Of a DNA stretch of 64,000 bases, positions 1 to 64,000 are shown one piece after another. The notes under the pieces were generated by a model, which ran no database searches, had not been told where the DNA came from, and saw only the letters and a program-made list of their open reading frames with translations. How positions within the stretch are numbered: position 1 is the first letter of the stretch; each line of letters opens with the position of its first letter. Position numbers and translations under genes: made by a program. This DNA is from Anaeramoeba ignava BMAN (Eukaryota > Protista > Anaeramoebae), in assembly GCA_028826165.1 (NCBI GenBank), contig JAPDFW010000015.1:16399-80398 (forward strand), in the 5' to 3' direction.

Positions 1-277
1 TATTTATTTTAATATTTAATATATTTAATTTAATATTTTTATTTAATATTTAATTTAATATTTAATATAATATTTAATTTTAATATTTAATTTAATATTT
101 AATTTAATATTTAATAATATTTAATTTAATATTTAATTTAATATTTAATATAATATTTAATTTAATATTTAATTTAATATTTAATTTAATATTTAATATA
201 ATATTTAATTTAATATTTAATTTAATATTTAATTTAATATTTAATTTAATATTTTAATATTTATTTTTGCATTAAAG

Positions 278-1553
278 GTGTTCCACAGAAAATCAAGTTG
301 TTCTTATTGTATGAATATCCTTTTTTATTTGGAAATATTTTTAAAATCAATTTTGTTCATTTTTTTTGAAAAATTAATTGTAATTTGTTTAGACATTTTA
401 TTTATTTGTTTGGATTTATGGAATTACTTGTTTGGTTTTTTATATCATCACAATTGTTCAATTGAAAAGACTTTTCAAGTTAGTTTCAAAAGGATATTAT
501 TCAGCAAATATTAGTCAACCAAATCAATTTTGGATTCAAGTTAGAATGAGTTTAATTCCTTTAGTTGAATTTATTGTTATAATTCCAGCAACAATCGGAG
601 TAATTAATTTAAATATTATAAATAATTTATATAAATAATTTATTTAAATATTTTAATTTAAGTAATTGATTTAAATATTATAAATAATTGATTTAAGTAA
701 TTAATTTAAATATTATAAATAATTGATTTAAATATTATAAATAATTGATTTAAATATTATAAATAATTGATTTAAATATTATAAATAATTGATTTAAATA
801 TTATAAATAATTGATTTAAATATTATAAATAATTGATTTAAATATTATAAATAATTGATTTAAATATTATAAATAATTGATTTAAATATTATAAATAATT
901 GATTTAAATATTATAAATAATTGATTTAAATATTATAAATAATTGATTTAAATATTATAAATAATTGATTTAAATAATTGATTTAAATATTATAAATAAT
1001 TGATTTAAATAATTGATTTAAATAATTGATTTAAATATTTTAATTTAAATTTTTGATTTAAATAATTGATTTAAATATTATAAATAATTGATTTAAATAA
1101 TTGATTTAAATAATTGATTTAAATAATTGATTTAAATATTTTGATTTAAATAATTGATTTAAATATTTTGATTTAAATAATTGATTTAAATAATTGATTT
1201 AAATATTTTGATTTAAATATTTTGATTTAAATAATTGATTTAAATATTTTGATTTATATATATTTTGATTTATATATATTTTTGATATAAAATAGAGATT
1301 AAGAGATATTATCAATCCTTCATGTTCTGATATACCTACACTTGATATTCTTCACTCTATTCTTTCAATTTCACAAGGATTTTGGGATTTTTTAATTTTT
1401 ATTGTTTTCGATCCAGAAATTCGAAAAAAAATAAGAGATTGTTGTTCTTCAAATCAATTCGAAAAATATGATTCTGGTTTCGATATTCAATCATATCAAT
1501 CAAAAATGCAAGCAGATCTTTTTATAGATGATGAATTGGATCACAAAATTTAA
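278..1553 (+). CDS. 7TM GPCR (cAMP-receptor-like/GCR1-type), copy 0, 5'-truncated by window edge
   Basis: Exons 278-308 (31-nt micro-exon, CSTENQVVLI), 393-599 and 1296-1553, with GT-AG boundaries. Contains the TM6 'QVRMSLIPL' and TM7 'SQGFWDFLIFIVFDPEIR' motifs shared by all copies. Confidence 0.85.
600..1295. repeat. Intronic minisatellite, 22-nt unit ATAAATAATTGATTTAAATATT, decaying to 14-nt units
   Basis: Perfect 22-nt periodicity around 700-960 inside intron 3 of copy 0. Confidence 0.85.
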
Positions 1554-1626
1554 TTTTAAAAAGAAATATTTGATAAAATTTTTGTTAATTTATATTTTCA
1601 AGTTGAATTTGATTTTAAATTTAAAA

Positions 1627-1780
1627 GAGAATAAGAGAAATAATTAAAAAAAAAATTCAGTTTCTCAAATAAATTCTCTTCATATTATTTGATCTTTAAT
1701 TAATTATTAGCAATTATTTTTGGGATTTTCTGGATTTTTAGTATTTTTGATCCAAAAATTAGATCAAAATTAAAAAACAA
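1627..1780 (+). pseudogene. Degenerate orphan last exon of the GPCR family
   Basis: AG|AGAATAAGAGAAATAATT start, followed by a decayed TGGGATTTTCTGGATTTTTAGTATTTTTGATCCAAAAATTAGATCAAAATTA with stops and indels. Confidence 0.75.
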
Positions 1781-1966
1781 ATTCTTTTTCTTTTTCTTTT
1801 TCTTTTTCTCTTTAAAACAAATTCTTTTTGATCAAATATTTTCTTTTTAAATCAAATTCTAAAATAAAAATCTAAAATAAAATTTATCCCCTTTTTGTTT
1901 ATTTGTTTACTTTCATTTTTTTCACTTTTTCATTTTTTTTCATTTTTCATTTCTAAATAATAAAAA

Positions 1967-3222
1967 ATGAGTTTAGAAACACAAGAAATATCAACATTAA
2001 TTGGAGCAAGTTTAGGAATTTTTGGAGCATTAATGATAATAATAATTTTTCTTTATTTTAAAGAATACAAACTATTTTATAGGAAATTAGTTTTTGTTTT
2101 ATCAATTTATGATTTCTTTCAATCATTAAGCTATTTATTACCAGGAAGTTCAAATAAAATTATTTGTGATATTCAATTTTATATGATTCCTATTTTTGGA
2201 CCAACTCCTTCTTTTTGGGCTGCAGTTATTTCTATTATTTCTTATTTGAAAATTGTTAAACAATTTAATGATAGAAAATTAAATAAGATTTATAAATGGA
2301 TTCATTTATCAATTTTGATTCCAATGATTATTTTGTTTATAGATGCAATAATTTCTCAAGATTATAAAAAATCAACTGATTATGTGTAATTGATTTATTG
2401 ATTTAAAATTAAAATCAAAATCAAAATTAAAATCAAAATCAAAATCAAATTCAAAATCAAAATTAATATCAAAATCAAAATCAAAATCAAATTCAAAATC
2501 AAATTCAAAATCAAATTTAAAAAGGTGTATTTCTACAACTAGAATATCACTTATTGTAAGAATTATAATTCAAATTCAAAATCAAATTCAAAATCAAAAT
2601 CAAATTTAAATAATAAATTTTGATTTTTTGGATTTTTCACTTTATTTATTTATTTTTGAAATTAGTTCGCTTTTTCATTCATTTGGATATTTATTATTGC
2701 TTGTTTAATATTTTACATTTTATCAATGATTAGATTAAGAAAATTTATTAAATTAATTTCAGAAGGATATTCTTCAACAAAAAAAAGTCAAAAAAATCAA
2801 ATTTGGATTCAAATAAGAATGAGTTTAATTCCTTTAATTCAAATTATTATTACAATTCCATTAACAATTAAAGTAAATATTTGATTTATTTAAATTTTGA
2901 TTTTGAATTTAAAATTTTGAATTTTAAATTTTGGATTTAATAGAGAATAAGAGAAATAATTAATCCATCAGTTTCTGGAATGGATTTTAATGATATTTTA
3001 TCATCTTTACTTTTTTCTTCACAAGGATTTTGGGATTTTTGGATATTTATTATTTTTGATCCAGAAATTAGATTAAAATTAAAAAATTGTTTTTGTTGTT
3101 CAAATTATCCTCAAGAAAATGATTTATTTGATCTTCAAAAAAATAATCAATTAAGAATGGAAAACAAAAATGAAAATAAAAATGAAAATGAAATATTTTT
3201 TGAAGATGAAAATTTCAATTAA
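1967..3222 (+). CDS. 7TM GPCR (cAMP-receptor-like), copy 1
   Basis: Exons 1967-2385, 2525-2555, 2666-2872, 2944-3222 join in frame. Motifs YRKLVFVLSIYD, C-x-x-Q and QGFWDF. Confidence 0.9.
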
Positions 3223-3417
3223 ATTTAAATTAAATTAAATTAAATTTTGAGAAAGATTTATTATTAATTTTAATTCTTAATTTTAATTCTTAATTTTTAA
3301 TTTTATTTTGGAATAAAAATCGAAAATAAAAATCGAAAATGATTTATTTCATTTTTCATTTTTCATTTTTCATTTTTCATTTTTCATTTTTCAGTTTTTC
3401 ATTTCGAAATAAAAAAA

Positions 3418-4615
3418 ATGAGTTTAGAAACACAAGAAATATCAGCATTAATTGGAGCAAGTTTAGGAATTTTTGGAGCATTAATGATAATAATAATTTT
3501 TCTTTATTTTAAAGAATACAAACTATTTTATAGAAAATTAGTTTTTGTTTTATCAATTTATGATTTCTTTCAATCATTAAGCTTTTTATTACCAGGAAGT
3601 TCAAATAAAATTATTTGTGATATTCAATTTTATATGATTCCTATTTTTGGACCAACTCCTTCTTTTTGGGCTGCAACTATTTCTGTTATTTCTTATTTGA
3701 AAATTGTTAAAGAATTTAATGATAAAAAATTAAATAAAATTTATAAATGGATTCATTTATCAATTTTAATTCCAATGATTATTTTGTTTATAGATGCAAT
3801 AACTTCTCGTGATTATAAAAAATCAACTGATTATTTGTATTTATTGTTTTAATTTTAAAATCCAAAATCAAAATCAAAATCAAAATCAAAATCAAAATTA
3901 AAATCAAAATCAAAATCAAATCAAAAAAATCAAAATCAAAATTAAAATCAAAATCAAAATTAAATAGGTGCGTTTCAACAACTAGAATATCACTTATTGT
4001 AAGAATTATAATTCAAATTTAATTCCAAATTCAAATTCAAATTCAAATTCAAATTTAAATAATAAATTTTGATTTTTTGGATTTTCCACTTTTTATTTAT
4101 TTTGAAATTAGTTCGCTTTTTCATTCATTTGGATATTTATTATTGCTTGTTTAATATTTTACATTTTATCAATGATTAGATTAAGAAAATTTATCAAATT
4201 AATTTCAGAAGGATATTCTTCAACAAAAATAAGTCAAACAAATCAAATTTGGATTCAAATAAGAATGAGTTTGATTCCTTTAATTCAAATTATATTTACA
4301 ATTCCAGTAACAATTAAAGTAAATATTTCATTTATTTTATATTATTAATTTTATTAATTTTGGATTTAATAGAGAATAAGAGAAATAATTAATCCATCAG
4401 TTTCTCAAATACTTTCACTTGATATTTTATCATCTTTACTTTTTTGTTCACAAGGATTTTGGGATTTTTGGATATTTATTATTTTTGATCCTGAAATTAG
4501 ATCAAAATTAAAGAATTGTTTTTGTTGTTCAAATTATCCTCAAGAAAATAATTTGTTTGATCTCAAAAATCAAAATCAAAATCAAAATCAAAATCAAAAT
4601 GAAAATATTTTTTGA
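3418..4615 (+). CDS. 7TM GPCR, copy 2
   Basis: Exons 3418-3836, 3968-3998, 4112-4318, 4373-4615. Near-identical to copy 1. Confidence 0.9.
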
Positions 4616-4783
4616 AGATGAACATTTCAATTAAATTAAATTAAATTAAATTAAATTAAATTAAATCTTAATTTTTATTTTAGATTTTGGAATAAAAATA
4701 AAAATCTAAAATAACTTTCATTCCCTTTTTTCATTTTTCATTTTTCATTTTTTTTTTGATTAATCCAAATCTCAATTAAAAAA

Positions 4784-6114
4784 ATGGGTTTAAAAGCAGA
4801 AGAAATATCAACAATAATTGGAGCAAGTTTAGGAACTTTTGGAGCATTAATGATAATAATAATATTTCTTAATTTTAAAGAATATAAAATATTTTATAGA
4901 AAATTAGTTTTTGTTTTATCAATTTATGATTTCTTTCAATCAATAAGTTTTTTCTTACCAGGAAATTCAAATAAAATTATTTGTGATATTCAATATTATT
5001 TAATTGCTATTTTTGCAACAACCCCTTCTTTTTGGGCTGCAGCTATTTCTTTGATTACTTATTTGAAAATTGTTAAAGAATTTAATGATAAAAAATTAAA
5101 TAAGATTTATAAATGGATTCATTTATCAATTTTGATTCCAATTATAATTATGTTTATAGATGCAATAACTTCTCAAGATTATAAAAAACCAAAAGCTTAT
5201 TGGTATTTAAAATTCAAAATTAAAATCAAAATCAAAATCAAAATCAAAATCAAAATCAAAATCAAAATCAAAATCAAAATCAAAATCAAAATCAAAATCA
5301 AAAATTCAAAATCAAAAATCAAAATCAAAATTAAATCAAAATCAAAATCAAAATTAAAATCAAAATCAAAATTAAATTTAATTCTAAAAATAATAAAAAG
5401 GTGTTCTTCAACAACTAGAATATCACTTATTGTAAAAATTATAATTCAAATTCAAATTCAAATTTAAATAATAAATTTTGATTTTTTGGATTTTTCACTT
5501 TATTTATTTATTTTGGGATTAGTTTGGCTATTCAATTGTTTGGATATTTATTATTTCTTGTTTAATATTTTACATTTTAACAACAATTAGATTAAGAAAA
5601 TTTATTAAATTAATTTCAGAAGGATATTCTTCAACAAAAATAAGTCAAACAAATCAAATTTGGATTCAAATAAGAATGAGTTTAATTCCATTAATTGAAA
5701 TTATTGTTATGATTCCATTAACAATTAAAGTAAATATTTTATTTTATTTTATTATAAATTTTAAATTCTAAATTTTGGATTTAATAGAGAATAAGAGAAA
5801 TAATTAATCCATCAGTTTCTGAAATCAATTCACTTGATATTTTATCATCTTTACTTATTTGTTCACAAGGATTTTGGGATTTTTGGATATTTATTATTTT
5901 TGATCCTGAAATTAGATCAAAATTAAAAATAAATTGCTGTTCTTCTTCTTATTCAAAATATTATCAACAAAATTCTTTTGGTTTAGATTTTCGAAATGAT
6001 AATGAATTGAGAATGGAAACAGATTTAACTTCAAATTATTCTAATAATAATCAAAATCAAAATCAAAATCAAAATCAAAATGAAATGTTTTTTGAAAATG
6101 ATGATTTAAATTAA
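4784..6114 (+). CDS. 7TM GPCR, copy 3
   Basis: Exons 4784-5202, 5401-5431, 5523-5729, 5788-6114. Confidence 0.9.
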
Positions 6115-6312
6115 TTTAAATTAAGAAATTTAGTATCATTTTTCTTTTTAAATCAAATTTCAAATTTACTTTTATTTTTAATTTGAAATTTTGATTATTT
6201 CAATTTTGGAATAAAAATAAAAATCTAAAATTACTTTCATTCCCTTTTTTCATTTTTCATTTTTCATTTTTCATTTTTTTTTGATTAATCCAAATCTCAA
6301 TTAAAAAAAAGA

Positions 6313-7738
6313 ATGGGTTTAGAAACACAAGAAATATCAACAATAATTGGAGCAAGTTTAGGAATTTTTGGAGCTTCAATAATAATAATAATATTTCTTA
6401 ATTTTAAAGAATACAAGATATTTTATAGAAAATTAGTTTTTGTTTTATCAATTTATGATTTCTTTCAATCAATAAGTTTTTTATTACCAGGAATTTCCAA
6501 TAAAATTATTTGTGATATTCAATATTATATGATTCCTATTTTTGGAACAACTCCTTCTTTTTGGGCTGCAACTATTTCTATTATTTCTTATTTGAAAATT
6601 GTTAAACAATTTAATGATACGAAATTAAATAAGATTTATAAATGGATTCATTTATCAATTTTGATTCCAATGATTATTTTAGTTATAGATGCAATAATTT
6701 CTCATGATTATAAAAAACCTAAAACTTATTGGTATTTAAAATTCAAAATTAAAATCAAAATCAAAATCAAAATCAAAATTCAAAATCAAAATCAAAATCC
6801 AAATTAAAATTAAAATTAAAATTAAAATCAAAATCAAAATCAAAATCAAAATCAAAATTAAAATCAAAATCAAAATCAAAATCAAAATCAAAATCAAAAT
6901 CAAAATCAAAATCAAAATCAAAATTAAAATCAAAATCAAAATCAAAATCAAAATTAAAATCAAAATCAAAATCAAAATTAAAATCAAAATCAAAATCAAA
7001 ATTAAAATTAAAATTAAAATCAAAATTAAAATCAAAATTAAATTTAATTCTAAAAATAATAAATAGGTGTACTCCAACAACAAGAATATCACTTATTGTA
7101 AGAATAATAATTCAAATATAAATATAAATTTAAATTTAAATAATGAATTTTGGATTTTTGGATTTTTCACTTTATTTATTTTTGGAATTAGTTTGCTTAT
7201 TCATTTTTTTGGATATTTATTATTTCTTGTTTAATATTTTACATTTTAACAATGATTAGATTAAGAAAATTTATTAAATTAATTTCAGAAGGATATTCTT
7301 CAACAAAAATAAGTCAAACAAATCAAATTTGGATTCAAATAAGAATGAGTTTAATTCCATTAATTGAAATTATTGTTACAATTCCAATAACAATTAAAGT
7401 AAATATTTTATTTTATATTATTATAAATTTTAAATTCTAAATTTTGGATTTAATAGAGAATAAGAGAAATAATTAATCCATCAGTTTCTGAAATCAATTC
7501 ACTTGATATTATTTCATCTTTACTTATTTGTTCACAAGGATTTTGGGATTTTTGGATATTTATTATTTTTGATCCTGAAATTAGATCAAAATTAAAAATA
7601 AATTGTTGTTCTTCTTCTTATTCAAAATATTATCAAGAAATTAATTTGGTTAATTTCCAAAATCATAATCAAAATCAAAATCAAAATCAAAATCAAAATC
7701 AAAATCAAATATTTTTTGAAAATGATGATTTAAATTAA
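6313..7738 (+). CDS. 7TM GPCR, copy 4
   Basis: Exons 6313-6731, 7067-7097, 7192-7398, 7457-7738. Confidence 0.9.
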
Positions 7739-7922
7739 TTTAAATTAAGAAATTTAGTATCATTTTTCTTTTTAAATCAAATTTCAAATTTACTTTTATT
7801 TTTAATTTGAAATTTTGATTATTTCAATTTTGGAATAAAAATCTAAAATAAAATTTATTCCATTTTTCATTTTTCATTTTTCATTTTTCATTTTCAAATA
7901 AAAATCAAAATAAAAATTAAAA

Positions 7923-9115
7923 ATGGTTTCAAAATTAATTACAAGTGAAGGAATATCAACAATAATTGGAGCAAGTTTAGGAACTTTTGGAGCTTTAATG
8001 ATAATAATAATTTTTCTTAATCTTAAAGAATACAAAATATTTTATAGAAAATTAGTTTTTGATTTTATCAATTTATGATTTGATTCAATCAATAACTTAT
8101 TTATTACCAGGATTTTCAAATAAAATTATTTGTGATATTCAATTTTATTTAATTGCTATTTTTGGAACAACTCCTCAATTTTGGGCTGCAACTATTTCTG
8201 TTATTTCTTATTTGAAAATTGTTAAAGAATTTAATGATAAAAAATCAAATAAGATTTATAAATGGATTCATTTGCTTTTATTAATTTTAATTATTATTTT
8301 GATTGTAATTGCAACTTATTTTCATGATTTTAATTCTCCAAAAACTTATTGGTATTTATTTTTAATTTAAAATCAAAATTAATATAAAAATCAAAATCAA
8401 AATCAAAATCAAAATTAAAAATAATAAAAAGGTGTTCTTCAACAACTAGAATATCACTTATTGTAAGAATTATAATTCAAATTATAATTTAAATTCAAAT
8501 TTAAAATTAAATTTAAAATTGAAATAGATTATCTTTTCATTCATTTGGATATATTTATTATTATTTGTTTAATATTTTACATTTTAACAATGATTAAATT
8601 AAGAAAATTGATTAAATTAATTTCAAGTGGATATTCTTTATCAAAAAAAGATCAAACAAATCAAATTTGGATTCAAATAAGAATGAGTTTAATTCCATTA
8701 ATTGAAATTATTATTACAATTCCATTAACAATTAGAGTAAATATTTTATTTTATATTATTATAAATTTTAAATTTTAAATTTTGGATTTAATAGAGAATA
8801 AGAGAAATAATTAATCCATCAGTTTCTCAAATACTTTCACTTGATATTATTTCATCTTTACTTTTTTCTTCACAAGGATTTTGGGATTTTTGGATTTTTA
8901 TTATTTTTGATCCTGAAATTAGATCAAAATTAAAAAATTGTTGTTCTTATTCTTATTCAAAATATTATCAACAAAATTCTTTTGATTTGGATTTTTTTGA
9001 TTCAAAAAATGATAAAGATAATGATAACGATAAAGATATTTATTTAATTGAAAATTTAGAAGAAAAAAAGAAAGAAAAAAATGAAAAAAATGAAAAAACA
9101 AAAAATTTTTTTTAG
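7923..9115 (+). pseudogene. 7TM GPCR, copy 5, two frameshifts
   Basis: ATG at 7923 (MVSKLITSEG). A +1 at about 8061 (GTTTTTGATTTTATCA) and a +2 at about 8552 (exon 3 is 209 nt). Exons 7923-8351, 8432-8462, 8528-8736, 8795-9115. Confidence 0.7.
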
Positions 9116-9314
9116 AATTAATAATTAATAATGATAATAATAATAAATTGAATAAATAATTAAATTATTATTTCCAAAAAAAAATCCAGAAAAAAAAATC
9201 AATCAATTTTTCATTTTTCATTTTTCATTTTTTCATTTTTCATTTTTTTCAAAATTAAAATTAAAATTGAAATTAAAAATCAAAATTAAAATAAAATCAA
9301 AATCAAAATCAAAA

Positions 9315-10911
9315 ATGGTTTCAAAATTAATTTCAAGTGAAGAAATATCAACAATAATTGGAGCAAGTTTAGGATCTTTTGGGGCTTTAATGATAATAAT
9401 AATATTCATTTATTTTAAAGAATACAAAATATTTTATAGAAAATTAGTTTTTGTTTTATCAATTTATGATTTCTTTCAATCAATAACTTATTTATTACCA
9501 GGATTTTCAAATAAAATTATTTGTGAAATTCAATTTTATTTAATTGCTATTTTTGGAACAACTCCTTTATTTTGGGCTGCAACTATTTCTGTTATTTCTT
9601 ATTTGAAAGTTGTTAAAGAATTTAATGATAAAAAATCAAATAAGATTTATAAATGGATTCATTTATTTTTATTAATTTTAATTATTATTTTGATTGTAAT
9701 TGCAACTTATTTTCATGATTTTAATTCTCCAAAAACTTATTGGTATTTATTTTTAATTTAAATTCAAATTTCAAATCAAAATCAAAATCAAAATCAAAAT
9801 CAAATTCAAAATCAAAATTAAAATTAAATTAAAATCAAAACAAAATTAAAAATTAAAATTAAATTCAAAATTAAATTCAAAATCAAAATCAAAATTAAAT
9901 TCAAAATCAAAATCAAAATCAAATCAAAATCAAATTCAAAATCAAAATTAAAATTCAAATTCAAAAAGGTGTTCTTCAACAACTAAAATATCAGTTATCG
10001 TAAGAATCAAAATTTAAATTTAATTAAAAACAAAATCAAAATCAAAATCAAAATCAAAATCAAAATCATAATTTAAAATTAAAATCAAAATCAAAATCAA
10101 AATCAAAATCAAAATCAAAATCAAAATCAAAATCAAAATCAAAATCAAAATCAAAATCAAAATCAAAATCAAAATCAAAATCAAAATTAAAATTAAAATT
10201 AAAATCAAAATCATAATTTAAAATCAAAATCAAAATCAAATTCAAATTCAAATTAAAATTAAATTCAAATTCAAATTAAAATCAAATTAAAATTAAATTC
10301 GAAATTGAAAATAGATCATCTTTTCATTCGTTTGGATATATGTTATTATTTGTTTAATATTTTACATTTTAACAATGATTAGATTAAGGAAACTTATCAA
10401 ATTAATTTCAAAAGGATATTCTTTATCAAAAAAACATCAAACAGACCAAATTTGGATTCAATTAAGAATGAGTTTAATTCCATTAATTGAAATTATTGTT
10501 ACAATTCCAATCACAATAAGAGTAAATATTTCATTTCAATTTTAAATTTTTTAATTTTTGAATTTTTGGATTTTATTTAAAATTAAATAGAGAATAAGAG
10601 AAATAATTAATTCATCATTTTCTGAAATTATGGCACTTGATATTATTTCATCTTTACTTATTTGTTCACAAGGATTTTGGGATTTTTGGATTTTTATTAT
10701 TTTTGATCCTGAAATTAGATCAAAATTAAAAAATTGTCGTTCTTATTCTTATTCAAAATATTATCAAGAAAATCCTTTTGGTTTGGATTTTTTTGATCCA
10801 AAAAATGATAAAGATCTTTATTCAATTAAAGATTCAGAAGAAAAAAATGTTGGAAGTGATGAAGAAAATCAAAAAAATACAAAAAAAGATGGAAAGAATA
10901 TTTTTCTTTAA
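9315..10911 (+). CDS. 7TM GPCR, copy 6
   Basis: ATG at 9315 (MVSKLISSEE). Exons 9315-9742, 9969-9999, 10315-10521, 10591-10911. Confidence 0.9.
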
Positions 10912-10988
10912 ATAAAAATATTAATAATAATAAAATTGTTATTCCTCATTTAATTTTAATTTTTAATTTAATTTTAAATTTTAAAAAG

Positions 10989-11216
10989 AGAATAAGAGAA
11001 ATAATTAATCCATCAGTTTCTGAAATACTTTCACTTGATATTTTATCATCTTTACTTCTTTGTTCACAAGGATTTTGGGATTTTTGGATTTTTATTATTT
11101 TTGATCCTGAAATTAGATCAAAATTAAAAAATTGTTCTTCTTCAAAAAAATATCAAGAAGTTGATTTAGTTGATTTTCAAAATGAAGAAGAATTAAGAAT
11201 GGAAAACAATTTTTAA
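10989..11216 (+). other. Intact orphan copy of GPCR terminal exon (TM7 + C-tail); candidate alternative last exon
   Basis: AAAAG acceptor at 10988, then an open frame RIREIINPSVSEILSLD...SQGFWDFW...LRMENNF* almost identical to the last exon of copy 7 (12352-12579). It has no exons 1-3 of its own. Confidence 0.8.
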
Positions 11217-11423
11217 TTCTCTTTTTCTTTTTAAATTACTTTTTAAATTCAATCCGAAAATAAAATCTTTTATTCCCCTTTTCATTATTTTATTTTAAAT
11301 TTTTTATTCTTCTTTTATTTTTTTTATCTTTTTGATCAGTTTGATCAAGAAACCATTTTTTTTTATTATTTTTTTCATTATTTTTTTTTTGGATTAATCC
11401 AAATTTTTCAATCAAAATTAAAA

Positions 11424-12579
11424 ATGGTTTCAAATTTAATTACAAGTGAAGAGATATCAACAATAATTGGAGCAAGTTTAGGGATTTTTGGAGCTTTAAT
11501 GATAATAATAATATTCATTTATTTCAAAGCATACAAAATATTTTATCGAAAATTAGTTTTTGTTTTATCAATTTATGATTTGATTCAATCAATAAGTTAT
11601 TTATTACCAGGAAGATCAAATGAAATTATTTGCCGAGCACAATATTTTTTACTTGCCATTTTTGGATCAACTCCTCAATTTTGGGCTTCAGTTATTTCTA
11701 TTATTTGTTATTTGAAAGTTGCTAAACAATTTAATGATACAAAATTAAATAAGATTTATAAATGGATTCATTTATCAATTTTGATTCCAATGATTATTTT
11801 AGTTGCAATTTCATTTATTTCTCATGATTATAAAAAATCAAACGCTTATTGGTATTTAATTTTAATTTAAATTCAAATTTCAAATCAAAATCAAATTCAA
11901 AATCAAAATTAAAATTTAATTCTAAAAATAATAAAAAGGTGTGCTTCAACAACTAGAATATCACTTATTGTAAGAATTATAATTCAAATTTAAATCCAAA
12001 ATTAAATAATAAATATTGATTTTTGGATTTTTCACTTTTTATTTATTTTGGAATTAGTTTGCTTATTCAATCGTTTGGATATATGTTATTACTTGTTTAA
12101 TATTTTACATTTTATCAATAAATATATTAAGGAAAATGATCAAATTAGTCTCAAGTGGATATTCTTCAACAAAAATAAGTCAAACAAATCAAATTTGGAT
12201 TCAATTAAGAATGAGTTTAATTCCTTTAATTGAGATGATTATTACAATTCCATTAACAATTAAAGTAAATATTTTATTTTTATTTTAATTTTATTTTTAT
12301 TTTAATTTTAATTTTAATTTTTATTTTAATTTAATTTTTATGATTAAAAAGAGAATAAGAGAAATAATTAATCCATCAGTTTCTGAAATCAATTCACTTG
12401 ATATTATTTCATCTTTACTTTTTTCTTCACAAGGATTTTGGGATTTTTGGATTTTTATTATTTTTGATCCTGAAATTAGATCAAAATTAAAAAATTGTTC
12501 TCCTTCAAAAAAATATCAAGAAGTTGATTTAATTGATTTTCAAAATGAAGAAGAATTAAGAATGGAAAACAATTTTTAA
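11424..12579 (+). CDS. 7TM GPCR, copy 7
   Basis: Exons 11424-11851, 11939-11969, 12058-12264, 12352-12579. Confidence 0.9.
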
Positions 12580-12742
12580 TTCTCTTTTTCTTTTTAAATT
12601 ACTTTTTAAATTCAATCCGAAAATAAAATCTTTTATTCCCCTTTTCATTATTTTATTTTAAATTTTTTATTTTTCATTTTTCATTTTTCCAAATAGTTTT
12701 TTTTTTTTGCTAGTTCAAAAAAAACATCAAAAATTTTTTAAA

Positions 12743-14452
12743 ATGAGTTCAGTTGAAAAAATCCCAACGTTTATTGGAGCAGGATTAGGAACAATTGGAG
12801 CATTAATGCTAATAATAACTTTTACTTATTTTAAAGAATATCGATATTTATATCGGAAATTAGTGTTTATTCTTTCATTTTATGACTTTTTCCAATCAGC
12901 TCTATTTTTATTGCCAGGCCATTCAAATAAATATATTTGCCGAGCACAATATTTTTTACTTGCCATTTTTGGATCAACTCCTTCTTTTTGGTCAGCAGCT
13001 ATTGCTTTAATTTCTTATTTAAAAATTGTTAAAGAATTTCCTGATCGAAAATTAAATCAAATTCAAAAATGGCTTCATTTGCTAATGTTGATAACAGTTA
13101 TTGTTTTAGTTTCTGTTTTTTCTTATACTCATGATTATAGTACATCAGATACTTATTGGTAAATAAAATAAACAATTGATTTTCTTTATAAAATTTTTCT
13201 CAATCCAAAATTAAAATTAAAAAATTAAAAATAAAATCAAAATTAAAAATAAAATCAAAAATAATTAAAATTAAAATCAAAATAATTAAAATCAAAATTA
13301 AAATCAAAATTAAAAAGGTGTTTTTCTTCAACTGAATTGGTTCTTATTGTAAGATTTAAACAAAAAAAAAACTGTCATTTTAATTAATTTATTTTGATTA
13401 ATTTATTTTGATTAATTTATTTTGATTAATTTATTTTAATTAATTTATTTTGATTAATTTATTTAGATTAATTTATTTAGATTAATTTATTTAGATTAAT
13501 TTATTTTGATTTATTTATTTTGGATTAATTTATTTGGATTAATTTATTTTGAATTAATTTATTTAGATTAATTTATTTAGATTAATTTATTTTGATTTAT
13601 TTTTATTAATTTATTTTAATTAATTTATTTTGATTAATTTATTTTGATTAATTAATTTTTATTAATTTATTTTAATTAATTTATTTAGATTAATTAATTT
13701 TTATTAATTTATTTTGATTAATTTATTTTGATTATTTTAGATTAATTTATTTTTTATTAACTTATTTTGATTAATTTATTTTTATTAATTTATTTTGATT
13801 AATTTATTTTGATTATTTTAGACTCTCTTTTCTTTTATTTGGATTTATATTATTATTTGTTTAATTTGCTATATTTTAACTCTTAGTCGATTGAAAAAAT
13901 TGATCAACTTAATTTCAAAAGGATATTTTTTATCAAAAATAATTCAACCAAAACAAGTTTGGGTTCAATTAAGAATGAGCTTGATTCCTTTGATTGAAAT
14001 GGTTGTTATGGCTCCTGCAACAATTAGAGTAAAAATTGAAAGAAAAAGAAAAAGAAAAAGAAAAAGAAAAAGAAAATTAATCCAATTTTTTTCTTCATTT
14101 TCATCTAAAATTTAAAAAGAGAATAAGAGATATGATTAATCCAAATGGTTCCCAACTAGTTACTCTTGATATTATTCATTCATTACTTGTTACTTCTCAA
14201 GGTTTTTGGGATTTTTGGATTTTTGTTGTTTTTGATCCAGAAATAAGGAAAAAAATCAGAAATTTTTCATCTTATAGATCATATCAAAAAAATTTTCATG
14301 ATTTGGAATCTTTTAGTCCAAAATCTGAAAATGATCTTCTTTTATTTCCAAATCCTTTTGAAAACGAACCAAAAGAAGAAAGTGATGAAGAAAAAGAATA
14401 CGACAAATCAGAAGAAGAAGAAAAAGAGAAACAAAATCGAATTTTTCTTTGA
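12743..14452 (+). CDS. 7TM GPCR, copy 8
   Basis: ATG at 12743 (MSSVEKIP). Exons 12743-13158, 13318-13348, 13822-14028, 14120-14452. Intron 2 is filled by a 14-nt ATTAATTTATTTTG repeat. Confidence 0.9.
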
Positions 14453-14618
14453 AATGAAAACAATTTTTTTCTTTTCCAACTTTTTATTTTGGATGAAATG
14501 TTTGTTTCTCACAAAAATCCATTTATTTTTTTTTTTTGATTGGGTTTAAAAAAAATTTTTTTTTTAATTTTTAATTTCATTTTTAATTTTTTAATTTTTT
14601 AATTTTGGAAAATCAAAA

Positions 14619-15858
14619 ATGGGTTCAAAAACAAATTTAAGTGAAGAAATTTCAGCTTTTATTGGAGCTGGTTTAGGAATGATTGGTTCCTTTTCAATTA
14701 TAATGATTTTTCTTTATTTGAAAGAATACAGAATATTTTATAGAAAATTAGTTTTTATTTTATCAATTTATGACTTACTTCAATCAATAAGTTATTTTTT
14801 ACCAGGAAATTCAGGTCAAGTTGTTTGCGAAATCCAATATTATTTAATTGTTATTTTCCCTGAAATAGTTCAATTTTGGACTGCAAATATTTCTTTGATT
14901 TCTTATTTGAAAATAGTTAAGGAATTTGATGATTCAAGACTCAATTCAATCCAAAAATGGTTTCATTTCGCAAATTTCATTCCAATTATTGCTTTGATTA
15001 TAATTAGTGTTCTTAATCGAGATTATGATAATTCAAAGACTTTTTGGTATTTTTTTTTCGAAAGGAAATTTAAAAAAAAAAAAAATTTCAAAACAAAATT
15101 TTGATTTGATTTTATTTTCTTAACTTTTTTTTTTAGGTGTGCTCCAACATCTAATGTTCTTATTATTGTAAAAAATCATTTTTTTCAATTCTCTAAAAAA
15201 AAGTTCTTATTAAAAAAATTCTCATCAAAAAAATTCTCATCAAAAAATTCTCATCAAAAAAATTTTTTCATCAAATTTAGACTTTTTATACTATTATTTG
15301 GATTTATGCTATTTTTTGTTTAGTTTTTATATTTTAACAATTATTCGAATGAGGAAAAGTTTTAAATTAATTACAAAAGGATATACTGAAAGAAGAAAAA
15401 ATCAAATGAATCAAGTTTGGATTGAATTCAGAATGAGTTTGATTCCTTTAATCCAAATTATTGTCATTATCCCAGGAACAATTAGAGTAAAAAAAATTTA
15501 ATCCAAAAAAAGCTTAATCCAAAAAAATTCAAGTTTTTTTTTGATTTTTCAATAGAGAATAAGAGATATGGTTAATCCTTCTTATTCTAACATATTTGCT
15601 CTAGATATTATTCATTCACTTATTGCTTGTTCTCAAGGTTTTTGGGATTTTTTGATTTTTGTTGTTTTTGATCCAGATATAAAATCAAAAATAAAAATTT
15701 GTTGCTTTTCTCGTTCAAAATATGAAGGAAATGATTTTTTTGATTTGGGGAATTATCAATCAAAAAAGGAACAAGAATTCTTTTTAATTAAAAAAAGAAG
15801 TGAAAATGATGGAAATGATGATCAAGTTGTTTTTGAATCTGAGAATGAATCCAATTAA
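14619..15858 (+). CDS. 7TM GPCR, copy 9 (-1 frameshift in a T run at about 15325, possibly sequencing error)
   Basis: Exons 14619-15046, 15137-15167, 15281-15486 (206 nt instead of 207), 15556-15858. Confidence 0.75.
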
Positions 15859-16032
15859 TGTAGAAAAAGTTGGATTATTTTTTTTTTTTAATTTAATTTA
15901 ATTTCTAAATAAATTTTTTTTTTGAATTTTTTTTCATTTTTTTTCTTTTGTTAAAAAAAATAATATAATATAATTTGATTTGGTTTGATTTGATTTAATT
16001 TAATTGGATTGAGTTGAATTTAATTTAATTGA

Positions 16033-17212
16033 ATGAAAGAAGGAGAACAAATAGCAACAATAATAGGATCAAGTTTAGGATTAATTGGAGCATTATTAAT
16101 TATAATAATATTTCTTTATTTCAGGAAATTAAAATTATTTTATCGAAAATTAGTTTTTATTTTATCAATTTATGATTTATTTCAATCAATAAGTTATTTA
16201 TTACCAGGAAGAGCAAATGAAATTATTTGTGGAATTCAATATTATTTTATTGCTATTTTTTCAACAACTTCTCAATTTTGGTCTGCAGTTATTTCTGTTA
16301 TTTCTTATTTGAAAATTACTAAAGAATTGGATGATAAAAAATTAAATAAATTTCATAAATGGATTCACTTAATAATGTTGGTTCCAATTATTGTTTTGAT
16401 TCCAATTGTTTCTTATGCTCATGATTATAACAACTCAAAAACTTATTGGTATTTTTTTTATTAATCTGTTTTATTTTATTGTTTATTTTATGAATCAATT
16501 TTTGGATTGTTTTATTAGGTGCACTTCAATAACTAAAGCATTTCTTATTGTAAAAAATCAAATCTTTTTGATTCAAGCTTTTTTAAAAAACAAATTATCA
16601 ATTTCTTTATTTTATTTAGGTTGATTATTCTTTTATTTGGGCTTTTATTATCATTTGTTTGATATTTTATATTTTGACAATCATTAAATTAAGAAAAATT
16701 ATGAATTTAATATCTATTGCATATTCATCTTCAACAAGAATAAGTCAAATAAATCAAGTTTGGATTGAATTTAGAATGAGTTTTATTCCTTTAATCCAAA
16801 TTATAATTATGATTCCAGGAACAATTAGAGTAAAAAAATCAAATATACAATTTTAATTTTAATATTAATTTCAATTCAATAGAGAATAAGAGAAATGGTT
16901 AATTCATCTTTACCTGATATTCCTTCCCTTGATATTATTCAATCATTACTTGTTACTTCTCAAGGTTTTTGGGATTTTTGGATTTTTGTTGTTTTTGATC
17001 CAGAAATAAGGAAAAAAATCAAAAATCATTGTTGTAAAAATTCAAAATATGGAAAATACAATATTTTTCAATCAAATGAAACATCAAAACAAGAGAAAGA
17101 TCTTTCATTAATAGAAAACTCAAGAAACAAAGAAGATATAAAAAAATTTTCAAATGAAAGTGATTCAAGTGATTCAAGTGATTCAAGTGATTCAAATGAT
17201 TCAAGTGATTAA
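16033..17212 (+). CDS. 7TM GPCR, copy 10, Ser/Asp-repeat C-tail
   Basis: Exons 16033-16448, 16519-16549, 16620-16829, 16883-17212. Ends in (SSD)n. Confidence 0.9.
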
Positions 17213-17419
17213 ATGTAGATAGAAAACAAAAAATATTTCAAATTTTAATTTTAATTTTAATTTTAATTTTAATTTTAATTTTAATTTTAATTTTTTAAAA
17301 CTATTTTGAATGGTTTTGTTTGATTCTATTAATAAAATAATTTTTAAATCCAAATTTTTTTCATTTCATTTTTTATTTCCCTTTTAAAAATCCAAAAAAA
17401 TCCAATTTAAAAAATAAAA

Positions 17420-18553
17420 ATGAAAAAAGGAGAAGAGATAGCAACAATAATAGGATCAAGTTTAGGATTAATTGGAGCATTATTAATTATAATAATATTC
17501 CTATATTTTAAAGAAAACAAAATATTTTATAGAAAATTAGTTTTTATTTTATCAATTTATGATTTATTTCAATCATTAAGTTATTTATTACCAGGAAATT
17601 CAAATGAAAATCTTTGTAAAATTCAATATTATTTTCTTGCTATTTTTGCTTCAACTTCTCAATTTTGGTCTGCAAGTATTTCTTTAACTTCTTATTTGAA
17701 AATTGCTAAAGAATTTGATGATAAAAAATTAAATAAAATTCAAAAATGGCTTCATTTAATAATGTTTATTCCGATTATTGTTTTAGTTATTATTGTTGGT
17801 TATTCTCATGATTATAACAAATTCAAAAACTTATTGGTATTTTTATTTTTTTTAAATCAAATTTTAAATCAAATTTTAAAATCAAATTTTAAATCAAATT
17901 TATTATTAATTTTAAAATCAAATTTATTAGGTGTACTTCAACAAATAGAGCTTTCTTAATTGTAAATAATTTGATTTTTTTGATTTAAATAATAATTTTA
18001 ATTTTATTTCTTCTTCTCTTTTTTTTTTTGTTAGATTCTTTATAGCTTTAATTGGACTTACATTATTATTTGTTTAATATTTTATATTTTAACAATGATT
18101 AGATTAAGGAAAATTATTAAATTCCTTTCAAAAGAATTTTCTTCAACAGTAAAAAAAAGTCAAATGAATCAAGTTTGGATTCAAATAAGAATGAGTTTAA
18201 TTCCTTTAATCCAAATTATATTATTGATTCCAGCAACAATTAGAGTACTTTAAATAAATATTCCAAAATAAATATTCAATTTGAAAATATTCTTTATTAT
18301 TTAATAGAGATTAAGAAATATGATTAATTCATCTGTTCCTGATATTACTGCAGTCGATATTCTACACTCATTACTTGCTACTTCTCAAGGATTTTGGGAT
18401 TTTTGGATATTTATTATTTTTGATTCAGAAATGAGGAATAAATTAAAGCATTGTTCATCTCGCAAAAATTTCAATAATTTTCAAGATTTGGATTCAATAA
18501 ATTATGAATTAATAGAAAAAAGAGATGGAAATGAAATTTCAAATTATGATTAA
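17420..18553 (+). CDS. 7TM GPCR, copy 11 (+1 frameshift at about 17822)
   Basis: Exons 17420-17836, 17931-17961, 18035-18244, 18308-18553. Reads AACAAATTCAAAAACT versus AACAAATCAAAAACT in paralogs. Confidence 0.75.
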
Positions 18554-18715
18554 CTTAACAAAAAAAAATCATTAATTTATTTGGAATTCAAATTTGAATT
18601 CTTGAAAAATATTCTCTTTTTTATTTTCACATTATTTTTATTAAATAATTTTTGATCATTTTTTTCATTTCATTTTTTATTTCCCTTTTGAAAAAAACCA
18701 AAATTATTTTATTAA

Positions 18716-20114
18716 ATGAAAGGAGAAGAGATAGCAACAATAATAGGATCAAGTTTAGGATTAATTGGAGCTTTATTAATTATAATAATTTTCCTTTATT
18801 TTAAAGAAAACAAAATATTTTATAGAAAATTAGTTTTTATTTTATCAATTTATGACTTCTTTCAATCAATAACTTATTTATTACCAGGAAATTCAGATCA
18901 AAATCTTTGTAAAATTCAATATTATTTAACTGCTATTTTTGCTTCAACTTCTCAATTTTGGTCTGCAATAATTGCTTTAACTTCTTATTTGAAAGTTGTT
19001 AAAGAATTTAACGATAAAAAATTAAATAAAATTCAAAAATGGTTTCATTTAATAATGTTTATTCCGATTATTGTTTTAATTATTATTTCTGCTTATGTTC
19101 ATGATTATAATAATTCAAAAACTTATTGGTATTTTTATTTTTTTGAATTAAATTTTAAATCAAATTTTAAATCAAATTTTAAATTAAATTTTAAATTAAA
19201 TTTTTAATCAATTTTTAAATCAATTTTTAAATCAATTTTTAATCAATTTTTAAATCAATTTTTAAATTAAATTTTTAAATCAAATTTTAAATCAAATTTT
19301 TAAATCAAATTTTAAATCAAATTTTAAATAAATTTTAAATCAAATTTTAAATCAATATTTAAATTAATTTTTAATCAAATTTTAATTCAAATTTAAATCA
19401 ATTTTTAAATCAATTTTTAAATCAAATTTTTAAATCAATTTTTAAATCAATTTTTAAATTAAATTTTAAATCAATTTTAAATCAAATTTATTAGGTGTAC
19501 TTCAACAAATCGAGCTTTCTTAATTGTAAATAATTTGAATTTTTGATTTAAATAATAATTTTAATTTTATTTCTTCTTCTCTTTTTTGTTAGATTCTTTA
19601 TGGTTTTACTTGGATTTACATTATTATTTGTTTAATATTTTATATTTTAACAATGATTAGATTAAGGAAAATTATTAAATTCCTTACAAAAGAATTTTCT
19701 TCAACAGTAAAAAAAAGTCAAATGAATCAAGTTTGGATTCAAATAAGAATGAGTTTAATTCCTTTAATCCAAATTATAATATTGATTCCAGGAACAATTA
19801 GAGTACTTTAAATAAATATTCCAAAATAAATATTCAATTTGAAAATATTCTTTATTATTTAATAGAGATTAAGAAATATAATTAATCCATCTGCTCCTGA
19901 TATTACTGCAGTCGATATTCTACACTCATTACTTGTTACTTCTCAAGGATTTTGGGATTTTTGGATATTTATTATTTTTGATTCAGAAATGAGGAATAAA
20001 TTAAAAAAAATTGTTCATCTCGCAAAAAATTTTAATAAATTTCAAGATTTGGATTTAAATAACTATGAATTAATAGAAAAAAGAGATGGAATTTTAATTT
20101 CAAGTTCTGATTAA
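18716..20114 (+). CDS. 7TM GPCR, copy 12
   Basis: Exons 18716-19128, 19495-19525, 19593-19802, 19866-20114. Recent duplicate of copy 11 (introns 2-3 nearly identical). Confidence 0.88.
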
Positions 20115-20139
20115 AAAAAAAGACTGCAAAAAGCATTAA

Positions 20140-21182
20140 TTTGAAATTGAATTTGAATTTGAATTGAATTGAATTTGAATTGGAATTGATTTGAATTGAA
20201 TTGAATTGAATTGAATTGAATTGAATATTGAATTAAATTGAAATTGAATTGAATTGAATTGGAATTGATTTGAATTGAATTGAAATTGAATTGAATTGAA
20301 TTGAAATTGAATTGAATTTGAAATTGAATTGGATTGAATTGAATTGGGTGATTTGGAAAATTTGAAATTGAATTGAATTGAATTGAATTGAAAATTGAAT
20401 TTGAAATTGAATTGAATTGAATTGAATTGAAATTGAATTGAATTGAAATGGAATTGAATTGAAATTGGAATTGGAAATTGGTGAATTGAATTGGAAATTG
20501 AAATTGAAATGGAAATTGGAATTGGAATTGGAATTGGAATTGGAATTGGTGATTGAATTGGAATTGGAATTGAATTTGAAAATGGAATTGAATTGGAATT
20601 TGAATTGGAATTGAATAGAAATTGAATTGGAATTGAATTGAATTGGAATTTTGGATTTGGAATTGAATTGATGAATTGAATCGAATTGAAATTGAAATTG
20701 AATTGAAATGAAATTGAATTGAAGTGAATTAGGAATTGGAATTGAAATGGAAATTGAATGGTCGAAAATTGAATTTGGAAATTGAAATTGAAATTGAATT
20801 GAAATGAATTGAATGAATTGGAGTAAAATTGAAATTTGAAATTGAATTGGAATTGGAATTGAAATTGGGAATTGAATTGGAATTTGGAATTGGAATTGAA
20901 ATTGAATTGAATTGAATTGGATTTTGATTGAATTGAAATGAATTGATTTGAAATTGAATTGAAATTGAATTTGAATTGAATTGAATTGAATTGAATTGAA
21001 TTGAATTGAATTGGAATTGAATTGAATTGAATTGAAATTGAATTGAATTGAATTGAATTGAATTGAAATTGAAATTGAATTGAATTGAATTGAATTGATT
21101 TGAATTGAATTTGAATTGAATTGAAATTGAATTGAATTGAATTGAATTGATTTGAATTTGAATTTGAATTGAATATTGAATT
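20140..21182. repeat. (GAATT)n intergenic microsatellite, degenerate centre
   Basis: TTGAA/TTGGAA units over about 1 kb. Confidence 0.9.
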
Positions 21183-21291
21183 GATTCTTGTTATTTTTAT
21201 TAAAAATAATTTTTATTTTTGAAACATTTCATTTTTTTCATTTCAAAAAAAAAGCAAAAATAATCATAATCAAAAAAAAAAGAAAATAAAA

Positions 21292-23043
21292 ATGGTTTCA
21301 GGAGAAGAAATAGCAACAATTATAGGAGCAGGATTAGGATTAATTGGAGCTTTATTAATTATAATAATATTTCTTTATTTTAAAGAAAACAAATTATTTT
21401 ATAGAAAATTAGTTTTTATTTTATCAATTTATGATTTACTTGAATCAATAACTTATTTATTACCAGGAAATTCAGAAAAAATTCTTTGCAAAATTCAATA
21501 TTATTTAATTGCTATTTTTACAACAACTCCTCAATTTTGGTCTGCAACTATTTCTTTTATTTCTTATTTAAAAGTTGTTAAAGAATTTGATGATAAAAAA
21601 TTGAATAAAATTCATAAATGGTTTCATTTAATAATGATAATTCCAATTATTGTTTTAATTATTATTGTTGGTTATTCTCATGATTATAACAAATCAAAAA
21701 CTTATTGGTATTAATTTTGATTTTAATTTTAAATTTGGATTTGAATTTGATTTTGATTTTAAATTTTGATTTTAATTTTGATTTTGATTTTGGTTTTAAT
21801 TTTGGTTTTGATTTTGATTTTAAATTTTGATTTTGATTTTAATTTTAATTTTGATTTTGATTTTAATTTAGGTGTACTTCAACAAATGAAGCTTTTATTA
21901 TTGTATAAAAATTTTTTAATTGCAATGAATTGATAAAAATTGATTCAAAAATTTATATTGGTTTTATTTCTTTTTTTTATAGTTTCTTTATGCTTTTAAT
22001 TGGACTTATGTTATTATTTGTTTAATATTTTATATTTTAACAATTATTAGATTAAGGAAAAATTATTAAATTCATTTCAAAAGAATTTTCTTCAACAACA
22101 AGAATAAATCAAATGAATCAAATTTGGATTCAAATTAGAATGAGTTTAATTCCTTTAATTGAAATTTTAATAGCAATTCCACCAACAATTAGAGTATATT
22201 AAATATAAAATATTCCAAATAAACATTTCAAAAATAAATATTCAAATATAAATATTTCAAAATATAAATATCCAAAATATAAATATTAAATATTCAAAAT
22301 ATAAATATTCAAAATATAAATATTAAATATTAAATATAAATATTTAAATATAAATATTCAAATATTCAAAATATAAATATTCAAAATATAAATATCTAAA
22401 TATAAATATTAAATATCTAAATATTAAATATTAAATATAAATATTCAAAATATAAATAAATATTCAAATATAAATATTAAAATATAAATATTAAATATTC
22501 AAAATATAAAATTAAATATTCAAAAAATATAAATATTCAAAATATAAATAATAAATATTCAAAATATAAATATTAAATATAAATATTAAATATTCAAATA
22601 TAAATATTAAATATAAATATTAAATATAAATATTAAATATTCAAAATATAAATATTCAAAATATAAATATTCAAAATATAAATATTCAAATATAAATATA
22701 AATATTCAAAATATAAATATTCAAAATATAAACATTCAAATATAAATATTCAAAATATAAATATAAATATTCAATAATAAATAAATATTAGAGATTAAGA
22801 GAAATAATTAAACCTTCGGCTTCTGATATTCCTACTCTTGATTTTGTTCATTCATTACTTGCTTCTTCTCAAGGTTTTTGGGATTTTTGGATATTTATTG
22901 TTTTTGATCCAGAAATGAGAAAAAAAACAAAAAATTGTTTTTGTTGTTCAACTTCAACAAAATTAAACAAATTTCAAGATTTAGAACCAATTAATATTAA
23001 TGATCAATTAATAAAAAAAAAAGAAATCTTTAATTCCGATTAA
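21292..23043 (+). CDS. 7TM GPCR, copy 13 (+1 frameshift in an A run at about 22060)
   Basis: Exons 21292-21707, 21872-21902, 21983-22193 (211 nt), 22792-23043. Confidence 0.75.
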
Positions 23044-23179
23044 ACTTTATTTGTTTTGATTTAAATAAAATCAATTTAGAAATTAAAAATAATTTTTATT
23101 TTTGAAACATTTCATTTTTTTCATTTCAAAAAAAAAAAAGCAAAAATAATTCTAATCAAAAAAAAAAAAGAAAATAAAA

Positions 23180-25054
23180 ATGGAATCAGCAGAAGAAATA
23201 GCAACAAGTATTGGAGCAAGTTTAGGATTAATTGGAGCATTATTAATTATAATAATTTTTCGATATTTTAGGAAATTAAAATTATTTTATAGAAAATTAG
23301 TTTTTATTTTATCAATTTATGATTTACTTCAATCAATAAGTTATTTATTACCAGGAAGATCAAATGAAATTATTTGCAAAATTCAATATTATTTTCTTGC
23401 TATTTTTGCTTCAACTTCTCAATTTTGGTCTGCAACTATTTCTTTAATTTCTTATTTAAAAGTTGTTAAAGAATTTAATGATAAAAAATTAAATAAAATT
23501 CATAAATGGTTTCATTTAATAATGTTAATTCCAATTATTGTGTTAGTTACTGTTGTTGGTTATTCTCATGATTATAATAATTCAAAAACTTATTGGTATT
23601 TTTTTGGATTGATTTTTGGATTGATTTTAATTTGATTTTTAATTTGATTTTAATTTGATTTTTAATTTGATTTTAATTTGATTTTTAATTTGATTTTTAA
23701 ATTAGGTGTACTTCAATTACAAGAGCATTTCTTATTGTATTTATTAACATTTTTTTTTAAAAAATTCCAAAACAAAAGAAATTTGGAAATGATTTAAAAA
23801 TAATTTGATTTTTATTTAGACTCTTTATACTTTTAATTGGATTTACATTATTATTTGTTTGATTTTTTATATTTTAACAATGATTCGATTAAGAAAAGAA
23901 TTCAATTTCCTTTCAAATAACTATTCTCCAACATCAAAAAAAAGTCAAATCAATCAAGTTTGGGTTCAATTAAGAATGAGTTTAATTCCTTTAATTCAAA
24001 TTATAATATTGATTCCAGGAACAATTAGAGTAAAAAAACTAAAATAATTATTGATTATTTATTGAAAGAAAAATTCAACTTTGATTTGATTTAATTTAAT
24101 TTGATTTAATTTAATTTGATTTAATTTAATTTAATTTAATTTGATTTAATTCAACTTTGATTTAATTTGATTTGATTTGATTTGATTTGATTTAATTTGA
24201 TTTGATTTGATTTAATTTGATTTAATTTAATTTAATTTGATTTGATTTGATTTAATTTAATTTGATTTAATTTGATTTAATTTGATTTAATTTGATTTAA
24301 TTTAATTTAATTTAATTTAATTTAATTTAATTTAATTTGATTTAATTTAATTTGATTTAATTTAATTTAATTTAATTTAATTTAATTTAATTTAATTTAA
24401 TTTGATTTGATTTAATTTGATTTTATTTATTTAATTTAATTTGATTTAATTTGATTTGATTTGATTTAATTTGATTTAATTTAATTTAATTTGATTTGAT
24501 TTGATTTAATTTAATTTGATTTGATTTGATTTGATTTAATTTGATTTAATTTGATTTGATTTGATTTAATTTGATTTTATTTATTTAATTTAATTTGATT
24601 TAATTTAATTTGATTTAATTTAATTTAATTTGATTTAATTTAATTTAATTTGATTTGATTTGATTTAATTTAATTTAATTTAATTTGATTTAATTCAACT
24701 TTGATTTATTTGATTTAATTTGATTTGATTTAATTTGATTTAATTTAATTTTATTTAATTTGATTTAATTTAATTTAAAAATAATAGAGAAGTAGAGAAT
24801 GGATGGAAAATTCTCCTCATGATATCCTTTCAATTGACATTATTCATTCTTTATTAATAACTTCTCAAGGATTTTGGGATTTTTGGATTTTTATTATTTT
24901 TGATCCAGAAATGAGAAATAAATTAAGAAATTGTTGTTCATCTTCAAAAAATCCAAAAGAACTTGTTTTTGTTGGATTAAGTATTGAAAAAAATGAAAAT
25001 GAAAATGAAAATGAAAATGAAAAAGATACTCTTCTTCATTTTGGAAAAAAGTAA
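23180..25054 (+). CDS. 7TM GPCR, copy 14
   Basis: Exons 23180-23595, 23706-23736, 23820-24029, 24788-25054. Intron 3 is (ATTTA/ATTTG)n. Confidence 0.9.
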
Positions 25055-25204
25055 TCAAAAAGTTGTTTGATGTTGTTGTTATTGTTATTTTAAAAAAAAA
25101 TTCAATTTATTTTTGTGAATTATTTTGATCAAATAAAAAACCAACTTAAAAAATAAAAATCAATTATAATATTAAATTTGTTCCACTTTTTTTTTTCTTT
25201 GCTT

Positions 25205-25730
25205 TAATAATAATATTAAATATTTAAATTGAAAATTAATTATATTATATATATTTTATTAATTTTTCTTTATTTAAAACAATATAAAATTATTCCCAAT
25301 ATTTAAATAAAATTAATAAAATATTTTGATTAAATCTATTTCAAAATTAAAATAAATAATATTAAATACTTAAATTGAAAATTAATTATATTTTATATAT
25401 TTTATTAATTTTTCTTAATTTAAAATAATAAAAATTATTCCCAATATTAAATAAAATTAATAAAATATTTTGATTAAATCTATTTCAAAATTAAAATAAA
25501 TAATATTAAATACTTAAATTGAAAACTAATTATATTTTATATATTTTATTAATTTTTCTTAATTTAAAATAATATAAAATTATTCCCAATATTTAAATAA
25601 AATTAATAAAATATTGAAATATTTTCGTAAAGTTAAAAATTGAATTGAAATAACTTTTAATAATAATTTAACTTGAATTTATTTTATTTTAAATTTAAAT
25701 AATATTTTCATTTATTAAATTAATATTTTT
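25205..25730 (+). repeat. Dispersed AT-rich element with about 145-bp internal tandem units (copy A)
   Basis: ATTATTCCCAATATT recurs at about 25290, 25435 and 25580. The reverse complement matches 54890-55560, including the non-tandem flank. Confidence 0.75.
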
Positions 25731-26008
25731 AATTAATTATTAACTTAATTTTTATTATAATAAAATATATCGAAATTAAAATTTTAAATTAACAATTTTT
25801 TGGAAACAAAAAAAAAATATTTTCATCACTTTTTGAATTTCATTTTTTTTCATTTCTTTTAATTTTTTGATTTCTATTATAATTTTAAAATTAATTTTTA
25901 ATTTTTAATTTTTAATTTAATTTAATTTTTTTGGAAATCAAAATTAAAAACAAAAATTTCAAATTTATTCAATAAAAAAAAATAATTAAAAAATAATTAA
26001 AAATCAAA

Positions 26009-27641
26009 ATGATTTCAGGAGAAGAAACAGCAACAAGTATTGGAGCAAGTTTAGGAATGACAGGAGCATTATTAATAATATTTATTTTCTTTTATTTTAG
26101 GAAATTAAAATTATTTTATCGAAAATTAGTTTTTATTTTATCAATTTATGATTTATTTCAATCAATAAGTTATTTATTACCAGGAAATTCAAATGGAGTT
26201 ATTTGCAAAATTCAATATTTTTTAATTGCTATTTTTTCAACAACTTCTCAATTTTGGTCTGCAACTATTTCTTTTTTTTCTTATTTAAAAGTTTATAAGC
26301 AACTTGATGATAAAAAATTAAATAAAATTCATAAATGGTTTCATTTAATAATGATTATTCCAATTATTGTTTTAATTATTATTGTTTCTATTACTAGAGA
26401 TTATGATAAATCAAAAACTTATTGGTAATTTTAAATTTAATTTTGAATTTAATTTTGAATTAATTTGATTTAATTTAATTTTGATTTAATTTTATATTTG
26501 ATTTTATTTAATTTTAATTTTGATTTGATTTAATTTTAATTTTGATTTGATTTAATTTAATTTAATTTTGATTTAATTTTGATTTTATTTAATTTAATTT
26601 TATTTAGATTTAATTTAATTTGATTTAATTTAATTTTAATTTTTGATTTAATTTAATTTAATTTAATTTTAATTTAATTTAATTTTAATTTTTGATTTAA
26701 TTTGATTTTGATTTAATTTTAATTTTAATTGATTTGATTTGATTTGATTTGATTTAATTTAATTTTGATTTGATTTGATTTAATTTAATTTAGATTTAAT
26801 TTAATTTTGATTTAATTTGATTTAATTTTGATTTAATTTAATTTGATTTGATTTAATTTGATTTAAATTTGATTTAATTTAATTTAATTTAATAGGTGTA
26901 CTTCCGTAACAAACACTTTTATTATTGTAAAACATTAATAATTTTGATCCACATTCTCAAATCAAAAAACAAAAAAAAACTCAAGATTCAAAAAAATTAT
27001 TTATTTTATTTATGTAGACTGTTTATTCTTTTTTATGGGTTTTTATTATTATTTGTTTGATATTTTATATTTTAACAATAATTCAAATAAGAAAAGTTGT
27101 TAAAATATATTCAACAAATTCTATTTCAACAACAAAAATAAATCAAATGAATCAAATTTGGATTCAATTAAGAATGAGTTTTATTCCATTAATTCAAATT
27201 ATAATATTGATTCCAGGAACAATTAGAGTAAAAAAAAGAATTTTGATTTAAAAATTTATTCAAGAATTTTGATTTAAAAATTGATTTGAAAATTTATTTG
27301 AAAAAAAAAAGAGAATTAGAAATATCGCTAAACCATCTGCTAGTGATATTGAATCTCTTGATATTATTCAATCATTACTTTTAACTTCTCAAGGTTTTTG
27401 GGATTTTTGGATTTTTGTTGTTTTTGATCCAGAAATAAGAAAGAAAATAAAAAATTGTTTTTGTTCAAAATCAAGAAATTTAGAAGAAGAAAATTTTGGA
27501 GATGAAATGGATTATCCTTCAAAAAAAGAAAAACGTCTTTTGGTTATTGAAGAAGTGTTTCAAGATGAAAATGAAATGAAAAATACTCCTCTTATTACAA
27601 ATGAATTTGATAGTGGAATTGAAAGTGAAAATATGCTTTAA
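26009..27641 (+). CDS. 7TM GPCR, copy 15
   Basis: Exons 26009-26424, 26896-26926, 27018-27227, 27312-27641. Confidence 0.9.
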
Positions 27642-27825
27642 TTCCAAAAGAAAAACAAATCTCTTTTCTTTTTTCTTTTTATTCCTTCATTGAAAATGAA
27701 ATGTTTTTAAAATAAAACTTAATCCAAAAAAATTTTTATTTTTGAGGAATAAATTTTATTTGCAATTTTTTGTTTTCATTTTTTTTATTTCAATTTAAAA
27801 ATAAAATCTAAAGATAAAATTTAAC

Positions 27826-29092
27826 ATGAAAGGGGAAGAATTTTCAACAATATTTGGATCAAGTTTAGGATTAACTGGAGCTTTATTAATTATAATAATA
27901 TTTCTATATTTTAAATCAACGAAATTATTTTATCGAAAATTAGTTTTTATTTTATCAATTTATGATTTATTTCAATCATTAAGTTATTTATTACCAGGAA
28001 ATTCAAATGGAGTTATTTGCAAAATTCAATATTATTTAACTGCTATTTTTGCTTCAACATCTCAATTTTGGTCTGCAATTATTTCTTTAATTTCTTATTT
28101 AAAAGTTGTTAAACAAATTGATGATAAAAAATTAAATAAAATCCATAAATGGTTTCATTTAATAATGTTAATTCCAATTATTGTTTTAATTATTATTTCT
28201 GCTTATGCTCATGATTATGACGATTCAAAAACTTATTGGTATTTTTATTATTATTTTTATTGAATTTTTGGATTTTAATTTTTGATTTTTATTTAGGTGT
28301 GTTTTAACAACTGAATCTTTTCTTCTTGTAAAAGAAAACAAACAAAAAATATTTTTCCAATTATTTTTAAATTGTTTTATTTATTATTTTCCTTTTTTTT
28401 TAGACTCTTTATGTTTTTATTTGGATTTATGTTATAAATTGTTTAGTTTTTTATATTTTAACAATTATTCAATTAAGAAAAGTACTTAAGTTAATTAAAA
28501 ACGAGAAATCTTTTTCATTATTAGCAGCTCAAAAAAATCAACTTTGGATTCAAATAAGAATGAGTTTAATTCCATTAATTCAAATTATAATTATGATTCC
28601 AGCAACAATTAGAGTATAAATATAAATATAAATAATATTCAAAATATAAATATAAAATATTCAATATATAAATATTCAAAAAATAAATATTCAAAATAAA
28701 TATTCAAAATTCAAAATAAATATATAAATATTCAAAATAAATATATAAATATTCAAAATAAATAATAGAGATTAAGAGATATAATAGATCCATCTGCTCC
28801 TGATATTATTGTAATTGATATCCTTCAATCATTACTTGTTACTTCTCAAGGTTTTTGGGATTTTTGGATTTTTGTAGTTTTTGATCCAGAAATGAGAGAT
28901 AAAATAAAAGGTTGTTGTTGTTCAAATTTAAAACAAAAATATTTACAAGAAAATGAACTTTCAGATATTTCAACTTATCAAAAACTTCCAAATCAAGAAA
29001 ATGGTATATTTTCGATTAAAAATCCAAATTTTAAATCAAGTGAATTTAAACCTCTTATTCAAAATTCAAACAAAGAAGAATCTTTGAATTGA
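27826..29092 (+). CDS. 7TM GPCR, copy 16
   Basis: Exons 27826-28238, 28297-28327, 28404-28613, 28769-29092. Confidence 0.9.
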
Positions 29093-29302
29093 AAATTTTA
29101 ATTTCAAAATGAAATGAACAAAAAACAATTTTTAGATTAAAAAGAAAAAGTGGAAAATAAAAAAATTTTTTTACTTCTTTCTTTTTTAATAAAAATCTAA
29201 TCTATTTGTTAAAATCAAAAAAAAAAAAAAAAAAGATTTTCGAAAATCATTTTTCATTTTATTTCAATTTAAAAAATAAATTAAAAAATAAATTAAAAAA
29301 AA

Positions 29303-32095
29303 ATGAAAGGAGAAGAAATTGCAACAATAATAGGAGCAAGTTTAGGATTAATTGGAGCTTTATTAATTATAATAATTTTTCTTTATTTTAAATCAACAAA
29401 GATATTTTATAGAAAATTAGTTTTTATTTTATCAATTTATGATTTATTTCAATCATTAAGCTTTTTATTACCAGGAAATTCAGATCAAAATCTTTGCAAA
29501 ATTCAATATTATTTTCTTGCTATTTTTACAACAACTTCTCAATTTTGGTCTGCAAGTATTTCTGTTATTTCTTATTTAAAAGTTGTTAAACAAATTGATG
29601 ATAAAAAGTTAAATAAAATCCAAAAATGGTCTCATTTAATAATGTTAATTCCAATTATTGTTTTAATTATTATTGCTGCTTATGCTCATGATTATGACGA
29701 TTCAAAAACTTATTGGTATTTTTATTGTTTTAAATTTAATTTTGATTTTAATTTTTATTTTAAATTTGATTTTGGTTTTGATTTTAATTTTAATTTTGAT
29801 TTTAATTTTAATTTTGATTTTGATTTTGATTTTAATTTTGATTTTGATTTTAATATTGATTTTAATTTTAATTTTGATTTTGATTTTGATTTTAATTTTA
29901 ATTTTGATTTTGATTTTGATTTTAATTTTAATTTTTATTTTTGATTTTAATTTTAATTTTAATTTTGATTTTAATTTTGATTTTAATTTTAATTTTGATT
30001 TAGGTGTGCTTCAACAACTCAAATTTATTTAATTGTAAAAGAAATCAAACAAAAATATTTTATTTTTAAATCAAATTATTTTTTATTATTTTAATTTTAA
30101 TTTATTTGAAGCTTGTTTTGTTTTTATATTTTAATTTTCAATTAAGAAAATATTTTAAATCAATTTCAAATAATAGTTCTTTTGATTAACTTTCTCAAAT
30201 AAGAATGAGTTTAATTCCTTTATTTCTAATTTTTAATTTTTAGAGTATAAATATTTAATATTTAATTAAATATAAAATATTTATAAAATATTCAAATATA
30301 AAATATTCAATATATAAAATTTTAAATATTCAATATAAAATATTCAATATATAAATATTCAATATATAATATTCAATATAAAATATTAAATATTCAATAT
30401 TCAATATTCAATATAAAATAAAAATATATAAATATATAAATATAAAATATTCAATATAAAATATTAAATATTCAAATCAATATTCAATATAAAATATTTT
30501 CAATATAAATTATAAATATTCAATATTTATAAATTATTATTTTTTAAAATATTCAATATATATTCAATATAAAAATATTCAATATAAATAGTCAATCGTA
30601 TTCAATATAAATATTCAATATAAAATATTGTTTGGATTTATTTGATATATTCTTGTTTTTATTTTTATTTTTAACAATTTATTCAATTAAGAAAATATTT
30701 AAAATATTTCAAATAAAATATTCTCATCAAAACAAAAGACAAAATTTCAATTAACAATAATCAATATAAAAATATTCAATATTCAATATTCAAAAATATA
30801 AATACAAAATAAATATTGTAGTATAAAAAAAATTAAAATATTCAATATAAATATTCAATATTAAAATATTCAATATATAAATATTCGGTATAAAATATTC
30901 AATATAAAATATAAAAAATATTCTCAATATAAAATATTAAATATTCAATATAAAAATATTCAATATAAAAATATTCAATATTTATAAAATATTCAATATT
31001 AAATATTCAAAAAAATATAAATAGTTTAAATATTCAAAATATAAATATTTCAAAATAAATATTCAGTATAAAATATAAATATTCAATATTCAATATTCAA
31101 TATAAAATATTAAATAATATAAAATATTCAATATATAATAATATTCAATATAAAATATTCAAAATATAAAAAAATATTTAAAATATTATAAATATTCAAT
31201 ATTAAAATATTTCAATATTCAATATAAAATATTCAATAATATAAATATATTCAATGATTCAATATTCAATATTAAATATTAAAATATTCAATATTCAATA
31301 TATAAAATATTAAAATAAATATTAATATATAAATATTCAATATAAAATATATTAAATATTCAATATTCAATAAAATATTCAATATAAAATATTCAATAAA
31401 ATATTCAATATAAAAATATTCAATATAAAATATTCAATATAAAATATAAATAATCAATATTAAATATTCAATATATAAATATATAAAATATAAAATATTC
31501 AAAAATATATAAATATAAAATATTCAATATAAATATTCAATATAAAATATAAATATTCAATATAAAATATTCAATATAAAATATAAATATTCAATATAAA
31601 ATATTCAATATAAAATATTCAATATAAAATATAAATAGTCAATATTAAATATAAATATTCAATATAAAATATTCAATATTCAATATTCAATATTCAATAT
31701 TCAATATAAAATATAAAATATTCAATATAAAATATAAATATTCAAAATAAATATTCAATATAAAATAATAGAGATTAAGAAATATAATCAGCCCATCTGC
31801 TTCTGATATTATTGCAATTGATATCCTTCATTCATTACTTGCTTCTTCTCAAGGTTTTTGGGATTTTTGGATTTTTGTAGTTTTTGATCCAGAAATGAGA
31901 AATAAAATAAAAGGTTGTTGTTGTTGTTGTTCAAATTTATTCCATTTACAAGAAAATGAACTTTCAGATATTTCAGCTTTTGAAAAACTTCCAAATCAAG
32001 AAAATGATCTATTTTTGAGTGAAAATCCAAAATCCAAATCAAGTGGATTTAGACCTCTTCTTCAAAATTCAAACAAAGAAGAATCTTTGAATTGA
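29303..32095 (+). pseudogene. 7TM GPCR, copy 17; exon 3 scrambled (pseudogene or mis-assembly)
   Basis: Exons 29303-29715, 30004-30034 and 31772-32095 are intact. Exon 3 survives only as fragments at about 30105-30244 and 30630-30760, embedded in an (AATATTC/AAATAT) repeat. Confidence 0.65.
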
Positions 32096-32331
32096 AAATT
32101 TTAATTTCAAGAATATTTGTAATTTTAAAAACAAACAAAAAACTAATTTTTGGATTAAAAAGGAAAAGTGGAATAAAAAATTTTTTTTAAATTTAAATTT
32201 GTTTTAATTTTGACTCTTTCAAAAAAAAATTTAAATAAAAAAAAAAGATTTTCAAAAATTTATTTTTCATTTTTTTTTCAATTTGTTTTTCAATTTTTTT
32301 TTCAATTTGTTTTTCAATTTAAAAAATAAAA

Positions 32332-34051
32332 ATGAAAGGAGAAGAAACAGCAACAATAATAGGAGCAAGTTTAGGATTAATTGGAGCTTTATTAATTATA
32401 ATAATATTTCTTTATTTTAAAGAAAACAAAATATTTTATAGAAAATTAGTTTTTATTTTATCAATTTATGATTTATTTCAATCAATAACTTATTTATTAC
32501 CAGGAAATTCAGATCAAAATCTTTGTGAAATTCAATATTATTTACTTGCTATTTCTGCAACAACTTCTCAATTTTGGTCTGCAAGTATTTCTGTTATTTC
32601 TTATTTAAAAGTTGTTAAAGAAATTGATGATAAAAAATTAAATAAAATCCATAAATGGTTTCATTTAATAATGTTAATTCCAATTATTATTTTAATTATT
32701 ATTGCTGCTTATTCACATGATTATAACGATTCAAAAACTTATTGGTATTTTTATTGTTTTAAATTTAATTTTAATTTTGATTTTAATTTTAATTTTAATT
32801 TTAATTTTAATTTTTATTTTAATTTTAATTTTAATTTTAATTTTGATTTTAATTTTAATTTTGATTTTAATTTTGATTTTAATTTTAATTTTAATTTTAA
32901 TTTTAATTTTAATTTTAATTTTAAATTTGATTTTAATTTTGATTTTAATTTTAATTTTAATTTTAATTTTAATTTTAATTTTAATTTTAAATTTGATTTT
33001 TAATTTTAATTTTAATTTTAATTTTGATTTTAATTTAATTTTAATTTTAATTTTAATTTTAATTTTGATTTTAATTTTAATTTTGATTTTAATTTTAAAT
33101 TTGATTTTAATTTTGATTTTGATTTTAATTTTAATTTTGATTTTAATTTGATTTTGGATTTTAATTTTAATTTTAATTTTGATTTTGATTTTAATTTTAA
33201 TTTTAATTTTAATTTTAATTTTAATTTTAATTTTAATTTTAATTTTAATTTTAATTTTAATTTTAATATTAATTTTAATTTTAATTTTAATTTTGAATTT
33301 GATTTTGGTTTTAATTTAGGTGTGCTTCAACAACTCAAATTTATCTTATTGTAAAAGAAAACAAACAAAAAATATTTTCCCAATTATTTTTAAATCAAAT
33401 TATTTTATTATTTTCCTTTGATGCTGATATTTAGTTTATTTATGGCTTTAATTGGATTTATGTTATAAATTGTTTAGTTTTTTATATTTTAACAATTATT
33501 CAATTAAAAAAAGTATTTAAATCAATTTCAAGCGATCATTCTTTTTCTTCATTAACAGCTCAAAAAAATCAACTTTGGATTCAAATAAGAATGAGTTTAA
33601 TTCCATTAATTCAAATTATAATTATGATTCCAGCAACAATTAGAGTATAAATATTCAAAATATAAAATATTCAATATATAAATAATAAATATTCAATATT
33701 CAAAATAATATTCAAAATATAAATATTAGAGATTAAGAAATATAATAGATCCATCTGCTTCTGATATTATTGTAATTGATATCCTTCATTCATTACTTGT
33801 TACTTCTCAAGGTTTTTGGGATTTTTGGATATTTTATTATTTTTGATCCAGAAATGAGAGATAAAATAAAAGGTTGTTGTTGTTCAAATTTAAAACAAAA
33901 ATATTTCCAAGAAAATGAAGTTTCAGATATTTCAACTTATCAAAAATTCCCAAATCAAGAAAAAGATCTTTTTTTAATCAAAAGCTCAAATTTTAAATCA
34001 AGTGAATTTAAACCTCTTCTTCAAAATTCAAACAAAGAAGATCTAAATTGA
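32332..34051 (+). CDS. 7TM GPCR, copy 18 (+1 frameshift in a T run at about 33835)
   Basis: Exons 32332-32744, 33321-33351, 33435-33644, 33730-34051. Confidence 0.75.
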
Positions 34052-34324
34052 AAATTTGCTTTTTTTTTTATTCATTCATTTTTTTATACATTTATTTTTT
34101 TTATACAATTATTTCTATTTTTTAAATTTAGTTTAAAAAAAAAGTGGAAGAAATATTTTTTTTTTGTTCTATCCACTTTTTTTTTGTTATTAATTCCAAA
34201 TTTTCCCAAAAGAATAAAAAAATCTTTTTAAAATAATTTTTTTTCATTTTTTTATTTTAAATTCACTATTTGAATTTTTTTACCAATTCAAATAAAAAAA
34301 TTGAAAAATAAAAATAGATTTCCA

Positions 34325-35521
34325 ATGAAAGGAGAAGATATATCAGCAATAGTTGGATCAAGTTTAGGGGTGATTGGGGCATTAATCATAATAATAATAT
34401 TTCTATATTTCAAAGAATACAGTTTATTTTATAGAAAATTAGTTTTTATTTTATCAATTTATGATTTTTTTCAATCCTTCAGTTATTTATTACCAGGTCA
34501 TTCAAATCAAGTTCTTTGCAAAATTCAATACTATTTACTTGCTGTTTCTGCAACAACTACTTCTTTTTGGTCTGCTGCAATTTCTTTTATTTCTTATTTA
34601 AAAGTTGTTAAAGGTTTTAATGATAAAAAATTGAATAAAATTCATAAATGGTTTCATTTAATAATGTTAATTCCAATTATTGTTTTTGTTTCTATTGTTT
34701 CTGTTACAAGAGATTATGAAAGTTCAAAAACTCATTGGTATTTTAAAATTCATTTATAAAATTCATTTATAAAATTGATTTAATTTTCTTGCAAAAAAAA
34801 TAGGTGTTTTTCAACTGCTGAACCTTTTATAATTGTAAAAATTCAAATGAAAAAAAGAAAATTTTCTTTTGGAATGAATTTTAATTCTTTTATCTTTACA
34901 AATCTTTTTTTTTAGACTGTTTATGCTTTTATTTGGACTTTCATTTTTATTTGCTTAATATTTTATATTTTAACAATGAAATTCTTGAGAAAAATATTTA
35001 AAGTAGTTTCATCAGAATATTCACATCAATCACAAACAAATCAAATGAATCAAGTTTGGGTTCAAATAAGAATGAGTTTGATTCCATTAGTTTATATTAT
35101 TGTTGAAATTCCAGCAACAATTAGAGTAATATTTATTTTGATTTAAAATTACTTATATTTATATTTATACTAATTTTGATTTTTGATTTTAAAGAGATTA
35201 AGAGAAGTGATTAAACCTTCATCTTCTGAAAATTTTACACTTGATGTTTTTCATTCATTACTTGCAACTTCTCAAGGATTTTGGGATTTTTGGATTTTTA
35301 TAGTTTTTGATCCAGAAATGAGAGAAAAATTGAAACATTCTTGTTGTTCAACTTCTCAAAAATATTTTCAAGCAAATCCTGATTTTGATCTTCAAACTTA
35401 TGATACTTCAATTAAGAAAAATCTACTTTCAATAAATGATTCCTTTGAAATTGAATCAAAAAATTCTAAACCTTTATTTGATTTTGGAAATCAAAATCAA
35501 AATCAAAATCATAAAAATTGA
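34325..35521 (+). CDS. 7TM GPCR, copy 19
   Basis: ATG at 34325 (MKGEDIS). Exons 34325-34737, 34804-34834, 34916-35125, 35195-35521. Confidence 0.9.
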
Positions 35522-35765
35522 TTTAATTGAAATTAATTTGTGAATCTTTTAATTAATTAGTTAATTTATTATCAAATGTTTTCAAAAAGAATTAAAAATA
35601 ATTAAAAATAATTAAATAAAGATAAGAAAGAAACAAAAAAAGATTTAAAAATTTATAAAAAAAATGAAAAATCAAAAATCATTTTTCTTGTTTTTTTTTT
35701 ATAATAATTTATTTATTCAAATTTAATTGAAAAAAATTCCAAATAAAAAATAAAATTTATTCAAA

Positions 35766-38700
35766 ATGAAAAAACCACAAGAAATATGCACAATAATTGG
35801 GTCAAGTTTAGGATTTATTGGATCATTATTAATAATAATATTTTATTTATTATTCAATCAATTATATTTTCTTTATCGAAAATTAATATTTATTTTATCA
35901 GTTTATGATCTAATTCAATCAATAAGTTATTTATTACCTGGACATTCAAACAGAATTTTTTGTCGGATTCAATTTGAATTAATTACTGGTTTTGCAACTT
36001 GTGCTCAATTTTGGTCTGCTTCAATTTCTTTTATTTCTTTTCTTAAAGTTGTTAAAGAATTTGATGATAAAAAATTAAATAAAATTCAGAAATTTCTTCA
36101 TGTTGCCATGTGGTTTATTTCTATTACTTTTATTCTTCTTTCTTTTTTTGTTGGAAATCCTGAAGAATCTACTACTTATTGGTAATTTTTTTTCTTTAAT
36201 TGATAATTGAATTTTTTTTTCTTTAATTGAATAATTGATTTTTTTAATAGGTGCATGTCAACAGAAAAACCCATTATAATTGTAAATCTAAATCTAAATC
36301 TAAATATAAATATAAATATATAAATCTAAATATAAATATAAATCTAAATATAAATCTAAATATAAATCTAAATATAAATATAAATATAAATATAAATATA
36401 AATATAAATATAAATATAAATATAAATATAAATATAAATATAAATATAAATATATAAATATAAATATAAATATAAATATAAATATAAATATAAATATAAA
36501 TATAAATATAAATCTAAATATAAATCTAAATATAAATATAAATATAAATCTAAATATAAATATAAATATAAATATCATTACAAAATATAAATATAAATCT
36601 AAATCTAAATCTAAATATAAATATAAATCTAAAATCTAAATCTAAATCTAAAAATATAAATATAAATATAAATCTAAATCTAAATATAAATCTAAATATA
36701 AATATAAATATAAATATAAATATAAATATAAATCTAAATCTAAATCTAAATATAAATATAAATATAAAATATAAATCTAAATATAAATATAAATCTAAAT
36801 CTAAATATAAATATAAATATAAATATAAATATAAATCTAAATATAAATATAAATATAAATATAAATATAAATCTAAATCTAAATATAAAAATATAAATAT
36901 AAATATAAATATAAATCTAAATATAAATATAAATATAAATATAAATATAAATATAAATATAAATATAAATATAAATATAAATATAAATCTAAATCTAATT
37001 ATAAATATAAAATATAAATATAAATATAAATCTAAATATAAATATAAATCTAAATCTAAATATAAATATAAATATAAATCTAAATATAAATATAAATATA
37101 AATATAAATATAAATATAAATCTAAATATAAAAATCTAAATATAAATATAAATATAAATATAAATCTAAATCTAAATCTAAATCTAAATCTAAATCTAAA
37201 TCTAAATCTAAAAATAAAAACATAAATATAAAATATAAATATAAATATAAATATAAATATAAATATAAATATAAAATATAAATATAAATATAAAATAAAT
37301 CTAAATATAAAATATAATCTAAATCTAAATCTAAATATAAATCTAAATATAAATATAAATCTAAATCATAAATCTAAATCTAAATCACAAATAAATCTCA
37401 AATCTAAATCATCAAATATAAATATAAATATAAATCTAAATCAAAAATATAAATATAAATATAAATATAAATATAAATATAAATATAAATATAAAATAAA
37501 TATAAATATAAATATAAATCTAAAAAATATAAATATAAATCTAAATATAAATATAAATATAAATATAAATCTAAAATAAAAAATCTAAATATAAATATAA
37601 ATATAAATATAAATATAAATATAAATATAAATGAAAATATAAATATAAATATAAATATAAATATAAATATAAATATAAATATAAATATAAATATAAATAT
37701 TTAAAATATAAATCTAAATCTCAAATCTAAATCTAAATCTAAATATAAATCTAAATATAAATATAAATATAAATATAAATATAAATATAATATAAATATA
37801 AATATAAATATAAATATAAATATAAATATAAATATAAATAATCTAAATATAAATATAAATATAAATATAAATATAAATATAAATATAAATATAAATATAA
37901 ATATAAATATAAATCTAAATATAAATCTAAATATAAATATAAATATAAATCTAAATCTAAATCTAAATCTAAATATAAATATAAATATAAATATAAATAT
38001 AAAATATAAATATAAATATAAATCTAAATATAAATCTAAATATAAATATAAATATAAATATAAATATAAATATAAATATAAATATAAATATAAATATAAA
38101 TATAAATATAAATATAAATTGAAATATAAATATAAATATAATTAAATATAAATCTAAATTATAAAATTAAATAAAATATAAATATAAATCTAAAATATAA
38201 ATATAAATATAAATATAAATATAAATATAAATATAAATATAAATATAAATTAAATATAAATATAAATATAAATATAAATATAAATATAAATATAAATATA
38301 AATATAAATATAAATATAAATCTAAATATAAATCTAAATATAAATCTAAATATAAATATAAATATAAATATAAATATAAATATAAATATAAATCTAAATA
38401 TAAATATAAATATAATTACAAATATAAATTAAATTATAAATATAAATATAAATATAAATATAAATATAAATATAAATATAAATATAAATATAAATATAAA
38501 TATAAATATAAATATAAATATAAATCTAAATATAAATCTAAATATAAATATTAATATTTGAAATTGTTTTATTTTTAGCCTCTTTATTCAGTAAATTGGG
38601 TTTATATTATCGCTTGCTTCATTTTTTATATTTTTACTATTATTAAAATTAGAAAAATTATAAAATTAAATTCTCAAGGAAATTATGGACCAAAAACAAG

Positions 38701-40235
38701 TCAAATGAGTCAAGTTTGGATTCAATTTAGATTAAGTTTAATTCCTTTAATTTATATTTTAATTTTTATTCCAGCAACAATTAGAGTACAAATCAAAACC
38801 ATTCCTTTTAAGGAAATAAATTAAATCAAATAAATTGAATTGAAATAAATTAAAATTGGATTGAATTGAATTGAATTGAATTAAATAAAATTGAATAAAT
38901 TAAATAAATTGAATTGAATTGAATTGAATTAAATAAAATTGAATTGAATAAATTGATTTAAATTGAATTGAATTGAATTGATTTGAATTAAATTAAATAA
39001 ATTAAATTGAATTGAATTAAATTGAATTAATTGATTTAAATTGAATTAAATTGAATTAATTGAATTAAATTGAATTAATTGATTTAAATTAAATTGAATT
39101 AAATTGAATTGAATTGAATTAAATTAAATTGAATAAATTGAATTGAATAAATTGAATTGAATAAATTAAATTAAATTAAATTAAATTAAATTAAATTAAA
39201 TAAATTGAATAAATTGAATTGAATTAAATAAATTAAATTAAATTAAATTAAATTGAATTGAATTAAATTGAATAAATTAATTGAATTAAATTGAATTAAA
39301 TTGAATTGAATTAAATTAAATAAATTAATTGAATTAAATTGAATTGAAATTGGATTGAATTGAATTGAATTGAATTGAATAAATTAAATTAAATTAATTG
39401 AATAAATTAAATTAAATTAATTGAATAAATTAAATTGAATTAAATTAAATTAAATTGGATTGAATTAAATTAAATAAATTGAATTGAATTGATTTGATTT
39501 GAATTGAATTAAATTGAATTAAATTAAATTGAATTGAATTGAATTGAATTAAATTGAATTAAATAAATTAAATTGAATTGAATTGAATTAAATAAATTGA
39601 ATTAAATTAAATTGAATTGAATTAAATTGAATTAAATTAAATTGAATTAATTGATTTGATTTGAATTAAATTAAATTAAATTAAATAAATTGAATTAAAT
39701 TAAAATAAATTAAATAAATTAAATAAATAAATAAATTGAATTAAATGAATTGAATTGGATTGAATTGAATTGAATTGAATAAATTAAATTGAATTGAATA
39801 AATTAAATTGAATTGAATTGAATTAAATTGAATTGAATTGAATTAAATTAAATTAAATTAATTAAATTGAATTGATTAAATCAATTAAATTGAATAAATT
39901 TATTTATATTGATTTGATATTTTTAGAGGATTAGAACTTTGATAAATCCATCAGCAAATGATATCTTTTCTGTTGATATTATTCATTCCTTATTCGCTTC
40001 AACTCAAGGTTTTTGGGATTTTTGGATATTTGTTGTTTTTGATTTAGAAATGAGGAAAAAAATTGGAAATTGTTTTTCTTGTTATTCAAAAAATAGACAA
40101 AATGCAGCTCAATTAGATATTGAAGATTATAAAAATTTAAGAAATGAAACTTTTACTTTTTCAAAAGATCTTCTTAATTCAAAAGAAAGTGAAAGAAAAT
40201 CTTTAATCCAAAATGATGAATTAGAAAAAAATTAA
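35766..40235 (+). CDS. 7TM GPCR, copy 20 (divergent; microsatellite-expanded introns)
   Basis: Exons 35766-36181, 36251-36281, 38579-38785, 39927-40235. Confidence 0.88.
36282..38550. repeat. (AAATAT/AAATCT)n intronic microsatellite, about 2.3 kb
   Basis: Hexamer periodicity throughout intron 2 of copy 20. Confidence 0.95.
38815..39900. repeat. (AATTG/AATTA)n intronic microsatellite
   Basis: Pentamer periodicity in intron 3 of copy 20. Confidence 0.9.
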
Positions 40236-40386
40236 TTTTTTATGTTTTTTGTTTTTTTTTTTTTGAATAAAAAAGAGAAAAAGGAAAATTCATTTTTTTC
40301 TTTTAAATTAAAAATTTTGAAATTAAATTTTGAAATTAAAAAAAATAAAATTTTTCTTGATAAGAAATTTTGAATAAAAATAAAAA

Positions 40387-41949
40387 ATGATAAAATCGGA
40401 AGAAATATCAACAATAATTGGAGCAAGTTTAGGAATTATGGGATCTTTATTAATTATAATATTATATATATATTTTAAAGAATGGAAAATATTTTATCGA
40501 AAACTAGTTTTAATTTTGTCAATTTATGATTTCTTTCTATCATTAATATTTATATTGCCAGGTTCAAAATATTCTTTTGTTTGTTCAATTCAATTTTATT
40601 TATTATCTGCTTTTATTACAACTTGTCAATTTTGGTCAGCTTCAATTGCTGTTTTATCTTATTTGAAAATTGCAAATCTTTTTACTGATTCGAAACTTAA
40701 TAAAATTCATTTATGGCTTCATTTAATAATGTGGATCATTAATTTTGATTTAATTTTGTTCATTTTTTTACTTCCAAAATCGGAAAAATCTGATACTTAT
40801 TGGTATTTTTTTTGATTTTTAGTAAAAATAATTTCATGTTATTTTTTTCTTATTTATTTTGTTTTCTTATTAAAGGTGTACTTCTACAACAAATTCTTGG
40901 TTAATTGTAAACCAATTTAAAATCAAAATTAAAATTCACTTTGAAAATTAAAATCCAAAATTAAAATTCATTTGAAAATTGAATTTAAAATCAAAATTCA
41001 TTTTAAAATCAAAATTCATTTTAAAATTAAAATCCAAAATTAAAATCAAAATCAAAATTAAAATGAAAATTTTCAAATTTAAAATTTAAAATCAAAATCA
41101 AAATTTTAAAATTAAAATTAAAATTAAAATCCAAAATTAAAATTCATTTGAAAATTGAATTTAAAATCAAAATCAAAATCAAAATTCAAAATTAAAATCA
41201 AAATCAAAATTAAAATTTCAAAATCAAAATTAAATTCAAAATCAAAATCAAAATCAAAATCAAAATTCATTTTAAAATCAAAATCAAAATTCATTTTAAA
41301 ATGAAAATCAAAATCAAAATTAAAATCAAAATCAAAATTCATTTCAAAATCAAAATTCAAAATTAAAATTCTTTTTCATCTTTTCTTATTAGACAATTTA
41401 TACTTTCATCATTTTTTATATCGTTATTTGCTTAATCTTTTCCATTTTATCAATAATCAAATTAAATAAATCAAACAAAGAAAGTTCAAAAGGAAATTAT
41501 TTACAAAGAATTGGAGAAGAAAATCAAGTTTTCTTTCAAAAAAGAATGACTTTACTTCCAATAGTTGGAATTATAATTTTTATTCCAGGATTAATTAGGG
41601 TAAGAAATTAAAAAATGAAGAATTTTTTTTTTTTTGGATTGGCAAAAAAAAGTGGAATTTTTTTTTTTAAATTTATTAAAAATAGAGATTAAGAGAAATA
41701 ATTAATCCTTCTGCTTCTGATATTCTTACTCTTCATATTTTACATTCTTTACTTGTTTCAACTCAAGGTTTTTGGGATTTTTTGATTTTTGTAATTCTTG
41801 ATCCAGAAATGAGGAAAAAAATGAAAAGTTGTTGTTCAAAACAAAAAAAAGAAATGGCTAAGACTTCAAGTTACAAGACAATTGAAAAACATGTTGTTAA
41901 TCAAATTGGAGAAGATTTTTCCGATCAAGAAAATCAAAAATTGATTTAA
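40387..41949 (+). CDS. 7TM GPCR, copy 21 (most divergent, last in array)
   Basis: Exons 40387-40802, 40876-40906, 41393-41599, 41686-41949. Confidence 0.88.
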
Positions 41950-42081
41950 TTGTGTTTTTTTTTGCTTTTTTTTTTTGGATCTAAAATAATAAAATAAAAA
42001 AGGAAAAAAAGGAAAAAAAATAAAAATTATTTTTTTTTTTTTGGAAATTCATTTTTTTTGTTTTTGAATTGAAAAAAGAGA

Positions 42082-43926
42082 ATGTCTTCAAAAAAATCAA
42101 ATAAGAAAGAAAAAACAAAACCAAGACATAAAAGTAGAAACAAATCAAAAAATCAAATTAAAATTCAAAATCAAAATCAAAATCAAAATCAAAATCAAAA
42201 TCAAAATCAAAATCAAAATCAAAATCAAATCCAAAATCAAATCATTTCAATAAATCAATTAATTCAAAATCATCAATTTATTCAACAAAATGATAAAAAT
42301 GAAATGACCCAAAACGAATCCACTTTGAAACTATTACAAGATTTCTCAGATTTTCTGAAACAAAATGAAAACCCAGATTTTTCCATTTTAATTGAATCGA
42401 AAAAATATTTATTTGAATATAAAGTCCACAAATCAATTTTATCAGCAAGAAGTCCGTTTTTGAAAGATTGCATTGAAAAAAACGAATCCCAAATTCGTTT
42501 TGAGGAAGTTGATAAGAAAGTTATTGAAACGATTTTAAAATATATATATTTGGCTGATATTTCTTTTCCAAACGAGATTGATTTGAGAAAACTTTTGCAA
42601 ATTTCGGAAGTATTTCAACTTGAGTTTTTATCAAAAATTATCACCAAAAAAATTAATGGGGAAGAAATTGAAATGGATGAAAGAGATCAAGAAATAAATC
42701 AATTAAAATTGGAAATTGGAAAATTAAAAACGGTTGTTTCAAGAAGAAAAACTTCGGTCCATCAATTAAGAAAGGAACTGGAGGAAGCAAATCAAACAGT
42801 GGAAAAGCAAAAGAAAAAAATTGAGAGGAAAAACAAAGAAATCGAAAAAGCAAATTCGGAAGTTGAAAAGAGAAACAAAGAACTCAGAAAAAGGAAGAAC
42901 TCAGAAAATTCAAACAGAGAAGAGTTGATCTCTCAAATCTCTAATAAGGATGACAAAATTGATCAACTTTCCAGAGATATTTTCAGTTTACAAAATCAAA
43001 ATTTCAATCAAAATTCAAATTTGGATTATCTAAACAAGATGAATTCAAGCTTAACACAACAACTAAACGAAACAAAATATAAACTAAACCAAATTAACAC
43101 AGAAAATAAAAGACTGTCTAAAGAGCTTAGAAAGTGGGTAAATAAGGAATATAAAAAACCAGAAATCGAGCAATATTGGAATGATCACTTCAAAAATAAA
43201 GTGGAATTTCTTGAAATAAAAGAAAAACAAATACAACATGACTGGGAAAAGGGACTCAAAAAAATTCATCAAGAAATGAAAAAAATCAAAAGAGACAATT
43301 GGATAAAAGACATTGAGCAAGTCCAGAAAACAATCTCGGGAATAAAGCCAAATCAAGATTTCTATATACTTTATAATATTTTCATTAATTCAGCAAGTAT
43401 TCAAGATTTTAATCATGCTATTAATTTAAAAGAATGGATGAATGACGATGTATTTTTGTCCCAAATGAGTCTGGGATTTTCAGCAAAAAGAGATGGATTC
43501 TCTTCTCAAAATTGGCATAACGCAGTTGATGGGAAAGGAAAAACATTGGTTATTATCAAAACAAAAGATAATTTTATTTTTGGAGGTTTTACTCAAGTTG
43601 GTTTTAATGCAAATACAACAGCTTATGTTAATGATCCAAATGCATTTATTTTTTCACTAAGAGATGGCCAAGGAACTAATAGAAACCCTGAGAAATTCGC
43701 AATTCATCAAGCCCAAAATGCCATTTATACAAACCAAAATTATGGTCCAACTTTTGGAGGTCATGATTTTTATTTGGATGCCACTTTACAGCCTGGTTAT
43801 TCAAATTTTGGTCATTCTTATAATTTACCTAATGGAATTACTCAAGGAACAACTCAAGCTCAAAGTTATTTAGCTGGTTCTTATAATTCATGGCAGATTG
43901 AGGAAGTTGAGACTTATTTCATTTAA
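42082..43926 (+). CDS. BTB/POZ - coiled-coil - TLDc domain protein with (QN)n N-terminus
   Basis: Intronless 614-aa ORF. BTB motif 'PDFSILI...YKVHKSILSARSPFL...ILKYIY', K/E-rich coil, and TLDc motifs 'RDGFSSQNWHNAVDGKGKTLVIIKT...FIFGGFT...AFIFSL...YGPTFGGHD...IEEVETY'. Confidence 0.9.
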   Translation: MSSKKSNKKEKTKPRHKSRNKSKNQIKIQNQNQNQNQNQNQNQNQNQNQIQNQIISINQLIQNHQFIQQNDKNEMTQNESTLKLLQDFSDFLKQNENPDFSILIESKKYLFEYKVHKSILSARSPFLKDCIEKNESQIRFEEVDKKVIETILKYIYLADISFPNEIDLRKLLQISEVFQLEFLSKIITKKINGEEIEMDERDQEINQLKLEIGKLKTVVSRRKTSVHQLRKELEEANQTVEKQKKKIERKNKEIEKANSEVEKRNKELRKRKNSENSNREELISQISNKDDKIDQLSRDIFSLQNQNFNQNSNLDYLNKMNSSLTQQLNETKYKLNQINTENKRLSKELRKWVNKEYKKPEIEQYWNDHFKNKVEFLEIKEKQIQHDWEKGLKKIHQEMKKIKRDNWIKDIEQVQKTISGIKPNQDFYILYNIFINSASIQDFNHAINLKEWMNDDVFLSQMSLGFSAKRDGFSSQNWHNAVDGKGKTLVIIKTKDNFIFGGFTQVGFNANTTAYVNDPNAFIFSLRDGQGTNRNPEKFAIHQAQNAIYTNQNYGPTFGGHDFYLDATLQPGYSNFGHSYNLPNGITQGTTQAQSYLAGSYNSWQIEEVETYFI

Positions 43927-44029
43927 ATTTGAAAAAAATAAATCAAATTTCCTTTTTTTTAAAAACAATTTAATAAACCATTTAAAAATAATTTTAAAAT
44001 AATTAATTAATTTTAAAAATAATTTTAAG

Positions 44030-44088
44030 ATAATTAATCAATCAATAAAATCAATTAATTAATCAATCAATTAATCAATTAATCAATT

Positions 44089-44127
<39 letters not shown>

Positions 44128-44128
44128 T

Positions 44129-44163
<35 letters not shown>

Positions 44164-45685
44164 TAATCAATCAATTGTAATCAATTTAACCACCACCAAT
44201 AATCAATAATTAATCAATCAATCAATCAATCAACCAATAAATTAATTGTCAATCAATTGGTTCATTGTCAATACTAATAATTGGTAATTACCACCGGTAA
44301 TTGGTAATTGGTACTCCAAATCAATCAATAAATTGGTAAATTACAAATTACAAAAGTAATTGTAAAATAAATCAATTAAAATAATTACAAGCCAAATTAC
44401 CAATAATCAATTACAAAAAAACAATTTCAATTGTAAATTGTCCAATCACTAATAATTAAATAATTAATTACCAATTACCAATCAACATTCGGTTGTCAAT
44501 AAATGGTATTACTAATTTAATTACCAATTGTAATTAATTAATAATCATTAATTGTCAATTATCAATAATCGGTAATTGTCAATAATCACCACCAATAATT
44601 ACAATTGTCAATAATTAATCAATTATTTGTCCAATTATCATAATACTATTGTCAACCACCATTACGGTAATACCAATCAATTTAATTCAATTGGTAATAC
44701 CAATTACTATATCAATTGTCAATTACCAATTGTCATTCACCAATAATTTCAATTAGTAATTACCAATTGTCAATTAAATTTGTCACCAATTGTCAATAAT
44801 TGTCAAATTACCAATTGTCCATTAATCGGTAATTATCCAAATTACCAATTACTAATTAAATAAAAAATTGATAAATTAATTGTCAATACCGGGCATTAAT
44901 AATTACCAATAATTACCATTTAAAATTCCAAATACCAAATTGTACTAACAATACAATACAATTACCAATGTCAATAAATCAATAACAATTGTACAAATTA
45001 AAATTACCAAATTACCAAAATAATAAATTACCAATACCAATCCCAATTACCAAATTAATTAACAATTACAATTACCAATTATTAATCAATTAATAATCAC
45101 CCAATTACCAATTACCAATTACCAATTAATAATTACCAATAATGTCAATTACTAAATTGTCAATAATCACCAATTACCAATTACCAATTAATCAATACCA
45201 TTAATAATTACCAATAATTCAATCAATTAATTATTACCAATCAATTACCAATAATACCATTAATTACGGTAATTCAATTACCAATTAATAATTACCAATT
45301 ACCAATCAGTAATTGGTAATAACTAATAATTACCAAGTAATAATTACCATCGGTAATTATCGGTAATTACTAATCAATACAATTTACCAACCTGTCAATT
45401 CATCAATACCACCAATAAAAATTACCAATTAAATTACAATTTGTCAATAAATTATTGTCAATTACTAATTGTCGGTAATTCAATCAATCAATTGTCAATC
45501 AATTCAATTGTCAATCAATCAATCACCAACCAATCAATCAATTAATAATCAATTAATCAATTAATAATCAATCAATCAATCAATCAATCAATAATCAATC
45601 AATATTAATCAATCAATCAATCAATAAATCAATAAATCAATCAAATCAATCATCAATCATCAATCAATCAATTAATCAATTAATA
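44030..45685. repeat. (AATC)n microsatellite with degenerate centre
   Basis: Clean AATC runs at both edges; scrambled AATTACC/TTGTCAA-rich interior. Confidence 0.8.
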
Positions 45686-45824
45686 AATTAAATTTCAAAT
45701 TAAATTATTAATAAAATATTTTATCAATTTTATTAAATTGTTGGGAATAATTTTAGATTATTTGGATAAAAAAAATTGGTAAAATATATAAAATAAAATG
45801 AATTGTAAATTTAATTATTTAATA

Positions 45825-45825
45825 T

Positions 45826-45873
<48 letters not shown>

Positions 45874-46015
45874 TTTTTTCTTTCTTTCTTTCTTTCTTTC
45901 TTTTCTTTCTTTCTTTCTTTCTTTCTTTTTTTTCTTTCTTTTCTTTTTCTTTTCTTTCTTTTCTTTCTTTCTTTTTTTTCTTTCTTTCTTTCTTTCTTTT
46001 CTTTCTTTTTTCTTT
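45825..46015. repeat. (TTTC)n microsatellite
   Basis: Tetramer run just 3' of the ankyrin-BTB stop. Confidence 0.9.
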
Positions 46016-46018
46016 TAA

Positions 46019-48291
46019 TTAATTGAAAAAAATATTTTTAAAATAATCAAAATCAAGTAATAATTCTCCAATTAATGATTTTGGATTTAATTGATAATAA
46101 TCTTTTATATCAACATATTCTTCAAGATTTTCTTTTGTTATTTTTGTTTCTTCTTCAAATTCATCATGATAAAGGAAATAAATAAATTGGTTTATTGCTT
46201 CAAATGATTTTCTTGAATAATCATGAACTTGATTTGATTGATCTTGAACATTTAATTGAAACATTCCTTTAAATAATTCACTTCTTAATATTAATATTAA
46301 TTTATGAACTTTAATTTCTTTTTTTTCTTCAATAATTATTTTAAAATCTTTTGTTTCATTTTGTTGATATAATTTTGATAAATCTTTTATTATTCCTTTT
46401 CTTCCTTTTTTTGTTTCAATCCAATTTGATTCAATTCCAATTTGTTCAAAAATATCTTTCATTAATTCATTTTCTTGTTCTTCAAATTCATTTTCTTTTT
46501 CAATTTTGTTTTTCTTAAATTTTCAAATTCTTTTATTTTTCATCTTGTTTTGATTCTTTAATTTTTTTCATTTGATTTTGATAATTGATTAAATTTTGAA
46601 ATCTTTGAATAAAATAATCAAAATTAGTAAATCCAGTATAAAGAAAATTTAAAGCTAATTGAACATCTCTTTTTGGTTTTCTATTGCAAATATTGATAAA
46701 TTTTTGTAAAATTAATTTATCATTATCAAATCTTGTTAATAAAATTATTTTATGAACTTTAAATTTGAAATAATCATTTGTTTTAATTTCTAAATCTGTA
46801 AATTTTTCATTTTCATTTTCATTTTGACTTGATTTTAAAAAATTATTTAAATCTTCATTAATTGAATAAATTTTTGGAAATAAATTAATTATTTCTTCAT
46901 TGATTTGATCATATTTTAAATCAAAAATATTTCCCTCATTCATCATTAATAACTTGATTAATTGAATATTCTGATATTCACAAGCAATATGTAAAGCTGT
47001 TTGATTATAATTTGTTTTTGAATTAATATCAATTCCTGATGAAATTAAATATTTAATAATTTCAAGTGAAATATTTTGATTTTTACAAGCATAATGTAAA
47101 GCTGTTTCATTTGTTTTTGAATTAATATCAATTCCTGATGAAATTAAATATTTAATAATTTCAAGTGAAATATTTTCATTTTTACAAGCATAATGTAAAG
47201 CTGTTTGATTAGAATCTTTTGTTTTTGAATTAATATCAATTCCTGATAAAATTAAATATTTAATAATTTCAAGTGAAATATTTTCATTTTCACAAGCATA
47301 ATGTAAAGCTGTTTGATTATATTTTGTTTTTGAATTAATATCAATTCTTGATGAAATTAAATATTTAATAATTTCAAGTGAAATATTTTTATTTTCACAA
47401 GCATAATGTAAAGCTGTTTTATTTTGATTTGTTTTTGAATTAATATCAATTCCTGATAAAATTAAATATTTAATAATTTCAAGTGAAATATTTGATTTTC
47501 TTTCATATTTTGTTTTTGAATTAATATCAATTCTTGATAAAATTAAATATTTAATAATTTCAAGTGAAATATTTGGATTGAAACAAGCAATATGCAAAGC
47601 TGTTTCATTTTCATATTTTGTTTTTGAATTAATATCAATTCCTGATGAAATTAAATATTTAATAATTTCAAGTGAAATATTTTCATTTTTACAAGCATAA
47701 TGTAAAACTGTTTCATTTAGATATGTTTTTGAATTAATATCAATTCTTGATGAAATTAAATATTTAATAATTTCAAGTGAAAATTTTTTTTTCTACAAAC
47801 AAAATGTAAAGCTGTTTCATTATAATTTGTTTTTGAATTAATATCAATTCTTGATGAAATTAAATATTTAATAATTTCAAGTGAAATATTTTCATTTTTA
47901 CAAGCAATATGTAATGAATTTTTTCCTTTGTTATCAATCAAATTTGGATTAGCACCTTTTGAAATCAAAAATTGAATTATTTCTTTTGAAACTTGTTTTT
48001 CTATTGCAAAATGTAAAATTGGTTTTTGTTCTTTTATTAATTGATTTTTTGGAATTGATTCAATTTCTTTTAATTTTTGGAAATTGTTTTCTTCAATCAT
48101 TTTCCAAATATCTTTATTATCTTGATTATCTTGAATATCTTTATTATCTTGAATATCTTGAATATCTTGAATATCTTGAATATCTTTATTATCTTGAATA
48201 TCTTTAATATCTTTATTATTTTGAATATCTTGAATATCTTTATTATCTTGAATATCTTGAATATCTTAATATCTTTATTATCTTTATTCAT
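46019..48291 (-). CDS. Ankyrin-repeat (about 11) + two BTB domains protein; about 4 apparent frameshifts
   Basis: ORF pieces 48291-48097, 48100-47756, 47597-46533 and 46462-46019 join via single-base indels (about 48267, 47785, 46535, 46510). Repeats 'TALHYACxNxNISLEIIKYLISSGIDINSKT'; BTB motifs 'FKVHKIILLTR' and 'IKVHKLILILRSELF'. Confidence 0.8.
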
Positions 48292-48475
48292 TTTTGTTTT
48301 TCGTTTGTTTTAATTGTATTTGTGTTTGTATTTTTGTGTTTGTGTGTTTGTGTTTGTGTTTTAAAAAAAAAAGTAAAAAATGAAAAATGAAAAAAAGGAA
48401 AAAAAATTTTTTTATTTAGAAAAAAGAAGAAAAATAAAAATAAAATTTCCTCTTTTGTTCTTCTTTTCTTTTTCA

Positions 48476-49545
48476 ATTTGATTTTGATTTTGAATTTGAT
48501 TTTGATTTTGATTTTGATTTTGATTTTGATTTTGAATTTTGATTTTGATTTTGATTTTGATTTTGAATTTGAATTTTGATTTTGATTTTGATTTTAATTT
48601 TAATTTTGAATTTGAATTTGATTTTGATTTTGAATTTGAATTTGATTTTGATTTTGATTTTGATTTTGATTTTGATTTTGAATTTGATTTTGATTTTGAT
48701 TTTGATTTTGATTTTGATTTTGATTTTGATTTTGAATTTGATTTTGATTTTGATTTTGATTTTGATTTTGAATTTGATTTTTGATTTTTGATTTTTGATT
48801 TTGATTTTGATTTTGATTTTGATTTTGATTTTGATTTTGATTTTGATTTGATTTTGATTTTTTGATTTTGAATTTGATTTTGATTTTGATTTTTGATTTT
48901 GATTTTGATTTTGATTTGAATTTGATTTTGATTTTGATTTTGATTTTGATTTTGATTTTGATTTTAATTTTAATTTTGATTTTGATTTTGATTTTGATTT
49001 TGATTTTGATTTTGATTTTGATTTTGATTTTGATTTTGATTTTGATTTTGATTTTGATTTTGATTTTGATTTTGATTTTGATTTTGAATTTGATTTTGAT
49101 TTTGATTTTGATTTTGATTTTGATTTTGATTTTGAATTTTGAATTTGATTTTGATTTTAATTTTGATTTTGATTTTGATTTTGATTTTGAATTTTGATTT
49201 TAATTTTAATTTTGAATTTAATTTTGAATTTTGAATTTTGATTTTGATTTGATTTTGATTTTGATTTTGATTTTGATTTGATTTTGATTTTGATTTTGAT
49301 TTTGATTTTGATTTTGATTTGAATTTTGATTTTGATTTTGATTTTGATTTTGATTTTGATTTTGATTTTGATTTTGAATTTGATTTTGATTTTGAATTTG
49401 ATTTTGAATTTGAATTTGATTTTGATTTTGATTTTGATTTTCATTTTAATTTTTATTTTGAAGATTTTGATTTTGATTTTGATTTTGATTTTGATTTTGA
49501 TTTTGATTTTGATTTTGATTTTGATTTTCATTTTAATTTTGATTT
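48476..49545. repeat. (GATTTT)n intergenic microsatellite
   Basis: Hexamer run of about 1 kb. Confidence 0.95.
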
Positions 49546-49619
49546 TCTTCTAAATTTGTTTCTAAATTTGTTTCTAAATTTGTTTCTAAATTTGTTTTTC
49601 TTTTTCTTTTGTTTGTATT

Positions 49620-52600
49620 TTAATTTCTTCTAATCCTCTTTTGTTTAGAAAGTCTCCAAGAATCTTGATTTTGAAGAAACCTATCCCATAAAGGTAAAAG
49701 TTTTTCAGATTTTTTACGTCTAGTCAATTTAGTAGGATCAGCAATTCTATAAAACTTTGGGGCGAATTCAACGAGCCATTTAGGGTCAATAAAAGAAACA
49801 TTTCTCATATATTCCTTTGAAGTAAGAACGAGTTCGTGATAAACAACCCATTGAGGTTTAACTTGGAAAAGAGCTGAGCTTGGATGGATATAAACAGTTT
49901 GACCTTCAACAAGGGTTTTATAACCTTCTTGAGGGTCTTTTTTAGCGGCTTTTGTAAAATAGCCAGAAACAATTGATTTGATAATAGGAACAGTTGCAGT
50001 TCCACAAGAAACAACGTCCAATTTTTGCCGATCCAAAATTGCGAGAATTTGCTTTCTGATTTCTTGAGCTCTTCTGAGGGATCTTGGCTGGATAAAATTC
50101 TCAAAGCACCAAGGATTACTGAATTTGTTTCTTTTCCAGGATTCATAGACATTGAGGAGAGTAAGATGGTCGCCATCAGGAGAAATAAACTTTGCTTTTT
50201 TCTGGTCAGCTTGAGCCTGTTTTTCTTTTGGTCTATAAAAAACGGATTCAACGGAAAGCATTGAGACGATTGTAAGAATTTCCTCAGCACAACCGAAAGA
50301 AACGGAGGAAATAAGCATCTTAGACAAAGGGGGATCGAGGGGGAATTCAGCCATTTGTCTTCCCAATTTCGTAAGCAAACCCTCCTCATCGAGAGCGCCG
50401 AGCATGTAGAGCTGTTCCATGGCGGAAACGAGGGATTGAGTCGGCGGCGGATCCATGAAATTGAAGTGGAGGAGATCGTTGATTCCAAGCGCTTTGAGGG
50501 TGAGAACAGTTGTGCCGAGATTTGTGCGCTGGATCTCGGGAATTGTATTTGGGAACATTTCATTATGATAAGCAGATTCTGTGTAAAGTCGGAAACATTT
50601 TCCAGGACCTGTTCTTCCGGCTCGCCCTGCGCGCTGTCTTGCTGCTGCCTGTGAGATTGGTGTTACAACAAGCGAATCCATCCCCAATCTTGGGTTGTAG
50701 CATTTCTGCTTCACAAACCCTGGATCGATCACATAATATATTCCGTCAATTGTTAATGAAGTCTCCGCAATGTTTGTTGCGATAACAACCTTTCTTGATC
50801 CCTTTGGTGTTGGTTCGAAAATTCGGGTTTGGATCTCAGAAGGAAGCGCAGAATAAACGGGGAGGATCATCAGCTCAGGCGCTTTTGGACCAAGTGATTT
50901 TACACGCTCAAAAAGAATCTGACAAGCAGTGTCGATTTCTTCTTGTCCTGTTAAAAACAATAGGATATCTCCTGGTGGCTCTGCCAGATGGATCTGCATG
51001 ACTGTGATGAGCGCTGCGTCGAGATAGTCTGATTCGGGCTCTTTTGTGTATAAGATCTCAACGGGGTAGTTGCGACCTGGGATGGTGAAGATGGGACATT
51101 CGAAGAAGAAATCGGAAAACTTTTCTGCATCCAGTGTTGCCGAAGTAACAATTAATTTTAGATCAGGTCTTCTTTTCACCGTTTCTTTAAGAAGGCCAAA
51201 AAGAACATCAGTGTGCACCGTACGTTCGTGCGCTTCATCAAGCATTACAACGGAATATCCAGTCAGATCAGGGTCTATCAAGCACTCCCGAAGAAGCATT
51301 CCATCCGTCATGTATTTGATCACGGTTTCATTACTTGTGAAATCTTCAAATCTGATTGAATATCCAACCTCTTGACCCAAACGGCAGCCAAACTCCTCGC
51401 TAACTCTCTTCGCAACGCTCATTGCGGCGACTCGTCTTGGCTGCGTGCATCCGATCCGTCCTTCTTTTGCATATCCGTCTTCCGCAAGATATTGCGTGAT
51501 CTGCGTTGTTTTTCCTGATCCTGTTTCTCCTACGCAAATCAGCACTTGATTGTCCCTAATTGCGCTCATCAGTTCGTTTCGCAGCTTGAAGATCGGCAGT
51601 GATTCGCGCTGCTCCTTAATTGACAAATTGGTCTTCTTTCCGTATGCGACTGTTTTCCCAAAAGTGGATTTTTTCCATTCTGGAAGATCTTCTTGTGCCA
51701 TACCCAATCCGCGCAGATCCAGTGCCAAATGGCGTTCTCCTTCTTCCGGAAGTGGATCGATCCAAGGACGGTTAATATCTTTGGGGATACTTTCCAGCAT
51801 TTGGTTTCTTTACTGCTCTCGAACTTCCTTGCGTTCTTTTGCCAACGTAACTTGAGTCATTGCTGCGTCAACAAGTGATCCATCAGGATTTTTCAAGATT
51901 TTGATCGGCGATAGCGCCATTGTGTGCCGTGTTTGTCCCCGCAGAAATGTCGGCTCTTCATCGTTAAGCTCGATTTCTAGATCCTCCTCCATCTCGTCTT
52001 CCATATCTAGATCAAGTACTCCTGTTTCTTCGTTGTAGTTTGTTTGCTCACGAATGTCTAGAACCCCTGCAGACTCAAGCTGCTTTTGGATCCATCTTTC
52101 GGGTGTTGGAAGGTCTCGTCTTGTGTGCTTTTTTTCTTGCCTGATTGTTTTTGTTTGTGAATAAAAAAAAATTATGCAGTTGCGATATTTTGTTGTGATA
52201 TAATGATAATAATATAATAATAATAATATAATAATAATATAATAGAAATTTTTATGTTTGATGACTGTTTGTTTTTTTTTTCCGATTTTCGTTTTAATCA
52301 AAATAAATATAAATTTCAATAATATTTTTAAATTCAATTTAAATTTCAAATTCAATATAAATTTCTGAAATAAATAAAATTCGTTTTGATTTTCCTTGTT
52401 AAATGCATACATGCTTAACGTCATAGCGCCTTCATTCAAATCATTAGGTCTTGTTGGATTACTTCTTAATGGATCATATAAAGAAGTCTTCTTTTCAGAA
52501 TCAACAATTTCTCTTGGAAAAAGATCTTCACCATTTGATTGATCAGCCTCCTTCATTGATAAACTAATTTTACTTCCCGCATAAGCAAGAACTTTCACAA

Positions 52601-53261
52601 ACACTCTCTGCTTTTTATGTACAATTTCATGTGGATCTAAAACTCTTCCAGTTTTCTTCATTTGCGTGATGTGACAGAGCCCTTCTCGTTTTCCACGAAC
52701 TCCATCAAGTCGCACAAAACACCCAAAGTCTCTTATTCCAGTAACTTCTCCTGAATATATTTTATATTGTATGGGCTCTTCATCAATGGCTTCCCTTTCG
52801 TTATAAAAATGCGCATTTTTTTTCACTTCATCTTCTTCTTCAATTTTTTTCTCTATTTTATTTTTTTGATTCCAAGGGTTTTGAGTATTTCTGTGTCATG
52901 AATTATTTTCCCTATAATTATTATGATCATTATGATGATGTGAATGTGAATGATGTAAATGAGGTTTATGTTCTCTTTCTTTTAAATTTTCTTTTAAATT
53001 TTCTTTTAAATTCTCTTTTAAATTCTCTTTCTTTTTTGCATTCGGATGTAATCTACTTATTATATTATATATATTTGTTACAAAATTTTCTGGAAATTCT
53101 GCTTGTTTTTCTTTTAAATTTTGTTTAAATTCTTCCAATGTTTTTGAATTTTCCCAAATTTCTACAATAAATTCTGCAACAAATTTTTGTTTAATTCCAA
53201 CATTATTTTCAAGTTCAGTACAAACTTTTGAAATTAAAGAAATGAATTTTAGTTGTTGCAT
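49620..53261 (-). CDS. DHX8: Pre-mRNA splicing DEAH-box helicase DHX8/Prp22 (N-terminal PWI-like, S1, helicase); two in-frame stops
   Basis: N-term '[12 protein letters not shown]', S1 domain '[15 protein letters not shown]...REGLCHITQ', '[14 protein letters not shown]', [33 protein letters not shown]. Intron 52410-52141 (GTATGC...AG). In-frame TGA at 52898-52896 and TAA at 51812-51810. Confidence 0.93.
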
Positions 53262-53269
53262 TTTAAAAA

Positions 53270-53312
53270 CAAAAAATGAAAAAAAATGAAAAATGAAAAA
53301 AATGAAAAAAAT
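53270..53312 (-). promoter_or_regulatory. Tandem TTCATTTTT initiator-like motifs upstream of DHX8
   Basis: The same TTTTCATTTT motif precedes the ATG of nearly every GPCR copy, the ankyrin gene and the NimA-like gene, always on the coding strand. Confidence 0.5.
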
Positions 53313-53376
53313 ATTTTTTAATTAAAAAAAAAATCCCTAAAAGTAAAAAAATAATTTCTTTCTTTTCCTTTGTTTC

Positions 53377-53933
53377 TTATTTGTTTTTTTTCCCAGTTAT
53401 ACTATCTATCTTCAATTTAAAAACTTTCGCTACTTTAAAAGATTGTGGATCATAAAGATTAGATTTACTTTCCCATCCATATTGCTTCATAATAATATCC
53501 ATAGCTTTCTTTTTCTCATCAACATCCTCAACAAAAGAAACATGACCATAACCAATAACACTTTCAAAATGGCAAGTCCAATGACAAGGAAGAGTTTCTT
53601 CAACAATTTTAACATTGGAATCAAACTCAAAACATACATAACTATTCTTTTTCAAATATTCCATTTTTTTCCCTTTTGGATTTGAATGAAAATATAATGT
53701 GTTGTTTGCATATCCAAATGACATTGGAATTACATAAGGTTTGTTTCAACTGATAATCCTAATCGACATACTTTGCTTTTCTCAATCACTTCTTCAATTT
53801 CTTTTCGATCTTTCATTTCTTTTTGCTTTTTCCTTAATTTATATTCTTCATGCATTAATCTTTCAATTTTATTAATAAAAATTGTTTTTGTTTGTGTTTT
53901 GATTGGTTTTGTTGGAATTATTCTTGGAAGCAT
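53377..53933 (-). CDS. NimA/pyridoxamine-5'-phosphate-oxidase-like (Pyridox_ox_2) flavin-binding protein with N-terminal leader; -1 frameshift at about 53745
   Basis: 'LRKKQKEMKDRKEIEEVIEKSKVCRLGL' then, with one A restored, 'ENKPYVIPMSFGY...LYFHSNPKGKKMEYLKKNSYVCFE...FESVIGYG...EKKKAM...ITGK'. This is the typical layout of the bacterial family. Confidence 0.8.
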
Positions 53934-54164
53934 TTTTTTAAAAATGAAAATAAAAATGAAATTTTTCAATTAATTTTTAAATCTCCTAAAATAAATTTTT
54001 TTTTCTCTTTTTTTTTGATCAAAAAAATAATCAATAAACAAAATTCTCCTTATTTTCTTTTAATTCAAAATAATTCATTTTCTAATCCCCTCTTTTATTA
54101 TTTTTTATTTTTTCTTTATTCCAAAAAAAATCAAAATCCAAAAAAAATAAAATTCAATTAATCA

Positions 54165-54880
54165 AATATAAAAAATGAGAATAAGTTTAATTTAATATTT
54201 AATTTAGAAATTAATTTAAAAAATGATTTATTATTTAATTTTATTATTAAATTTATAATTTATTAATTTATTTTTCAATATTTTCTTTTTTCAATATTAA
54301 TCAATGAAATATAAAAAATAAGAATAAGTTTAATTTAATATTTAATTTAGAAATCAATTTAAAAAATAATTTAATATTTAATTTTATTATTAAAATAATA
54401 ATTTATTAATTTATTTTTCAATATTTTCTTTTTCAATATTAATCAATGAAATATAAAAATAAGAATAAGTTTAATTTAATATTTAATTTAGAAATTAATT
54501 TAAAAATAATTTATTATTTAATTTTATTATTAAAATAATAATTTATTAATTTATTTTTCAATATTTTCTTTTTCAATATTAAACAATCAAATATAAAAAA
54601 TGAGAATAAGTTTAATTTAATATTTAATTTAGAAATTAATTTAAAAAATAATTTATTATTCAATTTTATTATTAAAATAATAATTTATTAATTTATTTTT
54701 CAATATTTTCTTTTTCAATATTAATCAATGAAATATAAAAATAAGAATAAGTTTAATTTAATATTTAATTTAGAAATTAATTTAAAAATAATTTATTATT
54801 TAATTTTATTATTAAAATAATAATTTATTGTTTTATTTTTAAATATTTTCTTTTTTCAATATTAATCAATGAAATACAAA
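54165..54880. repeat. Tandem repeat, about 141-bp unit x5
   Basis: GAATAAGTTTAATTTAATATTTAATTTAGAAA recurs at about 54179, 54322, 54463, 54604 and 54745. Confidence 0.9.
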
Positions 54881-54889
54881 AAATAAATA

Positions 54890-55560
54890 ATCAAAAATAT
54901 CAATTTAAGCAATGAAAATATTAATTCAGTTTGAAATAAAAGAAATTCAATTTAAATTATTATTAAATAGTATTCAAATTCAATTTTTTTCTTTATTAAA
55001 ACATTTCATTAATTTTATTAAATTTTTGGGAATTATTTTGTATTATTTTAAATAAAGAAATATTAATAAAATATATAAAATAGGATTAATTCTGAATTTA
55101 ACTATTTAATATTCTTTATTCCATTTTTGAAATAAATTAATTAAAACATTTTATTAATTTTATTAAATTTTTGGGAATTATTTTATATTATTTTAAATAA
55201 AAGAAATATTAATAAAATATATAAAAATAGAATTAATTCTGAATTTAATTATTTAATATTCTTTATTCCATTTTTGAAATAAATTAATTAAAATATTTTA
55301 TTAATTTTATTAAATTATTGGGAATTATTTTGTATTATTTTAAATAAAGAAGTATTAATAAAATGTATAAAATAGAATTAATTCTAAATTTAATTATTTA
55401 ATATTCTTTATTTCATTTTTGAAATAAATTAATTAAAATATTTTATTAATTTTATTTAATTTTTTGGGAATTTATATTATTTTAAATAAAGAAATATTAA
55501 TAAAATATATAAAAGTAAAATTCTAAATTTAACTATTTAATATTCTTTATTCCATTTTTA
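54890..55560 (-). repeat. Dispersed AT-rich element with about 145-bp tandem units (copy B, inverted relative to 25.2 kb)
   Basis: TTGGGAATT recurs at about 55027, 55171, 55318 and 55465; reverse-complement similarity to 25205-25730. Confidence 0.75.
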
Positions 55561-55949
55561 TTTTTCATTTTTCAAAATTTAAAATTAAGTAAATATTTTT
55601 ATTATTCAATTTAACAAAATAAAAATCAAATTTAATAATAAATAATAATATAAATATAAAATATAAATGAAATAAAAACAAAATAATTGCTAATTACTTA
55701 TTAATTTATTATTATTTCAATAAACAAAAAAAAAGGAAAAATAAATTTTCAAATTTTATTTAAACAAAAAAATTATCAATAAAAAATTTAAATTTAAATT
55801 TAATTCCAAAATAAAAATGAAAAGGAAATTATTTTTGTTATTGATTTATTATTATTTCTCAAATATTTATTTTATTTATTCCAATTAAAAAATAATTTTC
55901 CTTTTTTTTTCCTTTTTTAAAAAAATAAAATTAAAATAAAAAAGAAAAA

Positions 55950-58900
55950 ATGAGTGATTCTCCAAAAGAAATTAATTCAACAAAAAAATCAAATTCAAAT
56001 TCAAAACCAAAACCAAATTCAAAACATCATTCAAAACAAATTGATTCAAAACAAATTGATTCAAAACAGAATTCAAATTCAAAATCAAATAAGAAAAATC
56101 AAAATCAAAATCAAAATCAAAATCAAAATCAAAACAAAAATCAAAATCAAAATCAAAATCAAAATCAAAATCAAAATCAAAATCAAAATCAAAATCAAAA
56201 TATAAATATAAATCAAAATCAAATCCAAAATCAAAATCAAAATCAAAATCAAAAATATAAATCAAAATCAAAACAAAATCAAAATCAAAATATAAATATA
56301 AATCAAAATCAAATCCAAAATCAAAATCAAAATCAAAATCAAAATCAAAATCAAAATATAAATCAAAATCAAATTCAAAATCAAATTCAAAATCAAAATC
56401 AAAATCAGATTCAAATTCAAAATATAAATCAAAATCAAAATCAAAACCAAATTCAAAATCAAATTCAAAATCAAAATCAAAATCAAAATCAAAATCAAAA
56501 TCAAAATCAAAATCAAATCCAAAAAATTACATTTCAAGAAATTTATTCAAAAGAAAAATCACAAAAAATCGAAATATCAAAATTATATCAATTTCCTTCT
56601 CAAGAACTTAATAAATTTTTAATTTGTGAACTTCTTTCAAATTATAAAACAATGTTTCAAAATGAAGAAAATTGTGATTTTATAATTTATGTTGGAAAAA
56701 ATAATCAAAAAATTCCTTGCCATAAATCAATTCTTAATTCAAGATCAAGATTTTTTTATAAAAATCACCATGAAAAATCAGAAACTGAAGAATTATATCT
56801 TCCACAATTTGAATATGATATTGTTAAACCAATAATTTCATTTCTTTATGATTTAGAATTTAAATTTGATTTAAACAAATTTGAAAAATATTTTCAACTT
56901 TCAAAATATTTTAAATTAACAAGTTTAATAATCAAAATTGAAAAAGAAGTTTCAGAACAAATTAATGAAAAAAATGTTATTCCAATTTATTTCAAAAGTA
57001 TTTCCATTGAATCAATTTATCTTTCCAATATTTGTGAAAAGTTTATTAAAGAAAATATTAATAAAATTATTGAAGAAAATCAAACAGGATCAATAAATGA
57101 TAAAGAATTGAAAGAAATTATTCAAATTATTCAATCAACACCAAAAGAAAGCAAAATTGATTTAATTTGGAAATTATCTCAAGATTGGAAAAATAAATTT
57201 AAAAAAAGCAATAAAAATTTAATCGATAAAGAGAATATATTGATCCAATTCAAATTCAAGAACTCAATAATGAAATTCGAGATTTTTATTTTATTATTGA
57301 TAATATTAAAAATAATCAATTTATTTACTTGAATCCAAGAATTCAAAATAATCCAATTTTACCTTCAACTGATCAATTTCAATTAATAAATGAAAAAAAT
57401 AAAGAATTACAACAAGAAAATCAAAAACAAAAAAATAAGATCATAAAAATGAAAAAAGAATTAGAAATTTTTAAACCCGAAAGAAAAGCTCATCAAGATT
57501 TAGAAAATTTTAAAAATCAAATTTCAAATTTAAATGAAAGTAAATTATTTTTATTTTTATTTTAATTTTAATATAAATTATTTCCCAATTCAAAAATTCA
57601 AAAATCAAAAATCAAAATCAAAAAAGAATCTATTGAAGAAACAATAATATATATGAAACAATATCCAATTAATCAAAAAATTCAAGAAAATGGATGTTTT
57701 ATTTTACAAAAATTTGCAAAAGAAAATGAAGGTAAAATATTTATTTTTTTGAAACAATTTTTGAATAATAATATTAAAAATAATAATAAAAATAATTGAA
57801 ATTTAAAAGATAATCAAATAGAAATAAAAAAATTTAATGGAATTGAACCTCTTATAAATGTAATGAATAATTTCCCAAATAATGAAGATATTCAAATAAA
57901 AGCATCTGAAGCTTTATTAATATTTTCAGGAGGATTAAAAAGTAAATTAATTTCTTTTTTTAACAAATCAAAAATCAAAAAAAAAAATGAATTATTTGCA
58001 AATTTAAATCTCTTTCTTTTTCTTCTTTCACAAAACAAAAAGGTGAAGAAATAGAAAATCGAGAATTACAAGGAATTGAAATTTCTAAATTAAATGGAAT
58101 TAAAACAATTATTAATACAATCAATAATTATCCAAATAATCAAATTATTCAAGAAAAATCTATTTCAATTTTAACTAATATTGCAATTAATTCAGGTAAG
58201 AAAATTTATAAGAAAAAACAAATATTTATTTCCATAATTTTTACATTTCCAATTCTCATCAAAAATTTTAAAAATTTAATTTATAAAATGAAATGAGAAA
58301 ATTAATTTCAATTTCAATTTCAATTTCCAAAAAAAATAGAAAACAGAATTGAAATTAGAAATTTAAAAGGAATTGAACCTATTATTAAAGCAATGAATAA
58401 TTTCCCAAATAATCAAGATATTCAAAAATATGGATGTTGGGCTTTAAAGAATATTGCTGCTGATAATGGTAATTAAAAATAATCAAAAATCCAAATATTT
58501 TAATCAATTATTTATTATTAATTATTAATCAAAAAATATTTAATTAATTTCAATTTATTTCCAAAAAAATCCAAAAAAATTAATTTCAATTTCAATTTCA
58601 ATTTATTTCCAAAAAAATAGAAAACAAAATTGAAATTAGAAATTTAAAAGGAATTGAACCTATTATTAAATTAATGAATAATTTCCCAAATAATCAAGTT
58701 ATTCAAAAATATGGATGTTGGGCTTTATCGAATATTGCTGCTGATAATGGTAATTAAAAATATTCAAAAATCCAAATATTTTAATCAATTATTTATTATT
58801 AATTATTAATCAAAAAAATATTTAATCAATTTATTTCCAAAAAAATCCAAAAAAAAATAATTTCAATTTCAATTTCAATTTCAATTTCAATTTTCCAAAA

Positions 58901-61900
58901 AAATAGAAAACAGAATTGAAATTAGAAATTTAAAAGGAATTGAACCTATTATTAAATCAATGAATAATTTCCCAAATAATAAAGATATTCAAGAAAAAGG
59001 ATGTTGGGCTTTAAATAATATTGCTGCTGATAATGGTAATTAAAAATATTCAAAAATCCAAATATTTTAATCAATTATTTATTATTAATTATTAATCAAA
59101 AAAATATTTAATCAATTTCAATTCATTTCCAAAAATCCAAAAAAAAATTAATTTCAATTTCAATTTCAATTTCAATTTCAATTTCAATTTTCAAAAATAG
59201 AAAACAAAATTGAAATTAGAAATTTAAAAGGAATTGAACCTATTATTAAATCAATGAATAATTTCCCAAATAATCAAGATATTCAAGAAAAAGGATGTTG
59301 GGCTTTATGGAATATTGCTGCTAATAATAATGGTAAATAAAAATAAAAAATAAATAAAATTATAAATTAAAATATTTTAATCAATTATTTATTATTAATT
59401 ATTAATCAAAAATATTTAATTAATTTATTTCCAAAAATCCAAAAAAAATTAATTTCAATTTCAATTTCAATTTATTTCCAAAAAAATAGAAAACAAAATT
59501 GAAATTAGAAATTTAAAAGGAATTGAACCTATTATTAAATCAATGAATAATTTCCCAAATAATCAAGATATTCAAGAAAAAGGATGTTGGGCTTTATTGA
59601 ATATTGCTGCTAATAATAATGGTAAATAAAAATAAAAAATAAATAAAATTATAAATTAAAATATTTTAATCAATTATTTATTATTAATTATTAATCAAAA
59701 AATATTTAATTAATTTCAATTTATTTCCAAAAATCCAAAAAAATTAATTAATTAATTAATTTCAATTTCAATTTCAATTTATTTCCAAAAAAAATAGAAA
59801 ACCAAATTGAAATTAGAAATTTAAAAGGAATTGAACCTATTATTAAATCAATGAATAACTTCCCAAATAATCAAGATATTCAAGAAAATGGATGTGGAGC
59901 TTTAAATAATCTGTCTTTTAATGAAGGTAAATAAAAATAAAACATAAATAAAATTATAAATTAAAATATTTTAATCAATTATTTATTATTAATTATTAAT
60001 CAAAAAATATTTAATTAATTTCAATTTATTTCCAAAAATCCAAAAAAAAATTAATTTCAATTTCAATTTCAATTTCAATTTCAATTTTCAAAAAAATAGA
60101 AAACAAAATTGAAATTAGAAATTTAAAAGGAATTGAACCTATTATTAAATCAATGAATAACTTCCCAAATAATCAAGTTATTCAAGAAAAAGGATGTGGA
60201 GCTTTATTGAATATTGCTAATGATAATGGTAAATAAAAATAATCAAAAATCCAAATATTTTAATCAATTATTTATTATTAATTATTAATCAAAAAATATT
60301 TAATTAATTTCAATTTATTTCCAAAAAAATCCAAAAAAAAATTAATTTCAATTTTAATTTCAATTTTCAAAAAAATAGAAAACCAAATTGAAATTAGAAA
60401 TTTAAAAGGAATTGAACCTATTATTAAATCAATGAATAACTTCCCAAATAATCAAGTTATCCAAGAAAATGGATGTGGAGCTTTAAAGAATATTGCTTTT
60501 GATAAAGGTAAATAAAAATAAAAAATAAATAAAATTATAAATTAAAATATTTTAATCAATTATTTATTATTAATTATTAATCAAAAAATATTTAATTAAT
60601 TTCAATTTATTTCCAAAAAAATCCAAAAAAAAATTAATTTCAATTTCAATTTCAATTTCAATTTATTTCCAAAAAAATAGAAAACAAAATTGAAATTAGA
60701 AATTTAAAAGGAATTGAACCTATTATTAAATCAATGAATAACTTCCCAAATAATCAAGTTATTCAAGAAAAAGGATGTGGAGCTTTATCGAATATTGCTC
60801 TTGATAATGGTAAATAAAAATAATCAAAAATCCAAATATTTTAATCAATTATTTATTATTAATTATTAATCAAAAAATATTTAATTAATTTCAATTTATT
60901 TCCAAAAATCCAAAAAAAAATTAATTTCAATTTCAATTTATTTCCAAAAAAATAGAAAACAATATTGAAATTAGAAATTTAAAAGGAATTGAACCTATTA
61001 TTAAATCAATGAATAATTTCCCAAATAATCAAGATATTCAAAAACAAGGATGTTGGGCTTTATTGAATATTGCTGCTTTTGATAAAGGTAAATAAAAATA
61101 AAAAATAAATAAAATTATAAATTAAAATATTTTAATCAATTATTTATTATTAATTATTAATCAAAAAATATTTAATCAATTTCAATTTATTTCCAAAAAA
61201 ATCCAAAAAAATTAATTTCAATTTCAATTCCAATTTCAATTTATTTTCCAAAAAATAGAAAACAAAATTGAAATTAGAAATTTAAAAGGAATTGAACCTA
61301 TTATTAAATCAATGAATAATTTCCCAAATAATAAAGATATTCAAGAAAAAGGATGTGGAGCTTTATTGAATATTGCTGCTGATAATGGTAAATAAAAATA
61401 AAACATAAATAAAATTATAAATTAAAATATTTTAATCAATTATTTATTATTAATTATTAATCAAAAAAATATTTAATTAATTTCAATTTATTTCCAAAAA
61501 AATCCAAAAATTAATTTCAATTTCAATTTCAATTTCAATTTATTTCCAAAAAAATAGAAAACGAAATTGAAATTAGAAATTTAAAAGGAATTGAACCTAT
61601 TATTAAATCAATGAATAATTTCCCAAATAATCAAGTTATTCAAGAAAAAGGATGTTGGGCTTTAAATAATCTGTCTTTTAATGAAAGTAATTAAAAAATA
61701 ATCAAAAATCCAAATATTTTAATTAATTATTTATTATTAATTATTAATCAAAAAAATATTTAATCAATTTCAATTTATTTCCAAAAAAATCCAAAAAAAA
61801 TTAATTTCAATTTCAATTTCAATTTCAATTTCAATTTATTTCCAAAAAAATAGAAAACAAAATTGAAATTAGAAATTTAAAAGGAATTGAACCTATTATT

Positions 61901-64000
61901 AAATCAATGAATAATTTCCCAAATAATGAAGATATTCAAAAACAAGGATGTTGGGCTTTAAATAATCTGTCTTTTAATGAAGGTAAATAAAAATAATCAA
62001 AAATCCAAATATTTTAATCAATTATTTATTATTAATTATTAATCAAAAATATATTTAATCAATTTCAATTTATTTCCAAAAATCCAAAAAAAATTTAATT
62101 TCAATTTCAATTTCAATTTCAATTTATTTCCAAAAAAATAGAAAACAAAATTGAAATTAGAAATTTAAAAGGAATTGAACCTATTATTAAATCAATGAAT
62201 AATTTCCCAAATAATCAAGTTATTCAAGAAAAAGGATGTGGAGCTTTATCGAATATTGCTGTTGATAATGGTAAATAAAAATAATCAAAAATCCAAATAT
62301 TTTAATCAATTATTTATTATTAATTATTAATCAAAAAAATATTTTAATTAATTTCAATTTATTTCCAAAAAAATCCAAAAAAATTTAATTTCAATTTCAA
62401 TTTCAATTTCAATTTCAATTTTCAAAAAAATAGAAAACGAAATTGAAATTAGAAATTTAAAAGGAATTGAACCTATTATTAAATCAATGAATAATTTCCC
62501 AAATAATAAAGATATTCAAGAAAAAGGATGTTGGGCTTTAAATAATCTGTCTTTTAATAATGGTAAATAAAAATAATCAAAAATCCAAATATTTTAATCA
62601 ATTATTTATTATTAATTATTAATCAAAAAAATATTTTAATTAATTTCAATTTATTTCCAAAAATCCAAAAAAAAATTAATTTCAATTTCAATTTCAATTT
62701 CAATTTCAATTTTCAAAAAAATAGAAAACCAAATTGAAATTAGAAATTTAAAAGGAATTGAATCTATTATTAAATCAATGAATAATTTCCCAAATAATCA
62801 AGATATTCAAAAACAAGGATGTGGAGCTTTATGGAATATTGCTTTTAATGAAGGTAATTAAAAAATAATCAAAAATCCAAATATTTTAATCAATTATTTA
62901 TTATTAATTATTAATCAAAAAAATATTTAATTAATTTCAATTTATTTCCAAAAATCCAAAAAAAAATTAATTTCAATTTCAATTTATTTCCAAAAAAATA
63001 GAAAACCAAATCGAAATTAGAAATTTAAAAGGAATTGAACCTATTATTAAATCAATGAATAATTTCCCAAATAATCAAGATATTCAAGAAAAAGGATGTG
63101 GAGCTTTAAAGAATATTGCTGCTTTTAATAATGGTAAATAAAAATAATCAAAAATCCAAATATTTTAATCAATTATTCATTATTAATTATTAATCAAAAA
63201 AATATTTAATCAATTTCAATTTATTTCCAAAAAAATCCAAAAAAAATTAATTTCAATTTCAATTTATTTCCAAAAAAATAGAAAACCAAATTGAAATTAG
63301 AAATTTAAAAGGAATTGAACCTATTATTAAATCAATGAATAATTTCCCAAATAATAAAGATATTCAAAAACAAGGATGTTGGGCTTTAAATAATCTGTCT
63401 TTTAATGAAGGTAATTAAAAAATAAACAAAAATCCAAATATTTTAATCAATTATTTATTATTAATTATTAATCAAAAAATATTTAATTAATTTCAATTTA
63501 TTTCCAAAAATCCAAAATAATTAATTTCAATTTTAATTTCAATTTCAATTTCAATTTCAATTTCAATTTATTTCCAAAAAAATAGAAAACAAAATCGAAA
63601 TTAGAAATTTAAAAGGAATTGAACCTATTATTAAATCAATGAATAATTTTCCAAATAATCAAGATATTCAAAAACAAGGATGTTGGGCTTTATTGAATAT
63701 TGCTGCTGATAAAGGTAAATAAAAATAAAAAACAAATAAAATTATAAATTAAAATATTTTAATCAATTATTTATTATTAATTATTAATCAAAAAATATTT
63801 AATCAATTTCAATTTATTTCAAAAATCAAAAATTAATTTTTGTTAATTTTCAATTTCAATTTCAATTTTATTTCCAAAAACAAAAACACTCAAATTAGTG
63901 AAAATTAAATTTAAAAGGAAGTAATTAACTTATTATTAAATCGTGGATAATTTAAAATAATCAGGATTATTGAAAAAGGATGTAAAGAACTCAGAATGTG
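55950..64000 (+). CDS. Q/N-rich - BTB - armadillo-repeat protein, multi-exon, runs off the window end
   Basis: Exon 1 55950-57539 (frameshift at about 57230) with (QN)n and BTB 'CDFIIYVG...IPCHKSILNSRSRFF...IISFLY'. Divergent ARM exons at 57627-57731, about 57810-57941 and about 58043-58195, then 19 ARM cassette exons 58340-63714. Confidence 0.85.
58320..64000 (+). repeat. Tandem exon+intron cassette array, about 280-300-bp period, 19 intact units plus 1 degraded
   Basis: Exons of 129 or 132 nt start at 58340, 58621, 58907, 59201, 59490, 59798, 60100, 60379, 60681, 60956, 61259, 61558, 61854, 62142, 62434, 62725, 63002, 63282 and 63586. Each is flanked by AAATAG| and |GTAA. Confidence 0.93.

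Follow-up and report, generated by a model that had tools for sequence, protein, structure and literature searches.

The anaerobic amoeba Anaeramoeba ignava carries, in the window (the whole 64,000-nt stretch of DNA that was analysed), a gene with a BTB-BACK exon upstream and at least 19 almost identical one-exon armadillo (ARM) cassettes downstream, differing chiefly at residues predicted to line the peptide-binding groove, and this locus is probably a 3'-truncated and possibly frameshifted member of a very large BTB-BACK/coiled-coil/ARM family that diversifies recognition. The predicted order in the encoded protein is BTB-BACK, coiled coil and ARM solenoid. The family looks built to diversify what is recognised, and the first-pass annotation, which had interpreted the locus as a modular substrate-recognition E3 adaptor, is partly supported. 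The features of the locus, all on the forward strand, are as follows.

55950..57539, + strand: exon 1, with start codon, N/Q-rich low-complexity head, BTB-BACK module and coiled-coil segment (ORF list, Pfam BTB, frame analysis, AF2 and Foldseek BTB-BACK matches)
55985..56517, + strand: (AAAATC)n microsatellite of about 89 copies, encoding the poly-(N/Q) head of exon 1 (Tandem Repeats Finder, translation)
56646..56957, + strand: BTB/POZ domain, residues 233-336 of the exon-1 ORF (PF00651, E=4.4e-15, 56.2 bits)
57234..57236, + strand: deletion of 1 nt when compared with four paralogs, GAGAA-TAT against GAAAAATAT (pairwise alignments to L021, L022, L015 and L012; frames)
57627..57731, + strand: exon 2, 105 nt, phase 1-1, pair of helices capping the ARM domain at its N-terminus (AG/GT flanks, open phase-1 frame)
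57810..57941, + strand: exon 3, 132 nt, phase 1-1, divergent ARM repeat (weak Pfam Arm match)
58043..58195, + strand: exon 4, 153 nt, phase 1-1, divergent ARM repeat (kept in sister loci)
58340..58468, + strand: cassette exon 1, 129 nt (Pfam Arm, 21.2 bits)
58621..58749, + strand: cassette exon 2, 129 nt
58907..59035, + strand: cassette exon 3, 129 nt
59201..59332, + strand: cassette exon 4, 132 nt
59490..59621, + strand: cassette exon 5, 132 nt
59798..59926, + strand: cassette exon 6, 129 nt
60100..60228, + strand: cassette exon 7, 129 nt (query of the genome search)
60379..60507, + strand: cassette exon 8, 129 nt
60681..60809, + strand: cassette exon 9, 129 nt
60956..61087, + strand: cassette exon 10, 132 nt
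61259..61387, + strand: cassette exon 11, 129 nt
61558..61686, + strand: cassette exon 12, 129 nt (final base A, not G, so that the following split codon is AAA)
61854..61982, + strand: cassette exon 13, 129 nt
62142..62270, + strand: cassette exon 14, 129 nt
62434..62562, + strand: cassette exon 15, 129 nt
62725..62853, + strand: cassette exon 16, 129 nt
63002..63133, + strand: cassette exon 17, 132 nt
63282..63410, + strand: cassette exon 18, 129 nt
63586..63714, + strand: cassette exon 19, 129 nt
63715..64000, + strand: last intron, followed by part of a 20th cassette, degenerate and rich in indels, up to the contig end, which is the window end (alignment to the exon consensus)

Exon 1 ends in phase 1 (GAAA/gtaaat), and the lead-in of exon 2 is also present in two paralogs, P0014 and P0002. 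The 19 cassette exons between 58340 and 63714 (15 of 129 nt and four of 132 nt) were correctly delimited in the first-pass annotation; each of them is preceded by ...aaatag, followed by gtaa[a/t]t and open in the phase-1 frame, and the same lengths and phase 1-1 are found in 259 cassettes from 21 loci. The unit amplified in tandem is an exon plus an intron of about 289 bp together (period 289, 19.1 copies by Tandem Repeats Finder). One symmetric phase-1 exon corresponds, as originally claimed, to one ARM repeat (H1-H2-H3): a single exon covers positions 4-41 of the 41 positions of PF00514 and scores 21.2 bits against a cut-off of 20.6 bits, and paralog proteins reach 46-54 bits. Phase-1 splicing at the repeat borders is confirmed in a paralog by a transcript-derived protein. 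Re-derivation of the peptide consensus and of the five forms of codon 37 (AAG, TCG, AAT, TGG and TTG) gave an exact match to those first reported. The natural array at this locus holds at least 23 ARM repeats.

The proposed joining of the ARM cassettes to a BTB domain holds in that PF00651 is found in the upstream exon-1 ORF, but as assembled the fusion reads through a frameshift in this exon, since the deletion at about 57235 puts the coiled coil out of frame with the BTB-BACK part. Given this deletion, the window copy would be either a pseudogene or the product of an assembly error, and, frameshifted and without a 3' end, it may be a dead family member. At the other end of the gene, contig C17 stops at window position 64000 inside the array, and its final 120 nt or so align to the exon consensus as a degenerate, indel-ridden cassette copy; the cassette count of 19 is therefore a lower bound. 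The C-terminal cap exon present in sister genes is absent from the assembled locus, as is the 3' end of the gene. The possibility that the window copy is a pseudogene or a mis-assembled fragment in its unit count, contig-end copy and frameshift, within a family that may be functional, deserves a tentative place in the interpretation. It is favoured by the deletion relative to the four paralogs, by the run of the array into the contig end with an error-like copy, by two further arrays that adjoin contig ends (C69 at position 1 and C33 at position 248) and by the use of Nanopore data for the assembly (PMC11550330); the cassette family probably breaks the A. ignava assembly at several contig ends. 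However, open frames and AG/GT sites are kept in 19 of 19 cassette exons, the scaffold has a pN/pS of 0.35, and the deletion adjoins a short A run, which is a typical long-read error site. Moreover, arrays of 22-26 cassettes lie wholly inside the long contigs C46 and C61, showing that long arrays are not only contig-end artefacts, and all 19 window units differ from one another, which makes it less likely that the assembly simply expanded a smaller number of units.

The AF2 model of the same cassette in paralog P0014 (residues 505-835; pLDDT 97.2) places H1 at residues -1 to 8, H2 at 12-21 and H3 at 26-39, with helices of 9, 10 and 14 residues per repeat, respectively, and its best Foldseek matches are designed ARM proteins, Vac8 and beta-catenin (TM 0.65-0.80). 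Thus, as modelled, the cassettes are canonical ARM repeats. In designed ARM binders the pocket residues are 29, 30 and 33 (PMC11228518), and these align with cassette codons 30, 31 and 34. The variable residues had been assigned to the binding face, and the alignment agrees with this, as they fall on one face of helix 3 that corresponds to the peptide pockets of the designed proteins; from helical periodicity and alignment, we infer that the variable codons are exposed to the groove. Among the 237 cassettes surveyed, codon 38 retains Asn in 189, whereas codon 34 encodes Trp in 50 and Gly in 129. The ligand-contacting Trp of the importin-alpha type is thus missing from about 80% of cassettes, in most of which Gly stands in its place, and the binding mode may therefore differ from classical ARM peptide binding.

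Within the window, variation among the cassettes is mostly non-synonymous and concentrated in the last helix, as the first-pass annotation had it: codons 26-43 (the H3 half) have a pN of 0.197 versus a pS of 0.062, whereas for codons 1-25 (the H1-H2 half) these values are 0.018 and 0.053. The accompanying description of the introns as almost invariant was overstated, as their substitution pi is 0.061, 30 of 146 columns (21%) segregate and indels are numerous; there are two 5' intron types, and each intron contains a variable (AATTTC)n run. Helix 3 is significantly more variable than the introns (20 of 54 columns, or 37%, versus 30 of 146; p=0.026); in H1-H2, 12% of columns segregate. When the 237 cassettes (21 loci) are surveyed together, the highest entropies are those of codons 37, 31, 30, 34, 3 and 27. 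The hypervariable codons 27, 30, 31, 34, 37 and 38 form one face of helix 3 with a rough dN/dS of 2.6 to 5.3; codon 3 and the H3-H1 loop are likewise hypervariable. By parsimony counts, dN over the global dS is 5.3, 3.0, 2.65, 2.6 and 3.3 at entropy-peak codons and 0.58 at the remaining 34 codons, and the scaffold is under purifying selection. The suggested per-site check thus gave values above 1 at the H3-face codons against the global dS; these are approximate, since the parsimony count was home-made and its tree was built from 120-nt sequences that recombine, which inflates the counts at polymorphic sites, and the six hypervariable codons reach only 1.8 when their own dS is used.

These data also bear on neutral concerted evolution of an ordinary scaffold protein, with neither adaptive diversification nor an E3 role, which we regard as unlikely. 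Here, replication slippage and unequal crossing-over would have enlarged the array in a genome prone to repeats and extremely rich in A+T, differences in helix 3 would be old repeat-type differences or relaxed surface positions reshuffled by conversion, the BTB domain would merely oligomerise, and the ARM part would be a Vac8- or catenin-like tether. Such an origin would fit the mosaic of few alleles per site (for example, TGG/GGA and the NNLSFNE block) and the value of 1.8 obtained with the sites' own dS. The best PDB sequence matches point the same way: Vac8, a tether rather than an E3 subunit, for the ARM part, and CP190, which does not act as a CUL3 adaptor, for the BTB. However, relaxed constraint predicts a dN/dS near 1, and not a pN three times both pS and intron pi. 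The variable codons also follow a strict one-face helical periodicity with almost invariant neighbours, and the 237 cassettes encode 229 distinct peptides and 165 H3-face signatures, the latter being far too many for a handful of ancestral types. Two further observations against neutrality, the ranking of CUL3 adaptors first among the BTB-BACK fold matches and the presence of the cassette on RING E3 proteins, concern the domains to which the cassettes are attached.

The genome search for sister loci using the cassette, suggested at the outset, recovered a very large family in A. ignava, with at least 68 BTB loci and, at first look, 1,424 cassette candidates; 150 of these were scored, and every one is a strong match. 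Cassette loci examined numbered 21. In other genes the same cassette is found joined to RING-kinase-SH3 modules or to RCC1-BTB modules. The window array is not collinear with sister arrays at other loci, and the four-gamete test fails for 204 of 300 pairs of sites (Rm at least 10). The cassettes are mosaics that arose by recombination or gene conversion, with exchange both inside a locus and from one locus to another, in line with the diversification by cassette duplication and conversion proposed earlier. A description of this gene family was not found in the literature searched, and the A. ignava genome paper (PMC11550330) does not mention it. Its members are annotated in the published genome only as 'aardvark' or 'hypothetical protein'; the former is an automatic annotation transfer and no evidence of orthology.

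The assignment of the BTB to the Cullin-3-adaptor type finds agreement at the level of the predicted fold. In the AF2 model of the window BTB-BACK (core pLDDT about 90, mean 75), the first Foldseek matches are A55-Cul3, KBTBD2-CUL3, SPOP, gigaxonin and KLHL11, with TMq 0.56-0.62 for A55-Cul3, KBTBD2/4, gigaxonin and KLHL11, and the modelled module thus resembles Cullin-3 substrate adaptors. Pfam BACK was detected only in paralog P0008. At least eight cullin loci in the A. ignava genome score above the Pfam cut-off. In the recognition-diversifying reading that we favour, a BTB-BACK dimer would dock a cullin, and the long ARM groove would bind extended peptide segments of substrates, leading to their ubiquitination. 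Unequal crossing-over and cassette conversion across hundreds of paralogous repeats would yield new pocket combinations and hence new specificities.

The host is indeed a protist, as supposed, and A. ignava keeps sulfate-reducing bacterial symbionts and has acquired numerous genes from foreign sources (PMC11550330). A receptor for intracellular immunity or symbiont sensing, its isoform repertoire widened by in-frame exon skipping, would suit such a host as well as the symmetric phase 1-1 exons, any skip of which stays in frame, and the hypervariable ligand-face pattern resembling that of Ectocarpus candidate immune receptors (PMC3341825). We nevertheless consider this role improbable: nothing ties the cassette family to symbionts, viruses or infection, the family is absent from the text of the genome paper, and none of the typical immune-receptor signalling domains (NB-ARC, TIR, death fold) was seen. 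It is similarly a long shot that the locus belongs to a system of combinatorial intracellular recognition, in which hundreds to more than 1,000 interchangeable ARM cassettes, mitotically re-sorted, would serve BTB- or RING-linked receptors against fast-evolving targets. Each cassette would carry a different pocket, the cassettes being continually re-sorted by mitotic unequal crossing-over and conversion, possibly with in-frame exon skipping, and the open-ended ubiquitin-ligase receptor repertoire might address targets such as symbiont, prey-bacterial, viral or mobile-element proteins. Such a system would resemble innate immunity, here in a metamonad, and would parallel in nature the modular armadillo binders that have been engineered.

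The one-repeat-per-exon cassette design has so far been discussed for brown-algal LRR and TPR candidate receptors. If the favoured recognition-diversifying reading is true, A. ignava would be a separate instance of it, with a third repeat fold and in a remote lineage of eukaryotes, strengthening symmetric-exon repeat arrays as a general route to recognition diversity. It would also provide a natural ARM version of engineers' modular peptide binders, with interchangeable repeats that have their own side-chain pockets, wired here to ubiquitin-ligase modules, and flag a very large family in the published genome.

Among known systems, the analogy to exon shuffling in Ectocarpus drawn by the first-pass annotation is real (PMC3341825). 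The ROCO-LRR and NB-ARC-TPR families of this alga (PMC3341825, PMC11378527) resemble the cassette family in that each symmetric exon, constant in length, encodes one repeat, exons are dynamically duplicated and shuffled, non-synonymous changes are in excess at the ligand-binding face, and paralogs are many and clustered. However, they use 72-nt LRR exons or TPR exons instead of 129/132-nt phase-1 ARM exons, carry ROC-COR GTPase or NB-ARC effectors instead of BTB or RING ubiquitin-ligase modules, and belong to a different eukaryotic supergroup (A. ignava is a member of Metamonada); with a Pfam content of BTB and ARM only, the A. ignava gene is an analogue of these genes and not a homologous member.

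Importin-alpha and designed ARM proteins (PMC11228518, PMC10684580) have the same solenoid of three-helix repeats of 42/43 residues, and the cassette model matches the designed proteins 5mfm and 6s9o with TM 0.65-0.69. They have in common with most cassettes the H3 Asn, whereas the H3 Trp is shared by a minority, and the natural A. ignava arrays are much longer. Vac8 and beta-catenin are the best PDB sequence matches of the ARM region (E=5e-17 to 5e-18 for Vac8, with a Foldseek TM of 0.77 to the cassette ARM model); unlike the window gene, they consist of 9-12 individually diverged repeats, without BTB and without tandem exon cassettes.

The BTB-BACK Cullin-3 adaptors (KLHL/KBTBD Kelch proteins, SPOP, gigaxonin and poxvirus A55) have the same order of BTB, helical BACK/3-box and C-terminal recognition domain; however, recognition is by a Kelch propeller or MATH domain instead of a coiled coil and long ARM solenoid, and sequence identity to the window BTB-BACK is only 11-19%. 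Human ARMC5, a CUL3 adaptor for RPB1 and SREBF (PMC9226510, PMC9462479), likewise combines an ARM domain with a BTB, of which the former binds the substrate and the latter recruits CUL3. Its ARM domain is N-terminal and its BTB C-terminal, whereas in the window gene the BTB comes first, and the ARMC5 gene occurs in a single copy, has few repeats and lacks a cassette array. Scores of paralogs against ARM_ARMC5 (PF24768; 56.9 and 38.4 bits versus a cut-off of 79.9) and the opposite domain order place the cassette family outside the ARMC5 family.

Tandem-repeat detection delimits an array at 58298-63880 with a period of 289 and 19.1 copies; with the conserved core as an anchor, it resolves into 19 exons between 58340 and 63714, 15 of 129 nt and four of 132 nt. 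Each of the 19 cassette exons is directly preceded by ...aaatag, directly followed by gtaa[a/t]t, and opens in phase 1, i.e., with one base taken from the preceding exon. The sizes, coordinates, and open frames of the phase 1-1 exons reported in the first-pass annotation were re-found with this anchoring, and our peptide consensus and set of five codon-37 forms (AAG, TCG, AAT, TGG, and TTG) agree exactly with those given there. Since a single exon covers profile positions 4-41 of 41 in the Pfam Arm model PF00514 (21.2 bits, cut-off 20.6), one exon represents one armadillo (ARM) repeat in the Pfam register. The cassette introns in the window are 146-176 nt long and comprise two 5′ types. Every one of them has, 15-45 nt before its 3′ splice site, an (AATTTC)n microsatellite of ~3-8 copies (58859-63569), which is the source of most intron-length variation in the array and could facilitate unequal exchange or slippage.

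The array is preceded by the following exons of the same gene:

55950-57539, same strand as the array and upstream of it, exon 1: N/Q-rich head, BTB domain, helical extension, and coiled-coil segment
57627-57731, same strand, exon 2, phase 1-1
57810-57941, same strand, exon 3, phase 1-1
58043-58195, same strand, exon 4, phase 1-1

The coding DNA of the N/Q-rich head is an (AAAATC)n microsatellite, the BTB domain occupies ORF residues 233-336 (PF00651, E=4e-15), and the product of exons 2-4 is an N-terminal cap with two divergent ARM repeats. The contig of the window (G000:C17:16399-80398, where G000 is the A. ignava assembly and C17 the contig) is 80398 bases long and stops inside the array, its last ~120 nt being a degenerate, indel-ridden cassette copy. 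Complete sister genes close with a dedicated cap exon bearing a stop codon, which the window copy lacks; thus, the 19 cassettes are a lower bound. The reverse possibility, that the assembly expanded an array of fewer units, was rejected as the main explanation, as no two of the 19 units are identical and long contigs hold arrays of 22-26 units in their interior. Other arrays that adjoin contig ends and miss their 3′ parts are located at G000:C69:1-531 and G000:C33:248-823, and the cassette family has probably interrupted the A. ignava assembly repeatedly. At ~57235 in exon 1, 1 nt is deleted relative to four paralogs with a continuous ORF, and in the assembled sequence the frame of the BTB-BACK part is not that of the remaining protein; the deletion points either to a gene that has recently become a pseudogene or to a long-read error beside an A run.

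The fold of the array was modeled on residues 505-835 of P0014, a database protein with cassettes near-identical to those of the window array. The AlphaFold2 (AF2) model (mean pLDDT 97.2, pTM 0.93) lets helix H1 run from the final residue of the preceding cassette up to residue 8 and assigns H2 to residues 12-21, H3 to residues 26-39, and a loop to residues 40-42; according to this register, the exon border falls exactly between repeats. The top Foldseek matches are designed armadillo proteins (4rv1, 6s9o, and 5mfm), Vac8, and β-catenin, with TM values of 0.62-0.80.

Variation in the window array is distributed unevenly over this fold. Pi is 0.089 in the exons and 0.061 for intron substitutions, and pN/pS over all cassette codons is 1.64. 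In codons 1-25 (H1-H2), pN is 0.018 vs. a pS of 0.053, whereas in codons 26-43 (H3 and loop) the respective values are 0.197 and 0.062. Segregating columns amount to 9 of 74 in H1-H2, 20 of 54 in H3 and loop, and 30 of 146 in the introns (p=0.026 for H3 vs. intron, p=0.0012 for H3 vs. H1-H2). The helix-3 non-synonymous pattern described in the first-pass annotation is therefore confirmed; however, its description of the introns as almost invariant is overstated, given their pi, their segregating columns, the two 5′ types, and the variable length of the (AATTTC)n run. There are few alleles per site in many combinations, for instance, TGG/GGA at codon 34 and the NNLSFNE tail block. Of 300 informative pairs of sites, 204 violate the four-gamete condition, and the ~290-bp unit requires a minimum of 10 recombination or conversion events. 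The units are mosaics, as expected from the earlier proposal that the cassettes were diversified by duplication and conversion.

The same cassette is abundant in the 42.8-Mb genome of A. ignava, where at least 386 places match the BTB region and at least 456 match the cassette unit; a BTB-ARM protein query located at least 68 BTB loci. A 42-residue cassette query returned 1,424 first-look candidates, and among the 150 of these that were scored, all had E < 2e-15 and 149 were stop-free. The genome search for sister loci suggested in the annotation was thus productive, with cassette matches at hundreds of places and 20 sister loci fetched. Using an nhmmer profile, we extracted 259 cassettes from the window and these 20 loci, and in every one of them a single repeat occupies a phase-1 exon of 129/132 nt. 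Introns differ in length by locus (~60-80, 94, 150-180, or 220 nt), and a BTB exon lies upstream of most arrays. The window units are as close to units on contigs C46, C93, C123, and C61 as to one another, and a comparison of best-matching units found no collinearity of the window array with the nearest sister arrays. Both observations point to inter-locus exchange or repeated reshuffling. The best protein matches of the BTB ORF come from A. ignava only (74% and 71% identity), and family members are named “protein aardvark” or “hypothetical protein” at NCBI. Orthology to Dictyostelium aardvark or β-catenin was rejected as annotation transfer, the family being characterized by a BTB N-terminus and cassette arrays.

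Site statistics were calculated for 237 register-checked cassettes, which encode 229 distinct peptides. Amino-acid entropy is highest at codon 37 (2.98 bits), followed by codons 31, 30, 34, 3, and 27, and codons 2, 11, 12, 16, 22, 24, 25, 28, 29, and 36 are near-invariant. The variable codons 27, 30, 31, 34, 37, and 38 have the i, i+3/4, i+7 spacing of one helical face, and 165 distinct residue signatures occur at these six H3-face positions. In a parsimony count on a FastTree tree, a rough measure whose values are inflated by recombination, dN over global dS is 5.3 at codon 37, 3.3 at codon 3, 3.0 at codon 31, 2.65 at codon 30, and 2.6 at codon 34, vs. 0.58 for the remaining 34 codons. The per-site dN/dS check proposed earlier thus yields a rough excess at helix-3 codons (2.6-5.3) that drops to only 1.8 when the six codons are set on their own dS. 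The scaffold is under purifying selection, and an excess of non-synonymous diversity lies on one H3 face.

In designed armadillo binders, H3 residues of adjacent repeats make pockets for peptide side chains, a Tyr pocket obtained by selection is ascribed to residues 29, 30, and 33, and two library positions were left open to Gly because natural ARM proteins have it there (PMC11228518). Peptide-induced shifts occur mostly in H3 (PMC10684580). When the H3 core of the cassette (...IQEKGCWALxNIA) is aligned with the primer-encoded NEQILQEALWAL (PMC11228518), codons 30, 31, and 34 correspond to positions 29, 30, and 33, an alignment of our own that depends on a one-residue loop insertion.

AF2 modeling of the BTB region of the window gene, built with its paralogs (mean pLDDT 75, core ~90), gave as first fold matches the BTB-BACK modules of Cullin-3 adaptors, namely vaccinia A55 bound to Cul3, KBTBD2-CUL3, KBTBD4, gigaxonin, SPOP, KLHL11/22, and KEAP1, and at least eight cullin loci in the A. 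ignava genome exceed the Pfam cut-off. The ARM cassette is also found behind a RING-kinase-SH3 head in the proteins P0014 and P0152 (“RING-type E3 ubiquitin transferase”) and ahead of RCC1-BTB modules in protein P0013 and locus L026 (G000:C103:213000-222000), and the cassettes on other heads or tails are up to ~80-95% identical. From these fusions we infer that, among genes related to ubiquitin ligases, the array acts as a portable module, and the recurrent pairing supports a putative substrate-recognition role. Other heads and tails, with RING, protein kinase, and SH3 or with RCC1 repeats and BTB, were observed in P0014, P0152, P0013, P0164, P0170, and L026.

The transcriptome-derived protein P0056 (EukProt) maps in exact blocks to locus L027 on contig C74 (G000:C74:230752-235113), with 100% identity over residues 1-450 and an exact match running to residue 550. 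The block ends coincide with phase-1 GT...AG introns at ARM-repeat borders; thus, phase-1 splicing at repeat borders occurs in the family. Past residue 550, P0056 follows a paralog on contig C24 (58-92% identity), either because the transcript assembly is chimeric or because strains or loci differ. In-frame exon skipping is possible in principle, since every exon is phase 1-1. Alongside the computed architecture, ARM and BTB-BACK folds, mosaic structure, family size, and presence of cullins, we propose a mechanism in which BTB-BACK dimers would dock a Cullin-3-like cullin and extended substrate peptides would be bound in the ARM groove at about two residues per repeat, like in designed ARM proteins. 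Unequal crossing-over and conversion, acting on exon-plus-intron units, might give rise to new pocket combinations. A function in immunity or symbiont sensing is speculative.

The BTB-ARM gene has the following neighboring features in the window:

20001-22000 (+0.66), 36001-40000 (-0.55/+0.46), 44001-46000 (-0.59), and 48001-50000 (+0.47), extreme GC-skew blocks
46085-46303, minus strand, tblastn match to the C-terminal BTB region of the ARM-RCC1-BTB protein P0013 (47% identity, E=2.6e-6)
49620-52826, minus strand, DHX8/Prp22-type DEAH helicase (Pfam DEAD, Helicase_C, HA2, and OB_NTP_bind)
54156-54886, intergenic tandem array upstream of the BTB-ARM gene, 141 bp in 5.2 copies, 94% identity
54995-55559, intergenic tandem array upstream of the BTB-ARM gene, 145 bp in 3.9 copies, 92% identity

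The match to P0013 is probably part of a second BTB-type gene ~10 kb upstream of the BTB-ARM gene. The helicase has a G+C content of ~45% against a background of ~17% and is split into two adjacent ORFs (49620-51800 and 51810-52826), the second with an AT-rich low-complexity insert; Anaeramoeba has been reported to be intein-rich (PMC10710043). The 141-bp and 145-bp arrays lie immediately before the BTB-ARM gene, in sequence with a local G+C of ~9%. The GC-skew blocks are embedded in very AT-rich sequence and are probably strand-biased microsatellites like the one at ~48862-49633, which translates as (LI)n or (KI)n.

The nuclear genome of A. ignava is 80.65% A+T and was assembled from Nanopore and Illumina data (PMC11550330). 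Armadillo, aardvark, and the BTB family are not mentioned in the text or supplements examined of the genome paper (PMC11550330), the A. pumila preprint does not describe the cassette family, and none of the literature searched reports a family of ARM exon cassettes. Functionally, the nearest known systems are the BTB-BACK CUL3 adaptors and ARMC5-CUL3 (PMC9226510, PMC9462479); membership in ARMC5 itself is ruled out by Pfam score and domain order. The nearest evolutionary analogue is provided by the Ectocarpus ROCO genes (PMC3341825; PMC11378527), in which exons encoding one LRR per 72 nt are shuffled and the concave face is under positive selection (PMC3341825); however, their fold, effector, and lineage all differ from those of the A. 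ignava family.
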